From: Nitrosospira multiformis ATCC 25196
Lineage (GTDB): Bacteria > Pseudomonadota > Gammaproteobacteria > Burkholderiales > Nitrosomonadaceae
Assembly: GCF_000196355.1 (NCBI RefSeq)
Contig: NC_007614.1
Location: forward strand, 300,001 to 332,000
Reading direction: 5' to 3'
Length of the DNA stretch: 32,000 bases
This document shows, in pieces, positions 1 to 32,000 of this stretch (position 1 is the stretch's first letter; each line of letters begins with the position of its first letter). The position numbers and the translations under genes are program-made. Below the pieces are notes generated by a model. The model saw only the letters and a list, made by a program, of their open reading frames with translations, had not been told where the DNA came from and did not search any database.

Positions 1-167
1 GAGTAAACAGGAAGGGGTACCATTTCACCGCCGCTTGCAATTGTTTTCGGCTCTTTACTCAGGAGGACGTCATTAAGCTGAACGCAACCCGACCGGCTTT
101 GCACCGATTTGTCGACATATCGGGTTTATCCTGGTTAAAAGTAGGCTAATTATCTGAATCTCCCGTT

Positions 168-1526
168 TTGAACACACTTCCAGATCCAGAAAGTAACATT
201 GAGGGCATCCATCGCTTTCGACGCCGCCACAGAATTGCCGCTCCCTTGTTTCAGCTCCTCGATTCGCATGTTTTCCTGCCGGCGTGTTTCATACTTTTCG
301 TGGCATTGCGCGTAGCCCTGATTTTCTTTGTGCCCGTTGAGATGACTTCCGATGCAAGCTGGTACTTCAACAGAGCGGTTGGCATAGCGAGCGGCGGCGG
401 CTATTCGGAAGCGGGGTATCCGACAGCCTATTGGCCGGTTGGCTATCCCGGCTTTCTTGGTATCCTTTTCTATCTTTTCGGTCGGGATCAATTGGTAGGG
501 CAGATAGCTAATTTGGTTATGGCAGCCCTCAGTTTTTTTCTGCAACTGGAGCTGACACGAAGAATTTTCCGGAGCGAAGCCGCTGCCCGCTTGGGCGTCC
601 TCCTGCTTACCCTATATCCGAATCATGTAGCTTATACGTCTTTTATCTTAACCGAGGTTTACTTTACCTTTTTACTGCTTCTTGGCGTATACCTCTACAT
701 CACAAGGAGCCGATGGTTATGGATATGGGTTTGCGGCATTGTCTTCGGGCTGGCCGCGCTGACCAAACCGCAAGCAGTGTTCTTGCCTGGTCTGCTGGTG
801 CTTTTTCACGTATTCAGCGCCGAGAGAAAGGATAGGCTGAGGCAGCACCTCATCAAGGGATTTGCAATCTATCTTGCTATGGCTATGGTGCTGGTCCCCT
901 GGGCGGTGCGGAACACGATGATTTTCGGGGAGCTCGTCCTGATTTCCACTAACGGAGGGGCAACGCTCCTGACCGGAAATCATCCCACAGCCAGCGGAGG
1001 CTATGAGGAAAACGATCCGCTGGTGGCCCAGCGCAATTTCTCGGTTCAGGATCAGGTGGAATCTGACCGGCGCGCAAAGAAGCTGGCAACCGATTGGATA
1101 AGGGAAAACCCCGTGCGGTTTGTAGAGCTTATCCCTCTGAAGATATGGCATCTGTGGTCCAGAAATGGCGAAGCGGAGTGGGCCTATCAGGCGGGGTACC
1201 GGTACTATGAGCAGTATAGCGGCGCGTTCCGAACCATGAGGTGGATAAATCAGATCTTTTATGCTCTGCTGCTTGTGGGCTCGTTCGCGGCAGCTTTCCT
1301 GTTGATAAGGCATCCCGATAAAGTCGCTTGGCCGTGGGTGCTCGTGGGATACTGCCTGATGATTTACCTGACCTTGATATCGGTGGTCTTTTCCGGGCAA
1401 CCCAGGTTTCATTTTCCGGCCATGCCATGGGCCATCATGTATGCAGCGTGGGCAGCCGTGATGATCACGGTGAATCAGACCCGGGAACGGTATGACGCCT
1501 ACGTCTCCAGAACATCGGATTTCTAG
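168..1526 (+). CDS. Polytopic membrane glycosyltransferase, GT-C fold (GT39/PMT_2, ArnT-like)
   Basis: 452-aa ORF with many hydrophobic segments. The early loop SDASWYFNRAVGIASGGGYSEAGYPTAYWPVGYPGF resembles the acidic/aromatic first periplasmic loop of ArnT/PMT-type enzymes. Start uncertain: TTG at 168 or in-frame TTG at 246, and no clear SD. Confidence 0.55.
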   Translation: MNTLPDPESNIEGIHRFRRRHRIAAPLFQLLDSHVFLPACFILFVALRVALIFFVPVEMTSDASWYFNRAVGIASGGGYSEAGYPTAYWPVGYPGFLGILFYLFGRDQLVGQIANLVMAALSFFLQLELTRRIFRSEAAARLGVLLLTLYPNHVAYTSFILTEVYFTFLLLLGVYLYITRSRWLWIWVCGIVFGLAALTKPQAVFLPGLLVLFHVFSAERKDRLRQHLIKGFAIYLAMAMVLVPWAVRNTMIFGELVLISTNGGATLLTGNHPTASGGYEENDPLVAQRNFSVQDQVESDRRAKKLATDWIRENPVRFVELIPLKIWHLWSRNGEAEWAYQAGYRYYEQYSGAFRTMRWINQIFYALLLVGSFAAAFLLIRHPDKVAWPWVLVGYCLMIYLTLISVVFSGQPRFHFPAMPWAIMYAAWAAVMITVNQTRERYDAYVSRTSDF

Positions 1527-1732
1527 AGCTGCAACCGTTTCCAGACGAACAGGCACGTGCTTGACGGATGCGCTCCGTCCGGTAAAGAGGCGGATAATTC
1601 CGATCTTTCCAGGTCTTCCCATTGCAATACGTCTTCACCTGGAAAAGTAAATTAAATCATCTCCACTTGAAGCTGTAATTAAGTAGAATTTGACCCGGGG
1701 CACCAGAAGATGAAGGAATCGGATCTGATCAT

Positions 1733-2683
1733 ATGCCATTGGAAATCAGCATTGTCTCCACCATGTACCGGTCGCGGCCGTTTCTTGACCGGTTCCTTGC
1801 CGAATCCCTGCAAGCCTTGTCTGCGATCAAGTGTGACCATTTTGAGATATTGCTCGTCAATGATGGCTCGCCGGATGAGTCCCTGGCTTACGCGCTCGAA
1901 CGCCGGAGAGACATCCCGCAACTCGTGGTGGTTGATCTTGCGCGGAACTTTGGGCATCACGCTGCTATACAGGCTGGATTACGGCATGCACGGGGAAATC
2001 TCGTTTTTCTCATCGACTGCGACCTGGAGGTGTCGCCGCTGGTGCTGGCAGAGTTTTATTCCAAACTACGCGAGACCAAATCCGACGTCGTTTTTGGCTA
2101 TCAGGACGTACGCAAAGGCGGGCGGTTCGAACAAATCAGCGGCGGTCTGTTCTGGAAGGGATTCAACCTGCTCAGCGATGTAAAGATTCCTGAAAACATT
2201 CTTACGGAACGGATCATGACGCGCCGTTACGTGGAAGCGCTACTGCAGATGGGCGACCGGAATCTTTTTCTCGGTGGTATGATGAGCTGGACAGGTTTTC
2301 AGCAGATCGGCCTGCCTGTCGTCAAGAAACAGCGTGAAGGCAGAAGCACATATACTCTCCTGCGACGTATCGGATTGATGATCAATGCAGTAAGTTCATT
2401 CTCCGCCCAGCCTCTGATCTGGCTGTTCAACATAGGCGTAGTGATTACCCTGCTGAGTTTCTCATTTGCATTCTATCTTGTATTGCGAAAGCTACTGTTT
2501 GACGACACCCTCATGGGTTTCACTTCAGTAATGACCATGATGATGCTCAGCCTCGGTATTCTCACCACGGCAATGGGCCTTGTTGGTATCTACCTGGGGA
2601 AGGTGTTCAATCAGGTGCAGAACCGTCCCAATTATATCGTGAGAAATATTTTTACCGCTGATGATCAACCTGCAACCGATTGA
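1733..2683 (+). CDS. GT2 polyprenyl-phosphate sugar transferase (ArnC/GtrB/Dpm1-like)
   Basis: N-terminal GT-A motifs ISIVSTMYRSRPFL, LLVNDGSPDES, ARNFGHHAA, FLIDCDLE. Two C-terminal hydrophobic helices (LIWLFNIGVVITLLSFSFAFYLVL; VMTMMMLSLGILTTAMGLVGIYLG), typical of the ArnC/GtrB architecture. Confidence 0.75.
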   Translation: MPLEISIVSTMYRSRPFLDRFLAESLQALSAIKCDHFEILLVNDGSPDESLAYALERRRDIPQLVVVDLARNFGHHAAIQAGLRHARGNLVFLIDCDLEVSPLVLAEFYSKLRETKSDVVFGYQDVRKGGRFEQISGGLFWKGFNLLSDVKIPENILTERIMTRRYVEALLQMGDRNLFLGGMMSWTGFQQIGLPVVKKQREGRSTYTLLRRIGLMINAVSSFSAQPLIWLFNIGVVITLLSFSFAFYLVLRKLLFDDTLMGFTSVMTMMMLSLGILTTAMGLVGIYLGKVFNQVQNRPNYIVRNIFTADDQPATD

Positions 2684-2780
2684 CAGGACAGTAACGCGGC
2701 GTCCTTCTGATTTAGAATGAAGAGCAAGGGATAATTAAAAAGCTCGTGCTCCATTTCTGCTTAAATAAAGGAAGATATTC

Positions 2781-3497
2781 ATGAGCCTGGAAAATGAGCA
2801 GGATCCAACCGCATATGATCGCACTTATGTCCTGGATAACCGGCTAACCCTACAGTGGTATCCCCAAAGAGTCGTTGCGATGGCGCAAACAGGCAGCATG
2901 TTGGAACTGGGCTTGGGGCATGGTTACTCCACCGAATATTTTGCAAAGACTTTTCAGCGCTACCAAGTGATTGAAGGCTCCCAGGAGATGATTGACCGTT
3001 TCAGAGAACACTTCGCAATCGAGGGCGTTGATATCGCGCAGGGGTATTTCGAGGATTTCGAGACTGACGAACGCTTTGATGCGATTGGCATGGGTTTTGT
3101 TCTGGAGCATGTGGACAATCCGGCTGCGATTATACGACGCTATGCGCAGTTCCTTTCTCCAGGCGGATCCATTTATATTGCCGTCCCGAACGCTGAATCC
3201 CTTCACCGGAGGCTGGGGCATGCTGCCGGCCTGCTTCCCGACATGTATGCTTTAAGTTCAGCCGATCTCGAATTCGGCCATAAGCGTTATTTCTCTCTGG
3301 AATCGCTGGTTGAAATGGTAGAGGGTGAGGGATTGGAGATACGCAAGGTTGAAGGCCTCTTGCTCAAGCCGATCACGACGCAACAGATACTCGATTTGAA
3401 TCTCAGCGAAGCAATCTTGCAGGCCATGCTCAAAGTAGGCGTTGATTATCCCGAGCTATGCAACTCTTTACTGATCCAGGCGAGCAAGCTCCGCTAG
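2781..3497 (+). CDS. Class I SAM-dependent methyltransferase
   Basis: Motif I MLELGLGHG, acidic loop VIEGS, post-I region FDAIGMGFVLEHV, GGSIYIAVPN. AAGGAAG SD-like sequence upstream of the ATG. Confidence 0.75.
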   Translation: MSLENEQDPTAYDRTYVLDNRLTLQWYPQRVVAMAQTGSMLELGLGHGYSTEYFAKTFQRYQVIEGSQEMIDRFREHFAIEGVDIAQGYFEDFETDERFDAIGMGFVLEHVDNPAAIIRRYAQFLSPGGSIYIAVPNAESLHRRLGHAAGLLPDMYALSSADLEFGHKRYFSLESLVEMVEGEGLEIRKVEGLLLKPITTQQILDLNLSEAILQAMLKVGVDYPELCNSLLIQASKLR

Positions 3498-3548
3498 CAC
3501 AGGCGTCCAGCGCCATCATAAAAACCTGAACTGGCTGCGTAACAGGAA

Positions 3549-3974
3549 ATGCAATTTTCAATGCAGGCGTTCGCTCTTCGCTTCCACCATTTTGGTCTGG
3601 CCAGCAGACGGCCGGAGCAGACGCTTAAGTTCCTCAAGGGGTTGGGCCATGAAGTGGCTAGGCAGGTCTACGACCCGCTGCAAAACGTGAATCTCTGGCT
3701 GTGCCCCCATTCTTCCATGCCTACTGTGGAGTTGGTCGCGCCTGCGGAGGGGCAGGGTCCCCTGGATGCAATCCTCACCCAAGCGAGCGAAAGCATTTAC
3801 CATCTCTGTTATGAAACCGAAAATCTCAAAGCCAGTCTTGAAGCCTTGAAGGCAGGTGGATTCCGCGTAATTTGCGTATCACCTCCAAAACCTGCAATCC
3901 TCTTCGATGACAGACGGGTCAGCTTCTATATGATTAAGGATTTTGGCATAATCGAATTGCTGGAATCCCGTTGA
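3549..3974 (+). CDS. VOC-fold protein (glyoxalase / methylmalonyl-CoA epimerase-like)
   Basis: 141 aa with the paired beta-alpha-beta-beta-beta signature FHHFGLA ... VELVAP ... YHLCYE ... GIIELLE, typical of MCE/glyoxalase I-like proteins. AGGAA precedes the ATG. Confidence 0.6.
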   Translation: MQFSMQAFALRFHHFGLASRRPEQTLKFLKGLGHEVARQVYDPLQNVNLWLCPHSSMPTVELVAPAEGQGPLDAILTQASESIYHLCYETENLKASLEALKAGGFRVICVSPPKPAILFDDRRVSFYMIKDFGIIELLESR

Positions 3975-3989
3975 CGATATCGGAGAAAA

Positions 3990-5768
3990 GTGTTTACAGC
4001 AGTTTCCTCATTCCCCGGGGATATTCCCCCGACCCTGTCGGATCTTATCAGTACCTCCGATACCATGGATGCCGCAATGTCCTCTACGGCTCCCGCATAT
4101 CGCTTCGGTTTCTTACGCAACGTAACGCTGGAAGGAATTGAGCCTTATCTGCGCTACCACATGTTGAGGATGGGACTGCGGCCTGAGCTGATCTTTGGAG
4201 GTTATGGATCCATCCGTCAGGATCTGATATTACCCGACTCACCCTTGGTCAAATATTGTCCAGATCTTCTAGTAACGGCGTTTATGCTTGAGGAATTGGA
4301 TCCGCATTACGGTCTCCCCGGGTGGAACGCATCCCATTGCCGGGAGGAGTTGAGTACTATTTTTGACGCCTTGGCGGCCAGCGACGCCCCCACCATCAGC
4401 CTCAATACGTTCATCGTTCCCTTTCGCTCGGAGACTGGCACACTCATCGCGGCTCAGGACATTGCGAGCGAGGTCATCAGACTTAATGATTTTGTCCGGA
4501 CCTTTGTCCGTGAGCACAGCCCGCGTTTCTGTATAATGGACTGGGACCGGCTTGCCCACCGTATTGGCGAGGCCGAGGCCATGGACTACCGGTACTGGTA
4601 TATTTCCAAGGCCCCATTCAAACGATCCTTTCTCGATGCCCTGGCGCGGGAATTAACGAAAGTTGTGCTTGCCCTCAAGGGGCATACCAAGAAATGCCTG
4701 GTCCTGGATTGTGATAATACGCTTTGGGGCGGCGTTGTCGGAGAGGATGGCATTGAAGGTATCCATCTGGATGGTCATGATTATCCAGGGCGGGCGTATT
4801 ACGATTTTCAGAAGACTGTCCTCCAATTGGCCGAACGTGGCGTATTAATAACGCTTTGTTCGAAGAACAACGAACAGGACGTGCTCGATGTCCTCGACAA
4901 GCATCCCTGGAGCCTGCTCAAGCGCAACCACCTGTCCGGCTTCCGGATCAACTGGGACGACAAGGCTGCCAACTTGGTCGAGTTGGCAAAGGAGCTGAAT
5001 CTCGGTCTCGATGCTTTTGTATTCGTGGATGACAATCGGCGAGAGCTGGAATTAATACGACAGGTACTTCCTCAAGTGACAACCTTGCAAGTGCCGGACA
5101 GGCTCTATGAATACCCGGCATTGCTACAGCGAGATGGACTGTTCGATACGTTGATAACCAGCCAAGAGGATAAACTGCGAACCAGCCTTTATCAGACCGA
5201 AGCGCAGCGCAAAGCCGAACGAAATCAGCATCCGGATTTGGAGAGCTATCTTTTATCGTTGCAATTGGTGGTGAATATTCAAGTTGCAACCGACCGGGAG
5301 GCAATGCGGGTTGTACAGCTGACCCAGAAAACGAATCAGTTCAATTTAACGACCCGGCGCTATTCCGACCACGATATTGCACGGTTTCGCTCATCCAAGG
5401 ACGCCTGTGTCTATACCTTATCCGCCAGCGACCGTTTTGGCTCTCTTGGATTGGTAGGCGTATTTATAGTCCAACGCCGCCAAGAGACCGCCGTGGTCGA
5501 TTCCCTTTTGATGAGTTGCAGAGCGCTAGGCCGCCGCCTTGAGATAGCCTTTGTTCTGGAGTGCATGCGGCGTGTTGTAGCGGATTGGGGAATCCTCGCC
5601 TGGGAAGCAGAATACCTGTCCACAGCAAAGAACAGTCAAGTAGCGGATTTCTGGAGTACCCTTGGTTTTGCTCTGCTGGAACAAGCGGAAGGATACCGGC
5701 GCTATCGTTTGCAGGCCGCCATGCCAGAGATCGATCCACCGAGCTTTATTCATATTGAAAGAGAGTAG
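3990..5768 (+). CDS. FkbH-like HAD-IIIC phosphatase/acyl-loading protein
   Basis: HAD motif I CLVLDCDNTLWGG, motif II LCSKNN, motif IV FVFVDDN. C-terminal GNAT-like region VVQLTQKTNQFNLTTRRY ... LMSCRALGRRLE, typical of FkbH-family proteins. GTG start with GGAG 6 nt upstream; alternative ATGs at 4065 and 4074. Confidence 0.75.
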   Translation: MFTAVSSFPGDIPPTLSDLISTSDTMDAAMSSTAPAYRFGFLRNVTLEGIEPYLRYHMLRMGLRPELIFGGYGSIRQDLILPDSPLVKYCPDLLVTAFMLEELDPHYGLPGWNASHCREELSTIFDALAASDAPTISLNTFIVPFRSETGTLIAAQDIASEVIRLNDFVRTFVREHSPRFCIMDWDRLAHRIGEAEAMDYRYWYISKAPFKRSFLDALARELTKVVLALKGHTKKCLVLDCDNTLWGGVVGEDGIEGIHLDGHDYPGRAYYDFQKTVLQLAERGVLITLCSKNNEQDVLDVLDKHPWSLLKRNHLSGFRINWDDKAANLVELAKELNLGLDAFVFVDDNRRELELIRQVLPQVTTLQVPDRLYEYPALLQRDGLFDTLITSQEDKLRTSLYQTEAQRKAERNQHPDLESYLLSLQLVVNIQVATDREAMRVVQLTQKTNQFNLTTRRYSDHDIARFRSSKDACVYTLSASDRFGSLGLVGVFIVQRRQETAVVDSLLMSCRALGRRLEIAFVLECMRRVVADWGILAWEAEYLSTAKNSQVADFWSTLGFALLEQAEGYRRYRLQAAMPEIDPPSFIHIERE

Positions 5769-5776
5769 GCATTGAT

Positions 5777-6013
5777 ATGTCTGATATAGAGAATCGCACC
5801 CGTGACGTTATGGCGAAAGTCCTGCAAATCGCACCGCAAGATATCTCTCCGGACATTTCACGTAAGAATCTTCCCGCGTGGGACTCACTCAAGCACATGA
5901 ATCTGATACTGGCCTTGGAGGAGGAATTCGGCATCGAGTTCAGTGACAAGGAAATAGCCGATCTAAACAGCCTGCACCTTTTAGTGGACGCTTTGCGGAC
6001 CAAGCATTCATGA
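5777..6013 (+). CDS. Acyl carrier protein
   Basis: 78 aa with the phosphopantetheine attachment motif WDSLKHMNLILALEEEFG (DSL Ser). Lies immediately downstream of the FkbH-like gene. Confidence 0.8.
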   Translation: MSDIENRTRDVMAKVLQIAPQDISPDISRKNLPAWDSLKHMNLILALEEEFGIEFSDKEIADLNSLHLLVDALRTKHS

Positions 6014-6690
6014 ATGGTCAGTCCGATAGGCCTTTAGTCATCTTCGGCGTGGGAGAACTGGCCCAGCTGGCCTGCTATTACTTTACCCATGATAGCCCCC
6101 GCCGCGTCGCTGCTTTTACCGTAGACCGCACCCATTTCCGGGAAAATCAATGCATGGGGCTACCGGTGCTTGCCTTTGATGAGGTAGATACGCGCTATGC
6201 GCCCGAGGAATACGATATGTTTGTGGCCTTGGGCTATACCCGACTAAATCGGGCCAGAGCCGAAAAATGCGTGGAAGCCAAATCCCGTGGCTACCGGCTG
6301 GCGACATATGTCAGCAGTCGAAGCGTGACTTGGCCCGATCTGATCGTCGGCGAGAACTGTTTCATCATGGAGGGAAACGTAATTCAGCCCTTCGTGCGAA
6401 TAGGCAACAATGTCATCATCTGGTGCGGCAGTCTTGTCAGTCATCACGTCGAAATTGACGACCATTGCTTCATCGCTGCTCACGCAGTCATCTCGGGTCA
6501 TGTAAAGATAGGTGCTCACAGCTTCATCGGTGTAAACGCAACCCTACGCGACAAGATAACTCTGGCGGAGCGCACTCTGCTCGGTGCGGGTGCTCTGGTC
6601 ACCGCCAGTACTGACGAGAATACCGCGTACCTCACTGCACCCAGCCAGGAAGCTGGCGTACCCAGCCATCGGCTGCAATCCTTGCTCTAG
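6010..6690 (+). CDS. Left-handed beta-helix sugar N-acyltransferase (NeuD/PglD/VioB family)
   Basis: N-terminal Rossmann-like LVIFGVGELAQ followed by hexapeptide repeats IGNNVIIWCGSLVSHHVEIDDHCFIAAHAVISGHVKIGAHSFIGVNATL. ATGA start/stop overlap with the ACP gene. Confidence 0.75.
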   Translation: MNGQSDRPLVIFGVGELAQLACYYFTHDSPRRVAAFTVDRTHFRENQCMGLPVLAFDEVDTRYAPEEYDMFVALGYTRLNRARAEKCVEAKSRGYRLATYVSSRSVTWPDLIVGENCFIMEGNVIQPFVRIGNNVIIWCGSLVSHHVEIDDHCFIAAHAVISGHVKIGAHSFIGVNATLRDKITLAERTLLGAGALVTASTDENTAYLTAPSQEAGVPSHRLQSLL

Positions 6691-6702
6691 CAGAGCCATA
6701 TC

Positions 6703-7431
6703 ATGCAAGCCAGGCACAATAAAGTTGCCATCCTGCAATCCAATTACATCCCCTGGAAAGGCTACTTCGATCTCATTCACGACGTCGACCTGTTCATTTT
6801 CTACGACGACGTGCAGTACACCTTGAGAGACTGGCGCAACCGAAACAGGATCAAAACTCCCCGCGGGGTGGACTGGCTAACGGTGCCTACCAACGGTACC
6901 CGGCAGCATTTGATCTGCGAAGTCGAGTTTACCGACCCAAGGTGGCAATCGAAACATTGGGAAACATTGCGGCACAACTATGGAAAGACGCCTTATTTCG
7001 AACGCTACCGGCCGTTTTTCGAGGATGTCTATCTGGGCAGGCGATGGGACCATCTCTCTCAGCTGAATCAATATCTCATCGAACAAATTTCGCATCAATT
7101 CCTGGGCATTACCACGATTTTTGCAGATTCGCGCCGTTATAGAGCCACAGGGGAAAAACAGGCGCGCATAGTCGATCTGCTAACCAAGGCGGCTGCCTCG
7201 CTTTACGTTTCGGGGCCAGCTGCCAGGAGCTATATCGATGAAGCGCATTTTTCCCGGATCGGCATCGAACTGGTGTGGAAGGATTATGGCGGCTACCCGG
7301 AATATCCGCAATCTCACCCTCCCTTTGAACATGCCGTTACCATATTGGATTTACTGTTTCATACCGGACCGGAGGCGCCCTATTACATATGGGGATGGCG
7401 CGCCAACGTCGACTCAAACAACGATAAATGA
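6703..7431 (+). CDS. WbqC-family protein (function unknown, glycan-locus associated)
   Basis: N-terminus VAILQSNYIPWKGYFDLIHDVDLFIFYDDVQYTLRDWRNRNRIKT matches the WbqC-like family signature as I recall it. Confidence 0.7.
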   Translation: MQARHNKVAILQSNYIPWKGYFDLIHDVDLFIFYDDVQYTLRDWRNRNRIKTPRGVDWLTVPTNGTRQHLICEVEFTDPRWQSKHWETLRHNYGKTPYFERYRPFFEDVYLGRRWDHLSQLNQYLIEQISHQFLGITTIFADSRRYRATGEKQARIVDLLTKAAASLYVSGPAARSYIDEAHFSRIGIELVWKDYGGYPEYPQSHPPFEHAVTILDLLFHTGPEAPYYIWGWRANVDSNNDK

Positions 7432-7793
7432 TAAGTTATTTTTATATTTTTCTTACGATTGTCTTTACCGTTTACGGACAAATCGTGCTTAAGTGGCAGG
7501 TCATCGGTGCCGGTGAATTTCCAGCGAGCGCGTCGGACAAGATATTGTTTTTGGCCCGGCTCGTGCTCAATCCCTGGGTCATCAGCGGTTTCCTGGCTGC
7601 ATTCCTTGCATCGCTGACCTGGATGGCAGCAATGACTAAGCTGGAGCTGAGCCATGGTTACCCTTTCATGAGCCTCAATTTCGTATTTGTAATTGTTTTG
7701 AGCAATCTGCTGTTCCATGAAGCGATCACGATGCCGAAAATGCTCGGTCTGGGTTTGATTATCCTCGGCATCGCAGTCGGGAGCCGGGGTTGA
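7428..7793 (+). CDS. Small four-helix DMT/SMR-like membrane protein (ArnE/ArnF-like candidate lipid-linked sugar flippase)
   Basis: 121 aa with four hydrophobic segments. ATGA overlap with the WbqC gene and TTGA overlap with the next gene. Size and topology resemble EamA-half/SMR proteins such as ArnE/ArnF. Confidence 0.6.
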   Translation: MISYFYIFLTIVFTVYGQIVLKWQVIGAGEFPASASDKILFLARLVLNPWVISGFLAAFLASLTWMAAMTKLELSHGYPFMSLNFVFVIVLSNLLFHEAITMPKMLGLGLIILGIAVGSRG

Positions 7794-8668
7794 AAATCTG
7801 CTTGTCATGCAGCGCCAGATTTACCGATTCCGGGTGGCGATGTCCCGTTTGCTTCTCGACCCCCGAGCAGGTGGATGGGTTTCTCAGTTTTGCGCCAGCA
7901 CAGGCGAAATCTGATGAAGGATTTCAGCCGCATCACTTCAATGAGCTGGCGCAAGCAGAAGCGGAGCACTTCTGGTTTCGTTCGCGCAATCGACTCATCA
8001 TATGGGCGTTACATCGTTTTTTCCCGGATGCCAGGAAATTTCTTGAAATCGGTTGCGGAACAGGATTTGTGCTGTCGGGCATAGCACAGGACAATCCCCG
8101 TCTCGAAATCAGTGGAAGCGAGATTCATTCGGCGGGCTTGAGTCACGCGGCAGATCGCGCAAGGAACGCCACACTGTTTCAAATGGATGCCCGCGATATT
8201 CCTTTTGATAGCGAATTCGATGTCATCGGTGCTTTTGATGTGCTTGAACACATTGAGGAAGACTCGCAGGTATTGTTGCAAATGTTTCGCGCCATCTCAC
8301 CCGGGGGAGGTATGATTGTCACCGTGCCCCAACACCGTTTCCTGTGGAGTCAGCAGGATGAGCATGCGTGTCATGTTCGACGCTATGAAGCTCAGGAACT
8401 GCAGGATAAGGTGGAAAAGGCGGGATTTCGGGTGGAAAAGGCGACATCGTTTGTATCGCTGCTGTTACCTCTGATGTTCATATCGCGATTGTCCAAACGC
8501 AAACCTGTCGAGAACTATGACCCGACACAGGAGTTCAGGATCAAAAAATGGGTAAACACGATTCTCGAGGGAATCCTTGATCTGGAACGTCTGATGATTC
8601 GCGGGCGAGTCTCATTTCCGATGGGCGGGTCGCGATTGCTGATTGCCCGAAAACCAGCAGGGGCGTAA
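7790..8668 (+). CDS. Class I SAM-dependent methyltransferase with N-terminal zinc ribbon
   Basis: N-terminal CLSC...RCPVC (CxxC-x11-CxxC). Motif I FLEIGCGTGF, then DVIGAFDVLEHI and GGGMIVTVP. TTG start overlaps the upstream stop. Confidence 0.7.
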   Translation: MKICLSCSARFTDSGWRCPVCFSTPEQVDGFLSFAPAQAKSDEGFQPHHFNELAQAEAEHFWFRSRNRLIIWALHRFFPDARKFLEIGCGTGFVLSGIAQDNPRLEISGSEIHSAGLSHAADRARNATLFQMDARDIPFDSEFDVIGAFDVLEHIEEDSQVLLQMFRAISPGGGMIVTVPQHRFLWSQQDEHACHVRRYEAQELQDKVEKAGFRVEKATSFVSLLLPLMFISRLSKRKPVENYDPTQEFRIKKWVNTILEGILDLERLMIRGRVSFPMGGSRLLIARKPAGA

Positions 8669-8675
8669 TCACCAT

Positions 8676-9800
8676 ATGCAAATACCGTTCAACAAACCCT
8701 ATATGACCGGGAAGGAGCTATGGTATGTCAGCCAGGCTCATGCGAACGGACATCTGGCCGGCGACGGGGTTTTCACGAAGAAATGCAATGCGTGGCTGGA
8801 ACGCCGGATCGGGTGTAAAAAAGCGTTGCTGACGCATTCCTGCACGGCTGCGCTGGAGATGGCGGCCATTCTTGCGCAGATCGGACCCGGCGATGAGGTC
8901 ATCATGCCTTCCTATACTTTCGTCTCCACCGCCAATGCGTTCGCATTGAGAGGGGGCGTGCCTGTATTCGTGGACATCCGGCCTGATACATTCAATATCG
9001 ACGAAACCCTGATCGAGGCTGCCATCACCCCGAAAACCAAAGCGATCGTTGCTGTTCACTACGCGGGAGTGGGATGCGAGATGGATGCCATCATGTCCAT
9101 CGCCGAACGGTATGGTTTGTTCGTGATCGAGGATGCAGCCCAGGGTCTTATGTCAACCTACAAGGGCAGACCGCTGGGCAGTATCGGCCATCTCGCAGCG
9201 CTGAGCTTCCACGAGACCAAGAACATCATTTCCGGGGAAGGGGGAGCTCTGCTGGTGAACGACGCACGCTTTGCGGAGCAAGCGGAAATAATCAGGGAAA
9301 AAGGTACCAATCGCAGTCAGTTTTTTCGTGGGCAGGTGGATAAGTATACCTGGGTGGATTTCGGCTCATCCTATCTTCCCAGTGAACTCATTGCTGCCTT
9401 TCTCTGGGCTCAGATAGAGGAGGCGGATGCAATCACGCAACGCCGTCTCGATATCTGGGACGTCTACCACGCTAATTTCGAACTTTTGGAAAAACAGGGG
9501 AAGATCCATCGTCCGACCATTCCTTCTGATTGCATGCACAACGCCCATATGTACTATCTCCTGTTGCCCGACCTGGACAGGCGCACCGCTTTCATCAACG
9601 CTCTCCGGCAGAAGGGAATAGGAACAGTTTTTCATTACGTTCCTCTTGACAGCTCTCCCATGGGGGAAAAGTGGGGCCGCAAGTCAGGCGCATTAACGCG
9701 GACACGAGAGTTGAGCGACCGGCTGGTCAGGCTGCCGCTATGGCTGGGCCTGGAGGAATACCAGAACGAAGTCATTCAGCATGTCGCGGCCGAGTTATGA
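8676..9800 (+). CDS. wecE: dTDP-4-amino-4,6-dideoxy-D-galactose (Fuc4N) transaminase, WecE/RffA-like (DegT/DnrJ/EryC1 family)
   Basis: Long stretches match my recollection of E. coli WecE: MQIPFNKPY, SCTAALEMAA, GDEVIMPSYTFVSTANAF, VDIRPDTFNIDETLIEAAITPKTKAIV, SFHETKN (PLP Lys), IIREKGTNRSQFFRGQVDKYTW. ATG at 8676 preferred over the in-frame TTG at 8643. Confidence 0.85.
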   Translation: MQIPFNKPYMTGKELWYVSQAHANGHLAGDGVFTKKCNAWLERRIGCKKALLTHSCTAALEMAAILAQIGPGDEVIMPSYTFVSTANAFALRGGVPVFVDIRPDTFNIDETLIEAAITPKTKAIVAVHYAGVGCEMDAIMSIAERYGLFVIEDAAQGLMSTYKGRPLGSIGHLAALSFHETKNIISGEGGALLVNDARFAEQAEIIREKGTNRSQFFRGQVDKYTWVDFGSSYLPSELIAAFLWAQIEEADAITQRRLDIWDVYHANFELLEKQGKIHRPTIPSDCMHNAHMYYLLLPDLDRRTAFINALRQKGIGTVFHYVPLDSSPMGEKWGRKSGALTRTRELSDRLVRLPLWLGLEEYQNEVIQHVAAEL

Positions 9801-9930
9801 AAAAGTCACGTTCCAGTTTCCATATTCTTTGCATAAGTCATCTGGCGCGGCTTCCTATATGTTCCTGACTGGAGTTTCGCGTAAATCTTCCGTTAAGCCA
9901 TGCTGGACCTGACCGCACTGCAAAAAATTG

Positions 9931-11148
9931 ATGCGAATTCTGCATATCCTTGATCACTCCATTCCCCTGCACAGCGGCTACACTTTCCGAACGCTTTCGA
10001 TTCTGAATGAACAACGGAACCTGGGGTGGGAAACCTTTCATCTGACCGGATCGAAGCAGGAAAATTGCAGTGTGCTGGAAGAGTGCGTGGAAGGATGGCA
10101 TTTTTATCGTACCCCAGCCCCGTCAGGACTGAGGGCACGGCTGCCCGTCTTGAATCAGCTGGCTGTCATGGAGGCTCTTACCCATCGCCTGACTGAGGTG
10201 GTCAAGATTGTCGAACCGGATATCCTGCACGCGCATTCTCCAGTCCTGAACGCTTTGCCTGCCTTGCGCGTGGGGCGGAGATCGGGTATTCCTGTCGTCT
10301 ACGAAGTCCGGGCATTCTGGGAAGATGCGGCCGTAGATCACGGCACTCATCGCGAATGGGGCGCACGATATCGTCTCACCCGTGAGCTGGAGAGTTACGC
10401 GTTAAGGCATGTTGATGCAGTAACCACGATTTGTGAGGGGCTGCGCGGCGACATCCTCAAGCGGGGTATTCCGTCAGAAAAGGTAACTGTCATTCCCAAT
10501 GCGGTCAATCTCGAAACTTTCAGGATGAGCGAGCGCGGGGATTTGCAACTTGCAAACGCACTCGGGATGGAGGGCAAGGTGTTGCTCGGCTTCATCGGCT
10601 CGTTTTACGCGTATGAAGGATTGACTGTACTGCTCAACGCACTGCCCCGTATGTTAGCGGCAAATCCCGACATCCGCATTCTTCTGGTGGGAGGAGGGCC
10701 TCAGGAAGACGAATTAAAATCTCTTACAGCCCGGAGGGGTCTGCAAGGCAAGGTTATTTTCACGGGCCGCGTTCCCCATGATCAGGTTCGGCGCTATTAC
10801 AATCTGATCGATATTCTCGTTTATCCGAGATTGCCCATGCGCCTTACAGACCTGGTCACGCCCCTCAAGCCGCTGGAGGCCATGGCGCAAGGAAGGCTCG
10901 TTGCCGCTTCAGATGTAGGCGGACATCTCGAGCTCATCCAGGATGGAAAAACCGGAGTGCTTTTCAAGGCTGGCGATTCCGACGCCTTGGCAGCCCGGAT
11001 ATTGAATCTCATATCCAGCACCGATACCTGGGATACCCTTCGGGCCGGGGCGCGCGATTTTGTCGAAACCCAGCGCAACTGGGCTGGCAGCGTGGCCGGC
11101 TATAAGGAGATCTATCGCACTCTCCTTTCAAGGAAAGCATCGTCATGA
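9931..11148 (+). CDS. GT4 glycosyltransferase (resembles exosortase/PEP-CTERM-locus-associated subfamily)
   Basis: MRILHILDHSIPLHSGYTFR N-terminus. GT-B C-terminal motif PLKPLEAMAQGRLVAASDVGGHLELIQDGKTGVLF (E-x7-E). ATG at 9931 sits just after the TTG at 9928. Confidence 0.8.
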   Translation: MRILHILDHSIPLHSGYTFRTLSILNEQRNLGWETFHLTGSKQENCSVLEECVEGWHFYRTPAPSGLRARLPVLNQLAVMEALTHRLTEVVKIVEPDILHAHSPVLNALPALRVGRRSGIPVVYEVRAFWEDAAVDHGTHREWGARYRLTRELESYALRHVDAVTTICEGLRGDILKRGIPSEKVTVIPNAVNLETFRMSERGDLQLANALGMEGKVLLGFIGSFYAYEGLTVLLNALPRMLAANPDIRILLVGGGPQEDELKSLTARRGLQGKVIFTGRVPHDQVRRYYNLIDILVYPRLPMRLTDLVTPLKPLEAMAQGRLVAASDVGGHLELIQDGKTGVLFKAGDSDALAARILNLISSTDTWDTLRAGARDFVETQRNWAGSVAGYKEIYRTLLSRKASS

Positions 11149-12257
11149 AAGCTGGCTTGCGCATTGGATTGGTCGGGCCTCTGCCTCCTCCTTCAGGGGG
11201 AATGGCCAACCAGACGTTGCAGTTGGCAGGACTCCTGCGAGAAGAGCATGTTGAGGTGGAGCTGATTCAGGTCAATCGTCCCTACCGGCCTGGCTGGATT
11301 GGAAGATTCAAGGGGATCAGGGCGGGCTTCCGCCTGCTGTCCTATGTCAGCCAACTGTGGCTTTCCGCCGGCAGAGTTCAATTATTTCACGTGATGGCCA
11401 ATTCCGGCTGGTCGTGGCACTTGTTTGCTGCTCCCGCCATCTGGATTGCACGGCTCAGGGGTAAGCCGGTGATTATCAATTATCGGGGAGGCGAGGCGGA
11501 CTCCTTCTTTGATAAAGCCTTTTCGTGGGTAAAGCCGAGCTTGTCAAGAGCAAATGCAATTATCGTTCCTTCCGGGTTTCTGGAAGGGGTTTTCGGCAAA
11601 CGCGGCTTTTCGGCCAGTATCGTTCCCAATATCATCGACCTGAGCCGCTTCGGAGCAGGAATGCGGTCCGATACCTCCACGGTGGAAGCCGGACCTGACT
11701 CTCCCCATATCATCGTCACCCGCAATCTGGAGCCGATTTACGACAATGAGACTGCACTGCGCGCCTTTCACATCGTAAGACGCTCCTTCCCCGCTGCGAA
11801 GCTCACCTTGGCCGGATCCGGCCCGGAGCGGCACACGTTGGAGCAACTTGCCTTCGCATTGGGCATAGGGGGGGCCGTGACATTCACCGGGCGCGTGGAC
11901 AACGAAGGCATGGCTGCAATCTATCGCAGCGCGAGTGTGATGCTCAATCCGAGCCTCGCCGATAATATGCCTATATCGATACTTGAAGCTTTGGCAAGCG
12001 GCGTCCCGGTGGTGAGTACGAACGTGGGGGGTGTCCCCTATCTCGTTGAGCATGAAAAGAACGCCTTGCTCGTACCCGCGCGCGACCCCCAGGCGATGGC
12101 CAATGCAGTTCTGCGGCTGCTCAATGATGCAGCCAGGACCCGGCGTCTGATCGAGGCGGGTATGGAATGCGTGCAGCGCTACACCTGGCCGAACGTGCGC
12201 GTCCCCCTGTTCCGTGTCTATGAGCAGGTTCTTGCCGCACCAGACAGATCCTGTTGA
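11145..12257 (+). CDS. GT4 glycosyltransferase
   Basis: IGLVGPLPPPSGGMANQ N-terminus. C-terminal SILEALASGVPVVSTNVGGVPYLVEHEKNALLV (E-x7-E). ATGA overlap with the upstream GT4. Confidence 0.8.
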   Translation: MKAGLRIGLVGPLPPPSGGMANQTLQLAGLLREEHVEVELIQVNRPYRPGWIGRFKGIRAGFRLLSYVSQLWLSAGRVQLFHVMANSGWSWHLFAAPAIWIARLRGKPVIINYRGGEADSFFDKAFSWVKPSLSRANAIIVPSGFLEGVFGKRGFSASIVPNIIDLSRFGAGMRSDTSTVEAGPDSPHIIVTRNLEPIYDNETALRAFHIVRRSFPAAKLTLAGSGPERHTLEQLAFALGIGGAVTFTGRVDNEGMAAIYRSASVMLNPSLADNMPISILEALASGVPVVSTNVGGVPYLVEHEKNALLVPARDPQAMANAVLRLLNDAARTRRLIEAGMECVQRYTWPNVRVPLFRVYEQVLAAPDRSC

Positions 12258-12279
12258 GTGACGCTGAAAGCTTTGATAA

Positions 12280-13641
12280 ATGAAAAACAGGGACTGGTAT
12301 ACATCGCTTGTATCGGGTCTTCTCTTTCCGCTGCAAGAGCGCCTCAAGGATCACTCCACGGTATCGGTACGCAAGGCGCTGGAGCTGTCTCAATGGTGGA
12401 ATCGGGAGCGCCTGGAGAACTTGCAGCTGTTGAAGTTGCGCCATCTGCTGGCTGAAGCAGAAGCGCACGTACCTTATTACCGCCGAATATTTGCGGAGAT
12501 TGGCTTCAAGGCAGCCGAGGTGTCCAGCCTTGCCGATCTGGCGCGCTTGCCGCTTCTCGATAAACCTGCGATCCGCGCCGATACGGAGGCATTGAAGTCC
12601 CAAAAAGCCAGAAGCCTGCGCTCTTTCAACACTGGAGGGTCGAGCGGAGAACCGCTCACCTTTTATATCGGCAGGGAGCGCGTCAGCCATGATGTGGCGG
12701 CAAAGTGGCGTGCCACACGCTGGTGGGACGTGGATATCGGCGATCCTGAGATGGTGGTCTGGGGCTCTCCCATCGAACTCGGGGCGCAGGATCGTCTTCG
12801 CATGCTTCGTGATCGGCTGCTCAGAACAAGGTTGTTTCCGGCGTTCGAAATGTCGGAGCAAAAGCTCGATCGCTTCCTGGGCGAACTGCGCGCCGCGCCC
12901 CCCAGAATGTTTTTCGGCTACCCTTCGGCCTTGTCCCATATTGCCCGCCATGCGCAGGCAAGAGGACAGCGAATGGACGACCTGGGTATCAACGTGGCAT
13001 TCGTTACTTCGGAACGACTTTACGATGAACAGCGACAGCAGATCAGTAAAACCTTTGGATGTCCTGTTGCCAATGGCTATGGAGGACGCGATGCGGGTTT
13101 CATCGCCCATGAATGCCCGGAGGGTGGCATGCACATAACGGCAGAGGATATTATCGTGGAGATCGTGGATCGACAGGGGGTCCCGCTACCCTGTGGCGAA
13201 GCAGGAGAAATCATAGTCACTCATCTCTCTACCGCAGAATTTCCGTTCATTCGCTATCGCACGGGGGATATAGGAATACTGGATGATCGAATCTGTCGCT
13301 GCGGGCGAGGCCTTCCCCTTCTCCGCGAAATTCAGGGTCGCAGCACGGATTTTGTCGTCGCCCAGGATGGGACGGTCATGCATGGTCTGGCCTTGATATA
13401 CATCCTGCGAGAATTGCCGCAGATCAGTCATTTCAAAATCATCCAGGAGAGTCTGAACCTTATCCATATATGGGTGGTTTCCGGGGCAAAGCTCGATCGG
13501 GAGATCACTGCAAAAATCGAGGAAGAATTCAAGGCGCGGCTTGGGCAATCCGTTGAGGTTCTGATCGAGGAGACAACTGAAATTCCAGCAGAAAAATCCG
13601 GCAAGTTTCGTTATGTGATAAGTAAAATCGCCGGGGCTTGA
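12280..13641 (+). CDS. Adenylate-forming enzyme, phenylacetate-CoA ligase/CapK-like
   Basis: N-terminal helical region with YYRRIFAEIGF...LADLARLPLLDKPAIR. P-loop-like FNTGGSSGEPLTF, later GYGGRDAG and YRTGDIG. This layout is typical of the PaaK/CapK/F390-synthetase family. Confidence 0.7.
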   Translation: MKNRDWYTSLVSGLLFPLQERLKDHSTVSVRKALELSQWWNRERLENLQLLKLRHLLAEAEAHVPYYRRIFAEIGFKAAEVSSLADLARLPLLDKPAIRADTEALKSQKARSLRSFNTGGSSGEPLTFYIGRERVSHDVAAKWRATRWWDVDIGDPEMVVWGSPIELGAQDRLRMLRDRLLRTRLFPAFEMSEQKLDRFLGELRAAPPRMFFGYPSALSHIARHAQARGQRMDDLGINVAFVTSERLYDEQRQQISKTFGCPVANGYGGRDAGFIAHECPEGGMHITAEDIIVEIVDRQGVPLPCGEAGEIIVTHLSTAEFPFIRYRTGDIGILDDRICRCGRGLPLLREIQGRSTDFVVAQDGTVMHGLALIYILRELPQISHFKIIQESLNLIHIWVVSGAKLDREITAKIEEEFKARLGQSVEVLIEETTEIPAEKSGKFRYVISKIAGA

Positions 13642-13773
13642 AAAACATTGCAATAAGTTTCACTTCTCTACAGATATTTCGCATATCGCTACCGTCAATT
13701 CCTCCGCCTGATGAGACTTCAGTTCGATTACTTGGAATGATGGCAGGAAACACTCTTTCAGCAGTGCAAACCG

Positions 13774-15273
13774 ATGGATAAGCAGCAACATCAGTCCGAT
13801 ATTACCGCCAAGGTGTTATACGGCGCCCGCTGGTCGGCCATGCTCCGGGTGACCGGCCAAATGGTCAGCTGGCTCAGTACCATCATCGTCGTGCGCTTCA
13901 TCCGCCCGGAGGATTACGGACTCAATGCCATGTTGGAAGCGCCACTCGAACTCCTCATGCTACTCAGCACGTTTGGCCTCGACTTGGCCCTGGTCCGGTG
14001 GAAAACGATCGAGCAGGAGGAATTGCGCAGTGTCTTCGGCTCGCTGCTGATCATCAACGGACTCCTTTTTCTCGTCTATTTCTTTGGCGGCAGTCTGATG
14101 GCTGCTTATTTTGATGAACCTCGTCTTGAATCGCTGGCTCAGGTGCTGGCCTTCGTTTTTATCCTGGCACCGTTTCGGGTCATTCCCAACGCACTGCTGG
14201 ATCGTAATCTGAAATTCAAGCTGCGCGCTTTGGCCGAGTTTATTGCAAACATAAGCGCCGCTGTAGCGACACTGGTGCTTGCAATTCTCGGCTGGGGAGT
14301 CTGGGCCTTGGTATCGGGGGTGCTGATCAACCGGATTCTTCTCGCAATTATATTGATGGTCCTGCAGCCCTGGTTCATCATGCCCTCTTTGAACTTCCCG
14401 GCTGTACGCGCCATGATGGTCTTCGGCGGCGTTTTGTCCTTGGGCGGGGCAGTCGTGCTCGTCACTGACAAGCTTGCCACCCTGATTGCCGGTCCTGTTC
14501 TGGGCGCGGAATTACTCGGTATTTTTGCCGTTACCTTTCAGTTTGCGCTGTTGCCGCTCGCCAAGATAATGCCGGTAATTAATCCCATTATCTTTCCCGC
14601 ATTTTCCAAATTCCAGGATCAGCCCGGGGTGGCAACGTACTATTTGAGTAAATCTCTTGGTATTGTTTCGCTGGCCTTGTTTCCTGTCATGATAGGGCTG
14701 GCCTGCATCGCACAGGAATTCGTGGCTACGGTGCTGGGTAACAAATGGGCGGCAGTGGCTTTGCCGCTCGCATTATTGTCCACCGTGATGCCATTCAGGA
14801 TGACGACATCTTTTCTCCGGCCGGTACTGGCAAGCATGGGACGAGCCGATCTTTCGTTGAAGTCTGCTGTTTTCGCCTTGATTATCTTATTGCCGCTGAT
14901 ATTGGTGGGTGCTCATTACGGAGTGATGGGGCTGGTGATGGCCATGGTGGTGACCGAACTGATCGTCGTCTTTCTGACTATCGGCATGAGCAAGGCAGTT
15001 CTGCACACGTCCTTTACAGGGATTGCGCTGAGCCTTCGCCCCGCCATAGCCGCTTCTACAGTGATGGCGGCGTGCCTGATGGGCGCAAAAATAGCCTTGG
15101 GCGACGCATTTGGCAGTAGTGCCAACCTTATCACATTACTTATCGAAATCAGTTTTGGCGCACTTGTTTATTTCTTGACGTTGCGGATCTTCTACGGAAA
15201 ACTGCTGGATGACACCATACGGTTGTTTCTGGGCCGTAATGGGGGACTTGCTCATCTGCCAAATGAGTCGTGA
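13774..15273 (+). CDS. MOP/PST-family polysaccharide flippase (Wzx-like)
   Basis: 499 aa with about 12-14 hydrophobic segments. The N-terminal region AKVLYGARWSAMLRVTGQMVSWLSTIIVVRFIRPEDYGL is typical of polysaccharide biosynthesis (PST) transporters. Confidence 0.75.
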   Translation: MDKQQHQSDITAKVLYGARWSAMLRVTGQMVSWLSTIIVVRFIRPEDYGLNAMLEAPLELLMLLSTFGLDLALVRWKTIEQEELRSVFGSLLIINGLLFLVYFFGGSLMAAYFDEPRLESLAQVLAFVFILAPFRVIPNALLDRNLKFKLRALAEFIANISAAVATLVLAILGWGVWALVSGVLINRILLAIILMVLQPWFIMPSLNFPAVRAMMVFGGVLSLGGAVVLVTDKLATLIAGPVLGAELLGIFAVTFQFALLPLAKIMPVINPIIFPAFSKFQDQPGVATYYLSKSLGIVSLALFPVMIGLACIAQEFVATVLGNKWAAVALPLALLSTVMPFRMTTSFLRPVLASMGRADLSLKSAVFALIILLPLILVGAHYGVMGLVMAMVVTELIVVFLTIGMSKAVLHTSFTGIALSLRPAIAASTVMAACLMGAKIALGDAFGSSANLITLLIEISFGALVYFLTLRIFYGKLLDDTIRLFLGRNGGLAHLPNES

Positions 15274-15316
15274 GCTTCGCCCCTGTCATCAGTTATCGGT
15301 GCGTTATATCGGGGAG

Positions 15317-17167
15317 TTATCTCCAATAGACCAGCAGATCTCCGATTTCCTTGGAATTTGCAAAGCCATTCCGGGTCAAGGCGTTCTGCACCCTGGGATC
15401 AGCGGCGGTGTTTTTAGCAATAACGACGGAACGAAGATTTTCATACTCGAGCAGAGTCTGAAATGCGGGTAAGCAATCCGGTTCATCGCCATTCACAAAT
15501 TCGGATGCGCAGATTCGCTGGTCGATTTCTGTACCAAGACCCCGTTCCCTAAACCATACCCTCTCTGCGTCAGTGAAAACACGCATTTGCGGATAGTTTC
15601 CGCTTAGCATGGTAATAATGCCGTTGACAGGCAGTGGGGCGAGCATGGGTCCCGGCGGTACAACTGCAATCACGTCTGACGCCGCCTTTTCGAACCGTGC
15701 AGGCAGTTTATAACGTGGCCATCCGAATTCGGTTCTCAAGTACAGGACAGAGGTGGTAAAGGGGACGAAATGAGCGATGAAAAGCAGGAAAACTGTGCCC
15801 GAGATGAAAGCAAGCCGGACTGTTCTGGAATATTTTTCCACGTATTCATACAGTCCGGCTCCGGTCAGACCCAACAGGAGTGGCAATGGATAGACATAAA
15901 ACACTCGCCAGTAAATGTTGGGGGTCGTCAGGTATTTGATAATGAAGGGGGAAACAATCGGATTCAGGAATAGGACAAGGGCGGCCCCAATCCACGCCAG
16001 CAGGAAGCGGCGGGTCTTGCCCGAAGTCATCAATAGTCCCAATACCGTTGCGCCAAGTAAGGCAAGCGGTGTCGCCGGGCCTGATTTTTCAAAAAAGAAC
16101 CCCGCATGCCCCAGAAAAGTGACAGGAAAATCTTCATTGACGGGACTGTTTGCACTTAAATCGGAGTGGAAGTTTAAAAACATCAGCAAGGTATAGAGGA
16201 CCAGATAACTCAAGCTGAATGCATACGTTATCGCGTTTTTCAGGAATTGTTTATAGCTCCCTTCGTTTGCCGCAGCACAGGCGATAACAACCGCTATGGT
16301 CAGGACTGGAAGAAGCGCCATGCTGGAACTCGTCGCGCCGACCATGGCGGTGGTAACCGCAAAAGTCAGCATCCAGTCGGATAGGGAGTAAGTTCGAAAG
16401 AAATTGATAGTGGCGGCCGCAAACAGGGGTATTCCTGTCGAAAGGAAAAAAACCTTTCCGATAAAAACATTGGGAAATGACCAGGTACCCGGTGTTCGAG
16501 GCGTTTCCCCGAGAAGAAGAATGATGGCAACCGCGAACAGAGCGCCCACCGCCGCCGGCTTTGGATCAACAAATTGAGCGACAAGATAAAACAGGGTTAA
16601 TGGAATGAGAAAGCCGAGCAGAGCGGGGGAAACCAGGAAAAAAGCCGACAGGTAAGGAATGTTCAGGAAGTATGCTAATACCCCGAGAGTGTATTCATAC
16701 GGAAGGGAAGTGGCGCCGAAATAGGAGGTGATGGGCTCGCTCCCTGCCTCCATAAAGTGAATTGCAAAACCCATCGGTAAATCCGGGTTTTGGAGATAGT
16801 AAACAGCGTTGGGAACGTAATAAAAAAGATCGAAGCTGACTTTTCCGGCCCCCGTGTGAAAGAAGCTGGAGATAAAAGCGCCGCCGAGACCCGTGAGGAT
16901 CAGAAACGATAAAGTTCCGAGATCCTGCAGAACCCTCTGCCCGTACTGGCGCCGAAAAAAATTCCATGCCAGCAGGGACATTCCGAGCGTTAGGAAAAGA
17001 CCCAGCCTCGCATATATCTTGAAAGTGATACCGGAAACCTGGGCAATATGGGTCAGGATCGTCATACTGGCGAGTATGGCGACCAGCCAGAACAGAACGG
17101 ATTTCACGACCAGGAAACTGAGGTACGATTCGGGGTTGTTTTTAGTGAAATTCAATATCATCTCCAC
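15317..17167 (-). CDS. Large polytopic membrane protein with C-terminal soluble domain (function unknown; candidate polymerase or GT-C-like enzyme)
   Basis: 616-aa ORF with roughly 13-15 hydrophobic segments by eye over ~480 aa, then a ~130-aa hydrophilic tail (RTEFGWPRYKLP...LLVYWR). I recognise no catalytic motif. Confidence 0.6.
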   Translation of the reverse strand: MEMILNFTKNNPESYLSFLVVKSVLFWLVAILASMTILTHIAQVSGITFKIYARLGLFLTLGMSLLAWNFFRRQYGQRVLQDLGTLSFLILTGLGGAFISSFFHTGAGKVSFDLFYYVPNAVYYLQNPDLPMGFAIHFMEAGSEPITSYFGATSLPYEYTLGVLAYFLNIPYLSAFFLVSPALLGFLIPLTLFYLVAQFVDPKPAAVGALFAVAIILLLGETPRTPGTWSFPNVFIGKVFFLSTGIPLFAAATINFFRTYSLSDWMLTFAVTTAMVGATSSSMALLPVLTIAVVIACAAANEGSYKQFLKNAITYAFSLSYLVLYTLLMFLNFHSDLSANSPVNEDFPVTFLGHAGFFFEKSGPATPLALLGATVLGLLMTSGKTRRFLLAWIGAALVLFLNPIVSPFIIKYLTTPNIYWRVFYVYPLPLLLGLTGAGLYEYVEKYSRTVRLAFISGTVFLLFIAHFVPFTTSVLYLRTEFGWPRYKLPARFEKAASDVIAVVPPGPMLAPLPVNGIITMLSGNYPQMRVFTDAERVWFRERGLGTEIDQRICASEFVNGDEPDCLPAFQTLLEYENLRSVVIAKNTAADPRVQNALTRNGFANSKEIGDLLVYWR

Positions 17168-17267
17168 AAAGTGGTAACCAACCGGCGTCCTCCGATTGAT
17201 ATCTGCGCCTGCCTCATCAATCCATTTATTGCCGCATGGATTCCGGGATCACTCCGGATAGAGCCCG

Positions 17268-18161
17268 TCAGCTAACCCGCATGGTCAGCGAGCGCGCAAG
17301 GGTCTCATAAGTGGGGGTATGCCCCGAAGCGTAGCCGGATAAATAATACCGTGCAGGTTCAAAGTGGTTTTCGGCTGTGAAAGGTTCCAGAAACTTATTG
17401 GTAACCAGTTCTCTCCTGATAAAAAAAGCGTTTGCTCCGGTCAAGTTGCAACCTACAAGGCAATATCCCATTTTATTCAGATTTGTTTCGAGAAATTTCA
17501 AGGAGGCGCCGAAACAGTCGTCCCCCGTCCACATATGGGTTTCGGTGTAATCCATGCAAAACAGGACGGGCGGCGCGAACTTGGCGTTATATTCAATCAC
17601 GATCACCCGTGGGGTGATACAGGAGATGGCCTGAAGAACATGATAATCATTCCCATCGATGTCCACCGATAGCAGATCAATTTCGCGGTGTTTTACGTTC
17701 GTTGCAATGAGGTTATCAATATTTGCTTTCGTGATAAAAGACTCGACGACAGCCAATTTGCCGCTTCCTATGATTTCTGAAAAATGATTGCGTATGCTGG
17801 TTATCGAATCGGACGAGGCATCGATCCACAAACCTTGCCAGTCTTCAAAAAGGAGGGCAAGCGTATTGTTTTCAAGGCCATTTCCGATCCCGAATTCCAC
17901 AAAAACCTTATTGGTTGTACCAATTCTGTTGAATATTTCCCGAATGATGCCGTCTTCATCATTTTGCGAATATATTTTCCCCCCGAAAGGAATCAGGCTT
18001 TTTGGCTCCTTGTAACGCTCATTGCTTCGCAGACGATCGATCTCGGTGCGAATGGAAAGCTGACGGGCGCGGCTTGTTTCGACGCTGATGTCATCCAGGG
18101 AGAGAGTGAAGTGATGCATCAGTTTTTTCAGTTTCTCCAGCATTGTTTTTTTCTCTGTCAT
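17268..18161 (-). CDS. FkbM-like class I methyltransferase with N-terminal helical extension
   Basis: YSQNDEDGIIREIF, FVEFGIGNGLENNT, WQGLWIDAS and IDLLSVDIDGNDYHVL resemble the FkbM/Methyltransf_21 pattern. The first ~45 aa are charged and helical (EKLKKLMHHF...RLRSNERYKE). Confidence 0.55.
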   Translation of the reverse strand: MTEKKTMLEKLKKLMHHFTLSLDDISVETSRARQLSIRTEIDRLRSNERYKEPKSLIPFGGKIYSQNDEDGIIREIFNRIGTTNKVFVEFGIGNGLENNTLALLFEDWQGLWIDASSDSITSIRNHFSEIIGSGKLAVVESFITKANIDNLIATNVKHREIDLLSVDIDGNDYHVLQAISCITPRVIVIEYNAKFAPPVLFCMDYTETHMWTGDDCFGASLKFLETNLNKMGYCLVGCNLTGANAFFIRRELVTNKFLEPFTAENHFEPARYYLSGYASGHTPTYETLARSLTMRVS

Positions 18162-18200
18162 AAGAAATCGTGGTGAGAGGCAAGGGCCCCTCTCAGACCG

Positions 18201-19094
18201 CTAAAAGGGACGGCATTGCAGGTTCTGGTGTAATCCAAATTCTTTCGGGCTTGTGACCGGCACGGTTTCTCCTGTCAGGAGAATGATGGAAACCTCATAG
18301 TTCAAGGACTTCCAGTACTGGAGAACCTCTTCAGGAGAGCGTTCCGCACGCTCCAGATTGTCCAGGTCAAGCTCCATGAAAACGAGGGGACGAAAGCGTG
18401 CTATCGTTTCCCTGGCACCCTCCAGAGCCTTCAGTTCCGCTCCCTCGATGTCGATCTTGATGATATCGACGCGCCCTATGCTTTTCTCCCGTACATAGTC
18501 ATCCAGGCGGATTAAAGAAACTGCCTCGGAAACCTGTCTCGTCTCCTCAAGCGCGGATGTATAAAGGCTGGCTGCCCCGCTGTTATTCATTTCTCCCGTC
18601 TGCGAAGGCAGAAAAAGGACGGCTTCGCCAGGCTGGTCATAAAGCCCTTTCCGGTTGAGCGCTACGTTTTTGAAATCGTTTAACTCAACATTATGTGCCA
18701 GCCGGGCGAAATGATGCGCGCTTGGTTCGAAAGCGTGCACTTGCCCTCTAACAGCGCGATGAGCTGCCACAAGCGTAAAGGTACCTATATTTGCTCCCAC
18801 ATCTATGAAGCTGCCATCAGAGGGCAAAAAGCGTTTAAGAAGCAGGATTACTCCCTCATCGGCTTCTTGAAAGCCTTGCCAGAATACCTGGGACTCGATG
18901 TGGTCGGAAAGGGAGGTGAGGATCCGGATATTCTCGTCGAAAGTCGTTTCCAGTTCCACGGGGGGAACTGCGTGAGCAAATTCATTTCGAAGCTTCAGTA
19001 CCACCCGCCATGCGGCATGCTTTAAAAGATTCGTCTTCAAGGCAGGGCGCACGATAGCCTGCAACAAGCGGGCTTGAATTCTCGACATTCTCAA
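18201..19094 (-). CDS. FkbM-family methyltransferase
   Basis: FIDVGANIGTFTLVAA, VHAFEPSAHHF and IDIIKIDIEGAELKALEGA are classic FkbM-family motifs. Confidence 0.8.
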   Translation of the reverse strand: MRMSRIQARLLQAIVRPALKTNLLKHAAWRVVLKLRNEFAHAVPPVELETTFDENIRILTSLSDHIESQVFWQGFQEADEGVILLLKRFLPSDGSFIDVGANIGTFTLVAAHRAVRGQVHAFEPSAHHFARLAHNVELNDFKNVALNRKGLYDQPGEAVLFLPSQTGEMNNSGAASLYTSALEETRQVSEAVSLIRLDDYVREKSIGRVDIIKIDIEGAELKALEGARETIARFRPLVFMELDLDNLERAERSPEEVLQYWKSLNYEVSIILLTGETVPVTSPKEFGLHQNLQCRPF

Positions 19095-19144
19095 TCTTTA
19101 GACCTCATCATCGATAAACCAGGTACTGGTTCGTTCATTGCAAT

Positions 19145-20185
19145 TCAATCAGGCGATGCTACTGGCGCATTCCTGTCTGCCGTCATATACAGAACCCGGG
19201 CATGACATTTTGCACTTTCTTCCCATGAGAAACCGAGCGCCCTGCGAAGACCCATTGCGGTGCGCGCTCGCCTTTCTTCCGGGTTTCGGTAAAGAATCTC
19301 CATTGCCTCCAACAACTCGCTTTCGTTGCGTGGATTGATGGTGCGAGCTGCTTCTCCGGCTATTTCGCGACAAGCGGAAACATTGGAGGTGATGACCGGA
19401 CAACCGCAGGCCATGGCCTCGAGAATGGGGAGGCCGAAACCTTCGTAGAGGGACGGAAAAATGAAAGCGAGAGCGTGACGGTAAAGGTGAACCAGTTCCT
19501 CGGTTGTAAGAAAGCCACTCAGTACCCGGATGCCCTCGATTTTTTCATAATTTCGCGCGCTTTCTTCCGGAAGCTTGAGTACAAGCTGAACGCGGCAATG
19601 GCGGCGGAGCTGTCGAAACGCCCGTACAATCGCACCTACGTTTTTGCGCGGCTCGTCGTTGGAAACATGGAAGAAGTAGGGTTCCGATTCTGTATCGGGG
19701 CCAGGTGTAAAGGCGTTGCCATCGACCCCGTGATGGCATACATGGATTCTGTCAGCAGGAACGCCGGTAAAGCGAATCGCCTCATCTTTCACAAATGCGG
19801 AAACAGCGATGATACTCCCCACTGCGGTCCGGACTTCCCGCCATCGCTCGCGCTTGTGTTTGGCATACTGTCCCGACATGATCAGACCTTTCAGAGTCCG
19901 AAAATACTCCCATCCGTTAAGTGAAAGGGGAGCAAAACCATGCACCGTCACCACCAGGGGGGGGAGAGGATGTTCCAGGAGAAAATCAGGGGGGGGATTG
20001 CCTCCCCCGGAACGGATATCCCACAGCACGTCCGCCGATTTCGGCAGATCTTTCCTGTCCTTGAAAGGAATGGTGGCTATATCTTGCTTCGGCAAATGTC
20101 TCCATACGTTCTCCGCATAAACCTTGAAGCTTTGGGGAATCTCCGGACCCTGATAGATGCCGACCCGGAGTGCGCTATCTTTCAT
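19145..20185 (-). CDS. GT4 glycosyltransferase (contains two C8 tracts)
   Basis: C-terminal FIFPSLYEGFGLPILEAMACGCPVITSNVSACREIAGEAA (E-x7-E). N-terminal domain carries the PPP and PLPPL segments encoded by homopolymers. Confidence 0.8.
   Translation of the reverse strand: MKDSALRVGIYQGPEIPQSFKVYAENVWRHLPKQDIATIPFKDRKDLPKSADVLWDIRSGGGNPPPDFLLEHPLPPLVVTVHGFAPLSLNGWEYFRTLKGLIMSGQYAKHKRERWREVRTAVGSIIAVSAFVKDEAIRFTGVPADRIHVCHHGVDGNAFTPGPDTESEPYFFHVSNDEPRKNVGAIVRAFRQLRRHCRVQLVLKLPEESARNYEKIEGIRVLSGFLTTEELVHLYRHALAFIFPSLYEGFGLPILEAMACGCPVITSNVSACREIAGEAARTINPRNESELLEAMEILYRNPEERRARTAMGLRRALGFSWEESAKCHARVLYMTADRNAPVASPD
19957..19964 (-). repeat. C8 homopolymer in GT4 coding strand (G8 on + strand)
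   Basis: Read directly: + strand cca-GGGGGGGG-agagga. Coding strand is ctC CCC CCC Ctg, encoding L-P-P-L. Confidence 0.9.
19989..19996 (-). repeat. C8 homopolymer in GT4 coding strand (G8 on + strand)
   Basis: Read directly: + strand atca-GGGGGGGG-attg. Coding strand is aat CCC CCC CCt, encoding N-P-P-P (residues 63-66). Confidence 0.9.
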
Positions 20186-20635
20186 AAACTTTGCCAGGAT
20201 ATTTCATCGTTAAGTGGACGTGACCAACTCCTGCCACGAATGGCAACTGCTTCACAAGCATATATGCAAGCCTCCATTGCCTTCCGCAGAAATGACACAG
20301 GTAGCCTCAGATATTATCTCATCGGCAGAAACGGCAAATCCATTTTTGCCGGAGGGCCTGAGCATCCATTGCTGGAAAATCGATATATTCGTCCCGCTCA
20401 TTTCCAGATCAGTCAGAGGAGTTCCGTGCAATAGTCAATACCGCAGCCAGTCCTCGTTCCCGTAATTTTCCTGATACTGGATATACGATATACAAGAAGG
20501 AAGGAGGGCTCCCCGGACATCTAATAATTTATAATGATTATTGCGTCTGAGTTGACTGCCAAGATCCGATTTTAGCGTTTAAAGAGCGGTATCGAGGTTA
20601 AATCTCCCGGATATACTATTTTTAAAATCTTCCCC

Positions 20636-21577
20636 ATGGCAGCCTCCAAGCCAACTGTTTCCATCATTATTCCGACCTATAATTGCGAAGCTTATATCGC
20701 GGAAACCCTTGACAGCGTTCTCAGCCAGACATTCACGGATCTGGAATTAATTGTGGTTGACGATGGTTCCACTGATCGTACACGGGAAATCGTCACTTCA
20801 TATGGGACTCCTGTCCGGCTCCTATCGCAGTCCAATTCCGGAGTATGCGCAGCTCGCAACTACGGAATCCGGGAGGCGGCGGGAAGCTATGTCTGCCTCA
20901 TGGATCATGATGACTACTGGTTTCCCGAGAAGCTGGCGTTACAGCTGGAGCAGATGTTTTCGCATCCGGAGGTAGGTCTCGTCTACAGTACGTTTGTCTG
21001 GTGGCATCCCGATGGAGAGGGTGTGTTTCCCAAGCCGGAGAGCTTCAATATAGAAAAAATGCCGGGGGGGATAGACGAGGAATTTTCGGGATGGATATAT
21101 CATCTGCTTCTGCTCGATTGCTGGATTTTGACCAGCGCTGCATTGATACGCGCGGAGGTATTCGATAAATGCGGCGCTTACGATGAGTCTCTTCCCTATA
21201 GCGAAGACTGGGACCTCTGGCTGCGCATTTCCCGGGAATATCCGGTTATCAAGCTGAATAAAGGCCTTACACTATATCGCCAGCATCCTAAGCAAGGAAA
21301 TCGCCTCACCAGAGAGATCGACTATCGGACCGTGCTGCTGCGAGATGCCGCTGAGAAATGGGGGTTATGCAGCCGCGATGGTCGATGCATTTCTAGACAG
21401 CAGTTCATGCAAAACATCGCCCGCTACCAGATGGAATTTGGACTGAAACATCTTGCATCCAACAACTTGAAGCCCGCCATGCACGCCTTATGGAAGGCTT
21501 GGCTGAGCCATCCCGCCAATCTCAAAACCCTTGCCTATGTCCCTGCCGGCCTCCTCGGATGGCGGCCGAAGTGGTGA
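20636..21577 (+). CDS. GT2 glycosyltransferase
   Basis: VSIIIPTYNCEAYIAETLDSVLSQTF, LIVVDDGSTDRT, LMDHDD (DxD) and SEDWDLWLR are classic GT-A family 2 motifs. Confidence 0.85.
   Translation: MAASKPTVSIIIPTYNCEAYIAETLDSVLSQTFTDLELIVVDDGSTDRTREIVTSYGTPVRLLSQSNSGVCAARNYGIREAAGSYVCLMDHDDYWFPEKLALQLEQMFSHPEVGLVYSTFVWWHPDGEGVFPKPESFNIEKMPGGIDEEFSGWIYHLLLLDCWILTSAALIRAEVFDKCGAYDESLPYSEDWDLWLRISREYPVIKLNKGLTLYRQHPKQGNRLTREIDYRTVLLRDAAEKWGLCSRDGRCISRQQFMQNIARYQMEFGLKHLASNNLKPAMHALWKAWLSHPANLKTLAYVPAGLLGWRPKW
21064..21070 (+). repeat. G7 homopolymer inside GT2 CDS
   Basis: Read directly: atg ccG GGG GGG ata (M-P-G-G-I). Confidence 0.9.
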
Positions 21578-21580
21578 GGG

Positions 21581-22600
21581 TCAGTACTTGCGTAATATTT
21601 TTTCGATCAACCAGAAAGGTCTGGCCAGCAACCAGCTCAATGATCGGTAAATCCGGAAAAATTTGATCCGATAGTCGGCATGCTCCTGGTTGAGGTAACG
21701 GATCTGCTCAATCAGCTCCGGATTCCATTTTTTCTGGTAGGAGGCGAAATCCGCGGCGACGCTGTCAATCCGCTCATCCAGATTCCCGTTATGAGAGCCA
21801 CCGCTTTCAGCAGCTTTTTCACTGAGGGCGCTGTACAGTTCATGAGCCATCCCTTCAAGTCCCTGGTATCGTGTTGCTCCGGCATCCGTTTTATCGGCTT
21901 TATGATGACGGAGATCAGGAGAAACAAACCTTCCGATTTTCTCGTTTGCCTGGTTGACGGAAACAGGGAAGACAATACCGGTTTCCCGTTCTATTGTTTG
22001 CAGTACCCTGACCGGATCAGTCACCACCTGATCGAAGTCGATGAAAATGCGGGATTGTCCTCTTGAATGGGATTCAGCGGATAACGTATGATTCAGCCAC
22101 AAGACCAAGGCCTTTTCCCGTGAAAACCGGTCGCGTTTTTGCAAGGAGGCGATTACTTCGAAAGGGTTCCGGTTCATGGAAATAAAAACAGGCCTGATCC
22201 CGCGCGCCTTAAATATGGGCATCCACAGGGGCAGCAATCGGCACATTCGCGGATCCTTCAACGCCCAGACAGGGGCTTCCGAAAAATCACGCTTCACAAG
22301 GCTTTGAAGGCGGGCCACATACGGCTGAACCGCCTCGTCTTCCCACCACTTGTCCTTCAGAGGCAACAAGTCATCCCATTGCGAACGCAGGTGCAGAAGC
22401 AGTTCGTCATGCGTGTCGACGATATCCTCGTGCTCCCAGAAGCCTTTTTCGTTTACGCCTTTTTGAGGGGCGTATAGGCTGCGCCCCATCCTGACCCCGA
22501 CCTGACCCAGGAGTCCCGTTAACAATGATGTGCCGCTACGGTGCATTCCCAGGATGATCAATGCAGTATTATCTTTCACTCGATCTCCCCTTGTTTTCAT
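21581..22600 (-). CDS. Sulfotransferase-family protein (PAPS-dependent)
   Basis: N-terminal IILGMHRSGTSLL resembles the 5'-phosphosulfate-binding P-loop. LKDPRMCRLLPLW and the NRNPFEVIAS region are typical of bacterial sulfotransferase domains. ATG at 22600 (AGGAA upstream) preferred over the TTG at 22672. Confidence 0.7.
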   Translation of the reverse strand: MKTRGDRVKDNTALIILGMHRSGTSLLTGLLGQVGVRMGRSLYAPQKGVNEKGFWEHEDIVDTHDELLLHLRSQWDDLLPLKDKWWEDEAVQPYVARLQSLVKRDFSEAPVWALKDPRMCRLLPLWMPIFKARGIRPVFISMNRNPFEVIASLQKRDRFSREKALVLWLNHTLSAESHSRGQSRIFIDFDQVVTDPVRVLQTIERETGIVFPVSVNQANEKIGRFVSPDLRHHKADKTDAGATRYQGLEGMAHELYSALSEKAAESGGSHNGNLDERIDSVAADFASYQKKWNPELIEQIRYLNQEHADYRIKFFRIYRSLSWLLARPFWLIEKILRKY

Positions 22601-23092
22601 CGCTGTTCCTGTGAGGGTCCGGATATATTTGCGGCATGAAACGTTCGTTATCGAAACTATTTGAAACAGCAAACCCTTGCCTGATGAACGACCAATGAAC
22701 GTTAAACCTGGATTTTATGGGATTCCATGCCATGTTGTCGTTCTTCTTCGAAAGGTGGCCAGGACAAGGAAACGGGCAGGTAATGAAAGGGTTGAAAGCA
22801 ACCGATAATTCGAAGTTGTAGACCTAACGGCTTGCTGCCATAATTACTTGAACACACTCGTGTCCGCTTCATTTTTTTGCCGTTCTGTCGTAATCAGTTC
22901 AGAATGCGACCGAATACTCCAAAGACCTCATCAACAAAGGTTTCCTCTTATCCTGGATCTTGACAAACTGATCAGTGGGAAGTTACCGATTACGCTCTGC
23001 TCTTCTGTATCTTGTACTTCGGTCCAGATATAAATCCGGATGGCTGTCGATATAATTCGGTTTATCCAAAAATCGGAATCTGAGATCGGAAC

Positions 23093-23770
23093 ATGAATAC
23101 CAATACTGTATGGCACAACGCCACCATTACTCGGGCGCACCGGGAGAGGTTGAACGTGCACCGATCAGCGGTCCTTTGGTTTACAGGGCTTTCCGGTTCC
23201 GGCAAATCGACGTTGGCTCATGCGGTGGAGGAAAAGCTTTACCAGCTGGGCTGCCGCACGTTCGTACTTGACGGGGATAATGTGCGCCAGGGCTTATGCT
23301 CCGATCTGGGGTTTTCGGTGGAAGACCGTTCCGAGAATATTCGCCGCATAAGCGAGGCAGCGAGGCTTCTGGTCGAGTCGGGCGTGATTGCCATGACAGC
23401 TTTTATTTCACCTTTTCGGGCTGATCGGCAAAAGGCGCGCAGTATTTTTCCTCACGGGGATTTCATCGAGATTTTTTGCGAGGCCAGTCTCGCAGTATGC
23501 GAGCAGCGCGATGTGAAGGGACTTTATAAACGGGCTCGGACGGGTGAGGTCAAGGAATTCACCGGGATATCGTCGCCCTACGAGGCGCCTGCCACTCCCG
23601 AGCTGATCGTGCGGACAGGCGAGCTGGAGCTGGAGGATTGTGTTGCACAGGTAATCGAATTCATGGAGCGGCGGGACATTTTCAAGAGAAAGCCTCAGTT
23701 GCGAGGAAGCGCCAGTCATCATAATGCGAAGGACCTTTCCCATTTGTCCATCGATGTTGTCAAGGAATGA
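23093..23770 (+). CDS. cysC: Adenylyl-sulfate (APS) kinase
   Basis: [16 protein letters not shown] (Walker A), [48 protein letters not shown] and [11 protein letters not shown] are near-canonical CysC motifs. Confidence 0.9.
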
Positions 23771-23863
23771 CAATCGCCCTGGATAAAGCGGTCGCCGCAC
23801 TGCGGATAAAGGGTTTTTTCGTGCCTTTATGACAAAACAAAATTCAGAGGATGCGGTAAGAAC

Positions 23864-25204
23864 ATGAGGGATATCCTTGTTACCCTGATCGTCTTCGGAT
23901 GGCTGCCCTTCGTCTTTAAAAAGCCGTACATGGGGGCGTTGATGTGGGTGTGGATAAGCGTCATGAATCCGCATACCCAGGGATGGGGATTCGCCACCAC
24001 ATTTCCCTTTGCCGCGATTATTGCCGGAGTCACGATAACCAGCCTCTTGATTACCAAAGAACCAAAGAATCTCCCTCTAACCCCGGTTACCTGGACTTTC
24101 ATAATCTTCGTGCTCTGGATGAATCTGAGCACCGTATTTGCCATTTATCCCGACGAAACGTACATCCAGTGGAACAAGGTCATGAAGATCATGCTGATGA
24201 GTTTTGTGGTCATCATGCTGATCAGGACACAAAAGCAGATTCAACTCCTCATCTGGACAATAGTTATCTCGCTGGGATATTACGGCATCAAAGGGGGCGT
24301 TTTTACGCTGCTCGGAGGAGGTGTTGATCTCGTCATGGGACCCGAGAGCACCTTCATCGAGGGAAATAATGAGATCGCCCTGGCGCTCATCATGACCATT
24401 CCTCTCATGCATTATGTGCAGATGATTTCCCGGAAAACCTGGGTGAAGCATGCCATGACGGCGGCCATGCTGCTATCTGCCTTTGCCGCGCTGGGTTCTT
24501 ATTCACGGGGCGCTCTGCTGGCCATTGCGGCAATGGGAGGATTTCTCTGGCTCAAAAGTCAACATAAGGGCCGCATCGCTCTACTGGTTATTCTCGCCAT
24601 TCTCCCGGCGATTGCGTATATGCCGGAGCAGTGGATGCAAAGAATGGACAGCATCAATACTTATGAAGAGGACGCGTCGGTTCAGGGCCGTTTCAATGCC
24701 TGGTGGATGGCCTACAATCTGGCCAAGGACCGGCCGCTCACCGGGGGTGGTTTCGACATTATAAGTCCTGAGCTGTTTTTCGCTTACGCACCCAATCCCG
24801 AGGATATACATGCTGCCCACAGCATTTATTTTCAGGCGCTCGGTGAGCACGGTTTCGTGGGGCTGGGGCTTTACTTGCTGCTCGGGTGGCTCACCTGGCG
24901 AACCGGGTCATGGATCATACGCAACACCAGTAAGCTCGACGAGTACAGGTGGGCTTTCAATCTGGCGACGATGATTCAGGTATCGTTCATCGGTTTTGCT
25001 ACGGGAGGTGCTTTCCTTAGTCTTCTTTATTTTGACGTTCCCTACTATCTCATGGGGGCAATGGTTGCAACGCGTGTCTTGGTGGAAAAAGAACTCAAGC
25101 AAAAAACCATGTCGGCAATCGCTGCAAAAACCTCCGGTTCTTCGCGCCAGCTTGGACAGTTGAGTCCATCACAGTCGCAGCCGATAGCCGGGGATTCAAG
25201 CTAG
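23864..25204 (+). CDS. O-antigen ligase/Wzy_C-domain membrane protein (resembles exosortase-A-associated putative O-glycosylation ligase)
   Basis: 446 aa with about 10-12 hydrophobic segments. GSYSRGALLA and HAAHSIYFQALGEHGFVGL resemble the Wzy_C/O-antigen ligase loop. The N-terminus MRDILVTLIVFGWLPFVFKKPYMGALMWVWISVMNPH matches my recollection of the exosortase-locus subfamily. Confidence 0.7.
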   Translation: MRDILVTLIVFGWLPFVFKKPYMGALMWVWISVMNPHTQGWGFATTFPFAAIIAGVTITSLLITKEPKNLPLTPVTWTFIIFVLWMNLSTVFAIYPDETYIQWNKVMKIMLMSFVVIMLIRTQKQIQLLIWTIVISLGYYGIKGGVFTLLGGGVDLVMGPESTFIEGNNEIALALIMTIPLMHYVQMISRKTWVKHAMTAAMLLSAFAALGSYSRGALLAIAAMGGFLWLKSQHKGRIALLVILAILPAIAYMPEQWMQRMDSINTYEEDASVQGRFNAWWMAYNLAKDRPLTGGGFDIISPELFFAYAPNPEDIHAAHSIYFQALGEHGFVGLGLYLLLGWLTWRTGSWIIRNTSKLDEYRWAFNLATMIQVSFIGFATGGAFLSLLYFDVPYYLMGAMVATRVLVEKELKQKTMSAIAAKTSGSSRQLGQLSPSQSQPIAGDSS

Positions 25205-25265
25205 GATATAGGGGTCGAAGAGTTCATTGCCTTGTTTGCTTGCTGCTCGTGTCCGCTTTTCTTCC

Positions 25266-26288
25266 ATGAGAACTTCTGAATATGATCACGTGGACAATCT
25301 GGTAAATCAGGTGCCACTTTGGCCGCTGTTGACGAGCCGTGCGATGTTGCATCTGCTTTCCCCCGGGGGGCGGCGCGCCCGCCTGTCCATACTGATTTAT
25401 CATCGGGTGCTGCCCTGCCAGGATCCACTTTTTCCGGAGGAGAGTCATGCCCGGTCCTTCGATCAGCAGATGGAGCAGCTTGCGGCCTGTTTCAGGGTCA
25501 TATCTCTCGGGGAGGCGATTCGCGGCCTTCGTAATGGAACGCTGCCCCCACGTGCTGCCTGTGTCACTTTCGATGACGGTTATGCCGATAATGCGGAAAT
25601 CGCTTTGCCGATTCTGAAAAAACGCGGTATTCCTGCTACTTTTTTCGTGGCAACCGGTTTTCTCGACGGAGGCCGGATGTTCAACGATACCGTGATAGAA
25701 TTGATACGGGGTGCGCCGGGAAGCACCGTGGATCTTGATAGCCTGGGCTTGGGAAGGTTTCCGATCGGAACTGTTTCCGAGCGTCGTCAAACTATTCACC
25801 AGTTATTGGGCAAGCTCAAGTATCTGCCCTCCGCATTACGGCAATCGACCGTGGAGGCAATGTCGGCGTCAATTCCAGTCATGCTGCCTGACAATCTCAT
25901 GATGACCTCCGAGCAGGTCAGAATGATGCACAATGCAGGAATGGAAATAGGTGGGCATACCGCCAGTCATCCCATCCTGGCAAAAATGGAGAGCAGAGCA
26001 GCTTGTGCTGACATTGCCACCGGCAAAGAGATGCTGGAGGCCATTATTCGCGCTCCGGTGCGGTTTTTTGCCTACCCGAATGGGAAGCCGGGGAGAGACT
26101 ATTTGCCCGATCACGTCCGGATGGTAAAGAAGCTGGGGTTTGACGCGGCAGTCTCGACTGCCCATGGAGCAGCAAGAAAAGGAAGCGACCTCCATCAGCT
26201 CCCTCGGTTTACTCCCTGGGATAGGCGCCCGCTGCGATTCGCCCTTCTGATGGCGCGAAATATGCTGAAAACTGGAGAAACAGTTTAA
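25266..26288 (+). CDS. Polysaccharide deacetylase (NodB homology domain; PEP-CTERM-locus-like subfamily)
   Basis: CVTFDDGYADN (NodB motif 1), GGHTASHP (motif 2) and FFAYPNGKPGRDY (motif 3). ATG at 25266 preferred over the TTG at 25227. Confidence 0.8.
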   Translation: MRTSEYDHVDNLVNQVPLWPLLTSRAMLHLLSPGGRRARLSILIYHRVLPCQDPLFPEESHARSFDQQMEQLAACFRVISLGEAIRGLRNGTLPPRAACVTFDDGYADNAEIALPILKKRGIPATFFVATGFLDGGRMFNDTVIELIRGAPGSTVDLDSLGLGRFPIGTVSERRQTIHQLLGKLKYLPSALRQSTVEAMSASIPVMLPDNLMMTSEQVRMMHNAGMEIGGHTASHPILAKMESRAACADIATGKEMLEAIIRAPVRFFAYPNGKPGRDYLPDHVRMVKKLGFDAAVSTAHGAARKGSDLHQLPRFTPWDRRPLRFALLMARNMLKTGETV

Positions 26289-26438
26289 CGCCTGATCATA
26301 TAGGGATAGGGACTCCTGGTTTTTTCTTTATCCTCGAAGTTAATGCCGGCTTCCGCGCAACGGAAGGGAAGACCGGGAATTCCCTCTTCTTTGAGAAGTT
26401 CATATAAGTCAAGTTTCTTACGGCCATTTGCTCAATCT

Positions 26439-26909
26439 ATGGAAAGACCCATTACAGGATTTGATACCGATAGTGAGGGAGATCCAATCGCAATTCTGAC
26501 TTGCGGACACGCCCAGCACGTGCGGCATGATCCGCCGTTTATCAATCGCCCCTGGGTCACTTCCAAGCAGGGGCGCGAAGGCATGATAGGAAAGGCGCTT
26601 AACTGTGTCCGCTGCGATCAGTTCGAATTACCCGACTACTTTGTTCCCTACAAGCGGACGGCGGTCTTCACTGAGGAAACGGTACCGGCAGGATTGAGAA
26701 AAGACCACTCGACCAAAACCGGGGTATGGGGGAAGATCATCGTGGAAGCGGGAAAGCTTCGCTACCGGGTCGATACGTTGAACGTGGATACGGAATTGTC
26801 CGCAGAAACGGTTGGAGTGGTTGTGCCTGAGGTTCTCCACAATGTAGAACCTCAAGGCCCTGTCCGCTTTTTCGTCGAATTTTACCGAGCTCCGGATAAG
26901 GAGGCTTAA
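26439..26909 (+). CDS. DUF3565-like / DUF1971 (TehB-N/YeaR-like) two-domain protein
   Basis: N-terminal part LTCGHAQHVRHDPPFINRPWV...LNCVRC (Cys/His cluster). C-terminal part FTEETVPAGLRKDHSTKTGVWGKIIVEAGKLRY resembles the tellurite-resistance-related DUF1971 domain. Start uncertain: ATG at 26439 or ATG at 26343. Confidence 0.55.
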   Translation: MERPITGFDTDSEGDPIAILTCGHAQHVRHDPPFINRPWVTSKQGREGMIGKALNCVRCDQFELPDYFVPYKRTAVFTEETVPAGLRKDHSTKTGVWGKIIVEAGKLRYRVDTLNVDTELSAETVGVVVPEVLHNVEPQGPVRFFVEFYRAPDKEA

Positions 26910-27073
26910 AGAGCGTCTTTGGTACCTTCGTTGCATTCTTTGCTCAGGTATTCAAGATAGAGCATCAGATATGGCTCGGCTTCAGGGGCGGGCGCTCCCG
27001 CATAGGAGGAGGGAGTGAAAGCAAATCCGGCAGCAAGCGCAAGCGTGAAAATCCGGAAATAAATGTTTCTCAT
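26906..27073 (-). CDS. Small predicted secreted peptide (55 aa), not in the ORF track
   Basis: Hand translation: MRNIYFRIFTLALAAGFAFTPSSYAGAPAPEAEPYLMLYLEYLSKECNEGTKDAL. The sequence GGGAGGcagaATG provides an SD. Signal-peptide-like n/h regions with an S-Y-A|G cleavage-like site. The 3' end overlaps the convergent gene's stop by 4 nt. Confidence 0.35.
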   Translation of the reverse strand: MRNIYFRIFTLALAAGFAFTPSSYAGAPAPEAEPYLMLYLEYLSKECNEGTKDAL

Positions 27074-27277
27074 TCTGCCTCCCATCCCTGTCTGACCCTG
27101 GAAACTCTCGTTTCATGCATTCTCGTAATGAGTGTGGGAGGAAATGTAAATACCGGTCGAGGTTCAATGCGTTTCCACTTTTAACCGCATTCCACCTCTC
27201 GATGCTCGTATTCGGGTGAAGTCTTCACTATATTAAGTTTTTTGCAGAGTTTCCGTGAATGAAAAGAGGTCTTTCCA

Positions 27278-27306
27278 TTGACTGTTGTGCGCAAGCAGAT
27301 TAGAAT
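27278..27306 (+). promoter_or_regulatory. Candidate sigma70 promoter of the atp operon
   Basis: TTGACT (27278-27283), a 17-nt spacer, then TAGAAT (27301-27306), about 180 nt upstream of the atpI ATG. Confidence 0.45.
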
Positions 27307-27487
27307 CCGCGTGTTTTAAATAGGTCAAGCCGGATTTAATTATTCAGGAGGCCTGGAAGAAGGAAACAAGCGGTGCTGGCCAAGGAATTGAATTAAAATC
27401 AGGTCTTCCACGAACACACGTTCAACGAGCCAAGGTCACTCTCAACATCTGTTTTTGTGACTGGCGCTTTCCGACGAAGCTCAGCAA

Positions 27488-27880
27488 ATGCCCTGGATAC
27501 GAAACAAGCCGGTACGCGTTGTCATGCGTTGGCAACTGATTGTCACACTGGCGATGGTGCTAACGCTGGGTTTGTTATGGGGATTCCACGGCGCAGCCTC
27601 AGCTTTTCTGGGCGGTGTGGTCAGCATTGTTTCTGCAGCGGCGTTTTCTGCAATTGTCTCCAGGTATCGCGGCTCCACAGCGGGCGGCATATTGATCACG
27701 GCCCTGAAAGCAGAAGCGGTAAAGATAGTCCTCACAGTCGCATTGCTCTGGCTCGTGATGACGTTCTACAAGGATGTTGTTGCGATCGGATTTATCGGGA
27801 CCTTCATACTGACGGTTCTGATCTTCGGGCTGGCATTGTTCGTAACGGATGATGCAAAGGTTGCGCAAATAAAGCAATAA
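27488..27880 (+). CDS. atpI: ATP synthase protein I
   Basis: 130-aa hydrophobic protein with about 4 TM segments, directly upstream of atpB. This position and size are typical of AtpI. Confidence 0.7.
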   Translation: MPWIRNKPVRVVMRWQLIVTLAMVLTLGLLWGFHGAASAFLGGVVSIVSAAAFSAIVSRYRGSTAGGILITALKAEAVKIVLTVALLWLVMTFYKDVVAIGFIGTFILTVLIFGLALFVTDDAKVAQIKQ

Positions 27881-27901
27881 ACAGTTGAGATAGGCAAATA
27901 A

Positions 27902-28708
<807 letters not shown>

Positions 28709-28728
28709 TTCTGCGCTGCTGTTCTTAA

Positions 28729-29034
<306 letters not shown>

Positions 29035-29071
29035 TAGTGATTGCTCCCGGTATCATTCCCAGAGGCTAGCC

Positions 29072-29542
29072 ATGAACATAAACTTCACGCTTATTTCCCA
29101 GGCAATGGCATTTGCCATCTTCATCTGGTTCACGGTCAGGTTTGTGTGGCCTCCATTGATGCGCGCAATCGAGAATCGTCAGAAAACGATCGCCGAAGGT
29201 TTGGCTGCGGGCGAACGTGGCAAGCGCGAACTGGAACTGGCAAGTCAACGCTCAGGCGACGTCGTCCGGGAGGCCAAGCAGCGTGCATCCGATATCATCG
29301 CGCAGGCAGAAAAGCGTGCCGCAGAGATCGTGGATGAAGCCAAAGTAGCCGCAAGAGAAGAGGGCGACCGCATTCTTGTGGGTGCCAAGGCAGAGGTGGA
29401 GCAGGAAGTGTTTCGCGCAAAGGAAGTTTTGCGCCAGCAGGTGGCGGGCCTGGCGTTGGCGGGGGCTGCCAAGATCCTCCGGCGCGAGGTGGATGAAAAA
29501 GCCCACGCCGAACTGCTTGCATCCCTCAAGGCGGAGCTCTAG
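29072..29542 (+). CDS. atpF: F0 ATP synthase subunit b
   Basis: N-terminal TM segment ([23 protein letters not shown]) followed by a long charged, Ala-rich helix. Operon position fits. Confidence 0.9.
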
Positions 29543-29545
29543 CCG

Positions 29546-30082
29546 ATGGCCGAAACTCGCACGATTGCCCGGCCTTATGCGGAGGCAGTCTTCAAACTTG
29601 CAAAAAACCAGAATGATCTCGCCCGCTGGGCAGACACATTGCAGTTGGCGGCCGCTGTCGCGGCCGACGAAAATGTCCGTTCATTGATCGGCAACCCCAA
29701 GATATCTTCCCGAAAACTGGGCGAGCTTTTTTTGAGCGTTTGCGGGAACAGGCTCAATGAAGAAGGTCGCAATTTCATCTTACTGCTGGCGGAAAACGGC
29801 AGGCTTGAAATTTTGCCCGAGGTAAATGAGTTGTATGAGCAACTCAAGACCCGTCATGAAGGCGTGCTGGATGCCAAAGTTATTTCTGCTTTTGCCATGA
29901 GCGATGCTCAATTGAAGGATCTGGTGACTGATCTCGAGGCCAAGTTCAAGCGCAAGATAGAGGCAAAAGTGAGCGTCGACGCGGATTTGATAGGCGGCGT
30001 GATAGTCGAAATAGGCGATGAGGTGCTTGACGCCTCCGTGCGAGGAAAACTGGAAGCCATGGCTGTTGCACTTAAAAGCTAG
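29546..30082 (+). CDS. atpH: F1 ATP synthase subunit delta
   Basis: IARPYAEAVFKLA N-terminus and the C-terminal DADLIGGVIVEIGDEVLDASVRGKL are OSCP/delta signatures. Confidence 0.9.
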   Translation: MAETRTIARPYAEAVFKLAKNQNDLARWADTLQLAAAVAADENVRSLIGNPKISSRKLGELFLSVCGNRLNEEGRNFILLLAENGRLEILPEVNELYEQLKTRHEGVLDAKVISAFAMSDAQLKDLVTDLEAKFKRKIEAKVSVDADLIGGVIVEIGDEVLDASVRGKLEAMAVALKS

Positions 30083-30097
30083 GAGTTAACTGAAAAA

Positions 30098-31639
30098 ATG
30101 CATTTAAATCCATCCGAGATCAGTGAACTGATCAAAAGCAGAATTGAAGGGCTTGAAGCAACCGCCGAAGTCCGGACACAAGGCACGGTGGTTTCCGTGA
30201 CCGACGGCATCGTGCGCATCCATGGACTGTCTGATGTGATGCAGGGCGAAATGCTTGAGTTCCCGGGTAATACCTTCGGTCTTGCGCTCAATCTGGAGCG
30301 CGATTCAGTGGGCGCGGTTGTTCTGGGTGAGTATGAGCACATTACCGAGGGCGATACCGTCAAGTGCACGGGCCGCATTCTGGAAGTTCCGGTAGGAGAG
30401 GAACTGATCGGCCGTGTAGTCAACGCGCTGGGGCAGCCCATCGACGGCAAGGGGCCGATAACAACCAAGCACTCCGAGCCGATAGAAAAGATTGCACCGG
30501 GCGTGGTGTGGCGTCAATCGGTGAATCAGCCGGTGCAGACCGGGCTGAAGGCGATCGACGCAATGGTTCCCATCGGGCGCGGCCAGCGTGAACTGATCAT
30601 TGGAGATCGTCAAACGGGAAAAACGGCAGTAGCTGTGGATGCAATCATCAACCAGAAGGGTGAGAACATGATTTGCATCTACGTTGCGATCGGTCAGAAA
30701 GCGTCGTCGATCAGTAACGTAGTGCGGAAGCTGGAAGAGCATGGGGCGATGGAATATACCATCGTCGTGGCTGCCACCGCTTCGGAGTCGGCCGCGATGC
30801 AGTTTATCGCCCCTTATTCCGGTTGCACGATGGGCGAGTATTTCCGCGATACCGGCAGGGACGCGCTGATTGTTTATGACGATTTGACCAAGCAAGCATG
30901 GGCTTATCGGCAGATTTCCCTGTTGTTGCGCCGCCCTCCTGGCCGGGAAGCCTATCCTGGAGATGTGTTTTATTTGCACTCGCGGCTGCTGGAACGCGCA
31001 GCGCGTGTCAGCGCGGCCTATGTGGAAAAAGAGACGAATGGCGCAGTCAAAGGCAAGACGGGTTCGCTGACAGCCTTGCCTGTGATCGAAACCCAGGCGG
31101 GTGACGTGACTGCATTCGTTCCCACCAACGTTATCTCCATTACTGATGGCCAGATTTTTCTGGAATCCGACCTGTTCAATGCAGGTATCCGGCCAGCTAT
31201 CAACGCCGGTATTTCAGTCTCTCGTGTAGGGGGCGCCGCGCAGACCAAAGTCATCAAGAAACTGGGTGGCGGCGTGCGTCTCGCATTGGCGCAATACCGG
31301 GAACTTGCCGCATTTGCCCAGTTCGCCTCCGACCTCGATGAAGCGACACGCAAGCAGCTTGAGCGCGGCAAGATGGTGACGGAACTGATGAAGCAGCCTC
31401 AGTACTCAACCCTGAGCGTATCCGAAATGGCGCTTACCCTGTTTGCCGTCAACAAAGGATACCTGGATGATGTGGAAGTAAGCCGCGCGTTGGCCTTTGA
31501 ATCTGCACTCAGAGGTTTCATTCGTAGCAAGTATGGGGCAATTCTGGACAAGATAGAGACCACCAAGGATCTGGATGCGGAAACCGAGAAGGAACTCGAT
31601 GCGGCAATCCAGGATTTCAAGAAAAACGGAACATACTGA
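30098..31639 (+). CDS. atpA: F1 ATP synthase subunit alpha
   Basis: Walker [12 protein letters not shown], then [45 protein letters not shown] and [26 protein letters not shown]. Confidence 0.98.
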
Positions 31640-31642
31640 CCG

Positions 31643-32000
31643 ATGGCAGGCAGCAGGGAAATACGCAACAAGATCAAAAGCGTAAAGAACACGCAGAAGA
31701 TCACGCGCGCGATGGAAATGGTGGCTGCATCCAAGATGCGCCGGGCGCAGGAACGCATGAAAAAAGCCAGGCCATACGGCGAGAAGATTCGCAACGTCGC
31801 AGCCCACATGAGCCGTGCTTACACCGAATACCGCCATCCGTTCCTGATAGAACGCGATACGGTAAAGCGCATAGGCATCATTGTGGTTACCTCCGACAAG
31901 GGTTTGTGCGGTGGACTCAACACAAACGTGCTGCGCATGGCGGTAAGCAAAATGAAAGCCTGGGAAGCGGAAGGCGAACAGATCGAGGTATGCTGTATCG
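31643..32000 (+). CDS. atpG: F1 ATP synthase subunit gamma (5' partial, runs off window)
   Basis: Hand translation from the ATG at 31643: [39 protein letters not shown]... is the canonical gamma N-terminus. The ORF is still open at 32000. Confidence 0.9.

Follow-up and report, generated by a model that had tools for sequence, protein, structure and literature searches.

A widespread gene cassette of Nitrosospira multiformis predicted to load an N-acylated 4-amino-4,6-dideoxyhexose onto polyprenyl phosphate

Gene content of the locus

Nitrosospira multiformis is an ammonia oxidizer from soil. The window, i.e. the whole stretch of 32,000 nucleotides from strain ATCC 25196 that was analyzed here, lies where an exopolysaccharide locus of the XrtA/PEP-CTERM type ends. 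Between positions 168 and 9800, it carries eleven open reading frames (ORFs) on the forward strand, all of which are intact and tightly packed (Table 1). The original prediction had described eleven co-directional genes with three 4-nt overlaps, and both observations hold: the overlaps are ATGA at 6010–6013, ATGA at 7428–7431 and TTGA at 7790–7793, the last of which requires a TTG start. The gene families named at that time were recovered as well, and an acyl carrier protein (ACP), an FkbH-type enzyme, a VOC protein and two methyltransferases can now be added.

Two GT4 genes follow directly downstream (9928–12257). The first belongs to TIGR04063 ('stp3'), the hallmark GT4 family of PEP-CTERM/XrtA loci, and marks the cassette as embedded in an XrtA exopolysaccharide locus; a GT4 of this type comes after the cassette in 14 of the 80 loci surveyed below. 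The XrtA locus additionally encodes a flippase of the Wzx type together with a Wzy/ligase-like protein. As anticipated, neither RmlA nor RmlB had a match among the window ORFs scanned against family libraries.

Table 1. Predicted features of the locus, with positions in the window and family evidence (E values, or bit scores with model cutoffs).
Feature	Position	Strand	Family evidence
GT-C glycosyltransferase, 452 aa, PMT_2 / GT39-83-like	168–1526	+	Pfam PMT_2, 43.5 bits (cutoff 26.1), E 5e-11
GT2, GtrB/ArnC type, 316 aa	1733–2683	+	Pfam Glycos_transf_2, E 1e-22
SAM methyltransferase (Methyltransf_23)	2781–3497	+	Pfam, E 3.6e-18
VOC/Glyoxalase_4 protein	3549–3974	+	Pfam, E 1.7e-22; TIGR03081, E 9e-8, below cutoff
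FkbH-type enzyme	3990–5768	+	TIGR01686, 281 bits (cutoff 146.65)
Acyl carrier protein, 78 aa	5777–6013	+	ACP models, E 3e-10, below equivalog cutoffs
NeuD/PglD/VioB-type N-acyltransferase	6010–6690	+	TIGR03570, 197 bits (cutoff 160.8)
WbqC-family protein	6703–7431	+	Pfam WbqC, E 1e-76
EamA/ArnF/ArnE-like protein, 121 aa	7428–7793	+	Pfam EamA, 32.8 bits (cutoff 28.2)
SAM methyltransferase, zinc ribbon	7790–8668	+	Pfam Methyltransf_23/12/31/11
WecE-type dTDP-4-keto-6-deoxy-D-glucose 4-aminotransferase, PLP-dependent	8676–9800	+	NF008687, 623 bits (cutoff 375)
XrtA-locus GT4 (TIGR04063, 'stp3')	9928–11148	+	TIGR04063, 662 bits (cutoff 442)
Second GT-C fold protein, DUF6077, 616 aa	15317–17167	−	Homologues carry PF19554

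The GT2 and its conserved partners

The hydropathy profile of the GT2 displays two C-terminal hydrophobic segments (at about 220–250 and 260–290), and the protein aligns over its full length (residues 3–309) with its best solved relative, GtrB from Synechocystis (5EKP, E 7e-50), as well as with ArnC 9HWJ (E 1e-31). Full-length alignments were also obtained with the PgfS (8e-46) and ArnC (5e-37) families, both below the equivalog cutoffs, and the DCD motif within FLIDCDLE is invariant. These alignments and the C-terminal topology agree with its earlier assignment to the ArnC/GtrB type. The GT2, whose predicted function is that of a polyprenyl-phosphate sugar synthase, anchors a conserved cassette.

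The conservation of this cassette was assessed in a synteny survey of 80 loci from 80 genomes, in which partners were counted in the 46 fully flanked loci, covering four phyla. WbqC accompanies the GT2 most often (40 of 46), ahead of the WecE-type aminotransferase (38/46) and the EamA/ArnF-like protein (32/46); no PDB relative of WbqC was found, profile search included. For the GT2 and the EamA/ArnF-like protein, synteny with WecE and N-acylating enzymes extends over Beta- and Gammaproteobacteria, Bacteroidota and Ignavibacteria, in support of the original interpretation. The order GT2, variable enzymes, WbqC, EamA, WecE and GT-C recurs in Accumulibacter, a Gallionellaceae and two more assemblies (one Burkholderiaceae, L033), while an RmlA equivalog (491 bits, cutoff 360.65) adjoins the GT2 in loci L005 and L007.

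The 121-aa protein contains four hydrophobic segments according to its hydropathy profile, shares 52% identity with its counterpart in the L008 cassette and matches ArnF (3.7e-12) and ArnE (6.7e-9) best among the families, both below cutoff. Drug-efflux SMR proteins are not the best match, which sustains the ArnE/ArnF-like label, and a role of this single gene product as flippase for the lipid-linked sugar is predicted. The likeness of the transaminase to WecE proved to be close: besides the WecE equivalog model in Table 1, it scores 612 bits with TIGR02379 (cutoff 434.85), aligns with E. coli WecE (4PIW) at E 1.8e-146 and is 73% identical to the enzyme of the L008 cassette.

Acylation and methylation genes

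FkbH enzymes use 1,3-bisphosphoglycerate to charge an ACP with a glycerate-derived unit. The FkbH-type protein of the window includes a HAD-IIIC domain (63 bits, cutoff 35.75), and the ACP encoded next to it contains the DSL phosphopantetheine motif; an identical ACP gene in locus L001 matches Pfam PP-binding. The N-acyltransferase, whose NeuD/PglD/VioB-type assignment stands, is of the left-handed β-helix type with PglD, PglB-ATD, PerB and VioB as PDB relatives; its predicted reaction is the transfer of the acyl group from the ACP to the 4-amino group of the sugar. The VOC protein resembles methylmalonyl-CoA epimerase and is found alongside FkbH in five to six loci; its predicted substrate is the ACP-bound acyl group. 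The first methyltransferase, which accompanies the FkbH/ACP/NeuD block in seven further loci (L012, L013, L015, L023, L034, L052 and L053), is predicted to act on either the acyl group or the sugar. Homologues of the second one are found at the corresponding place of the cassette in L007, L017, L021 and L022. For this gene, the gene caller places the start 81 nt further downstream, whereas the long form is favored because of its N-terminal CxxC…CxxC zinc ribbon and an RlmA-like family alignment that starts at residue 12.

Across genomes, the amide-forming genes come in swappable sets, namely FkbH with ACP and NeuD, an ATP-grasp protein with an amidohydrolase, or a HAD/ATP-grasp fusion. Since these variable genes sit inside the cassette, between GT2 and EamA/WecE, it can be argued that the whole forms one functional unit. 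This position also bears on the idea that a dTDP-N-acyl-Fuc4N or -Qui4N is used by the cytoplasmic GT4s of the XrtA locus to build a repeat unit, with the GT2 and the small protein forming an unrelated Gtr-like glucosylation system nearby. Such a scenario would fit the two GT4 genes behind the cassette, the Wzx and Wzy/ligase-like proteins, the lack of a dedicated GT-C in this strain and the precedent of E. coli WecE, which supplies a cytoplasmic transferase in enterobacterial common antigen (ECA) biosynthesis. However, the linkage of GT2, WbqC, EamA and WecE persists across four phyla while the flanking GT4s vary, the acylation genes do not lie outside the GT2–EamA/WecE interval, and the cassette also occurs beside LPS core genes without any XrtA GT4, which together render this explanation improbable.

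Two GT-C systems and a missing transferase

The protein encoded at 168–1526, which matches the N. multiformis ATCC 25196 protein at 100% identity, is a genuine GT-C. Its AlphaFold2 model (pLDDT 90.8) retrieves GT-C proteins as all of the top 35 Foldseek matches in the PDB, including AglB, ArnT (5F15), STT3 and Pmt4, and where the first periplasmic loop helix starts, S61 and D62 do not vary among 36 homologues. The original prediction grouped this GT-C with the GT2 and the 121-aa protein as three components of a single system dedicated to the N-acyl amino-dideoxyhexose. The GT-C does adjoin the GT2 in the same direction with a gap of 206 nt, it lies directly upstream of the GT2 in the window, L012, L013 and L022, i.e. 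in the four Nitrosospira loci with upstream sequence that lack a GT-C after WecE, and relatives occur in varied arrangements beside the cassette in L015, L016, L111, L126 and L148. Yet, wherever upstream sequence suffices, the GT-C is preceded by a GT2-GtrA fusion or a second GtrB-like GT2 of the polyprenyl-phosphate type, except in L022, where no such GT2 was detected upstream. In the window, the fusion gene ends at position 2, immediately before the GT-C gene. In Zoogloea and one other genome, distant homologues and a GT2-GtrA fusion form isolated pairs that have no aminosugar genes around them; the pair is found without the cassette in L009, L010, L100, L102, L104, L107 and L142. Moreover, L096 and L097 keep both genes despite the loss of most of the cassette, and L019 and L024 hold this GT-C together with the cassette's own, side by side, which argues for two separate systems. 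The two GT-C types are only distantly related (BLASTP E 0.006–0.008), with a profile match limited to the N-terminal half. The dedicated three-component system is hence considered unlikely, although it is the most serious of the alternatives. Given this distance and the pairing with GT2-GtrA elsewhere, the GT-C was rejected as the dedicated transferase of the cassette. Its primary place is in a second system, with the GT2-GtrA fusion as its probable partner, and it remains a candidate surrogate for the final transfer of the cassette.

That a GT-C is a component of this type of cassette is nevertheless true for many genomes: a PMT_2-type GT-C lies inside the cassette or forms its end in 22 loci, six of them from Nitrosospira/Nitrosovibrio. 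In N. multiformis ATCC 25196, this post-WecE GT-C is absent, so that the module as originally drawn mixes parts of two systems; in N. briensis (L023), no dedicated GT-C was found within 10 kb of the cassette either. The absence of a gene that six congeners possess could mean that the cassette is an evolutionary remnant whose sugar no longer reaches an acceptor. Large deletions that left only short remnants in the close relatives L096 and L097 imply that the cassette is dispensable and could be inactive, and L020 contains fragments of the other GT-C. On the other hand, none of the eleven ORFs at 168–9800 is disrupted, their tight packing comes with translational coupling, and strains Nl7 and Nl18 retain the GT-C-less arrangement at 92–97% protein identity, which is unexpected for decaying genes and makes decay a very remote explanation.

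With its own GT-C missing, the cassette would have to borrow the last step, be it from the GT-C at 168–1526, from the DUF6077 protein at 15317–17167 or from an enzyme encoded at another site of the genome. The DUF6077 protein itself had no match in the Pfam or NCBIfam scan. All of the top 11 Foldseek matches of its AlphaFold2 model (pLDDT 92.2) are GT-C proteins, including STT3, DPY19, PglB, AftA and Pmt4, and D113 is invariant. Dyella lutea (L091) is the one case in which a homologue adjoins the cassette, while others reside with GT4 and FkbM methyltransferase genes or alone. The DUF6077 protein is a weak alternative candidate for the missing transferase.

Proposed pathway

Conserved synteny and family memberships support the idea that an N-acylated 4-amino-4,6-dideoxyhexose of dTDP origin takes a lipid-linked route in the style of Gtr and Arn. 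We lean slightly towards reading 1733–9800 as the local version of this widespread and so far uncharacterized cassette, which would build the sugar and load it on polyprenyl phosphate for extracytoplasmic use. Family memberships, gene order and cross-phylum synteny form the observed level, from which all chemical steps, the donor nucleotide of the GT2 and the acceptor are inferred. The pathway would start with amination of dTDP-4-keto-6-deoxyglucose, provided by RmlA/RmlB encoded elsewhere, by the WecE enzyme. FkbH would load a glycerate-derived unit onto the ACP, where it might be tailored by the VOC protein and/or a methyltransferase, before the NeuD/PglD-type acyltransferase attaches it to the 4-amino group. 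The GT2 could then transfer the sugar to undecaprenyl phosphate, followed by flipping through the EamA/ArnF-like protein, presumably as a dimer. Finally, a GT-C would add the sugar to a periplasmic acceptor, which in this strain is most likely the XrtA-associated exopolysaccharide.

Some points count against this proposal. Characterized GtrB/ArnC enzymes are known to use UDP-sugars, and the GT2 would have to accept a dTDP donor. Neither the GT2 (ArnC, PgfS) nor the 121-aa protein (ArnE, ArnF) reaches the equivalog cutoffs of these families, and the cassette offers a single gene for what is a heterodimeric flippase in the Arn system. The missing GT-C in this strain and in N. briensis (L023) and the deletions in L096 and L097 weigh against the proposal as well.

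Comparison with known systems

The Arn pathway (ArnB, ArnC, ArnD, ArnE/F and ArnT) installs Ara4N on lipid A. The proposed logic of the cassette corresponds to it in a DegT-family 4-aminotransferase, an N-acylation step that precedes transfer, a GT2 that acts on undecaprenyl phosphate and ends in two TM helices, a small flippase with four TM segments and a GT-C. In contrast, the aminotransferase of the window is a WecE equivalog for dTDP-6-deoxyhexoses that reaches only 198 bits with ArnB (cutoff 631), the GT2 is nearer to GtrB than to ArnC, one flippase gene stands against two, and counterparts of ArnA and ArnD are absent from the cassette. Furthermore, the N-acyl group would be built by FkbH/ACP, while the Arn formyl group is transient, and the setting is an exopolysaccharide locus instead of lipid A modification. 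The Fuc4NAc branch of E. coli ECA (WecE, WecD and WecF) shares the WecE-type aminotransferase. There, N-acetylation is catalyzed by the GNAT WecD, and WecF adds the sugar in the cytoplasm to Und-PP-linked lipid II; ECA employs no GT2, flippase or GT-C route for Fuc4NAc.

Gtr (GtrA/GtrB/Gtr*) and similar systems follow the same trio logic of polyprenyl-phosphate sugar synthase, small flippase and GT-C. Three-component periplasmic systems such as Klebsiella Gml and the pentofuranose systems handle Glc, Gal, GlcNAc and pentofuranoses derived from UDP-sugars or PRPP (PMC11127046). The present cassette differs in that it embeds a multi-enzyme dTDP-amino-sugar and acylation pathway and in that its flippase is EamA/ArnEF-like, not GtrA-like.

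The closest published analogue is region 3 of the Xanthomonas campestris wxc cluster (wxcK–wxcO), responsible for the Fuc3NAc side branch of a rhamnan O-antigen. It encodes the DegT-family aminotransferase WxcK, the acetyltransferase/isomerase WxcM, the glycosyltransferase WxcL, the small membrane protein WxcN and the larger WxcO (PMC12573098). Compared by description, both systems combine a pathway to a dTDP-derived amino-6-deoxyhexose with a glycosyltransferase and a small and a larger membrane protein. The wxc sugar is, however, a 3-amino sugar with a simple N-acetyl group, as opposed to the 4-amino sugar of the window, and neither FkbH/ACP nor WbqC features in the wxc gene list. The earlier suggestion that the combination may be new is thus tempered by a genetically supported analogue (PMC4878081, PMC12573098), for which these two papers report no lipid-linked intermediate. 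Mutation of wxcK or wxcN removes the FucNAc branches but not the backbone (PMC4878081), a phenotype that fits addition of the sugar after polymerization.

Gene content and genomic setting

Eleven open reading frames (ORFs), all oriented in one direction, occupy positions 168-9800, and the 4-nt overlaps at 6010, 7428 and 7790 are present in the sequence. This layout as well as the families and the C-terminal segments of the glycosyltransferase family 2 (GT2) enzyme named in the original prediction were borne out (see Table). On the 3' side, the cassette is followed by the glycosyltransferase 4 (GT4) that is a hallmark of PEP-CTERM/XrtA loci (TIGR04063, 662 bits vs a cutoff of 442) and by a longer series of genes that ends with the atp operon. 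These downstream XrtA-type genes therefore assign 168-9800 to an XrtA exopolysaccharide locus, in whose distal part it lies. Between positions 1 and 10200, no promoter or terminator signal exceeded the level expected from shuffled sequence. The sulfotransferase and adenylyl-sulfate kinase genes in the same locus suggest that the polymer is sulfated. In addition, a small protein with a TehB-like N-terminal domain is encoded past the end of this locus, ahead of the atp operon.

Table. Features of the gene block and its downstream surroundings.
Feature	Position	Strand	Basis
GT-C, PMT_2, 452 aa	168-1526	+	family scan
GT2	1733-2683	+	family scan
Two SAM methyltransferases, Glyoxalase_4/VOC protein, FkbH, 78-aa acyl carrier protein (ACP)	within 168-9800	+	family scans
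NeuD/PglB/VioB acyltransferase	within 168-9800	+	family scans
WbqC	6703-7431	+	family scans
121-aa four-TM ArnF/ArnE-like protein	7428-7793	+	family scans
WecE equivalog (aminotransferase)	8676-9800	+	family scans
Second GT4, PaaK/CapK-like ligase, MOP flippase	downstream of cassette		family scans
Minus-strand block: GT4, FkbM/RfbT-like methyltransferase, second FkbM-like protein, DUF6077 protein (putative GT-C; basis in next row)	15317-20185	-	family scans
616-aa DUF6077 polytopic protein of this block	15317-17167	-	homologues carry DUF6077
Sulfotransferase (Sulfotransfer_3)	21581-22672	-	family scans
APS (adenylyl-sulfate) kinase	23093-23770	+	family scans
Exosortase-A-associated O-antigen-ligase-like protein (TIGR03097), polysaccharide deacetylase	downstream of cassette		family scans
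188-aa protein, DUF3565 + DUF1971	26343-26909	+	
atp operon	from ~27.5 kb		family scans

Enzymes of the cassette

The GT2 consists of an N-terminal GT-A catalytic domain (Glycos_transf_2, E 1e-22), whose DXD motif (D95-C-D97) is invariant in 10 homologues, and two C-terminal hydrophobic segments (~220-250 and ~260-290). Over its full length, it can be aligned with Synechocystis GtrB (residues 3-309 with 26-332, E 7e-50) and ArnC (residues 4-308; E values from about 1e-31 to 4e-29 for three structures), and its best matches are not soluble or processive GT2 families. By domain and topology, it is thus predicted to be a GtrB/ArnC-type polyprenyl-phosphate GT2, as had been proposed, that would transfer a sugar to undecaprenyl phosphate. 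Orthology to a characterized member was not found, as the scores stay below the equivalog cutoffs for PgfS (157 bits vs 500) and ArnC (127.5 bits vs 529), and the enzyme therefore represents a distinct subfamily.

A comparable picture emerges for the 121-aa protein, which has four hydrophobic segments and exceeds the Pfam EamA cutoff (32.8 bits vs 28.2), a family of the DMT/SMR-like superfamily. Its best matches are ArnF and ArnE, in both cases below the equivalog cutoff (46.7 bits vs 99 and 35.9 bits vs 92, respectively), while the drug-efflux SMR EbrB is matched with an E value of 1.8e-4 only. The EamA-like gene is single in the cassette, compared with the heterodimeric gene pair of ArnE/ArnF.

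The transaminase, described earlier as WecE-like, clears the WecE equivalog cutoff (NF008687, 623 bits vs 375) and closely matches E. coli WecE (4PIW) with an E value of 1.8e-146 over residues 2-362. Likewise, the acyltransferase passes the curated cutoff of the predicted NeuD/PglD/VioB subfamily (TIGR03570, 197 bits vs 160.8), and its relatives in the PDB are the left-handed beta-helix enzymes PglD, PerB and VioB. FkbH scores 281 bits (TIGR01686, cutoff 146.65), and the gene for the stand-alone ACP begins 9 nt past its stop codon. To judge solely from these two adjacent genes, the acyltransferase may use an acyl-ACP rather than acetyl-CoA. For WbqC, comparison with the WbqC genes of the homologous loci L005-L091 revealed many invariant aromatic and charged residues, and neither sequence nor profile searches retrieved a solved relative.

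Conservation of the cassette across genomes

Four homologues of the GT2 with 72-75% identity are encoded in Accumulibacter, a Gallionellaceae genome and two further assemblies, one of them from a Burkholderiaceae member (L033). All four loci share a common order, i.e. GT2, variable enzymes, WbqC, ATP-grasp, amidohydrolase, a 126-134-aa EamA protein, a methyltransferase in some, and a WecE-like aminotransferase that is 73% identical to the one described here. In three of the four, a PMT-type GT-C of 531-540 aa follows the aminotransferase.

Scanning one genome per species for the GT2 yielded 80 loci from Nitrosospira, Accumulibacter, Massilia, Rubrivivax/Roseateles, Chromatiaceae, Competibacteraceae, Rhodanobacteraceae, Paludibacter, other Bacteroidota and Ignavibacteria. 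Partners were counted in the 46 loci that have 8 kb or more on either side. The GT2 is accompanied most constantly by WbqC (40 of 46), followed by the WecE-like gene (38) and the EamA-like gene (32). This recurrent linkage of GT2, EamA and WecE is what the original prediction had anticipated, and the 121-aa protein is thus an ArnE/ArnF-like cassette member and not an efflux SMR lacking conserved linkage. The enzymes that would form an amide on the amino group, in turn, are variable and positioned inside the cassette: 5-8 loci have FkbH, ACP and NeuD (with or without VOC and methyltransferase), ~20 have ATP-grasp together with an amidohydrolase, and ~17 have a HAD/ATP-grasp fusion. In the loci L005 and L007, an RmlA equivalog adjoins the GT2. 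As this conservation pattern is hard to explain otherwise, the GT2 and the small transporter most plausibly handle the sugar made by WecE and the acylating enzymes.

Which GT-C belongs to the cassette?

The 452-aa protein at the 5' end was proposed to be a GT-C enzyme and the dedicated third component of an Arn/Gtr-style module. The first part of this proposal is well supported: the protein scores above the PMT_2 cutoff, its AlphaFold2 model is confident (pLDDT 90.8), each of the 35 best PDB matches, ArnT among them, is a GT-C enzyme, and the first periplasmic loop carries an acidic residue, D62, that is invariant. The second part was not borne out. In six other Nitrosospira/Nitrosovibrio genomes, a PMT_2 protein of 565-600 aa follows WecE, and in 22 of the 80 loci the cassette contains a PMT_2-cluster GT-C or has one at its 3' end. 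Orthology between the 452-aa protein and this post-WecE GT-C was considered and rejected, since BLASTP gave E values of only 0.006-0.008 and profile comparison relates merely the N-terminal halves, at superfamily level.

The 452-aa protein has a different companion. On longer contigs of the same species, the gene directly 5' of it encodes a 373-aa protein in which a DPM1-like GT2 is fused to a GtrA domain, with the stop codon ending at position 2 of the window. With this gene counted, two polyprenyl-phosphate-type GT2 enzymes flank one GT-C. Homologues of the 452-aa protein with 42-45% identity (in Zoogloea and another genome) form an isolated pair with the GT2-GtrA fusion amid housekeeping genes, and the pair also occurs without the cassette in the metagenome loci L100, L102, L104, L107 and L142. 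The homologous loci L019 and L024 harbor both the pair and the post-WecE PMT_2 protein. The pairing is not universal, being found in 7 of 41 metagenome loci with enough upstream sequence under a strict adjacency test; several other metagenome loci encode a different GtrB-like GT2 upstream of the GT-C. The claim is therefore limited to the statement that, where relatives of the 452-aa protein neighbor the cassette, they have their own polyprenyl-phosphate-type GT2 wherever upstream sequence is present, except in L022.

Hence, the proposed Arn/Gtr-style module is supported for the GT2, the small transporter and their linkage to WecE and acylation, and unsupported for the third component; overall, the earlier interpretation of 168-9800 is partly supported. 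Two adjacent systems are the most economical reading of this region. The cassette's own GT-C is missing here, as the XrtA GT4 comes next after WecE, at a distance of 127 nt, and it is also missing in strains Nl7 and Nl18, in the loci L022 and L025, and in N. briensis (L023). With two adjacent systems, the amino-sugar cassette of ATCC 25196 would rely on a borrowed or distant GT-C.

The GT2-GtrA fusion gene is itself preceded by a gene for a 509-aa PEP-CTERM protein, and in L002 the two genes occupy 5097-8270, directly adjoining the left edge of the window. Given this arrangement of a PEP-CTERM gene, GT2-GtrA and a PMT_2-type GT-C, PEP-CTERM proteins might be O-glycosylated in the periplasm. 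The upstream partners differ in other Nitrosospira strains. Those of L025 (4984-9775) are a GtrB-like GT2 and a methyltransferase, together with a GtrA encoded on its own and an 803-aa protein with 11 TM helices; L020 (8814-9777) retains the 452-aa-type GT-C in fragments only, apparently as a pseudogene.

A weak candidate for the missing GT-C step is the 616-aa polytopic protein encoded downstream on the minus strand. It has no Pfam or NCBIfam match of its own. Its AlphaFold2 model is confident (pLDDT 92.2) and retrieves only GT-C enzymes as top fold matches (STT3, DPY19, PglB, AftA, Pmt4), and D113 is invariant; DUF6077 thus appears to be an unrecognized GT-C family. A DUF6077 homologue adjoins the cassette in Dyella lutea (L091), the sole linked case. 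In all three other neighborhoods examined, the homologues are unlinked to it and occur with GT4 and FkbM methyltransferases or alone. The whole minus-strand block recurs in the same order in the related contig L095 (6366-11842) without the amino-sugar cassette and is probably a separate methyl-sugar decoration unit.

Large polytopic proteins without a Pfam family are also encoded beside the cassette in Paludibacter, Rhodanobacteraceae and some Burkholderiales (L075 13751-15223, L087 15501-17144, L045 11661-13535 on the minus strand, L051 7972-9564 and L090 15633-18047), in some cases directly abutting it. Those of the Paludibacter group share an invariant WSDEL motif that resembles the acidic loop-1 motif of GT-C enzymes. 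The Paludibacter and Rhodanobacteraceae proteins gave no significant profile match to PMT_2-type GT-Cs; all of these proteins could represent further unrecognized GT-C families.

Proposed pathway and related systems

From family knowledge, we infer the following route. WecE would aminate dTDP-4-keto-6-deoxyglucose, while FkbH would load a glycerate-derived unit onto the ACP, possibly with tailoring by the VOC protein and a methyltransferase. The NeuD/PglD-type enzyme may then N-acylate the sugar, before the GT2 moves it to undecaprenyl phosphate and the EamA-type protein flips the lipid-linked product. Finally, a GT-C would attach the sugar to an acceptor, namely the exopolysaccharide, with LPS and PEP-CTERM proteins as conceivable alternatives. 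Of these steps, the one with the least precedent is that a GtrB/ArnC-type enzyme would accept a dTDP donor.

The Arn and Gtr three-component systems follow the same logic (reviewed in PMC11127046). Arn differs from the cassette in that the equivalog scores for the GT2, ArnE/ArnF and ArnB all failed and in having two flippase genes instead of one. The closest published analogue, likened by gene roles, is Xanthomonas wxc region 3, which requires the DegT-type aminotransferase WxcK, the glycosyltransferase WxcL, the acetyltransferase/isomerase WxcM, the small membrane protein WxcN and the membrane protein WxcO for Fuc3NAc side branches; wxcK and wxcN mutants lose the branch and keep the backbone (PMC4878081; PMC12573098). 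Searches of a paper library for WbqC, for FkbH-linked N-acylation of sugars and for the glycosylation of PEP-CTERM proteins brought up no account of the WecE/WbqC/GT2/EamA cassette.

Tentatively, and with slightly more doubt than belief, we propose that the loci form a large cross-phylum family of three-component systems, in which a GtrB-like GT2, a single EamA flippase and diverse GT-Cs place dTDP-derived 4-amino-4,6-dideoxyhexoses on extracytoplasmic glycans or, in XrtA loci, on PEP-CTERM surface proteins. The N-acyl group would be varied by swappable enzyme sets (FkbH/ACP glyceroyl here, ATP-grasp-ligated elsewhere), with WbqC providing an obligatory step. If true, this would be the first lipid-monophosphate-linked route for the 4-amino-4,6-dideoxyhexose class and the first functional context for WbqC, a family that thereby gains a testable role. 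If the cassette works as envisaged, three-component periplasmic glycosylation, until now described for simple hexoses, pentofuranoses and Ara4N, would also cover dTDP-derived amino-dideoxyhexoses with elaborate N-acyl groups, and GtrB/ArnC-type enzymes would be able to take dTDP amino-dideoxyhexose donors. It would also account for a gene block that is shared by hundreds of environmental members of the Betaproteobacteria, Gammaproteobacteria, Bacteroidota and Ignavibacteria. Among them are ammonia oxidizers and, from wastewater, Accumulibacter and floc formers of the Zoogloea type, whose aggregation is governed by their exopolymers. In its logic the finding, drawn from genomics, is ordinary.

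Variability among related strains

Two metagenome contigs, L096 (9829-15006) and L097 (8756-13935), encode a GT-C 88-91% identical to the 452-aa protein and keep the GT2-GtrA fusion, the EamA gene, WecE and the XrtA GT4. A reading of these loci as a minimal GT-C-EamA-WecE system was rejected by nucleotide alignment, which identifies them as derivatives of a deletion from the GT2 5' end through the WbqC 3' end: the remnants align to window positions 1713-1853 and 7322-7402. Both contigs keep ~140 nt from the start of the GT2 gene, and L097 also keeps ~80 nt from the end of the WbqC gene. Such deletions in close relatives indicate that the cassette is dispensable and variable, as expected of a surface-decoration module, and its differences between closely related Nitrosospira strains mark it as a module of surface variation.

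Follow-up and report, generated by a model that had tools for sequence, protein, structure and literature searches.

An FkbH–acyl carrier protein pair apparently reused for amino-sugar acylation in a Nitrosospira multiformis glycan locus

Introduction

Antigenicity, immune evasion and recognition by phages and lectins are all decided by the N-acyl groups of bacterial amino sugars; to our knowledge, their biosynthetic origin, acetyl and formyl aside, is mostly unknown. What, then, does an FkbH–acyl carrier protein (ACP) pair, an arrangement known from antibiotic synthesis, do beside a sugar N-acyltransferase gene in Nitrosospira multiformis ATCC 25196? An earlier note on this DNA had proposed that a C3 acyl donor tethered to the ACP is transferred to a sugar. 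We followed up this proposal in a 32,000-nucleotide stretch of the genome (NC_007614.1, positions 300,001 to 332,000; hereafter the window, to which all coordinates refer). The pair has apparently been reused to place a glycerate-derived C3 group, not acetate, on an amino sugar.

Results

An FkbH–ACP cassette precedes a sugar N-acyltransferase gene

All genes, motifs and junctions that the earlier note had described were found in their places on the + strand, within what is part of a large exosortase-associated polysaccharide locus. Genes for a class I SAM methyltransferase (methyltransferase 1, 2781..3497; Methyltransf_23, E 3.6e-18, with a further match to Methyltransf_11) and a VOC metalloenzyme (3549..3974; Glyoxalase_4, E 1.7e-22) are followed by those for an FkbH-like loader of 592 aa (3990..5768), an ACP carrying Asp36-Ser37-Leu38 (5777..6013; PP-binding, E 4e-8) and an LbH sugar N-acyltransferase (6010..6690). 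The TAG stop codon of the FkbH-like gene (5766–5768) is separated by 8 nt from the ACP start codon, and the ACP stop overlaps the LbH start in the ATGA at 6010–6013. The loader exceeds the curated whole-protein cut-off of TIGR01686 (281.1 versus 146.65 bits), and the LbH protein exceeds that of the NeuD/PglB/VioB family, TIGR03570 (197 versus 160.8 bits). A scan for promoters and terminators returned no more sites than did shuffled sequence, so operon boundaries are not definable from it.

FkbH-like genes are associated with N-acyltransferases of three folds

At 73 of 83 FkbH loci, an ACP gene with the same orientation is no more than 300 bp away, an arrangement far from chance. Co-occurrence statistics, suggested earlier as a check on the donor proposal, were run on 62 FkbH-like loci from many phyla with at least 5 kb of flanking sequence, 13 of them with a VOC gene and 49 of other types. 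ACPs were present in all 62, and 50 had a candidate N-acyltransferase for sugars within 5 kb, belonging to one of three unrelated folds (LbH, GNAT or AAC(3)); the VOC-type loci had one in every case (13/13). In glycan loci, FkbH–ACP pairs are almost always accompanied by a sugar aminotransferase, by an N-acyltransferase or by the two together. Synteny of the cassette with glycan genes is conserved in a sister strain and in Roseateles, where the same methyltransferase-VOC-FkbH-ACP-LbH-WbqC order occurs with genes for a GT2, a flippase-like protein, a DegT aminotransferase and a PMT_2 protein; the flippase-like position is taken there by a GtrA-like protein. The gene identities, the conserved catalytic residues and the association of these genes across phyla are direct observations. 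Judged from comparative genomics, in which all support comes by association, sugar acylation running from glycerate through the ACP to the LbH enzyme would, as an explanation of the whole, stand somewhat better than even.

Gene context argues for an ACP-bound donor

By family score, catalytic His (His145, aligned with PglD His125) and an invariant Gly 18 residues on (Gly163), the LbH protein resembles PglD, PerB and VioB, with a nucleotide-linked 4-amino-6-deoxy sugar as the presumed shared type of acceptor. We had expected its 226-aa subfamily to be FkbH-specific, and a reciprocal metagenome scan rejected this: among 80 metagenome loci encoding relatives of 45–55% identity, FkbH was present at none and an ACP at one. 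The usual surroundings of these ACP-less relatives are WbqC-GT2-methyltransferase-LbH, then a GH130-like gene. Since relatives at this distance lack FkbH and nearly all lack an ACP, the default donor of the family is probably a CoA ester. It could follow that the N. multiformis enzyme also uses acetyl-CoA, and that what FkbH and the ACP produce ends up on something else, as an O-acyl decoration of the polysaccharide or attached to a lipid or PEP-CTERM protein, with the FkbH GNAT domain or an enzyme encoded elsewhere carrying out the transfer; the large exosortase-associated locus offers many possible acceptors.

We consider this alternative unlikely on several grounds. The ACP and LbH genes overlap, and Roseateles as well as acidobacterial and proteobacterial genomes preserve this order of ACP before LbH. 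ACP-linked LbHs form two separate clades, phylogenetically apart from the ACP-less relatives. In clade A, to which the N. multiformis protein belongs, the flank of the active site is remodelled: C139, S141, L/V142 and S144, which adjoin the catalytic His, replace the S, N, H and G of the other 77 sequences. In clade B, the ACP-SDR-LbH arrangement is retained even where an AMP-ligase loader replaces FkbH. No other acyltransferase was found in the gene string from 168 to 15273, and elsewhere the same cassette is paired with GNAT or AAC(3) N-acyltransferases. The ACP-borne donor of the earlier note thus gains from gene context (the 50 of 62 loci, the distinct ACP-linked clades and the VOC specificity described below) and loses from the ACP-less state of the nearest LbH relatives.

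On balance, gene context argues for ACP rather than CoA as the donor carrier of this LbH. The enzyme, translationally coupled to the ACP gene, would move the C3 acyl group onto the 4-amino group of a dTDP-4-amino-4,6-dideoxyhexose. In its acyl-ACP donor it would differ from PglD, PerB and VioB, which use acetyl-CoA, and resemble LpxA and LpxD; among the PglD-family entries of the PDB list, none is described as taking acyl-ACP. A related arrangement is the viosamine island of Pseudomonas syringae, in which a VioB-type LbH adjoins an ACP and fatty-acid-type enzymes, a set that probably yields an N-(3-hydroxybutanoyl) sugar. The loader there is of the FabH/FabG type, not FkbH, and the acyl group is C4.

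The loader and its partners are consistent with an unextended C3 acyl group

The FkbH-like protein comprises an N-terminal domain (residues ~1–230), a HAD-IIIC phosphatase (~233–390) and a GNAT-fold domain containing Cys510 (~420–590). The HAD motifs reported earlier were recovered as L239-D-C-D-N-T244, S291-K-N-N294 and V346-D-D-N349. D240, D242, T244, S291–N294, K325 and D348 are invariant among 25 homologues, as is Cys510 within an S-C-R motif, and D347 is present in at least 90%. In the AlphaFold model, the predicted fold of residues ~420–590 matches RimI (5isv; E 3e-7, TM 0.71), in line with the GNAT-like C-terminal region noted before; residues 1–390 match PDB 3slr. Like FkbH, OzmB and Tmn16, the protein combines a HAD-IIIC phosphatase with a GNAT-fold domain, in which the conserved Cys510 is the putative thioester-forming residue; its dedicated ACP gene follows directly, and 1,3-bisphosphoglycerate is the expected substrate. 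OzmB forms a phosphoglyceryl-S-enzyme intermediate first and glyceryl-ACP after (PMC9057759). By analogy with OzmB and FkbH, the N. multiformis protein would form a phosphoglyceryl thioester on Cys510 from 1,3-bisphosphoglycerate; its HAD domain would strip the phosphate, and glyceryl would pass to the Ser37-phosphopantetheine of the ACP.

Whether the loaded unit is glycerate can be questioned. The characterised PKS enzymes from which the function is drawn have 366 aa, as in OzmB, whereas the N. multiformis protein carries an additional N-terminal domain of ~230 residues and has ~23% identity to its sole solved relative, 3slr, which is itself uncharacterised. A different unit might be loaded, or the phosphate retained, so that the acyl group would not be a simple C3 diol acid. 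We regard this as improbable: every HAD phosphatase motif is invariant, as is the Cys, 1,3-bisphosphoglycerate is the substrate of every characterised FkbH (PMC9057759 among the sources), and bacteria are known to make sugars with N-glyceroyl and dimethylglyceroyl groups.

The VOC gene had been described as VOC/methylmalonyl-CoA-epimerase-like. The first half of that description holds; against the epimerase equivalog TIGR03081 the protein scores 32.7 bits, under the cut-off of 114.95. H14, E61, H85 and E136 are invariant among 22 homologues and, by analogy with the epimerase, correspond to putative metal-ligand positions. Four of four distant homologues looked up flank FkbH–ACP, in neighbourhoods with FdtA (3-amino sugar), NeuB (nonulosonic acid) and other genes; on the basis of these four, the VOC subfamily is FkbH–ACP-specific. 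MaoC-SDR genes occur at none of the 13 VOC-type loci versus 35 of the 49 others, and FabH at none versus 16. No chain-extending or oxidising enzymes were found beside the cassette across the 13 loci, which fits an unextended C3 acyl group. The metal-dependent VOC protein might act on a 2-hydroxyacyl thioester such as glyceryl-ACP, most likely by C2 epimerisation, or might be an isomerase.

Methyltransferases precede LbH in FkbH-less loci as well, and we therefore considered methyltransferase 1 as a member of the LbH module. Its relatives at phmmer E<1e-10 are confined to FkbH loci, five of them beside a VOC gene, so this assignment was rejected. Methyltransferase 1 might O-methylate the acyl group. 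A second SAM methyltransferase gene (7790..8668; Methyltransf_23/12) is a variable accessory gene that is missing from the otherwise syntenic sister-strain locus. Both enzymes could instead modify the sugar.

WbqC and the flanking genes form a proposed Arn-like lipid-carrier module

Beyond what the earlier note envisaged, the genes for WbqC, a GT2, a small EamA-like protein, WecE and a GT-C are a separate, Arn-like lipid-carrier module. The WecE-type dTDP-4-keto-6-deoxyhexose 4-aminotransferase (8643..9800) proved to score well above its equivalog cut-off (NF008687, 623 versus 375 bits; TIGR02379, 612 bits), as its earlier naming implied; it would supply the acceptor amine on dTDP-4-amino-4,6-dideoxyhexose. 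The polyprenyl-phosphate glycosyltransferase of the GT2 family (1733..2683; ArnC/GtrB/PgfS-like) has two C-terminal transmembrane helices and matches both PgfS and ArnC over its full length, and may put the acylated sugar on undecaprenyl phosphate. A small EamA/SMR-like protein (7428..7793; ArnE/F-like) with four hydrophobic segments is the proposed flippase across the membrane. The GT-C membrane glycosyltransferase (168..1526; PMT_2/ArnT-like, PMT_2 E 5e-11), with at least seven hydrophobic segments, would act in the periplasm and attach the lipid-linked sugar to an envelope acceptor, be it the exosortase-associated polysaccharide or a different one.

As in the Arn (PmrHFIJKLM) pathway, the set includes an aminotransferase, N-acylation of a nucleotide sugar, a GT2 acting toward undecaprenyl phosphate, an SMR-like flippase and a GT-C transferase; from this resemblance, the product is probably a sugar on undecaprenyl phosphate that is added in the periplasm. 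The set departs from Arn in its sugar, a dTDP-4-amino-4,6-dideoxyhexose, in having an LbH protein for acylation in place of a formyltransferase, and in lacking an ArnD-like deacylase in the operon. Window ORFs fell under the Arn equivalog cut-offs (ArnC, 127.5 versus 529 bits; ArnF, 46.7 versus 99; ArnT, no match), and the PgfS match of the GT2 (156 bits) was likewise under its own. By these scores the GT2/flippase/GT-C set falls outside the Arn family, although it would operate in an Arn-like manner. That the region joins two modules, the acyl-donor cassette (methyltransferase 1, VOC, FkbH-like protein and ACP) and this lipid-carrier route, belongs to the same overall explanation and shares its slightly better than even standing.

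The WbqC-family gene (6703..7431; PF08889, E 1e-76, 257.9 bits versus a gathering threshold of 21.3) follows the acyltransferase gene, as had been noted; it is no part of the acyl cassette, as the DegT/GT2/GT-C module exists without FkbH and WbqC also accompanies DegT, GT2 and PMT_2 genes at loci that lack FkbH. A literature search on WbqC function returned nothing. The best fold matches of its AlphaFold model (pLDDT 92.8) are weak ones, to two amide ligases that use ATP, BshC and pantothenate synthetase, and Myxococcus has a DegT-WbqC pair with PMT_2 and no LbH. WbqC might accordingly be imagined as an ATP-dependent ligase that forms the amide between the sugar amine and a free acid, leaving LbH a different role. 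This is very unlikely: the similarity in fold is borderline (E 0.02, TM 0.42), there is no thioesterase to release the acid from the ACP, and WbqC occurs at just 8 of the 62 FkbH loci and is common in loci without FkbH.

FkbH–ACP pairs have their best-known settings in small polyketide, tetronate or methoxymalonyl pathways, but a part or remnant of such a pathway, unrelated to the glycan, was rejected as having almost no likelihood here, since profile searches of the window ORFs found no FkbI/FkbK-type dehydrogenase or FabH-like condensing enzyme, no PKS or FkbG-type methyltransferase lies nearby, and all neighbours are glycan genes with conserved synteny, so that the product would be a sugar amide and not a PKS extender unit.

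Discussion

A close parallel to a cassette that delivers glycerate to a sugar may lie in Campylobacter jejuni. The cj1295–cj1304 region of NCTC 11168, which by published annotation contains the FkbH-domain gene cj1302, the "epimerase" gene cj1301, a SAM methyltransferase gene, ACP genes, the LbH N-acetyltransferase gene cj1298 and an aminopeptidase-like gene, presumably has the same kinds of components as the N. multiformis cassette; the acceptor there differs, being a nonulosonic acid on flagellin. The flagellin glycan of C. jejuni 11168 contains 5-(2,3-di-O-methylglyceroyl)-pseudaminic acid. Of two strains without this sugar, one has a cj1302 pseudogene and the other lacks cj1301. In the literature searched, cj1301 and cj1302 were not assigned to the glyceroyl group; searches on FkbH with O-antigen, polysaccharide, pseudaminic acid or flagellin returned no paper linking FkbH to a glycan acyl group, and neither did a search on glyceroyl with acyl carrier protein. 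Authors working on Tannerella called the origin of the N-glyceroyl group "a major challenge".

A broader reading, which we put forward tentatively and at a little under even chances as a whole, is that VOC, FkbH and ACP, in some cases joined by a methyltransferase, make up a portable cassette for acyl donors that crosses phyla, an archaeon and a candidate-phyla bacterium included. It may plug into unrelated amino-sugar pathways, those of 4-amino- and 3-amino-6-deoxyhexoses and of nonulosonic acids, and pair with LbH, GNAT or AAC(3) enzymes; PglD-type LbHs may have exchanged CoA for ACP donors on two or more occasions; and the cassette may encode the missing route to N-glyceroyl and di-O-methylglyceroyl sugars, such as those on the flagellin of C. 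jejuni and in the S-layer glycan of Tannerella forsythia.

If FkbH–ACP cassettes do provide acyl groups made from glycerate, unusual amide decorations would become predictable from sequence in thousands of glycan loci, and C. jejuni dimethylglyceroyl-pseudaminic acid would have concrete candidate genes. The donor range of the PglD family would extend to carrier-protein thioesters, and glycolysis, through 1,3-bisphosphoglycerate, would be tied directly to the diversification of surface glycans. The same cassette in the sugar clusters of many phyla could account for odd sugar decorations in pathogens such as Campylobacter.

Gene organization of the glycan locus

All genes from 168 to 15273 of the window lie on the + strand. 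The string opens with a GT-C glycosyltransferase (PMT_2; 168–1526) and a GT2 that resembles PgfS and ArnC over its full length and carries two C-terminal TM helices (1733–2683). These are followed by methyltransferase 1 (2781–3497), a VOC/Glyoxalase_4 protein (3549–3974), the FkbH-like protein (3990–5768), an ACP (5777–6013), a NeuD/PglB/VioB LbH acyltransferase (6010–6690), WbqC (6703–7431), a 4-TM EamA or ArnE/F-like protein (7428–7793), methyltransferase 2 (7790–8668) and a WecE equivalog (8643–9800, 623 bits). Successive gene gaps along the string are 206, 97, 51, 15, 8, −4, 12, −4, −4, −26, 127, −4, 22 and 132 nt. All details given in the earlier note are correct, including the motifs, the 8-nt gap between FkbH and ACP, and the ATGA overlap of ACP and LbH. 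In a scan of the window, promoter-like and terminator-like sites did not exceed their frequency in shuffled sequence.

Downstream of the WecE gene are PEP-CTERM/XrtA-type GT4 glycosyltransferases, a CapK-like ligase and a Wzx flippase; an exosortase-associated O-antigen-ligase-like gene lies at 23864–25204. The polysaccharide locus also contains a Sulfotransfer_3 protein (21581–22672, −) and the adenylyl-sulfate kinase CysC (23093–23770, +), which suggests that the polymer is sulfated. A 616-aa ORF matching neither Pfam nor NCBIfam (15317–17167, −) adjoins two FkbM-type methyltransferase genes (17268–18161 and 18201–19094, both −). A polysaccharide deacetylase gene (25227–26288) precedes a DUF3565-DUF1971 protein (26343–26909), and the glycan locus ends where the F1Fo ATP synthase operon (27902–31639) begins, at about 27.9 kb.

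The FkbH-like protein, VOC and the methyltransferases

The FkbH-like protein passes the curated FkbH-domain cut-off (281 versus 147 bits), and its HAD motifs and Cys510 are invariant across 25 homologues with identities down to 47%. It is 97–100% identical to N. multiformis proteins, and WbqC is 100% identical to the ATCC 25196 protein. In the AlphaFold model (pLDDT 82.7), residues 1–390 match PDB 3slr, an uncharacterised Bacteroides protein with an N-terminal domain and a phosphatase domain, and the C-terminal domain adopts a GNAT fold. The polyketide enzyme OzmB, which at 366 aa lacks the roughly 230 additional N-terminal residues of the window protein, proceeds from phosphoglyceryl-S-enzyme through glyceryl-S-enzyme to glyceryl-ACP (PMC9057759). 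From its domain make-up and the length of OzmB, we therefore regard the window protein as an FkbH with an N-terminal extension of that size. The ORF begins with GTG at 3990; one N. multiformis database entry (P0009, 472 aa) starts further downstream, which would drop about half of the N-terminal domain, and homologues of 583–608 aa favor the long form. Loading of glyceryl onto the ACP by FkbH is probable.

The VOC subfamily is small, with 52 proteins in the searched index, and its members are labelled methylmalonyl-CoA/ethylmalonyl-CoA epimerase by JGI. Residues H14, E61, H85 and E136 are invariant, and by analogy with methylmalonyl-CoA epimerase we take them to be the four putative metal ligands. 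In all four distant members examined (34–46% identity), VOC adjoins an ACP and a gene for an FkbH-like protein (phmmer E 1e-63 to 1e-86). Among these loci, which are numbered L here, L168 is a nonulosonic-acid locus with NeuB and a CMP-sugar synthetase-type gene (CTP_transf_3), in the order methyltransferase, GNAT, GNAT, VOC, FkbH, ACP; in L169, a locus for a 3-amino-3,6-dideoxyhexose, the genes run DegT, FdtA, FkbH, ACP, VOC, GNAT; L167 has an LbH-ACP-FkbH set; and L166 has methyltransferase-VOC with the ACP and FkbH-like gene beside it on the opposite strand. Since the sugar contexts differ, VOC appears to be a partner of FkbH-ACP irrespective of the sugar or the acyltransferase fold. That it acts as a C2 epimerase is a doubtful assignment, somewhat less probable than methylation of the acyl group by methyltransferase 1, itself tentative. 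Methyltransferase 1 has its close relatives (E<1e-10) in FkbH loci only, and FkbH-less loci carry other class I methyltransferases. Methyltransferase 2 (7790–8668) is missing from a related Nitrosospira strain with an otherwise syntenic locus (L001, 13536–15073), so strains may differ in how many methyl groups the product bears.

Distribution of FkbH loci and their neighbors

A single scan of species-representative genomes yielded 80 FkbH loci (33–97% identity), distributed over Proteobacteria, Acidobacteriota, Bacteroidota, Planctomycetota, Verrucomicrobiota, Bacillota and Nitrospirota as well as a candidate-phyla bacterium and a methanogen. The FkbH-ACP cassettes of a Methanospirillaceae archaeon and a Candidatus Staskawiczbacteria genome (L074 and L080) are accompanied by glycan genes. 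Neighbors were labelled by iterated HMM searches seeded with the window's own proteins, and were counted within 5 kb of FkbH in those 62 loci whose two flanks each spanned 5 kb or more. An ACP was present in 62/62 loci, a candidate N-acyltransferase of any kind in 50/62, and LbH in 26/62. GNAT was found in 16 of the 62 and AAC(3) in 10; a methyltransferase was nearby in 40 and a DegT aminotransferase in 24.

FkbH loci fall into two mutually exclusive types, a VOC type (13 loci, including the window) and a MaoC-SDR-fusion type, which often also has FabH and an AMP-ligase. MaoC-SDR occurs in 0/13 VOC loci versus 35/49 others, and FabH in 0/13 versus 16/49. That VOC loci lack chain-extending enzymes supports a C3 unit without extension. 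Roseateles repeats the full order GT2, methyltransferase, VOC, FkbH, ACP, LbH, WbqC, flippase-like gene, DegT, PMT_2. Across the set, a MaoC-dehydratase/SDR fusion replaces VOC in most VOC-less FkbH-ACP pairs (37 loci within L006–L083; for example L021, 4320–5543). We speculate that glyceryl-ACP is dehydrated and reduced in these loci, giving lactoyl-type or extended acyl groups.

The LbH acyltransferase and its donor

When metagenomes were scanned with the LbH subfamily of the window, 80 loci (45–55% identity) were recovered, of which none had FkbH or VOC and one had ACPs. The usual order is WbqC, GT2, methyltransferase, LbH, closed typically by a GtrA- or EamA-like gene and then DegT. Because these loci do without FkbH, we consider LbH, WbqC, GT2, the flippase-like gene and DegT an FkbH-independent module, and the subfamily's default donor is probably of the CoA type. 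In 52 metagenome loci LbH is directly followed by a conserved GH130-like protein of 302 aa, in some with a PhyH dioxygenase next. This protein of about 300 aa often overlaps LbH and matches GH130 (beta-propeller) weakly (L086, 8668–9576, and 51 others); a PhyH-family dioxygenase is often near LbH in FkbH-less loci. The window contains neither.

In a neighbor-joining tree the ACP-linked LbHs form two clades of their own. Clade A comprises the proteins of the window, three other Nitrosospira loci, Roseateles, one acidobacterial and one proteobacterial genome, and in every member the gene immediately follows that of the ACP. Beside the catalytic His145 its members have C139, S141, L/V142 and S144; at these positions the other 77 LbH sequences have S (76/77), N (77/77), H (75/77) and G (77/77). 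Clade B LbHs always lie within an ACP-SDR-LbH unit. L121 (1616–5517) reads ACP, AMP-ligase, ACP, SDR, LbH and has no FkbH; retention of the unit with the loader exchanged supports ACP dependence of the clade B enzyme. A B12-binding radical SAM enzyme adjoins FkbH in clade B loci. The pattern of the two clades is as expected, though not proof, if both had changed donor. Direct transfer of the acyl group by the window LbH is somewhat favored.

The proposed lipid-carrier module and WbqC

The window's GT2 (ArnC/GtrB type), 4-TM protein and GT-C parallel the three-part Arn, Gtr and Pgf systems; all equivalog scores fall under the cut-off, so the likeness is one of analogy rather than membership. 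By that analogy, a lipid-carrier route for the sugar is moderately probable. An Arn-like module of GT2, WbqC, DegT, GT-C and a small flippase-like protein (window 168–2683 and 6703–9800; L084, 6877–10587; L086–L165) is widespread without FkbH. In Myxococcus fulvus, WbqC travels with DegT, GT2 and PMT_2, and LbH and FkbH are absent; type IV pilin genes lie a few kb from DegT-WbqC-PMT_2 in this species. WbqC has 52 invariant residues, among them the motif Q12-S-x-Y-x-P-W-K-G-Y-F-D23. Its AlphaFold model is of high confidence, and the only folds it matches, all weakly, are those of BshC, pantothenate synthetase and ATP-using enzymes of the ThiF/TcdA type; judged from the model, WbqC might be an ATP-dependent ligase.

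Discussion

An AAC(3) N-acetyltransferase, alone or fused to DUF2172/DUF4910 aminopeptidase-like domains, lies directly 3′ of some FkbH-ACP pairs (L022, 12041–13825, and eight others; L060, 12007–12774). In nine loci of our set the AAC(3)-DUF2172-DUF4910 fusion comes after FkbH-ACP, and it presumably resembles cj1295–cj1297 of C. jejuni. Flagellin of C. jejuni NCTC 11168 bears 5-(2,3-di-O-methylglyceroyl)-pseudaminic acid, for which the aminopeptidase-like Cj1295 is required (PMC3068675). According to Sacher et al., the fkbH-domain gene cj1302 is a pseudogene in strain 12664, strain 12661 lacks cj1301 ("epimerase"), and dimethylglyceric-acid glycans are missing from both; the authors draw no link between these defects and the missing glycans (PMC7099621). 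For Pse5Am7Gra of T. forsythia, the origin of the N-glyceroyl group was described as unknown (PMC5378307). Among the papers covered by our literature search, none assigns a glycan acyl group to an FkbH-ACP pair.

The proposal of the earlier note, in which the ACP would carry a glycerate-derived acyl group and the LbH N-acyltransferase would place it on a sugar, has broad comparative support and is the best available explanation, but the ACP-to-LbH step is one that we infer, as we do the VOC and methyltransferase chemistry and the final acyl structure. The sugar amine is the likely final place of the group. Reuse of polyketide-style FkbH-ACP loading in glycan N-acylation best explains the locus at present.

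Follow-up and report, generated by a model that had tools for sequence, protein, structure and literature searches.

The locus examined in the current work carries a gene for a sulfotransferase-like protein that is transcribed divergently from cysC, encoding an APS kinase, in the midst of genes for glycan synthesis. This raises the question whether the PAPS generated by the kinase is consumed by the product of its neighbour, and whether a surface glycan is sulfated in this way. A previous interpretation of the DNA, made without database searches (named here the "sequence-only reading"), had proposed that cysC is dedicated to the neighbouring sulfotransferase and that the corresponding EPS or glycoconjugate is sulfated. 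The term "window" indicates the whole stretch of 32,000 nucleotides that was analyzed, corresponding to C1:300001-332000 of a genome of 3,234,309 bases (in pieces of 3,184,243, 18,871, 17,036 and 14,159 bases); positions given without a prefix are those of the window.

Sequence and conserved motifs of the putative sulfotransferase

The open reading frame of interest extends on the minus strand from an ATG at 22600 to a stop codon at 21581 and specifies 339 amino acids, in which the motifs GMHRSGTSLL (residues 18-27), KDPR (115-118) and LPLW (123-126) were retrieved exactly as previously described. The true start is probably a GTG at 22579, generating a protein of 332 residues, because an AGGGGAG Shine-Dalgarno sequence is located just 5' to this codon and because the closest orthologues are 332-333 residues long. 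In a Pfam search the frame matched PF13469 (Sulfotransfer_3) with a score of 29 bits (cut-off 27; E 1.5e-6), a margin of only 2 bits, and the same family was matched by 62 of 73 homologues at E<=0.01; the frame therefore scores as a sulfotransferase in the HMM comparison that the sequence-only reading had suggested. A search of NCBIfam retrieved no model covering the frame, and single-protein and profile searches of the PDB retrieved no significant relative by sequence. Named homologues with 67-70% identity come from Nitrosospira and Nitrosovibrio, and no experimentally characterised member of the GMHRSGTS/KDPR family was found.

Alignment of the 73 homologues revealed MHRSGTS (19-25), N50, G53, E56, KDPR (115-118), R144 and S152 to be invariant. 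The first of these motifs had been designated a P-loop; the motif is real, and is more exactly described as the 5'-phosphosulfate-binding (5'-PSB) loop of sulfotransferases, HRSGTS, whose R21 is kept in all 73 sequences and which forms a strand-loop-helix in the predicted structure (strand 12-17, followed by helix 21-33). The 3'-phosphate-binding (3'-PB) motif corresponds to R144-x3-E148-x3-S152, with R144 and S152 present in 73/73 and E148 in 65/73 homologues. The combination of a PSB arginine with an RxxxD/ExxxS 3'-phosphate motif is considered to define the class of PAPS-dependent sulfotransferases (PMC11625862). The dN/dS ratio of the gene is 0.11-0.14 in comparison with three orthologues. 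Distant members of the GMHRSGTS/KDPR family (L238-L295) often represent the N-terminal part of open frames of 1000-2000 codons, which are probably fusions with glycosyltransferases.

Predicted structure of the putative sulfotransferase

The AlphaFold model of the protein (pLDDT 92.9, pTM 0.90) was subjected to an exhaustive structural search, in which ranks 1-14 were all occupied by sulfotransferases (Z 15.0-10.3), P-loop kinases being retrieved at Z <=10.2. The best match was TPST1 (Z 15.0, rmsd 4.2, 211 residues aligned), and the top matches obtained with Foldseek were likewise tyrosylprotein sulfotransferases, together with the sulfotransferase domain of an olefin synthase. The best structural matches (Z 14.5-15.0), namely human TPST1/2, tick TPST and the sulfotransferase domains of the OLS/CurM type, share 17-20% identity with the window protein over an alignment that covers the catalytic core only (approximately residues 7-262), and their acceptors are tyrosine or beta-hydroxy acyl groups, so that the shared fold leaves the acceptor undefined. 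The mycobacterial Stf0 matched the model at a Z of 10.1 only. Taken with the conserved residues, the model supports assignment of the 21581-22600 product as a sulfotransferase-fold enzyme of the PF13469/TPST-like type with intact PAPS motifs, for which PAPS turnover is predicted. By analogy with the catalytic residues of TPST, E56 could represent the catalytic base and K115 the lysine that stabilises the sulfate.

C-terminal to the catalytic core, the model displays a short helical stalk (residues 273-319, approximately 47 residues) followed by a basic amphipathic helix (approximately 319-337) with a hydrophobic moment of 1.66-1.72 near residues 319-321. No transmembrane segment was found in the protein, which is probably held on the cytoplasmic face of the membrane by its amphipathic C-terminal helix.

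The sole cysC of the genome and its relation to sulfate assimilation

The cysC gene (23093-23770, plus strand) is separated from the sulfotransferase gene by a divergent spacer of 492 nt, and is the first of a co-directional run composed of cysC, a gene for an O-ligase, a deacetylase gene and a DUF3565 gene. Its product of 225 residues is a stand-alone APS kinase, as had been stated: it matched TIGR00455 with 271.6 bits (cut-off 138.7), the models for bifunctional enzymes scored below their cut-off, and no fusion to CysN or Sat is present. It is also the only APS kinase of the genome, which answers a question posed by the sequence-only reading. The absence of an ATP sulfurylase from the window was borne out as well, cysD and cysN being absent from it; the only CysD-type and CysH-type matches of the genome are located at C1:1.32 Mb, and a genome-wide search for sat (PF01747) gave no match.

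Considering that cysC would be a housekeeping gene in an organism that employs a PAPS reductase, the type of CysH is of particular relevance. The genes of sulfate assimilation form an operon, cysI-cysH-cysD-cysN, which is 1 Mb distant and does not contain cysC, and its CysH carries the arrangement CC-X81-CxxC (C113, C114, C196, C199) in addition to a C-terminal ECGLH. The CC/CxxC pair is the motif of bacterial APS reductases, yet the CysH of B. subtilis, with the same cysteine motif, also reduces PAPS (PMC1175818). By these motifs the CysH of the present genome is an APS-type reductase. Two further Nitrosospira genomes (G026 and G030, of 1-2 contigs) lack cysC, yet encode a CC/CxxC CysH, cysD and cysN. 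Because the reductase is of the APS type, the cys operon is distant and devoid of cysC, and these two genomes retain CysH, cysD and cysN in the absence of cysC, the kinase is probably dispensable for growth in the genus.

No CysQ, which would remove the PAP left by sulfotransfer, scored above the TIGR01331 cut-off in the genome (best match 123.5 versus 228.8 bits); four matches to the inositol-monophosphatase family, at C1:414044-414721 and three other positions, are all below this cut-off. In the neighbouring genus (L035-L064, representing genus g3 and one g2 genome), the APS kinase is mostly fused to CysN in a protein of approximately 650 residues; Nitrosospira differs in having an unfused CysN and a separate cysC.

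Genetic context of the locus

As the sequence-only reading had recognised, the two genes are embedded in a glycan locus, which comprises GT2 and GT4 transferases, methyltransferases, a flippase, an O-ligase and a deacetylase, and is followed by the atp operon. A gene overlooked in that reading is the one encoding a GT2 glycosyltransferase of 313 residues (20636-21577, plus strand), which is convergent with the sulfotransferase gene and separated from it by a gap of 3 nt. The flippase is a Wzx of the MOP type (13774-15273, plus strand). The O-ligase gene (23864-25204, plus strand), which begins 93 nt after cysC, matches TIGR03097 with 514.6 bits and thus specifies a putative exosortase A O-glycosylation ligase, and a further gene on the plus strand (9928-11148) specifies a glycosyltransferase of the PEP-CTERM/XrtA system (TIGR04063, 662 bits versus a cut-off of 442). 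The window therefore contains markers of an exosortase A/PEP-CTERM glycosylation locus, with xrtA situated elsewhere in the genome: its core, with a chain-length determinant, a tyrosine kinase, FemAB and an amidotransferase, is found at C1:2882000-2896000. A simple pattern retrieved 34 PEP-CTERM-like C-termini in the genome. The joint presence in the window of the sulfotransferase, cysC, the GT2 and GT4 transferases and Wzx corresponds to the content of a sulfated-polysaccharide cluster, cysDN not being local.

A membrane protein of 616 residues encoded at 15317-17167 on the minus strand has no match in Pfam or NCBIfam, and is present in some loci that contain the sulfotransferase, cysC and the GT2 gene (L088, L094) and absent from others (L083, L084, L090, L093). 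A second EPS system, of the EpsF/EpsH type, occupies C1:255000-268000, approximately 40 kb upstream of the window.

Co-distribution of the sulfotransferase, cysC and GT2 genes

Among the 28 good Nitrosospira genomes, defined as being at least 90% complete, the sulfotransferase and cysC are both present in 18, cysC alone in 2 and neither in 8, no genome having the sulfotransferase alone; the last group includes the unpublished genomes G073 and G081, without which the table becomes 18/0/2/6 (both, sulfotransferase only, cysC only, neither). The GT2 orthologue is present exactly where the sulfotransferase is (28/28), and co-occurs with it more tightly than cysC does. The unit is thus a trio consisting of sulfotransferase, cysC and convergent GT2, which is complete in 18/28 and entirely absent in 8/28 of these genomes. 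In all 24 genomes that encode a full-length sulfotransferase orthologue, cysC is adjacent and divergent. Where cysC occurs alone or as a second copy (G002, G034, G059, G063), it is located 2-3 kb from other PF13469 genes, and both genomes with cysC only have it 2-3 kb from another sulfotransferase. On a tree of atpA, joint absence is observed in G038, nested in the clade of the present genome (with full support), in G065, the sister of G034 (100/100), and in G049, beside G069 and G093, which indicates at least three separate events of joint absence of sulfotransferase and cysC. Because atpA is situated only 7 kb from the module, this tree may reflect the history of the locus and not that of the species.

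Among genomes sampled evenly across the order Burkholderiales, an APS kinase domain is encoded by 25 of the 26 with a member of the sulfotransferase family versus 134 of the 374 without (one cysC-positive genome of this background, G571, being unpublished); these counts include kin and are thus not independent, so that Fisher p-values exaggerate the association, although the carriers span 17 genera. None of the conclusions rests on the unpublished genomes. The subfamily of the window protein is represented outside the genus by 18 loci (38-56% identity), of which 12 contain the same GT2 (at least 55% identity), 15 any adjacent GT2, 11 Wzx and 9 a TIGR03097-like O-ligase within 10 kb, many of the contigs being short. 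Since cysC is near the sulfotransferase in only 2/18 of these loci and in 7/77 distant loci, its adjacency is mostly a feature of Nitrosospira.

Strains without the trio keep the O-ligase, the deacetylase and the core GT4 genes and carry other modifiers at the corresponding place, for example a gene for an MBOAT acyltransferase or one resembling asparagine synthase, while strains with the trio differ widely across the remaining variable region, Wzx included. Most simply, the GT2 would add a sugar that is then sulfated by the sulfotransferase, irrespective of what else the repeat unit contains.

Two minor observations were made on individual loci. In G103 (L013:2603-3445) the GT2 orthologue is split by frameshifts while sulfotransferase and cysC are intact, and the same is seen in L095, apparently the same assembly; several genes of the contig are frameshifted, and those of the GT2 may represent an assembly error. 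In a Methylomonas locus (L202:6721-7581), a second sulfotransferase (PF00685/PF13469) is located two genes upstream of the orthologue, beside the O-ligase, and cysC is absent within 10 kb.

A proposed pathway and its alternatives

The explanation that we consider likely is that a sulfotransferase fed by CysC makes a sulfated surface glycan at this Wzx/exosortase-A locus. According to this proposal, APS would be made by the distant CysDN and for the most part reduced by the APS-type CysH for cysteine, while the CysC of the window would divert a part of it to PAPS for sulfotransfer only. The sulfotransferase, at the cytoplasmic face of the membrane, would then move sulfate from PAPS to a hydroxyl group of a lipid-linked oligosaccharide, the sugar that the coupled GT2 adds being the most likely site, after which Wzx would flip the unit and the exosortase-A system would polymerise it or ligate it into the sulfated surface glycan. 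Because the locus is an exosortase-A/PEP-CTERM O-ligase locus, the EPS named in the sequence-only reading is only one possible acceptor: a Wzy-polymerised EPS, an O-antigen or a glycan that is joined to PEP-CTERM proteins could each be sulfated. The narrower proposal that the GT2-coupled subfamily sulfates an oligosaccharide destined for PEP-CTERM surface proteins, to which it would be linked by the exosortase-A O-ligase, is tentative and, so specified, rather unlikely. Counted against the sulfated surface glycan are the narrow Pfam margin, the lack of a CysQ match and the rarity of cysC adjacency outside Nitrosospira.

That cysC feeds its neighbour is supported by its being the sole copy and by its joint gain and loss with the sulfotransferase, but the word "dedicated" goes too far, since elsewhere in the genome there is another sulfotransferase-like gene whose product may draw on the same PAPS. 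This gene, found by a motif scan at C1:144447-145307 on the minus strand (L075:6448-7308), encodes 286 residues with an SGRSGTS motif, has ESM Atlas neighbours at 0.96-0.99 that are mostly sulfotransferase clusters, and is divergent from a 399-residue cupin-like frame and a NodU-like carbamoyltransferase, in what appears to be a small-molecule cluster. Since 10 of its 12 carriers possess cysC (the two others being 65% and 78% complete, one with a copy containing stops), cysC may serve both genes as a shared source of PAPS, an arrangement that is compatible with the sulfated glycan and to which we assign slightly less than an even chance, given that the second candidate has no Pfam match and occurs in only 12 of 43 Nitrosospira genomes, and that cysC tracks the window's sulfotransferase far better and adjoins it. 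Genome-wide scans with PF13469, PF00685, PF09037 and PF03567 gave no matches and missed the window's own gene too, and therefore cannot show that other sulfotransferases are absent. The opposite view, that cysC has a housekeeping role in sulfate assimilation and is located here by chance, could draw on the dual activity of the B. subtilis CysH but is highly improbable in the light of G026 and G030, of the position of cysC outside the cys operon and of its joint loss with the sulfotransferase and GT2.

The remaining alternatives concern the role of the enzyme itself. O-antigen terminators share the architecture of a catalytic domain, a stalk and an amphipathic helix. The sulfate might accordingly be a cap at the non-reducing end by which the glycan is terminated or tagged, and the helical stalk might serve as a short ruler of the kind present in WbdD-type terminators; the distant relatives that form N-terminal domains of very long frames would fit such a role. 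This is nevertheless unlikely: a WbdD-type terminator was rejected as an assignment, since it involves a long coiled-coil ruler and Wzm/Wzt export with a cap-binding module, whereas the stalk comprises only some 47 residues, the flippase of the locus is Wzx, and the ORFs of the window include no recognisable Wzm/Wzt; moreover, a capped repeat unit would not obviously suit polymerisation by Wzy. More doubtful still is the view that the protein is a scaffold with a sulfotransferase fold, or transfers another group, and that the glycan is unsulfated. The capsule of E. coli K5 is unsulfated. Its kfiB has been called a putative sulfotransferase (PMC13171606), and a gene with a sulfotransferase domain lies in the O-antigen cluster of A. 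salmonicida, in whose O-antigen no sulfate was found (PMC4483657), both cases being likened to the window protein by description only. The latter case means that genes alone do not prove the product, yet the PAPS-contact motifs kept across the homologues (E148 being the exception, in 65/73) and the low dN/dS ratio argue against this view, and without use of PAPS it would be hard to explain why the gene so tightly accompanies an APS kinase that is dispensable otherwise.

Comparison with known systems

The presence of sulfotransferase and PAPS genes in a polysaccharide locus is already known as a characteristic sign of the biosynthesis of sulfated polysaccharides, as described for Vibrio sp. KMM 8419 (PMC11641403) and likewise seen in Cobetia marina KMM 1449 (PMC11766843). 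These are marine bacteria with ABC-exported capsules, a local cysDNC (C. marina additionally having a local cysQ and a permease) and a chemically proven product, whereas the Nitrosospira locus has cysC as its only local PAPS gene, employs Wzx for export and is of the exosortase-A type, and the system is known from its genes. Closer in export type is the synechan (xss) locus of Synechocystis sp. PCC 6803, a Wzx-type EPS locus, and the genetic model of the Wzx/Wzy type, whose two sulfotransferases, demonstrated by genetics and chemistry, have the lipid-linked repeat unit as their proposed substrate and for which cysC is unmentioned (PMC8205485); in Nitrosospira, a betaproteobacterial nitrifier rather than a cyanobacterium, one enzyme is coupled to a GT2. 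NodH, also of PF13469, has an RxG loop (PMC11625862). The extra PAPS supply of NodH/NodPQ, KpsS, LpsS and Stf0/CysC is likened to the present case by the logic of the systems and not by direct sequence comparison, and enzymes of the NodH, LpsS and Stf0 kind have other acceptors (chitooligosaccharide, LPS and trehalose). Rhizobial NodPQ, in the sulfation of Nod factors, constitutes an extra PAPS supply in an organism that assimilates sulfate via APS reductase. With the EPS-associated exosortase A/PEP-CTERM system (PMC1569441; TIGR03097, TIGR04063, TIGR03109) the window shares its O-ligase and glycosyltransferase markers, the xrtA core being apart from it at C1:2.88-2.90 Mb.

Few bacterial polysaccharide sulfotransferases are characterised (PMC11641403, PMC11625862). 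In the literature searched, nothing relevant was found on a Nitrosospira sulfotransferase, on a link between a sulfotransferase and the exosortase-A/PEP-CTERM system, or on a Nitrosospira glycan structure. The new elements are the nitrifier host, the fixed GT2 partner, the link to an exosortase-A O-ligase and the joint gain and loss with the sole cysC. If sulfate is present, ammonia oxidisers of soil and freshwater would join the short list of non-marine, non-cyanobacterial producers of sulfated glycans, and the PEP-CTERM floc system would gain a defined anionic modification. Were the PEP-CTERM proteins the final carriers, sulfated bacterial O-glycoproteins would be expected in ammonia oxidisers and related biofilm Proteobacteria, and some of the sulfated glycoconjugates reported in the EPS of wastewater sludge could be traced to a concrete genetic source. 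Close relatives with and without the trio occur naturally, which makes a comparative test possible without genetics.

The divergent spacer

Within the spacer (22601-23092), a sigma-54 consensus was rejected as it is unconserved (1/26 loci); no Rfam family was retrieved within 20000-27500, and a promoter and terminator scan of the locus performed at chance level. RNA runs yielded scattered contigs of 150-380 nt with a depth of 2-4 on the locus, which could represent DNA. A sigma70-like element, TTGTAG-17-CATAAT, is located at approximately 22817-22845 on the plus strand, approximately 250 nt 5' to cysC, with a second TATAAT approximately 42 nt 5' to the gene; the position of the former would imply a long leader for cysC and the O-ligase gene. 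This element is conserved as TTGT(A/G)-17 nt-CATAAT at 250-370 nt upstream of cysC, and its exact core, TTGCTGCCATAATT, is present in 13 orthologous spacers and in none of the loci without the trio.
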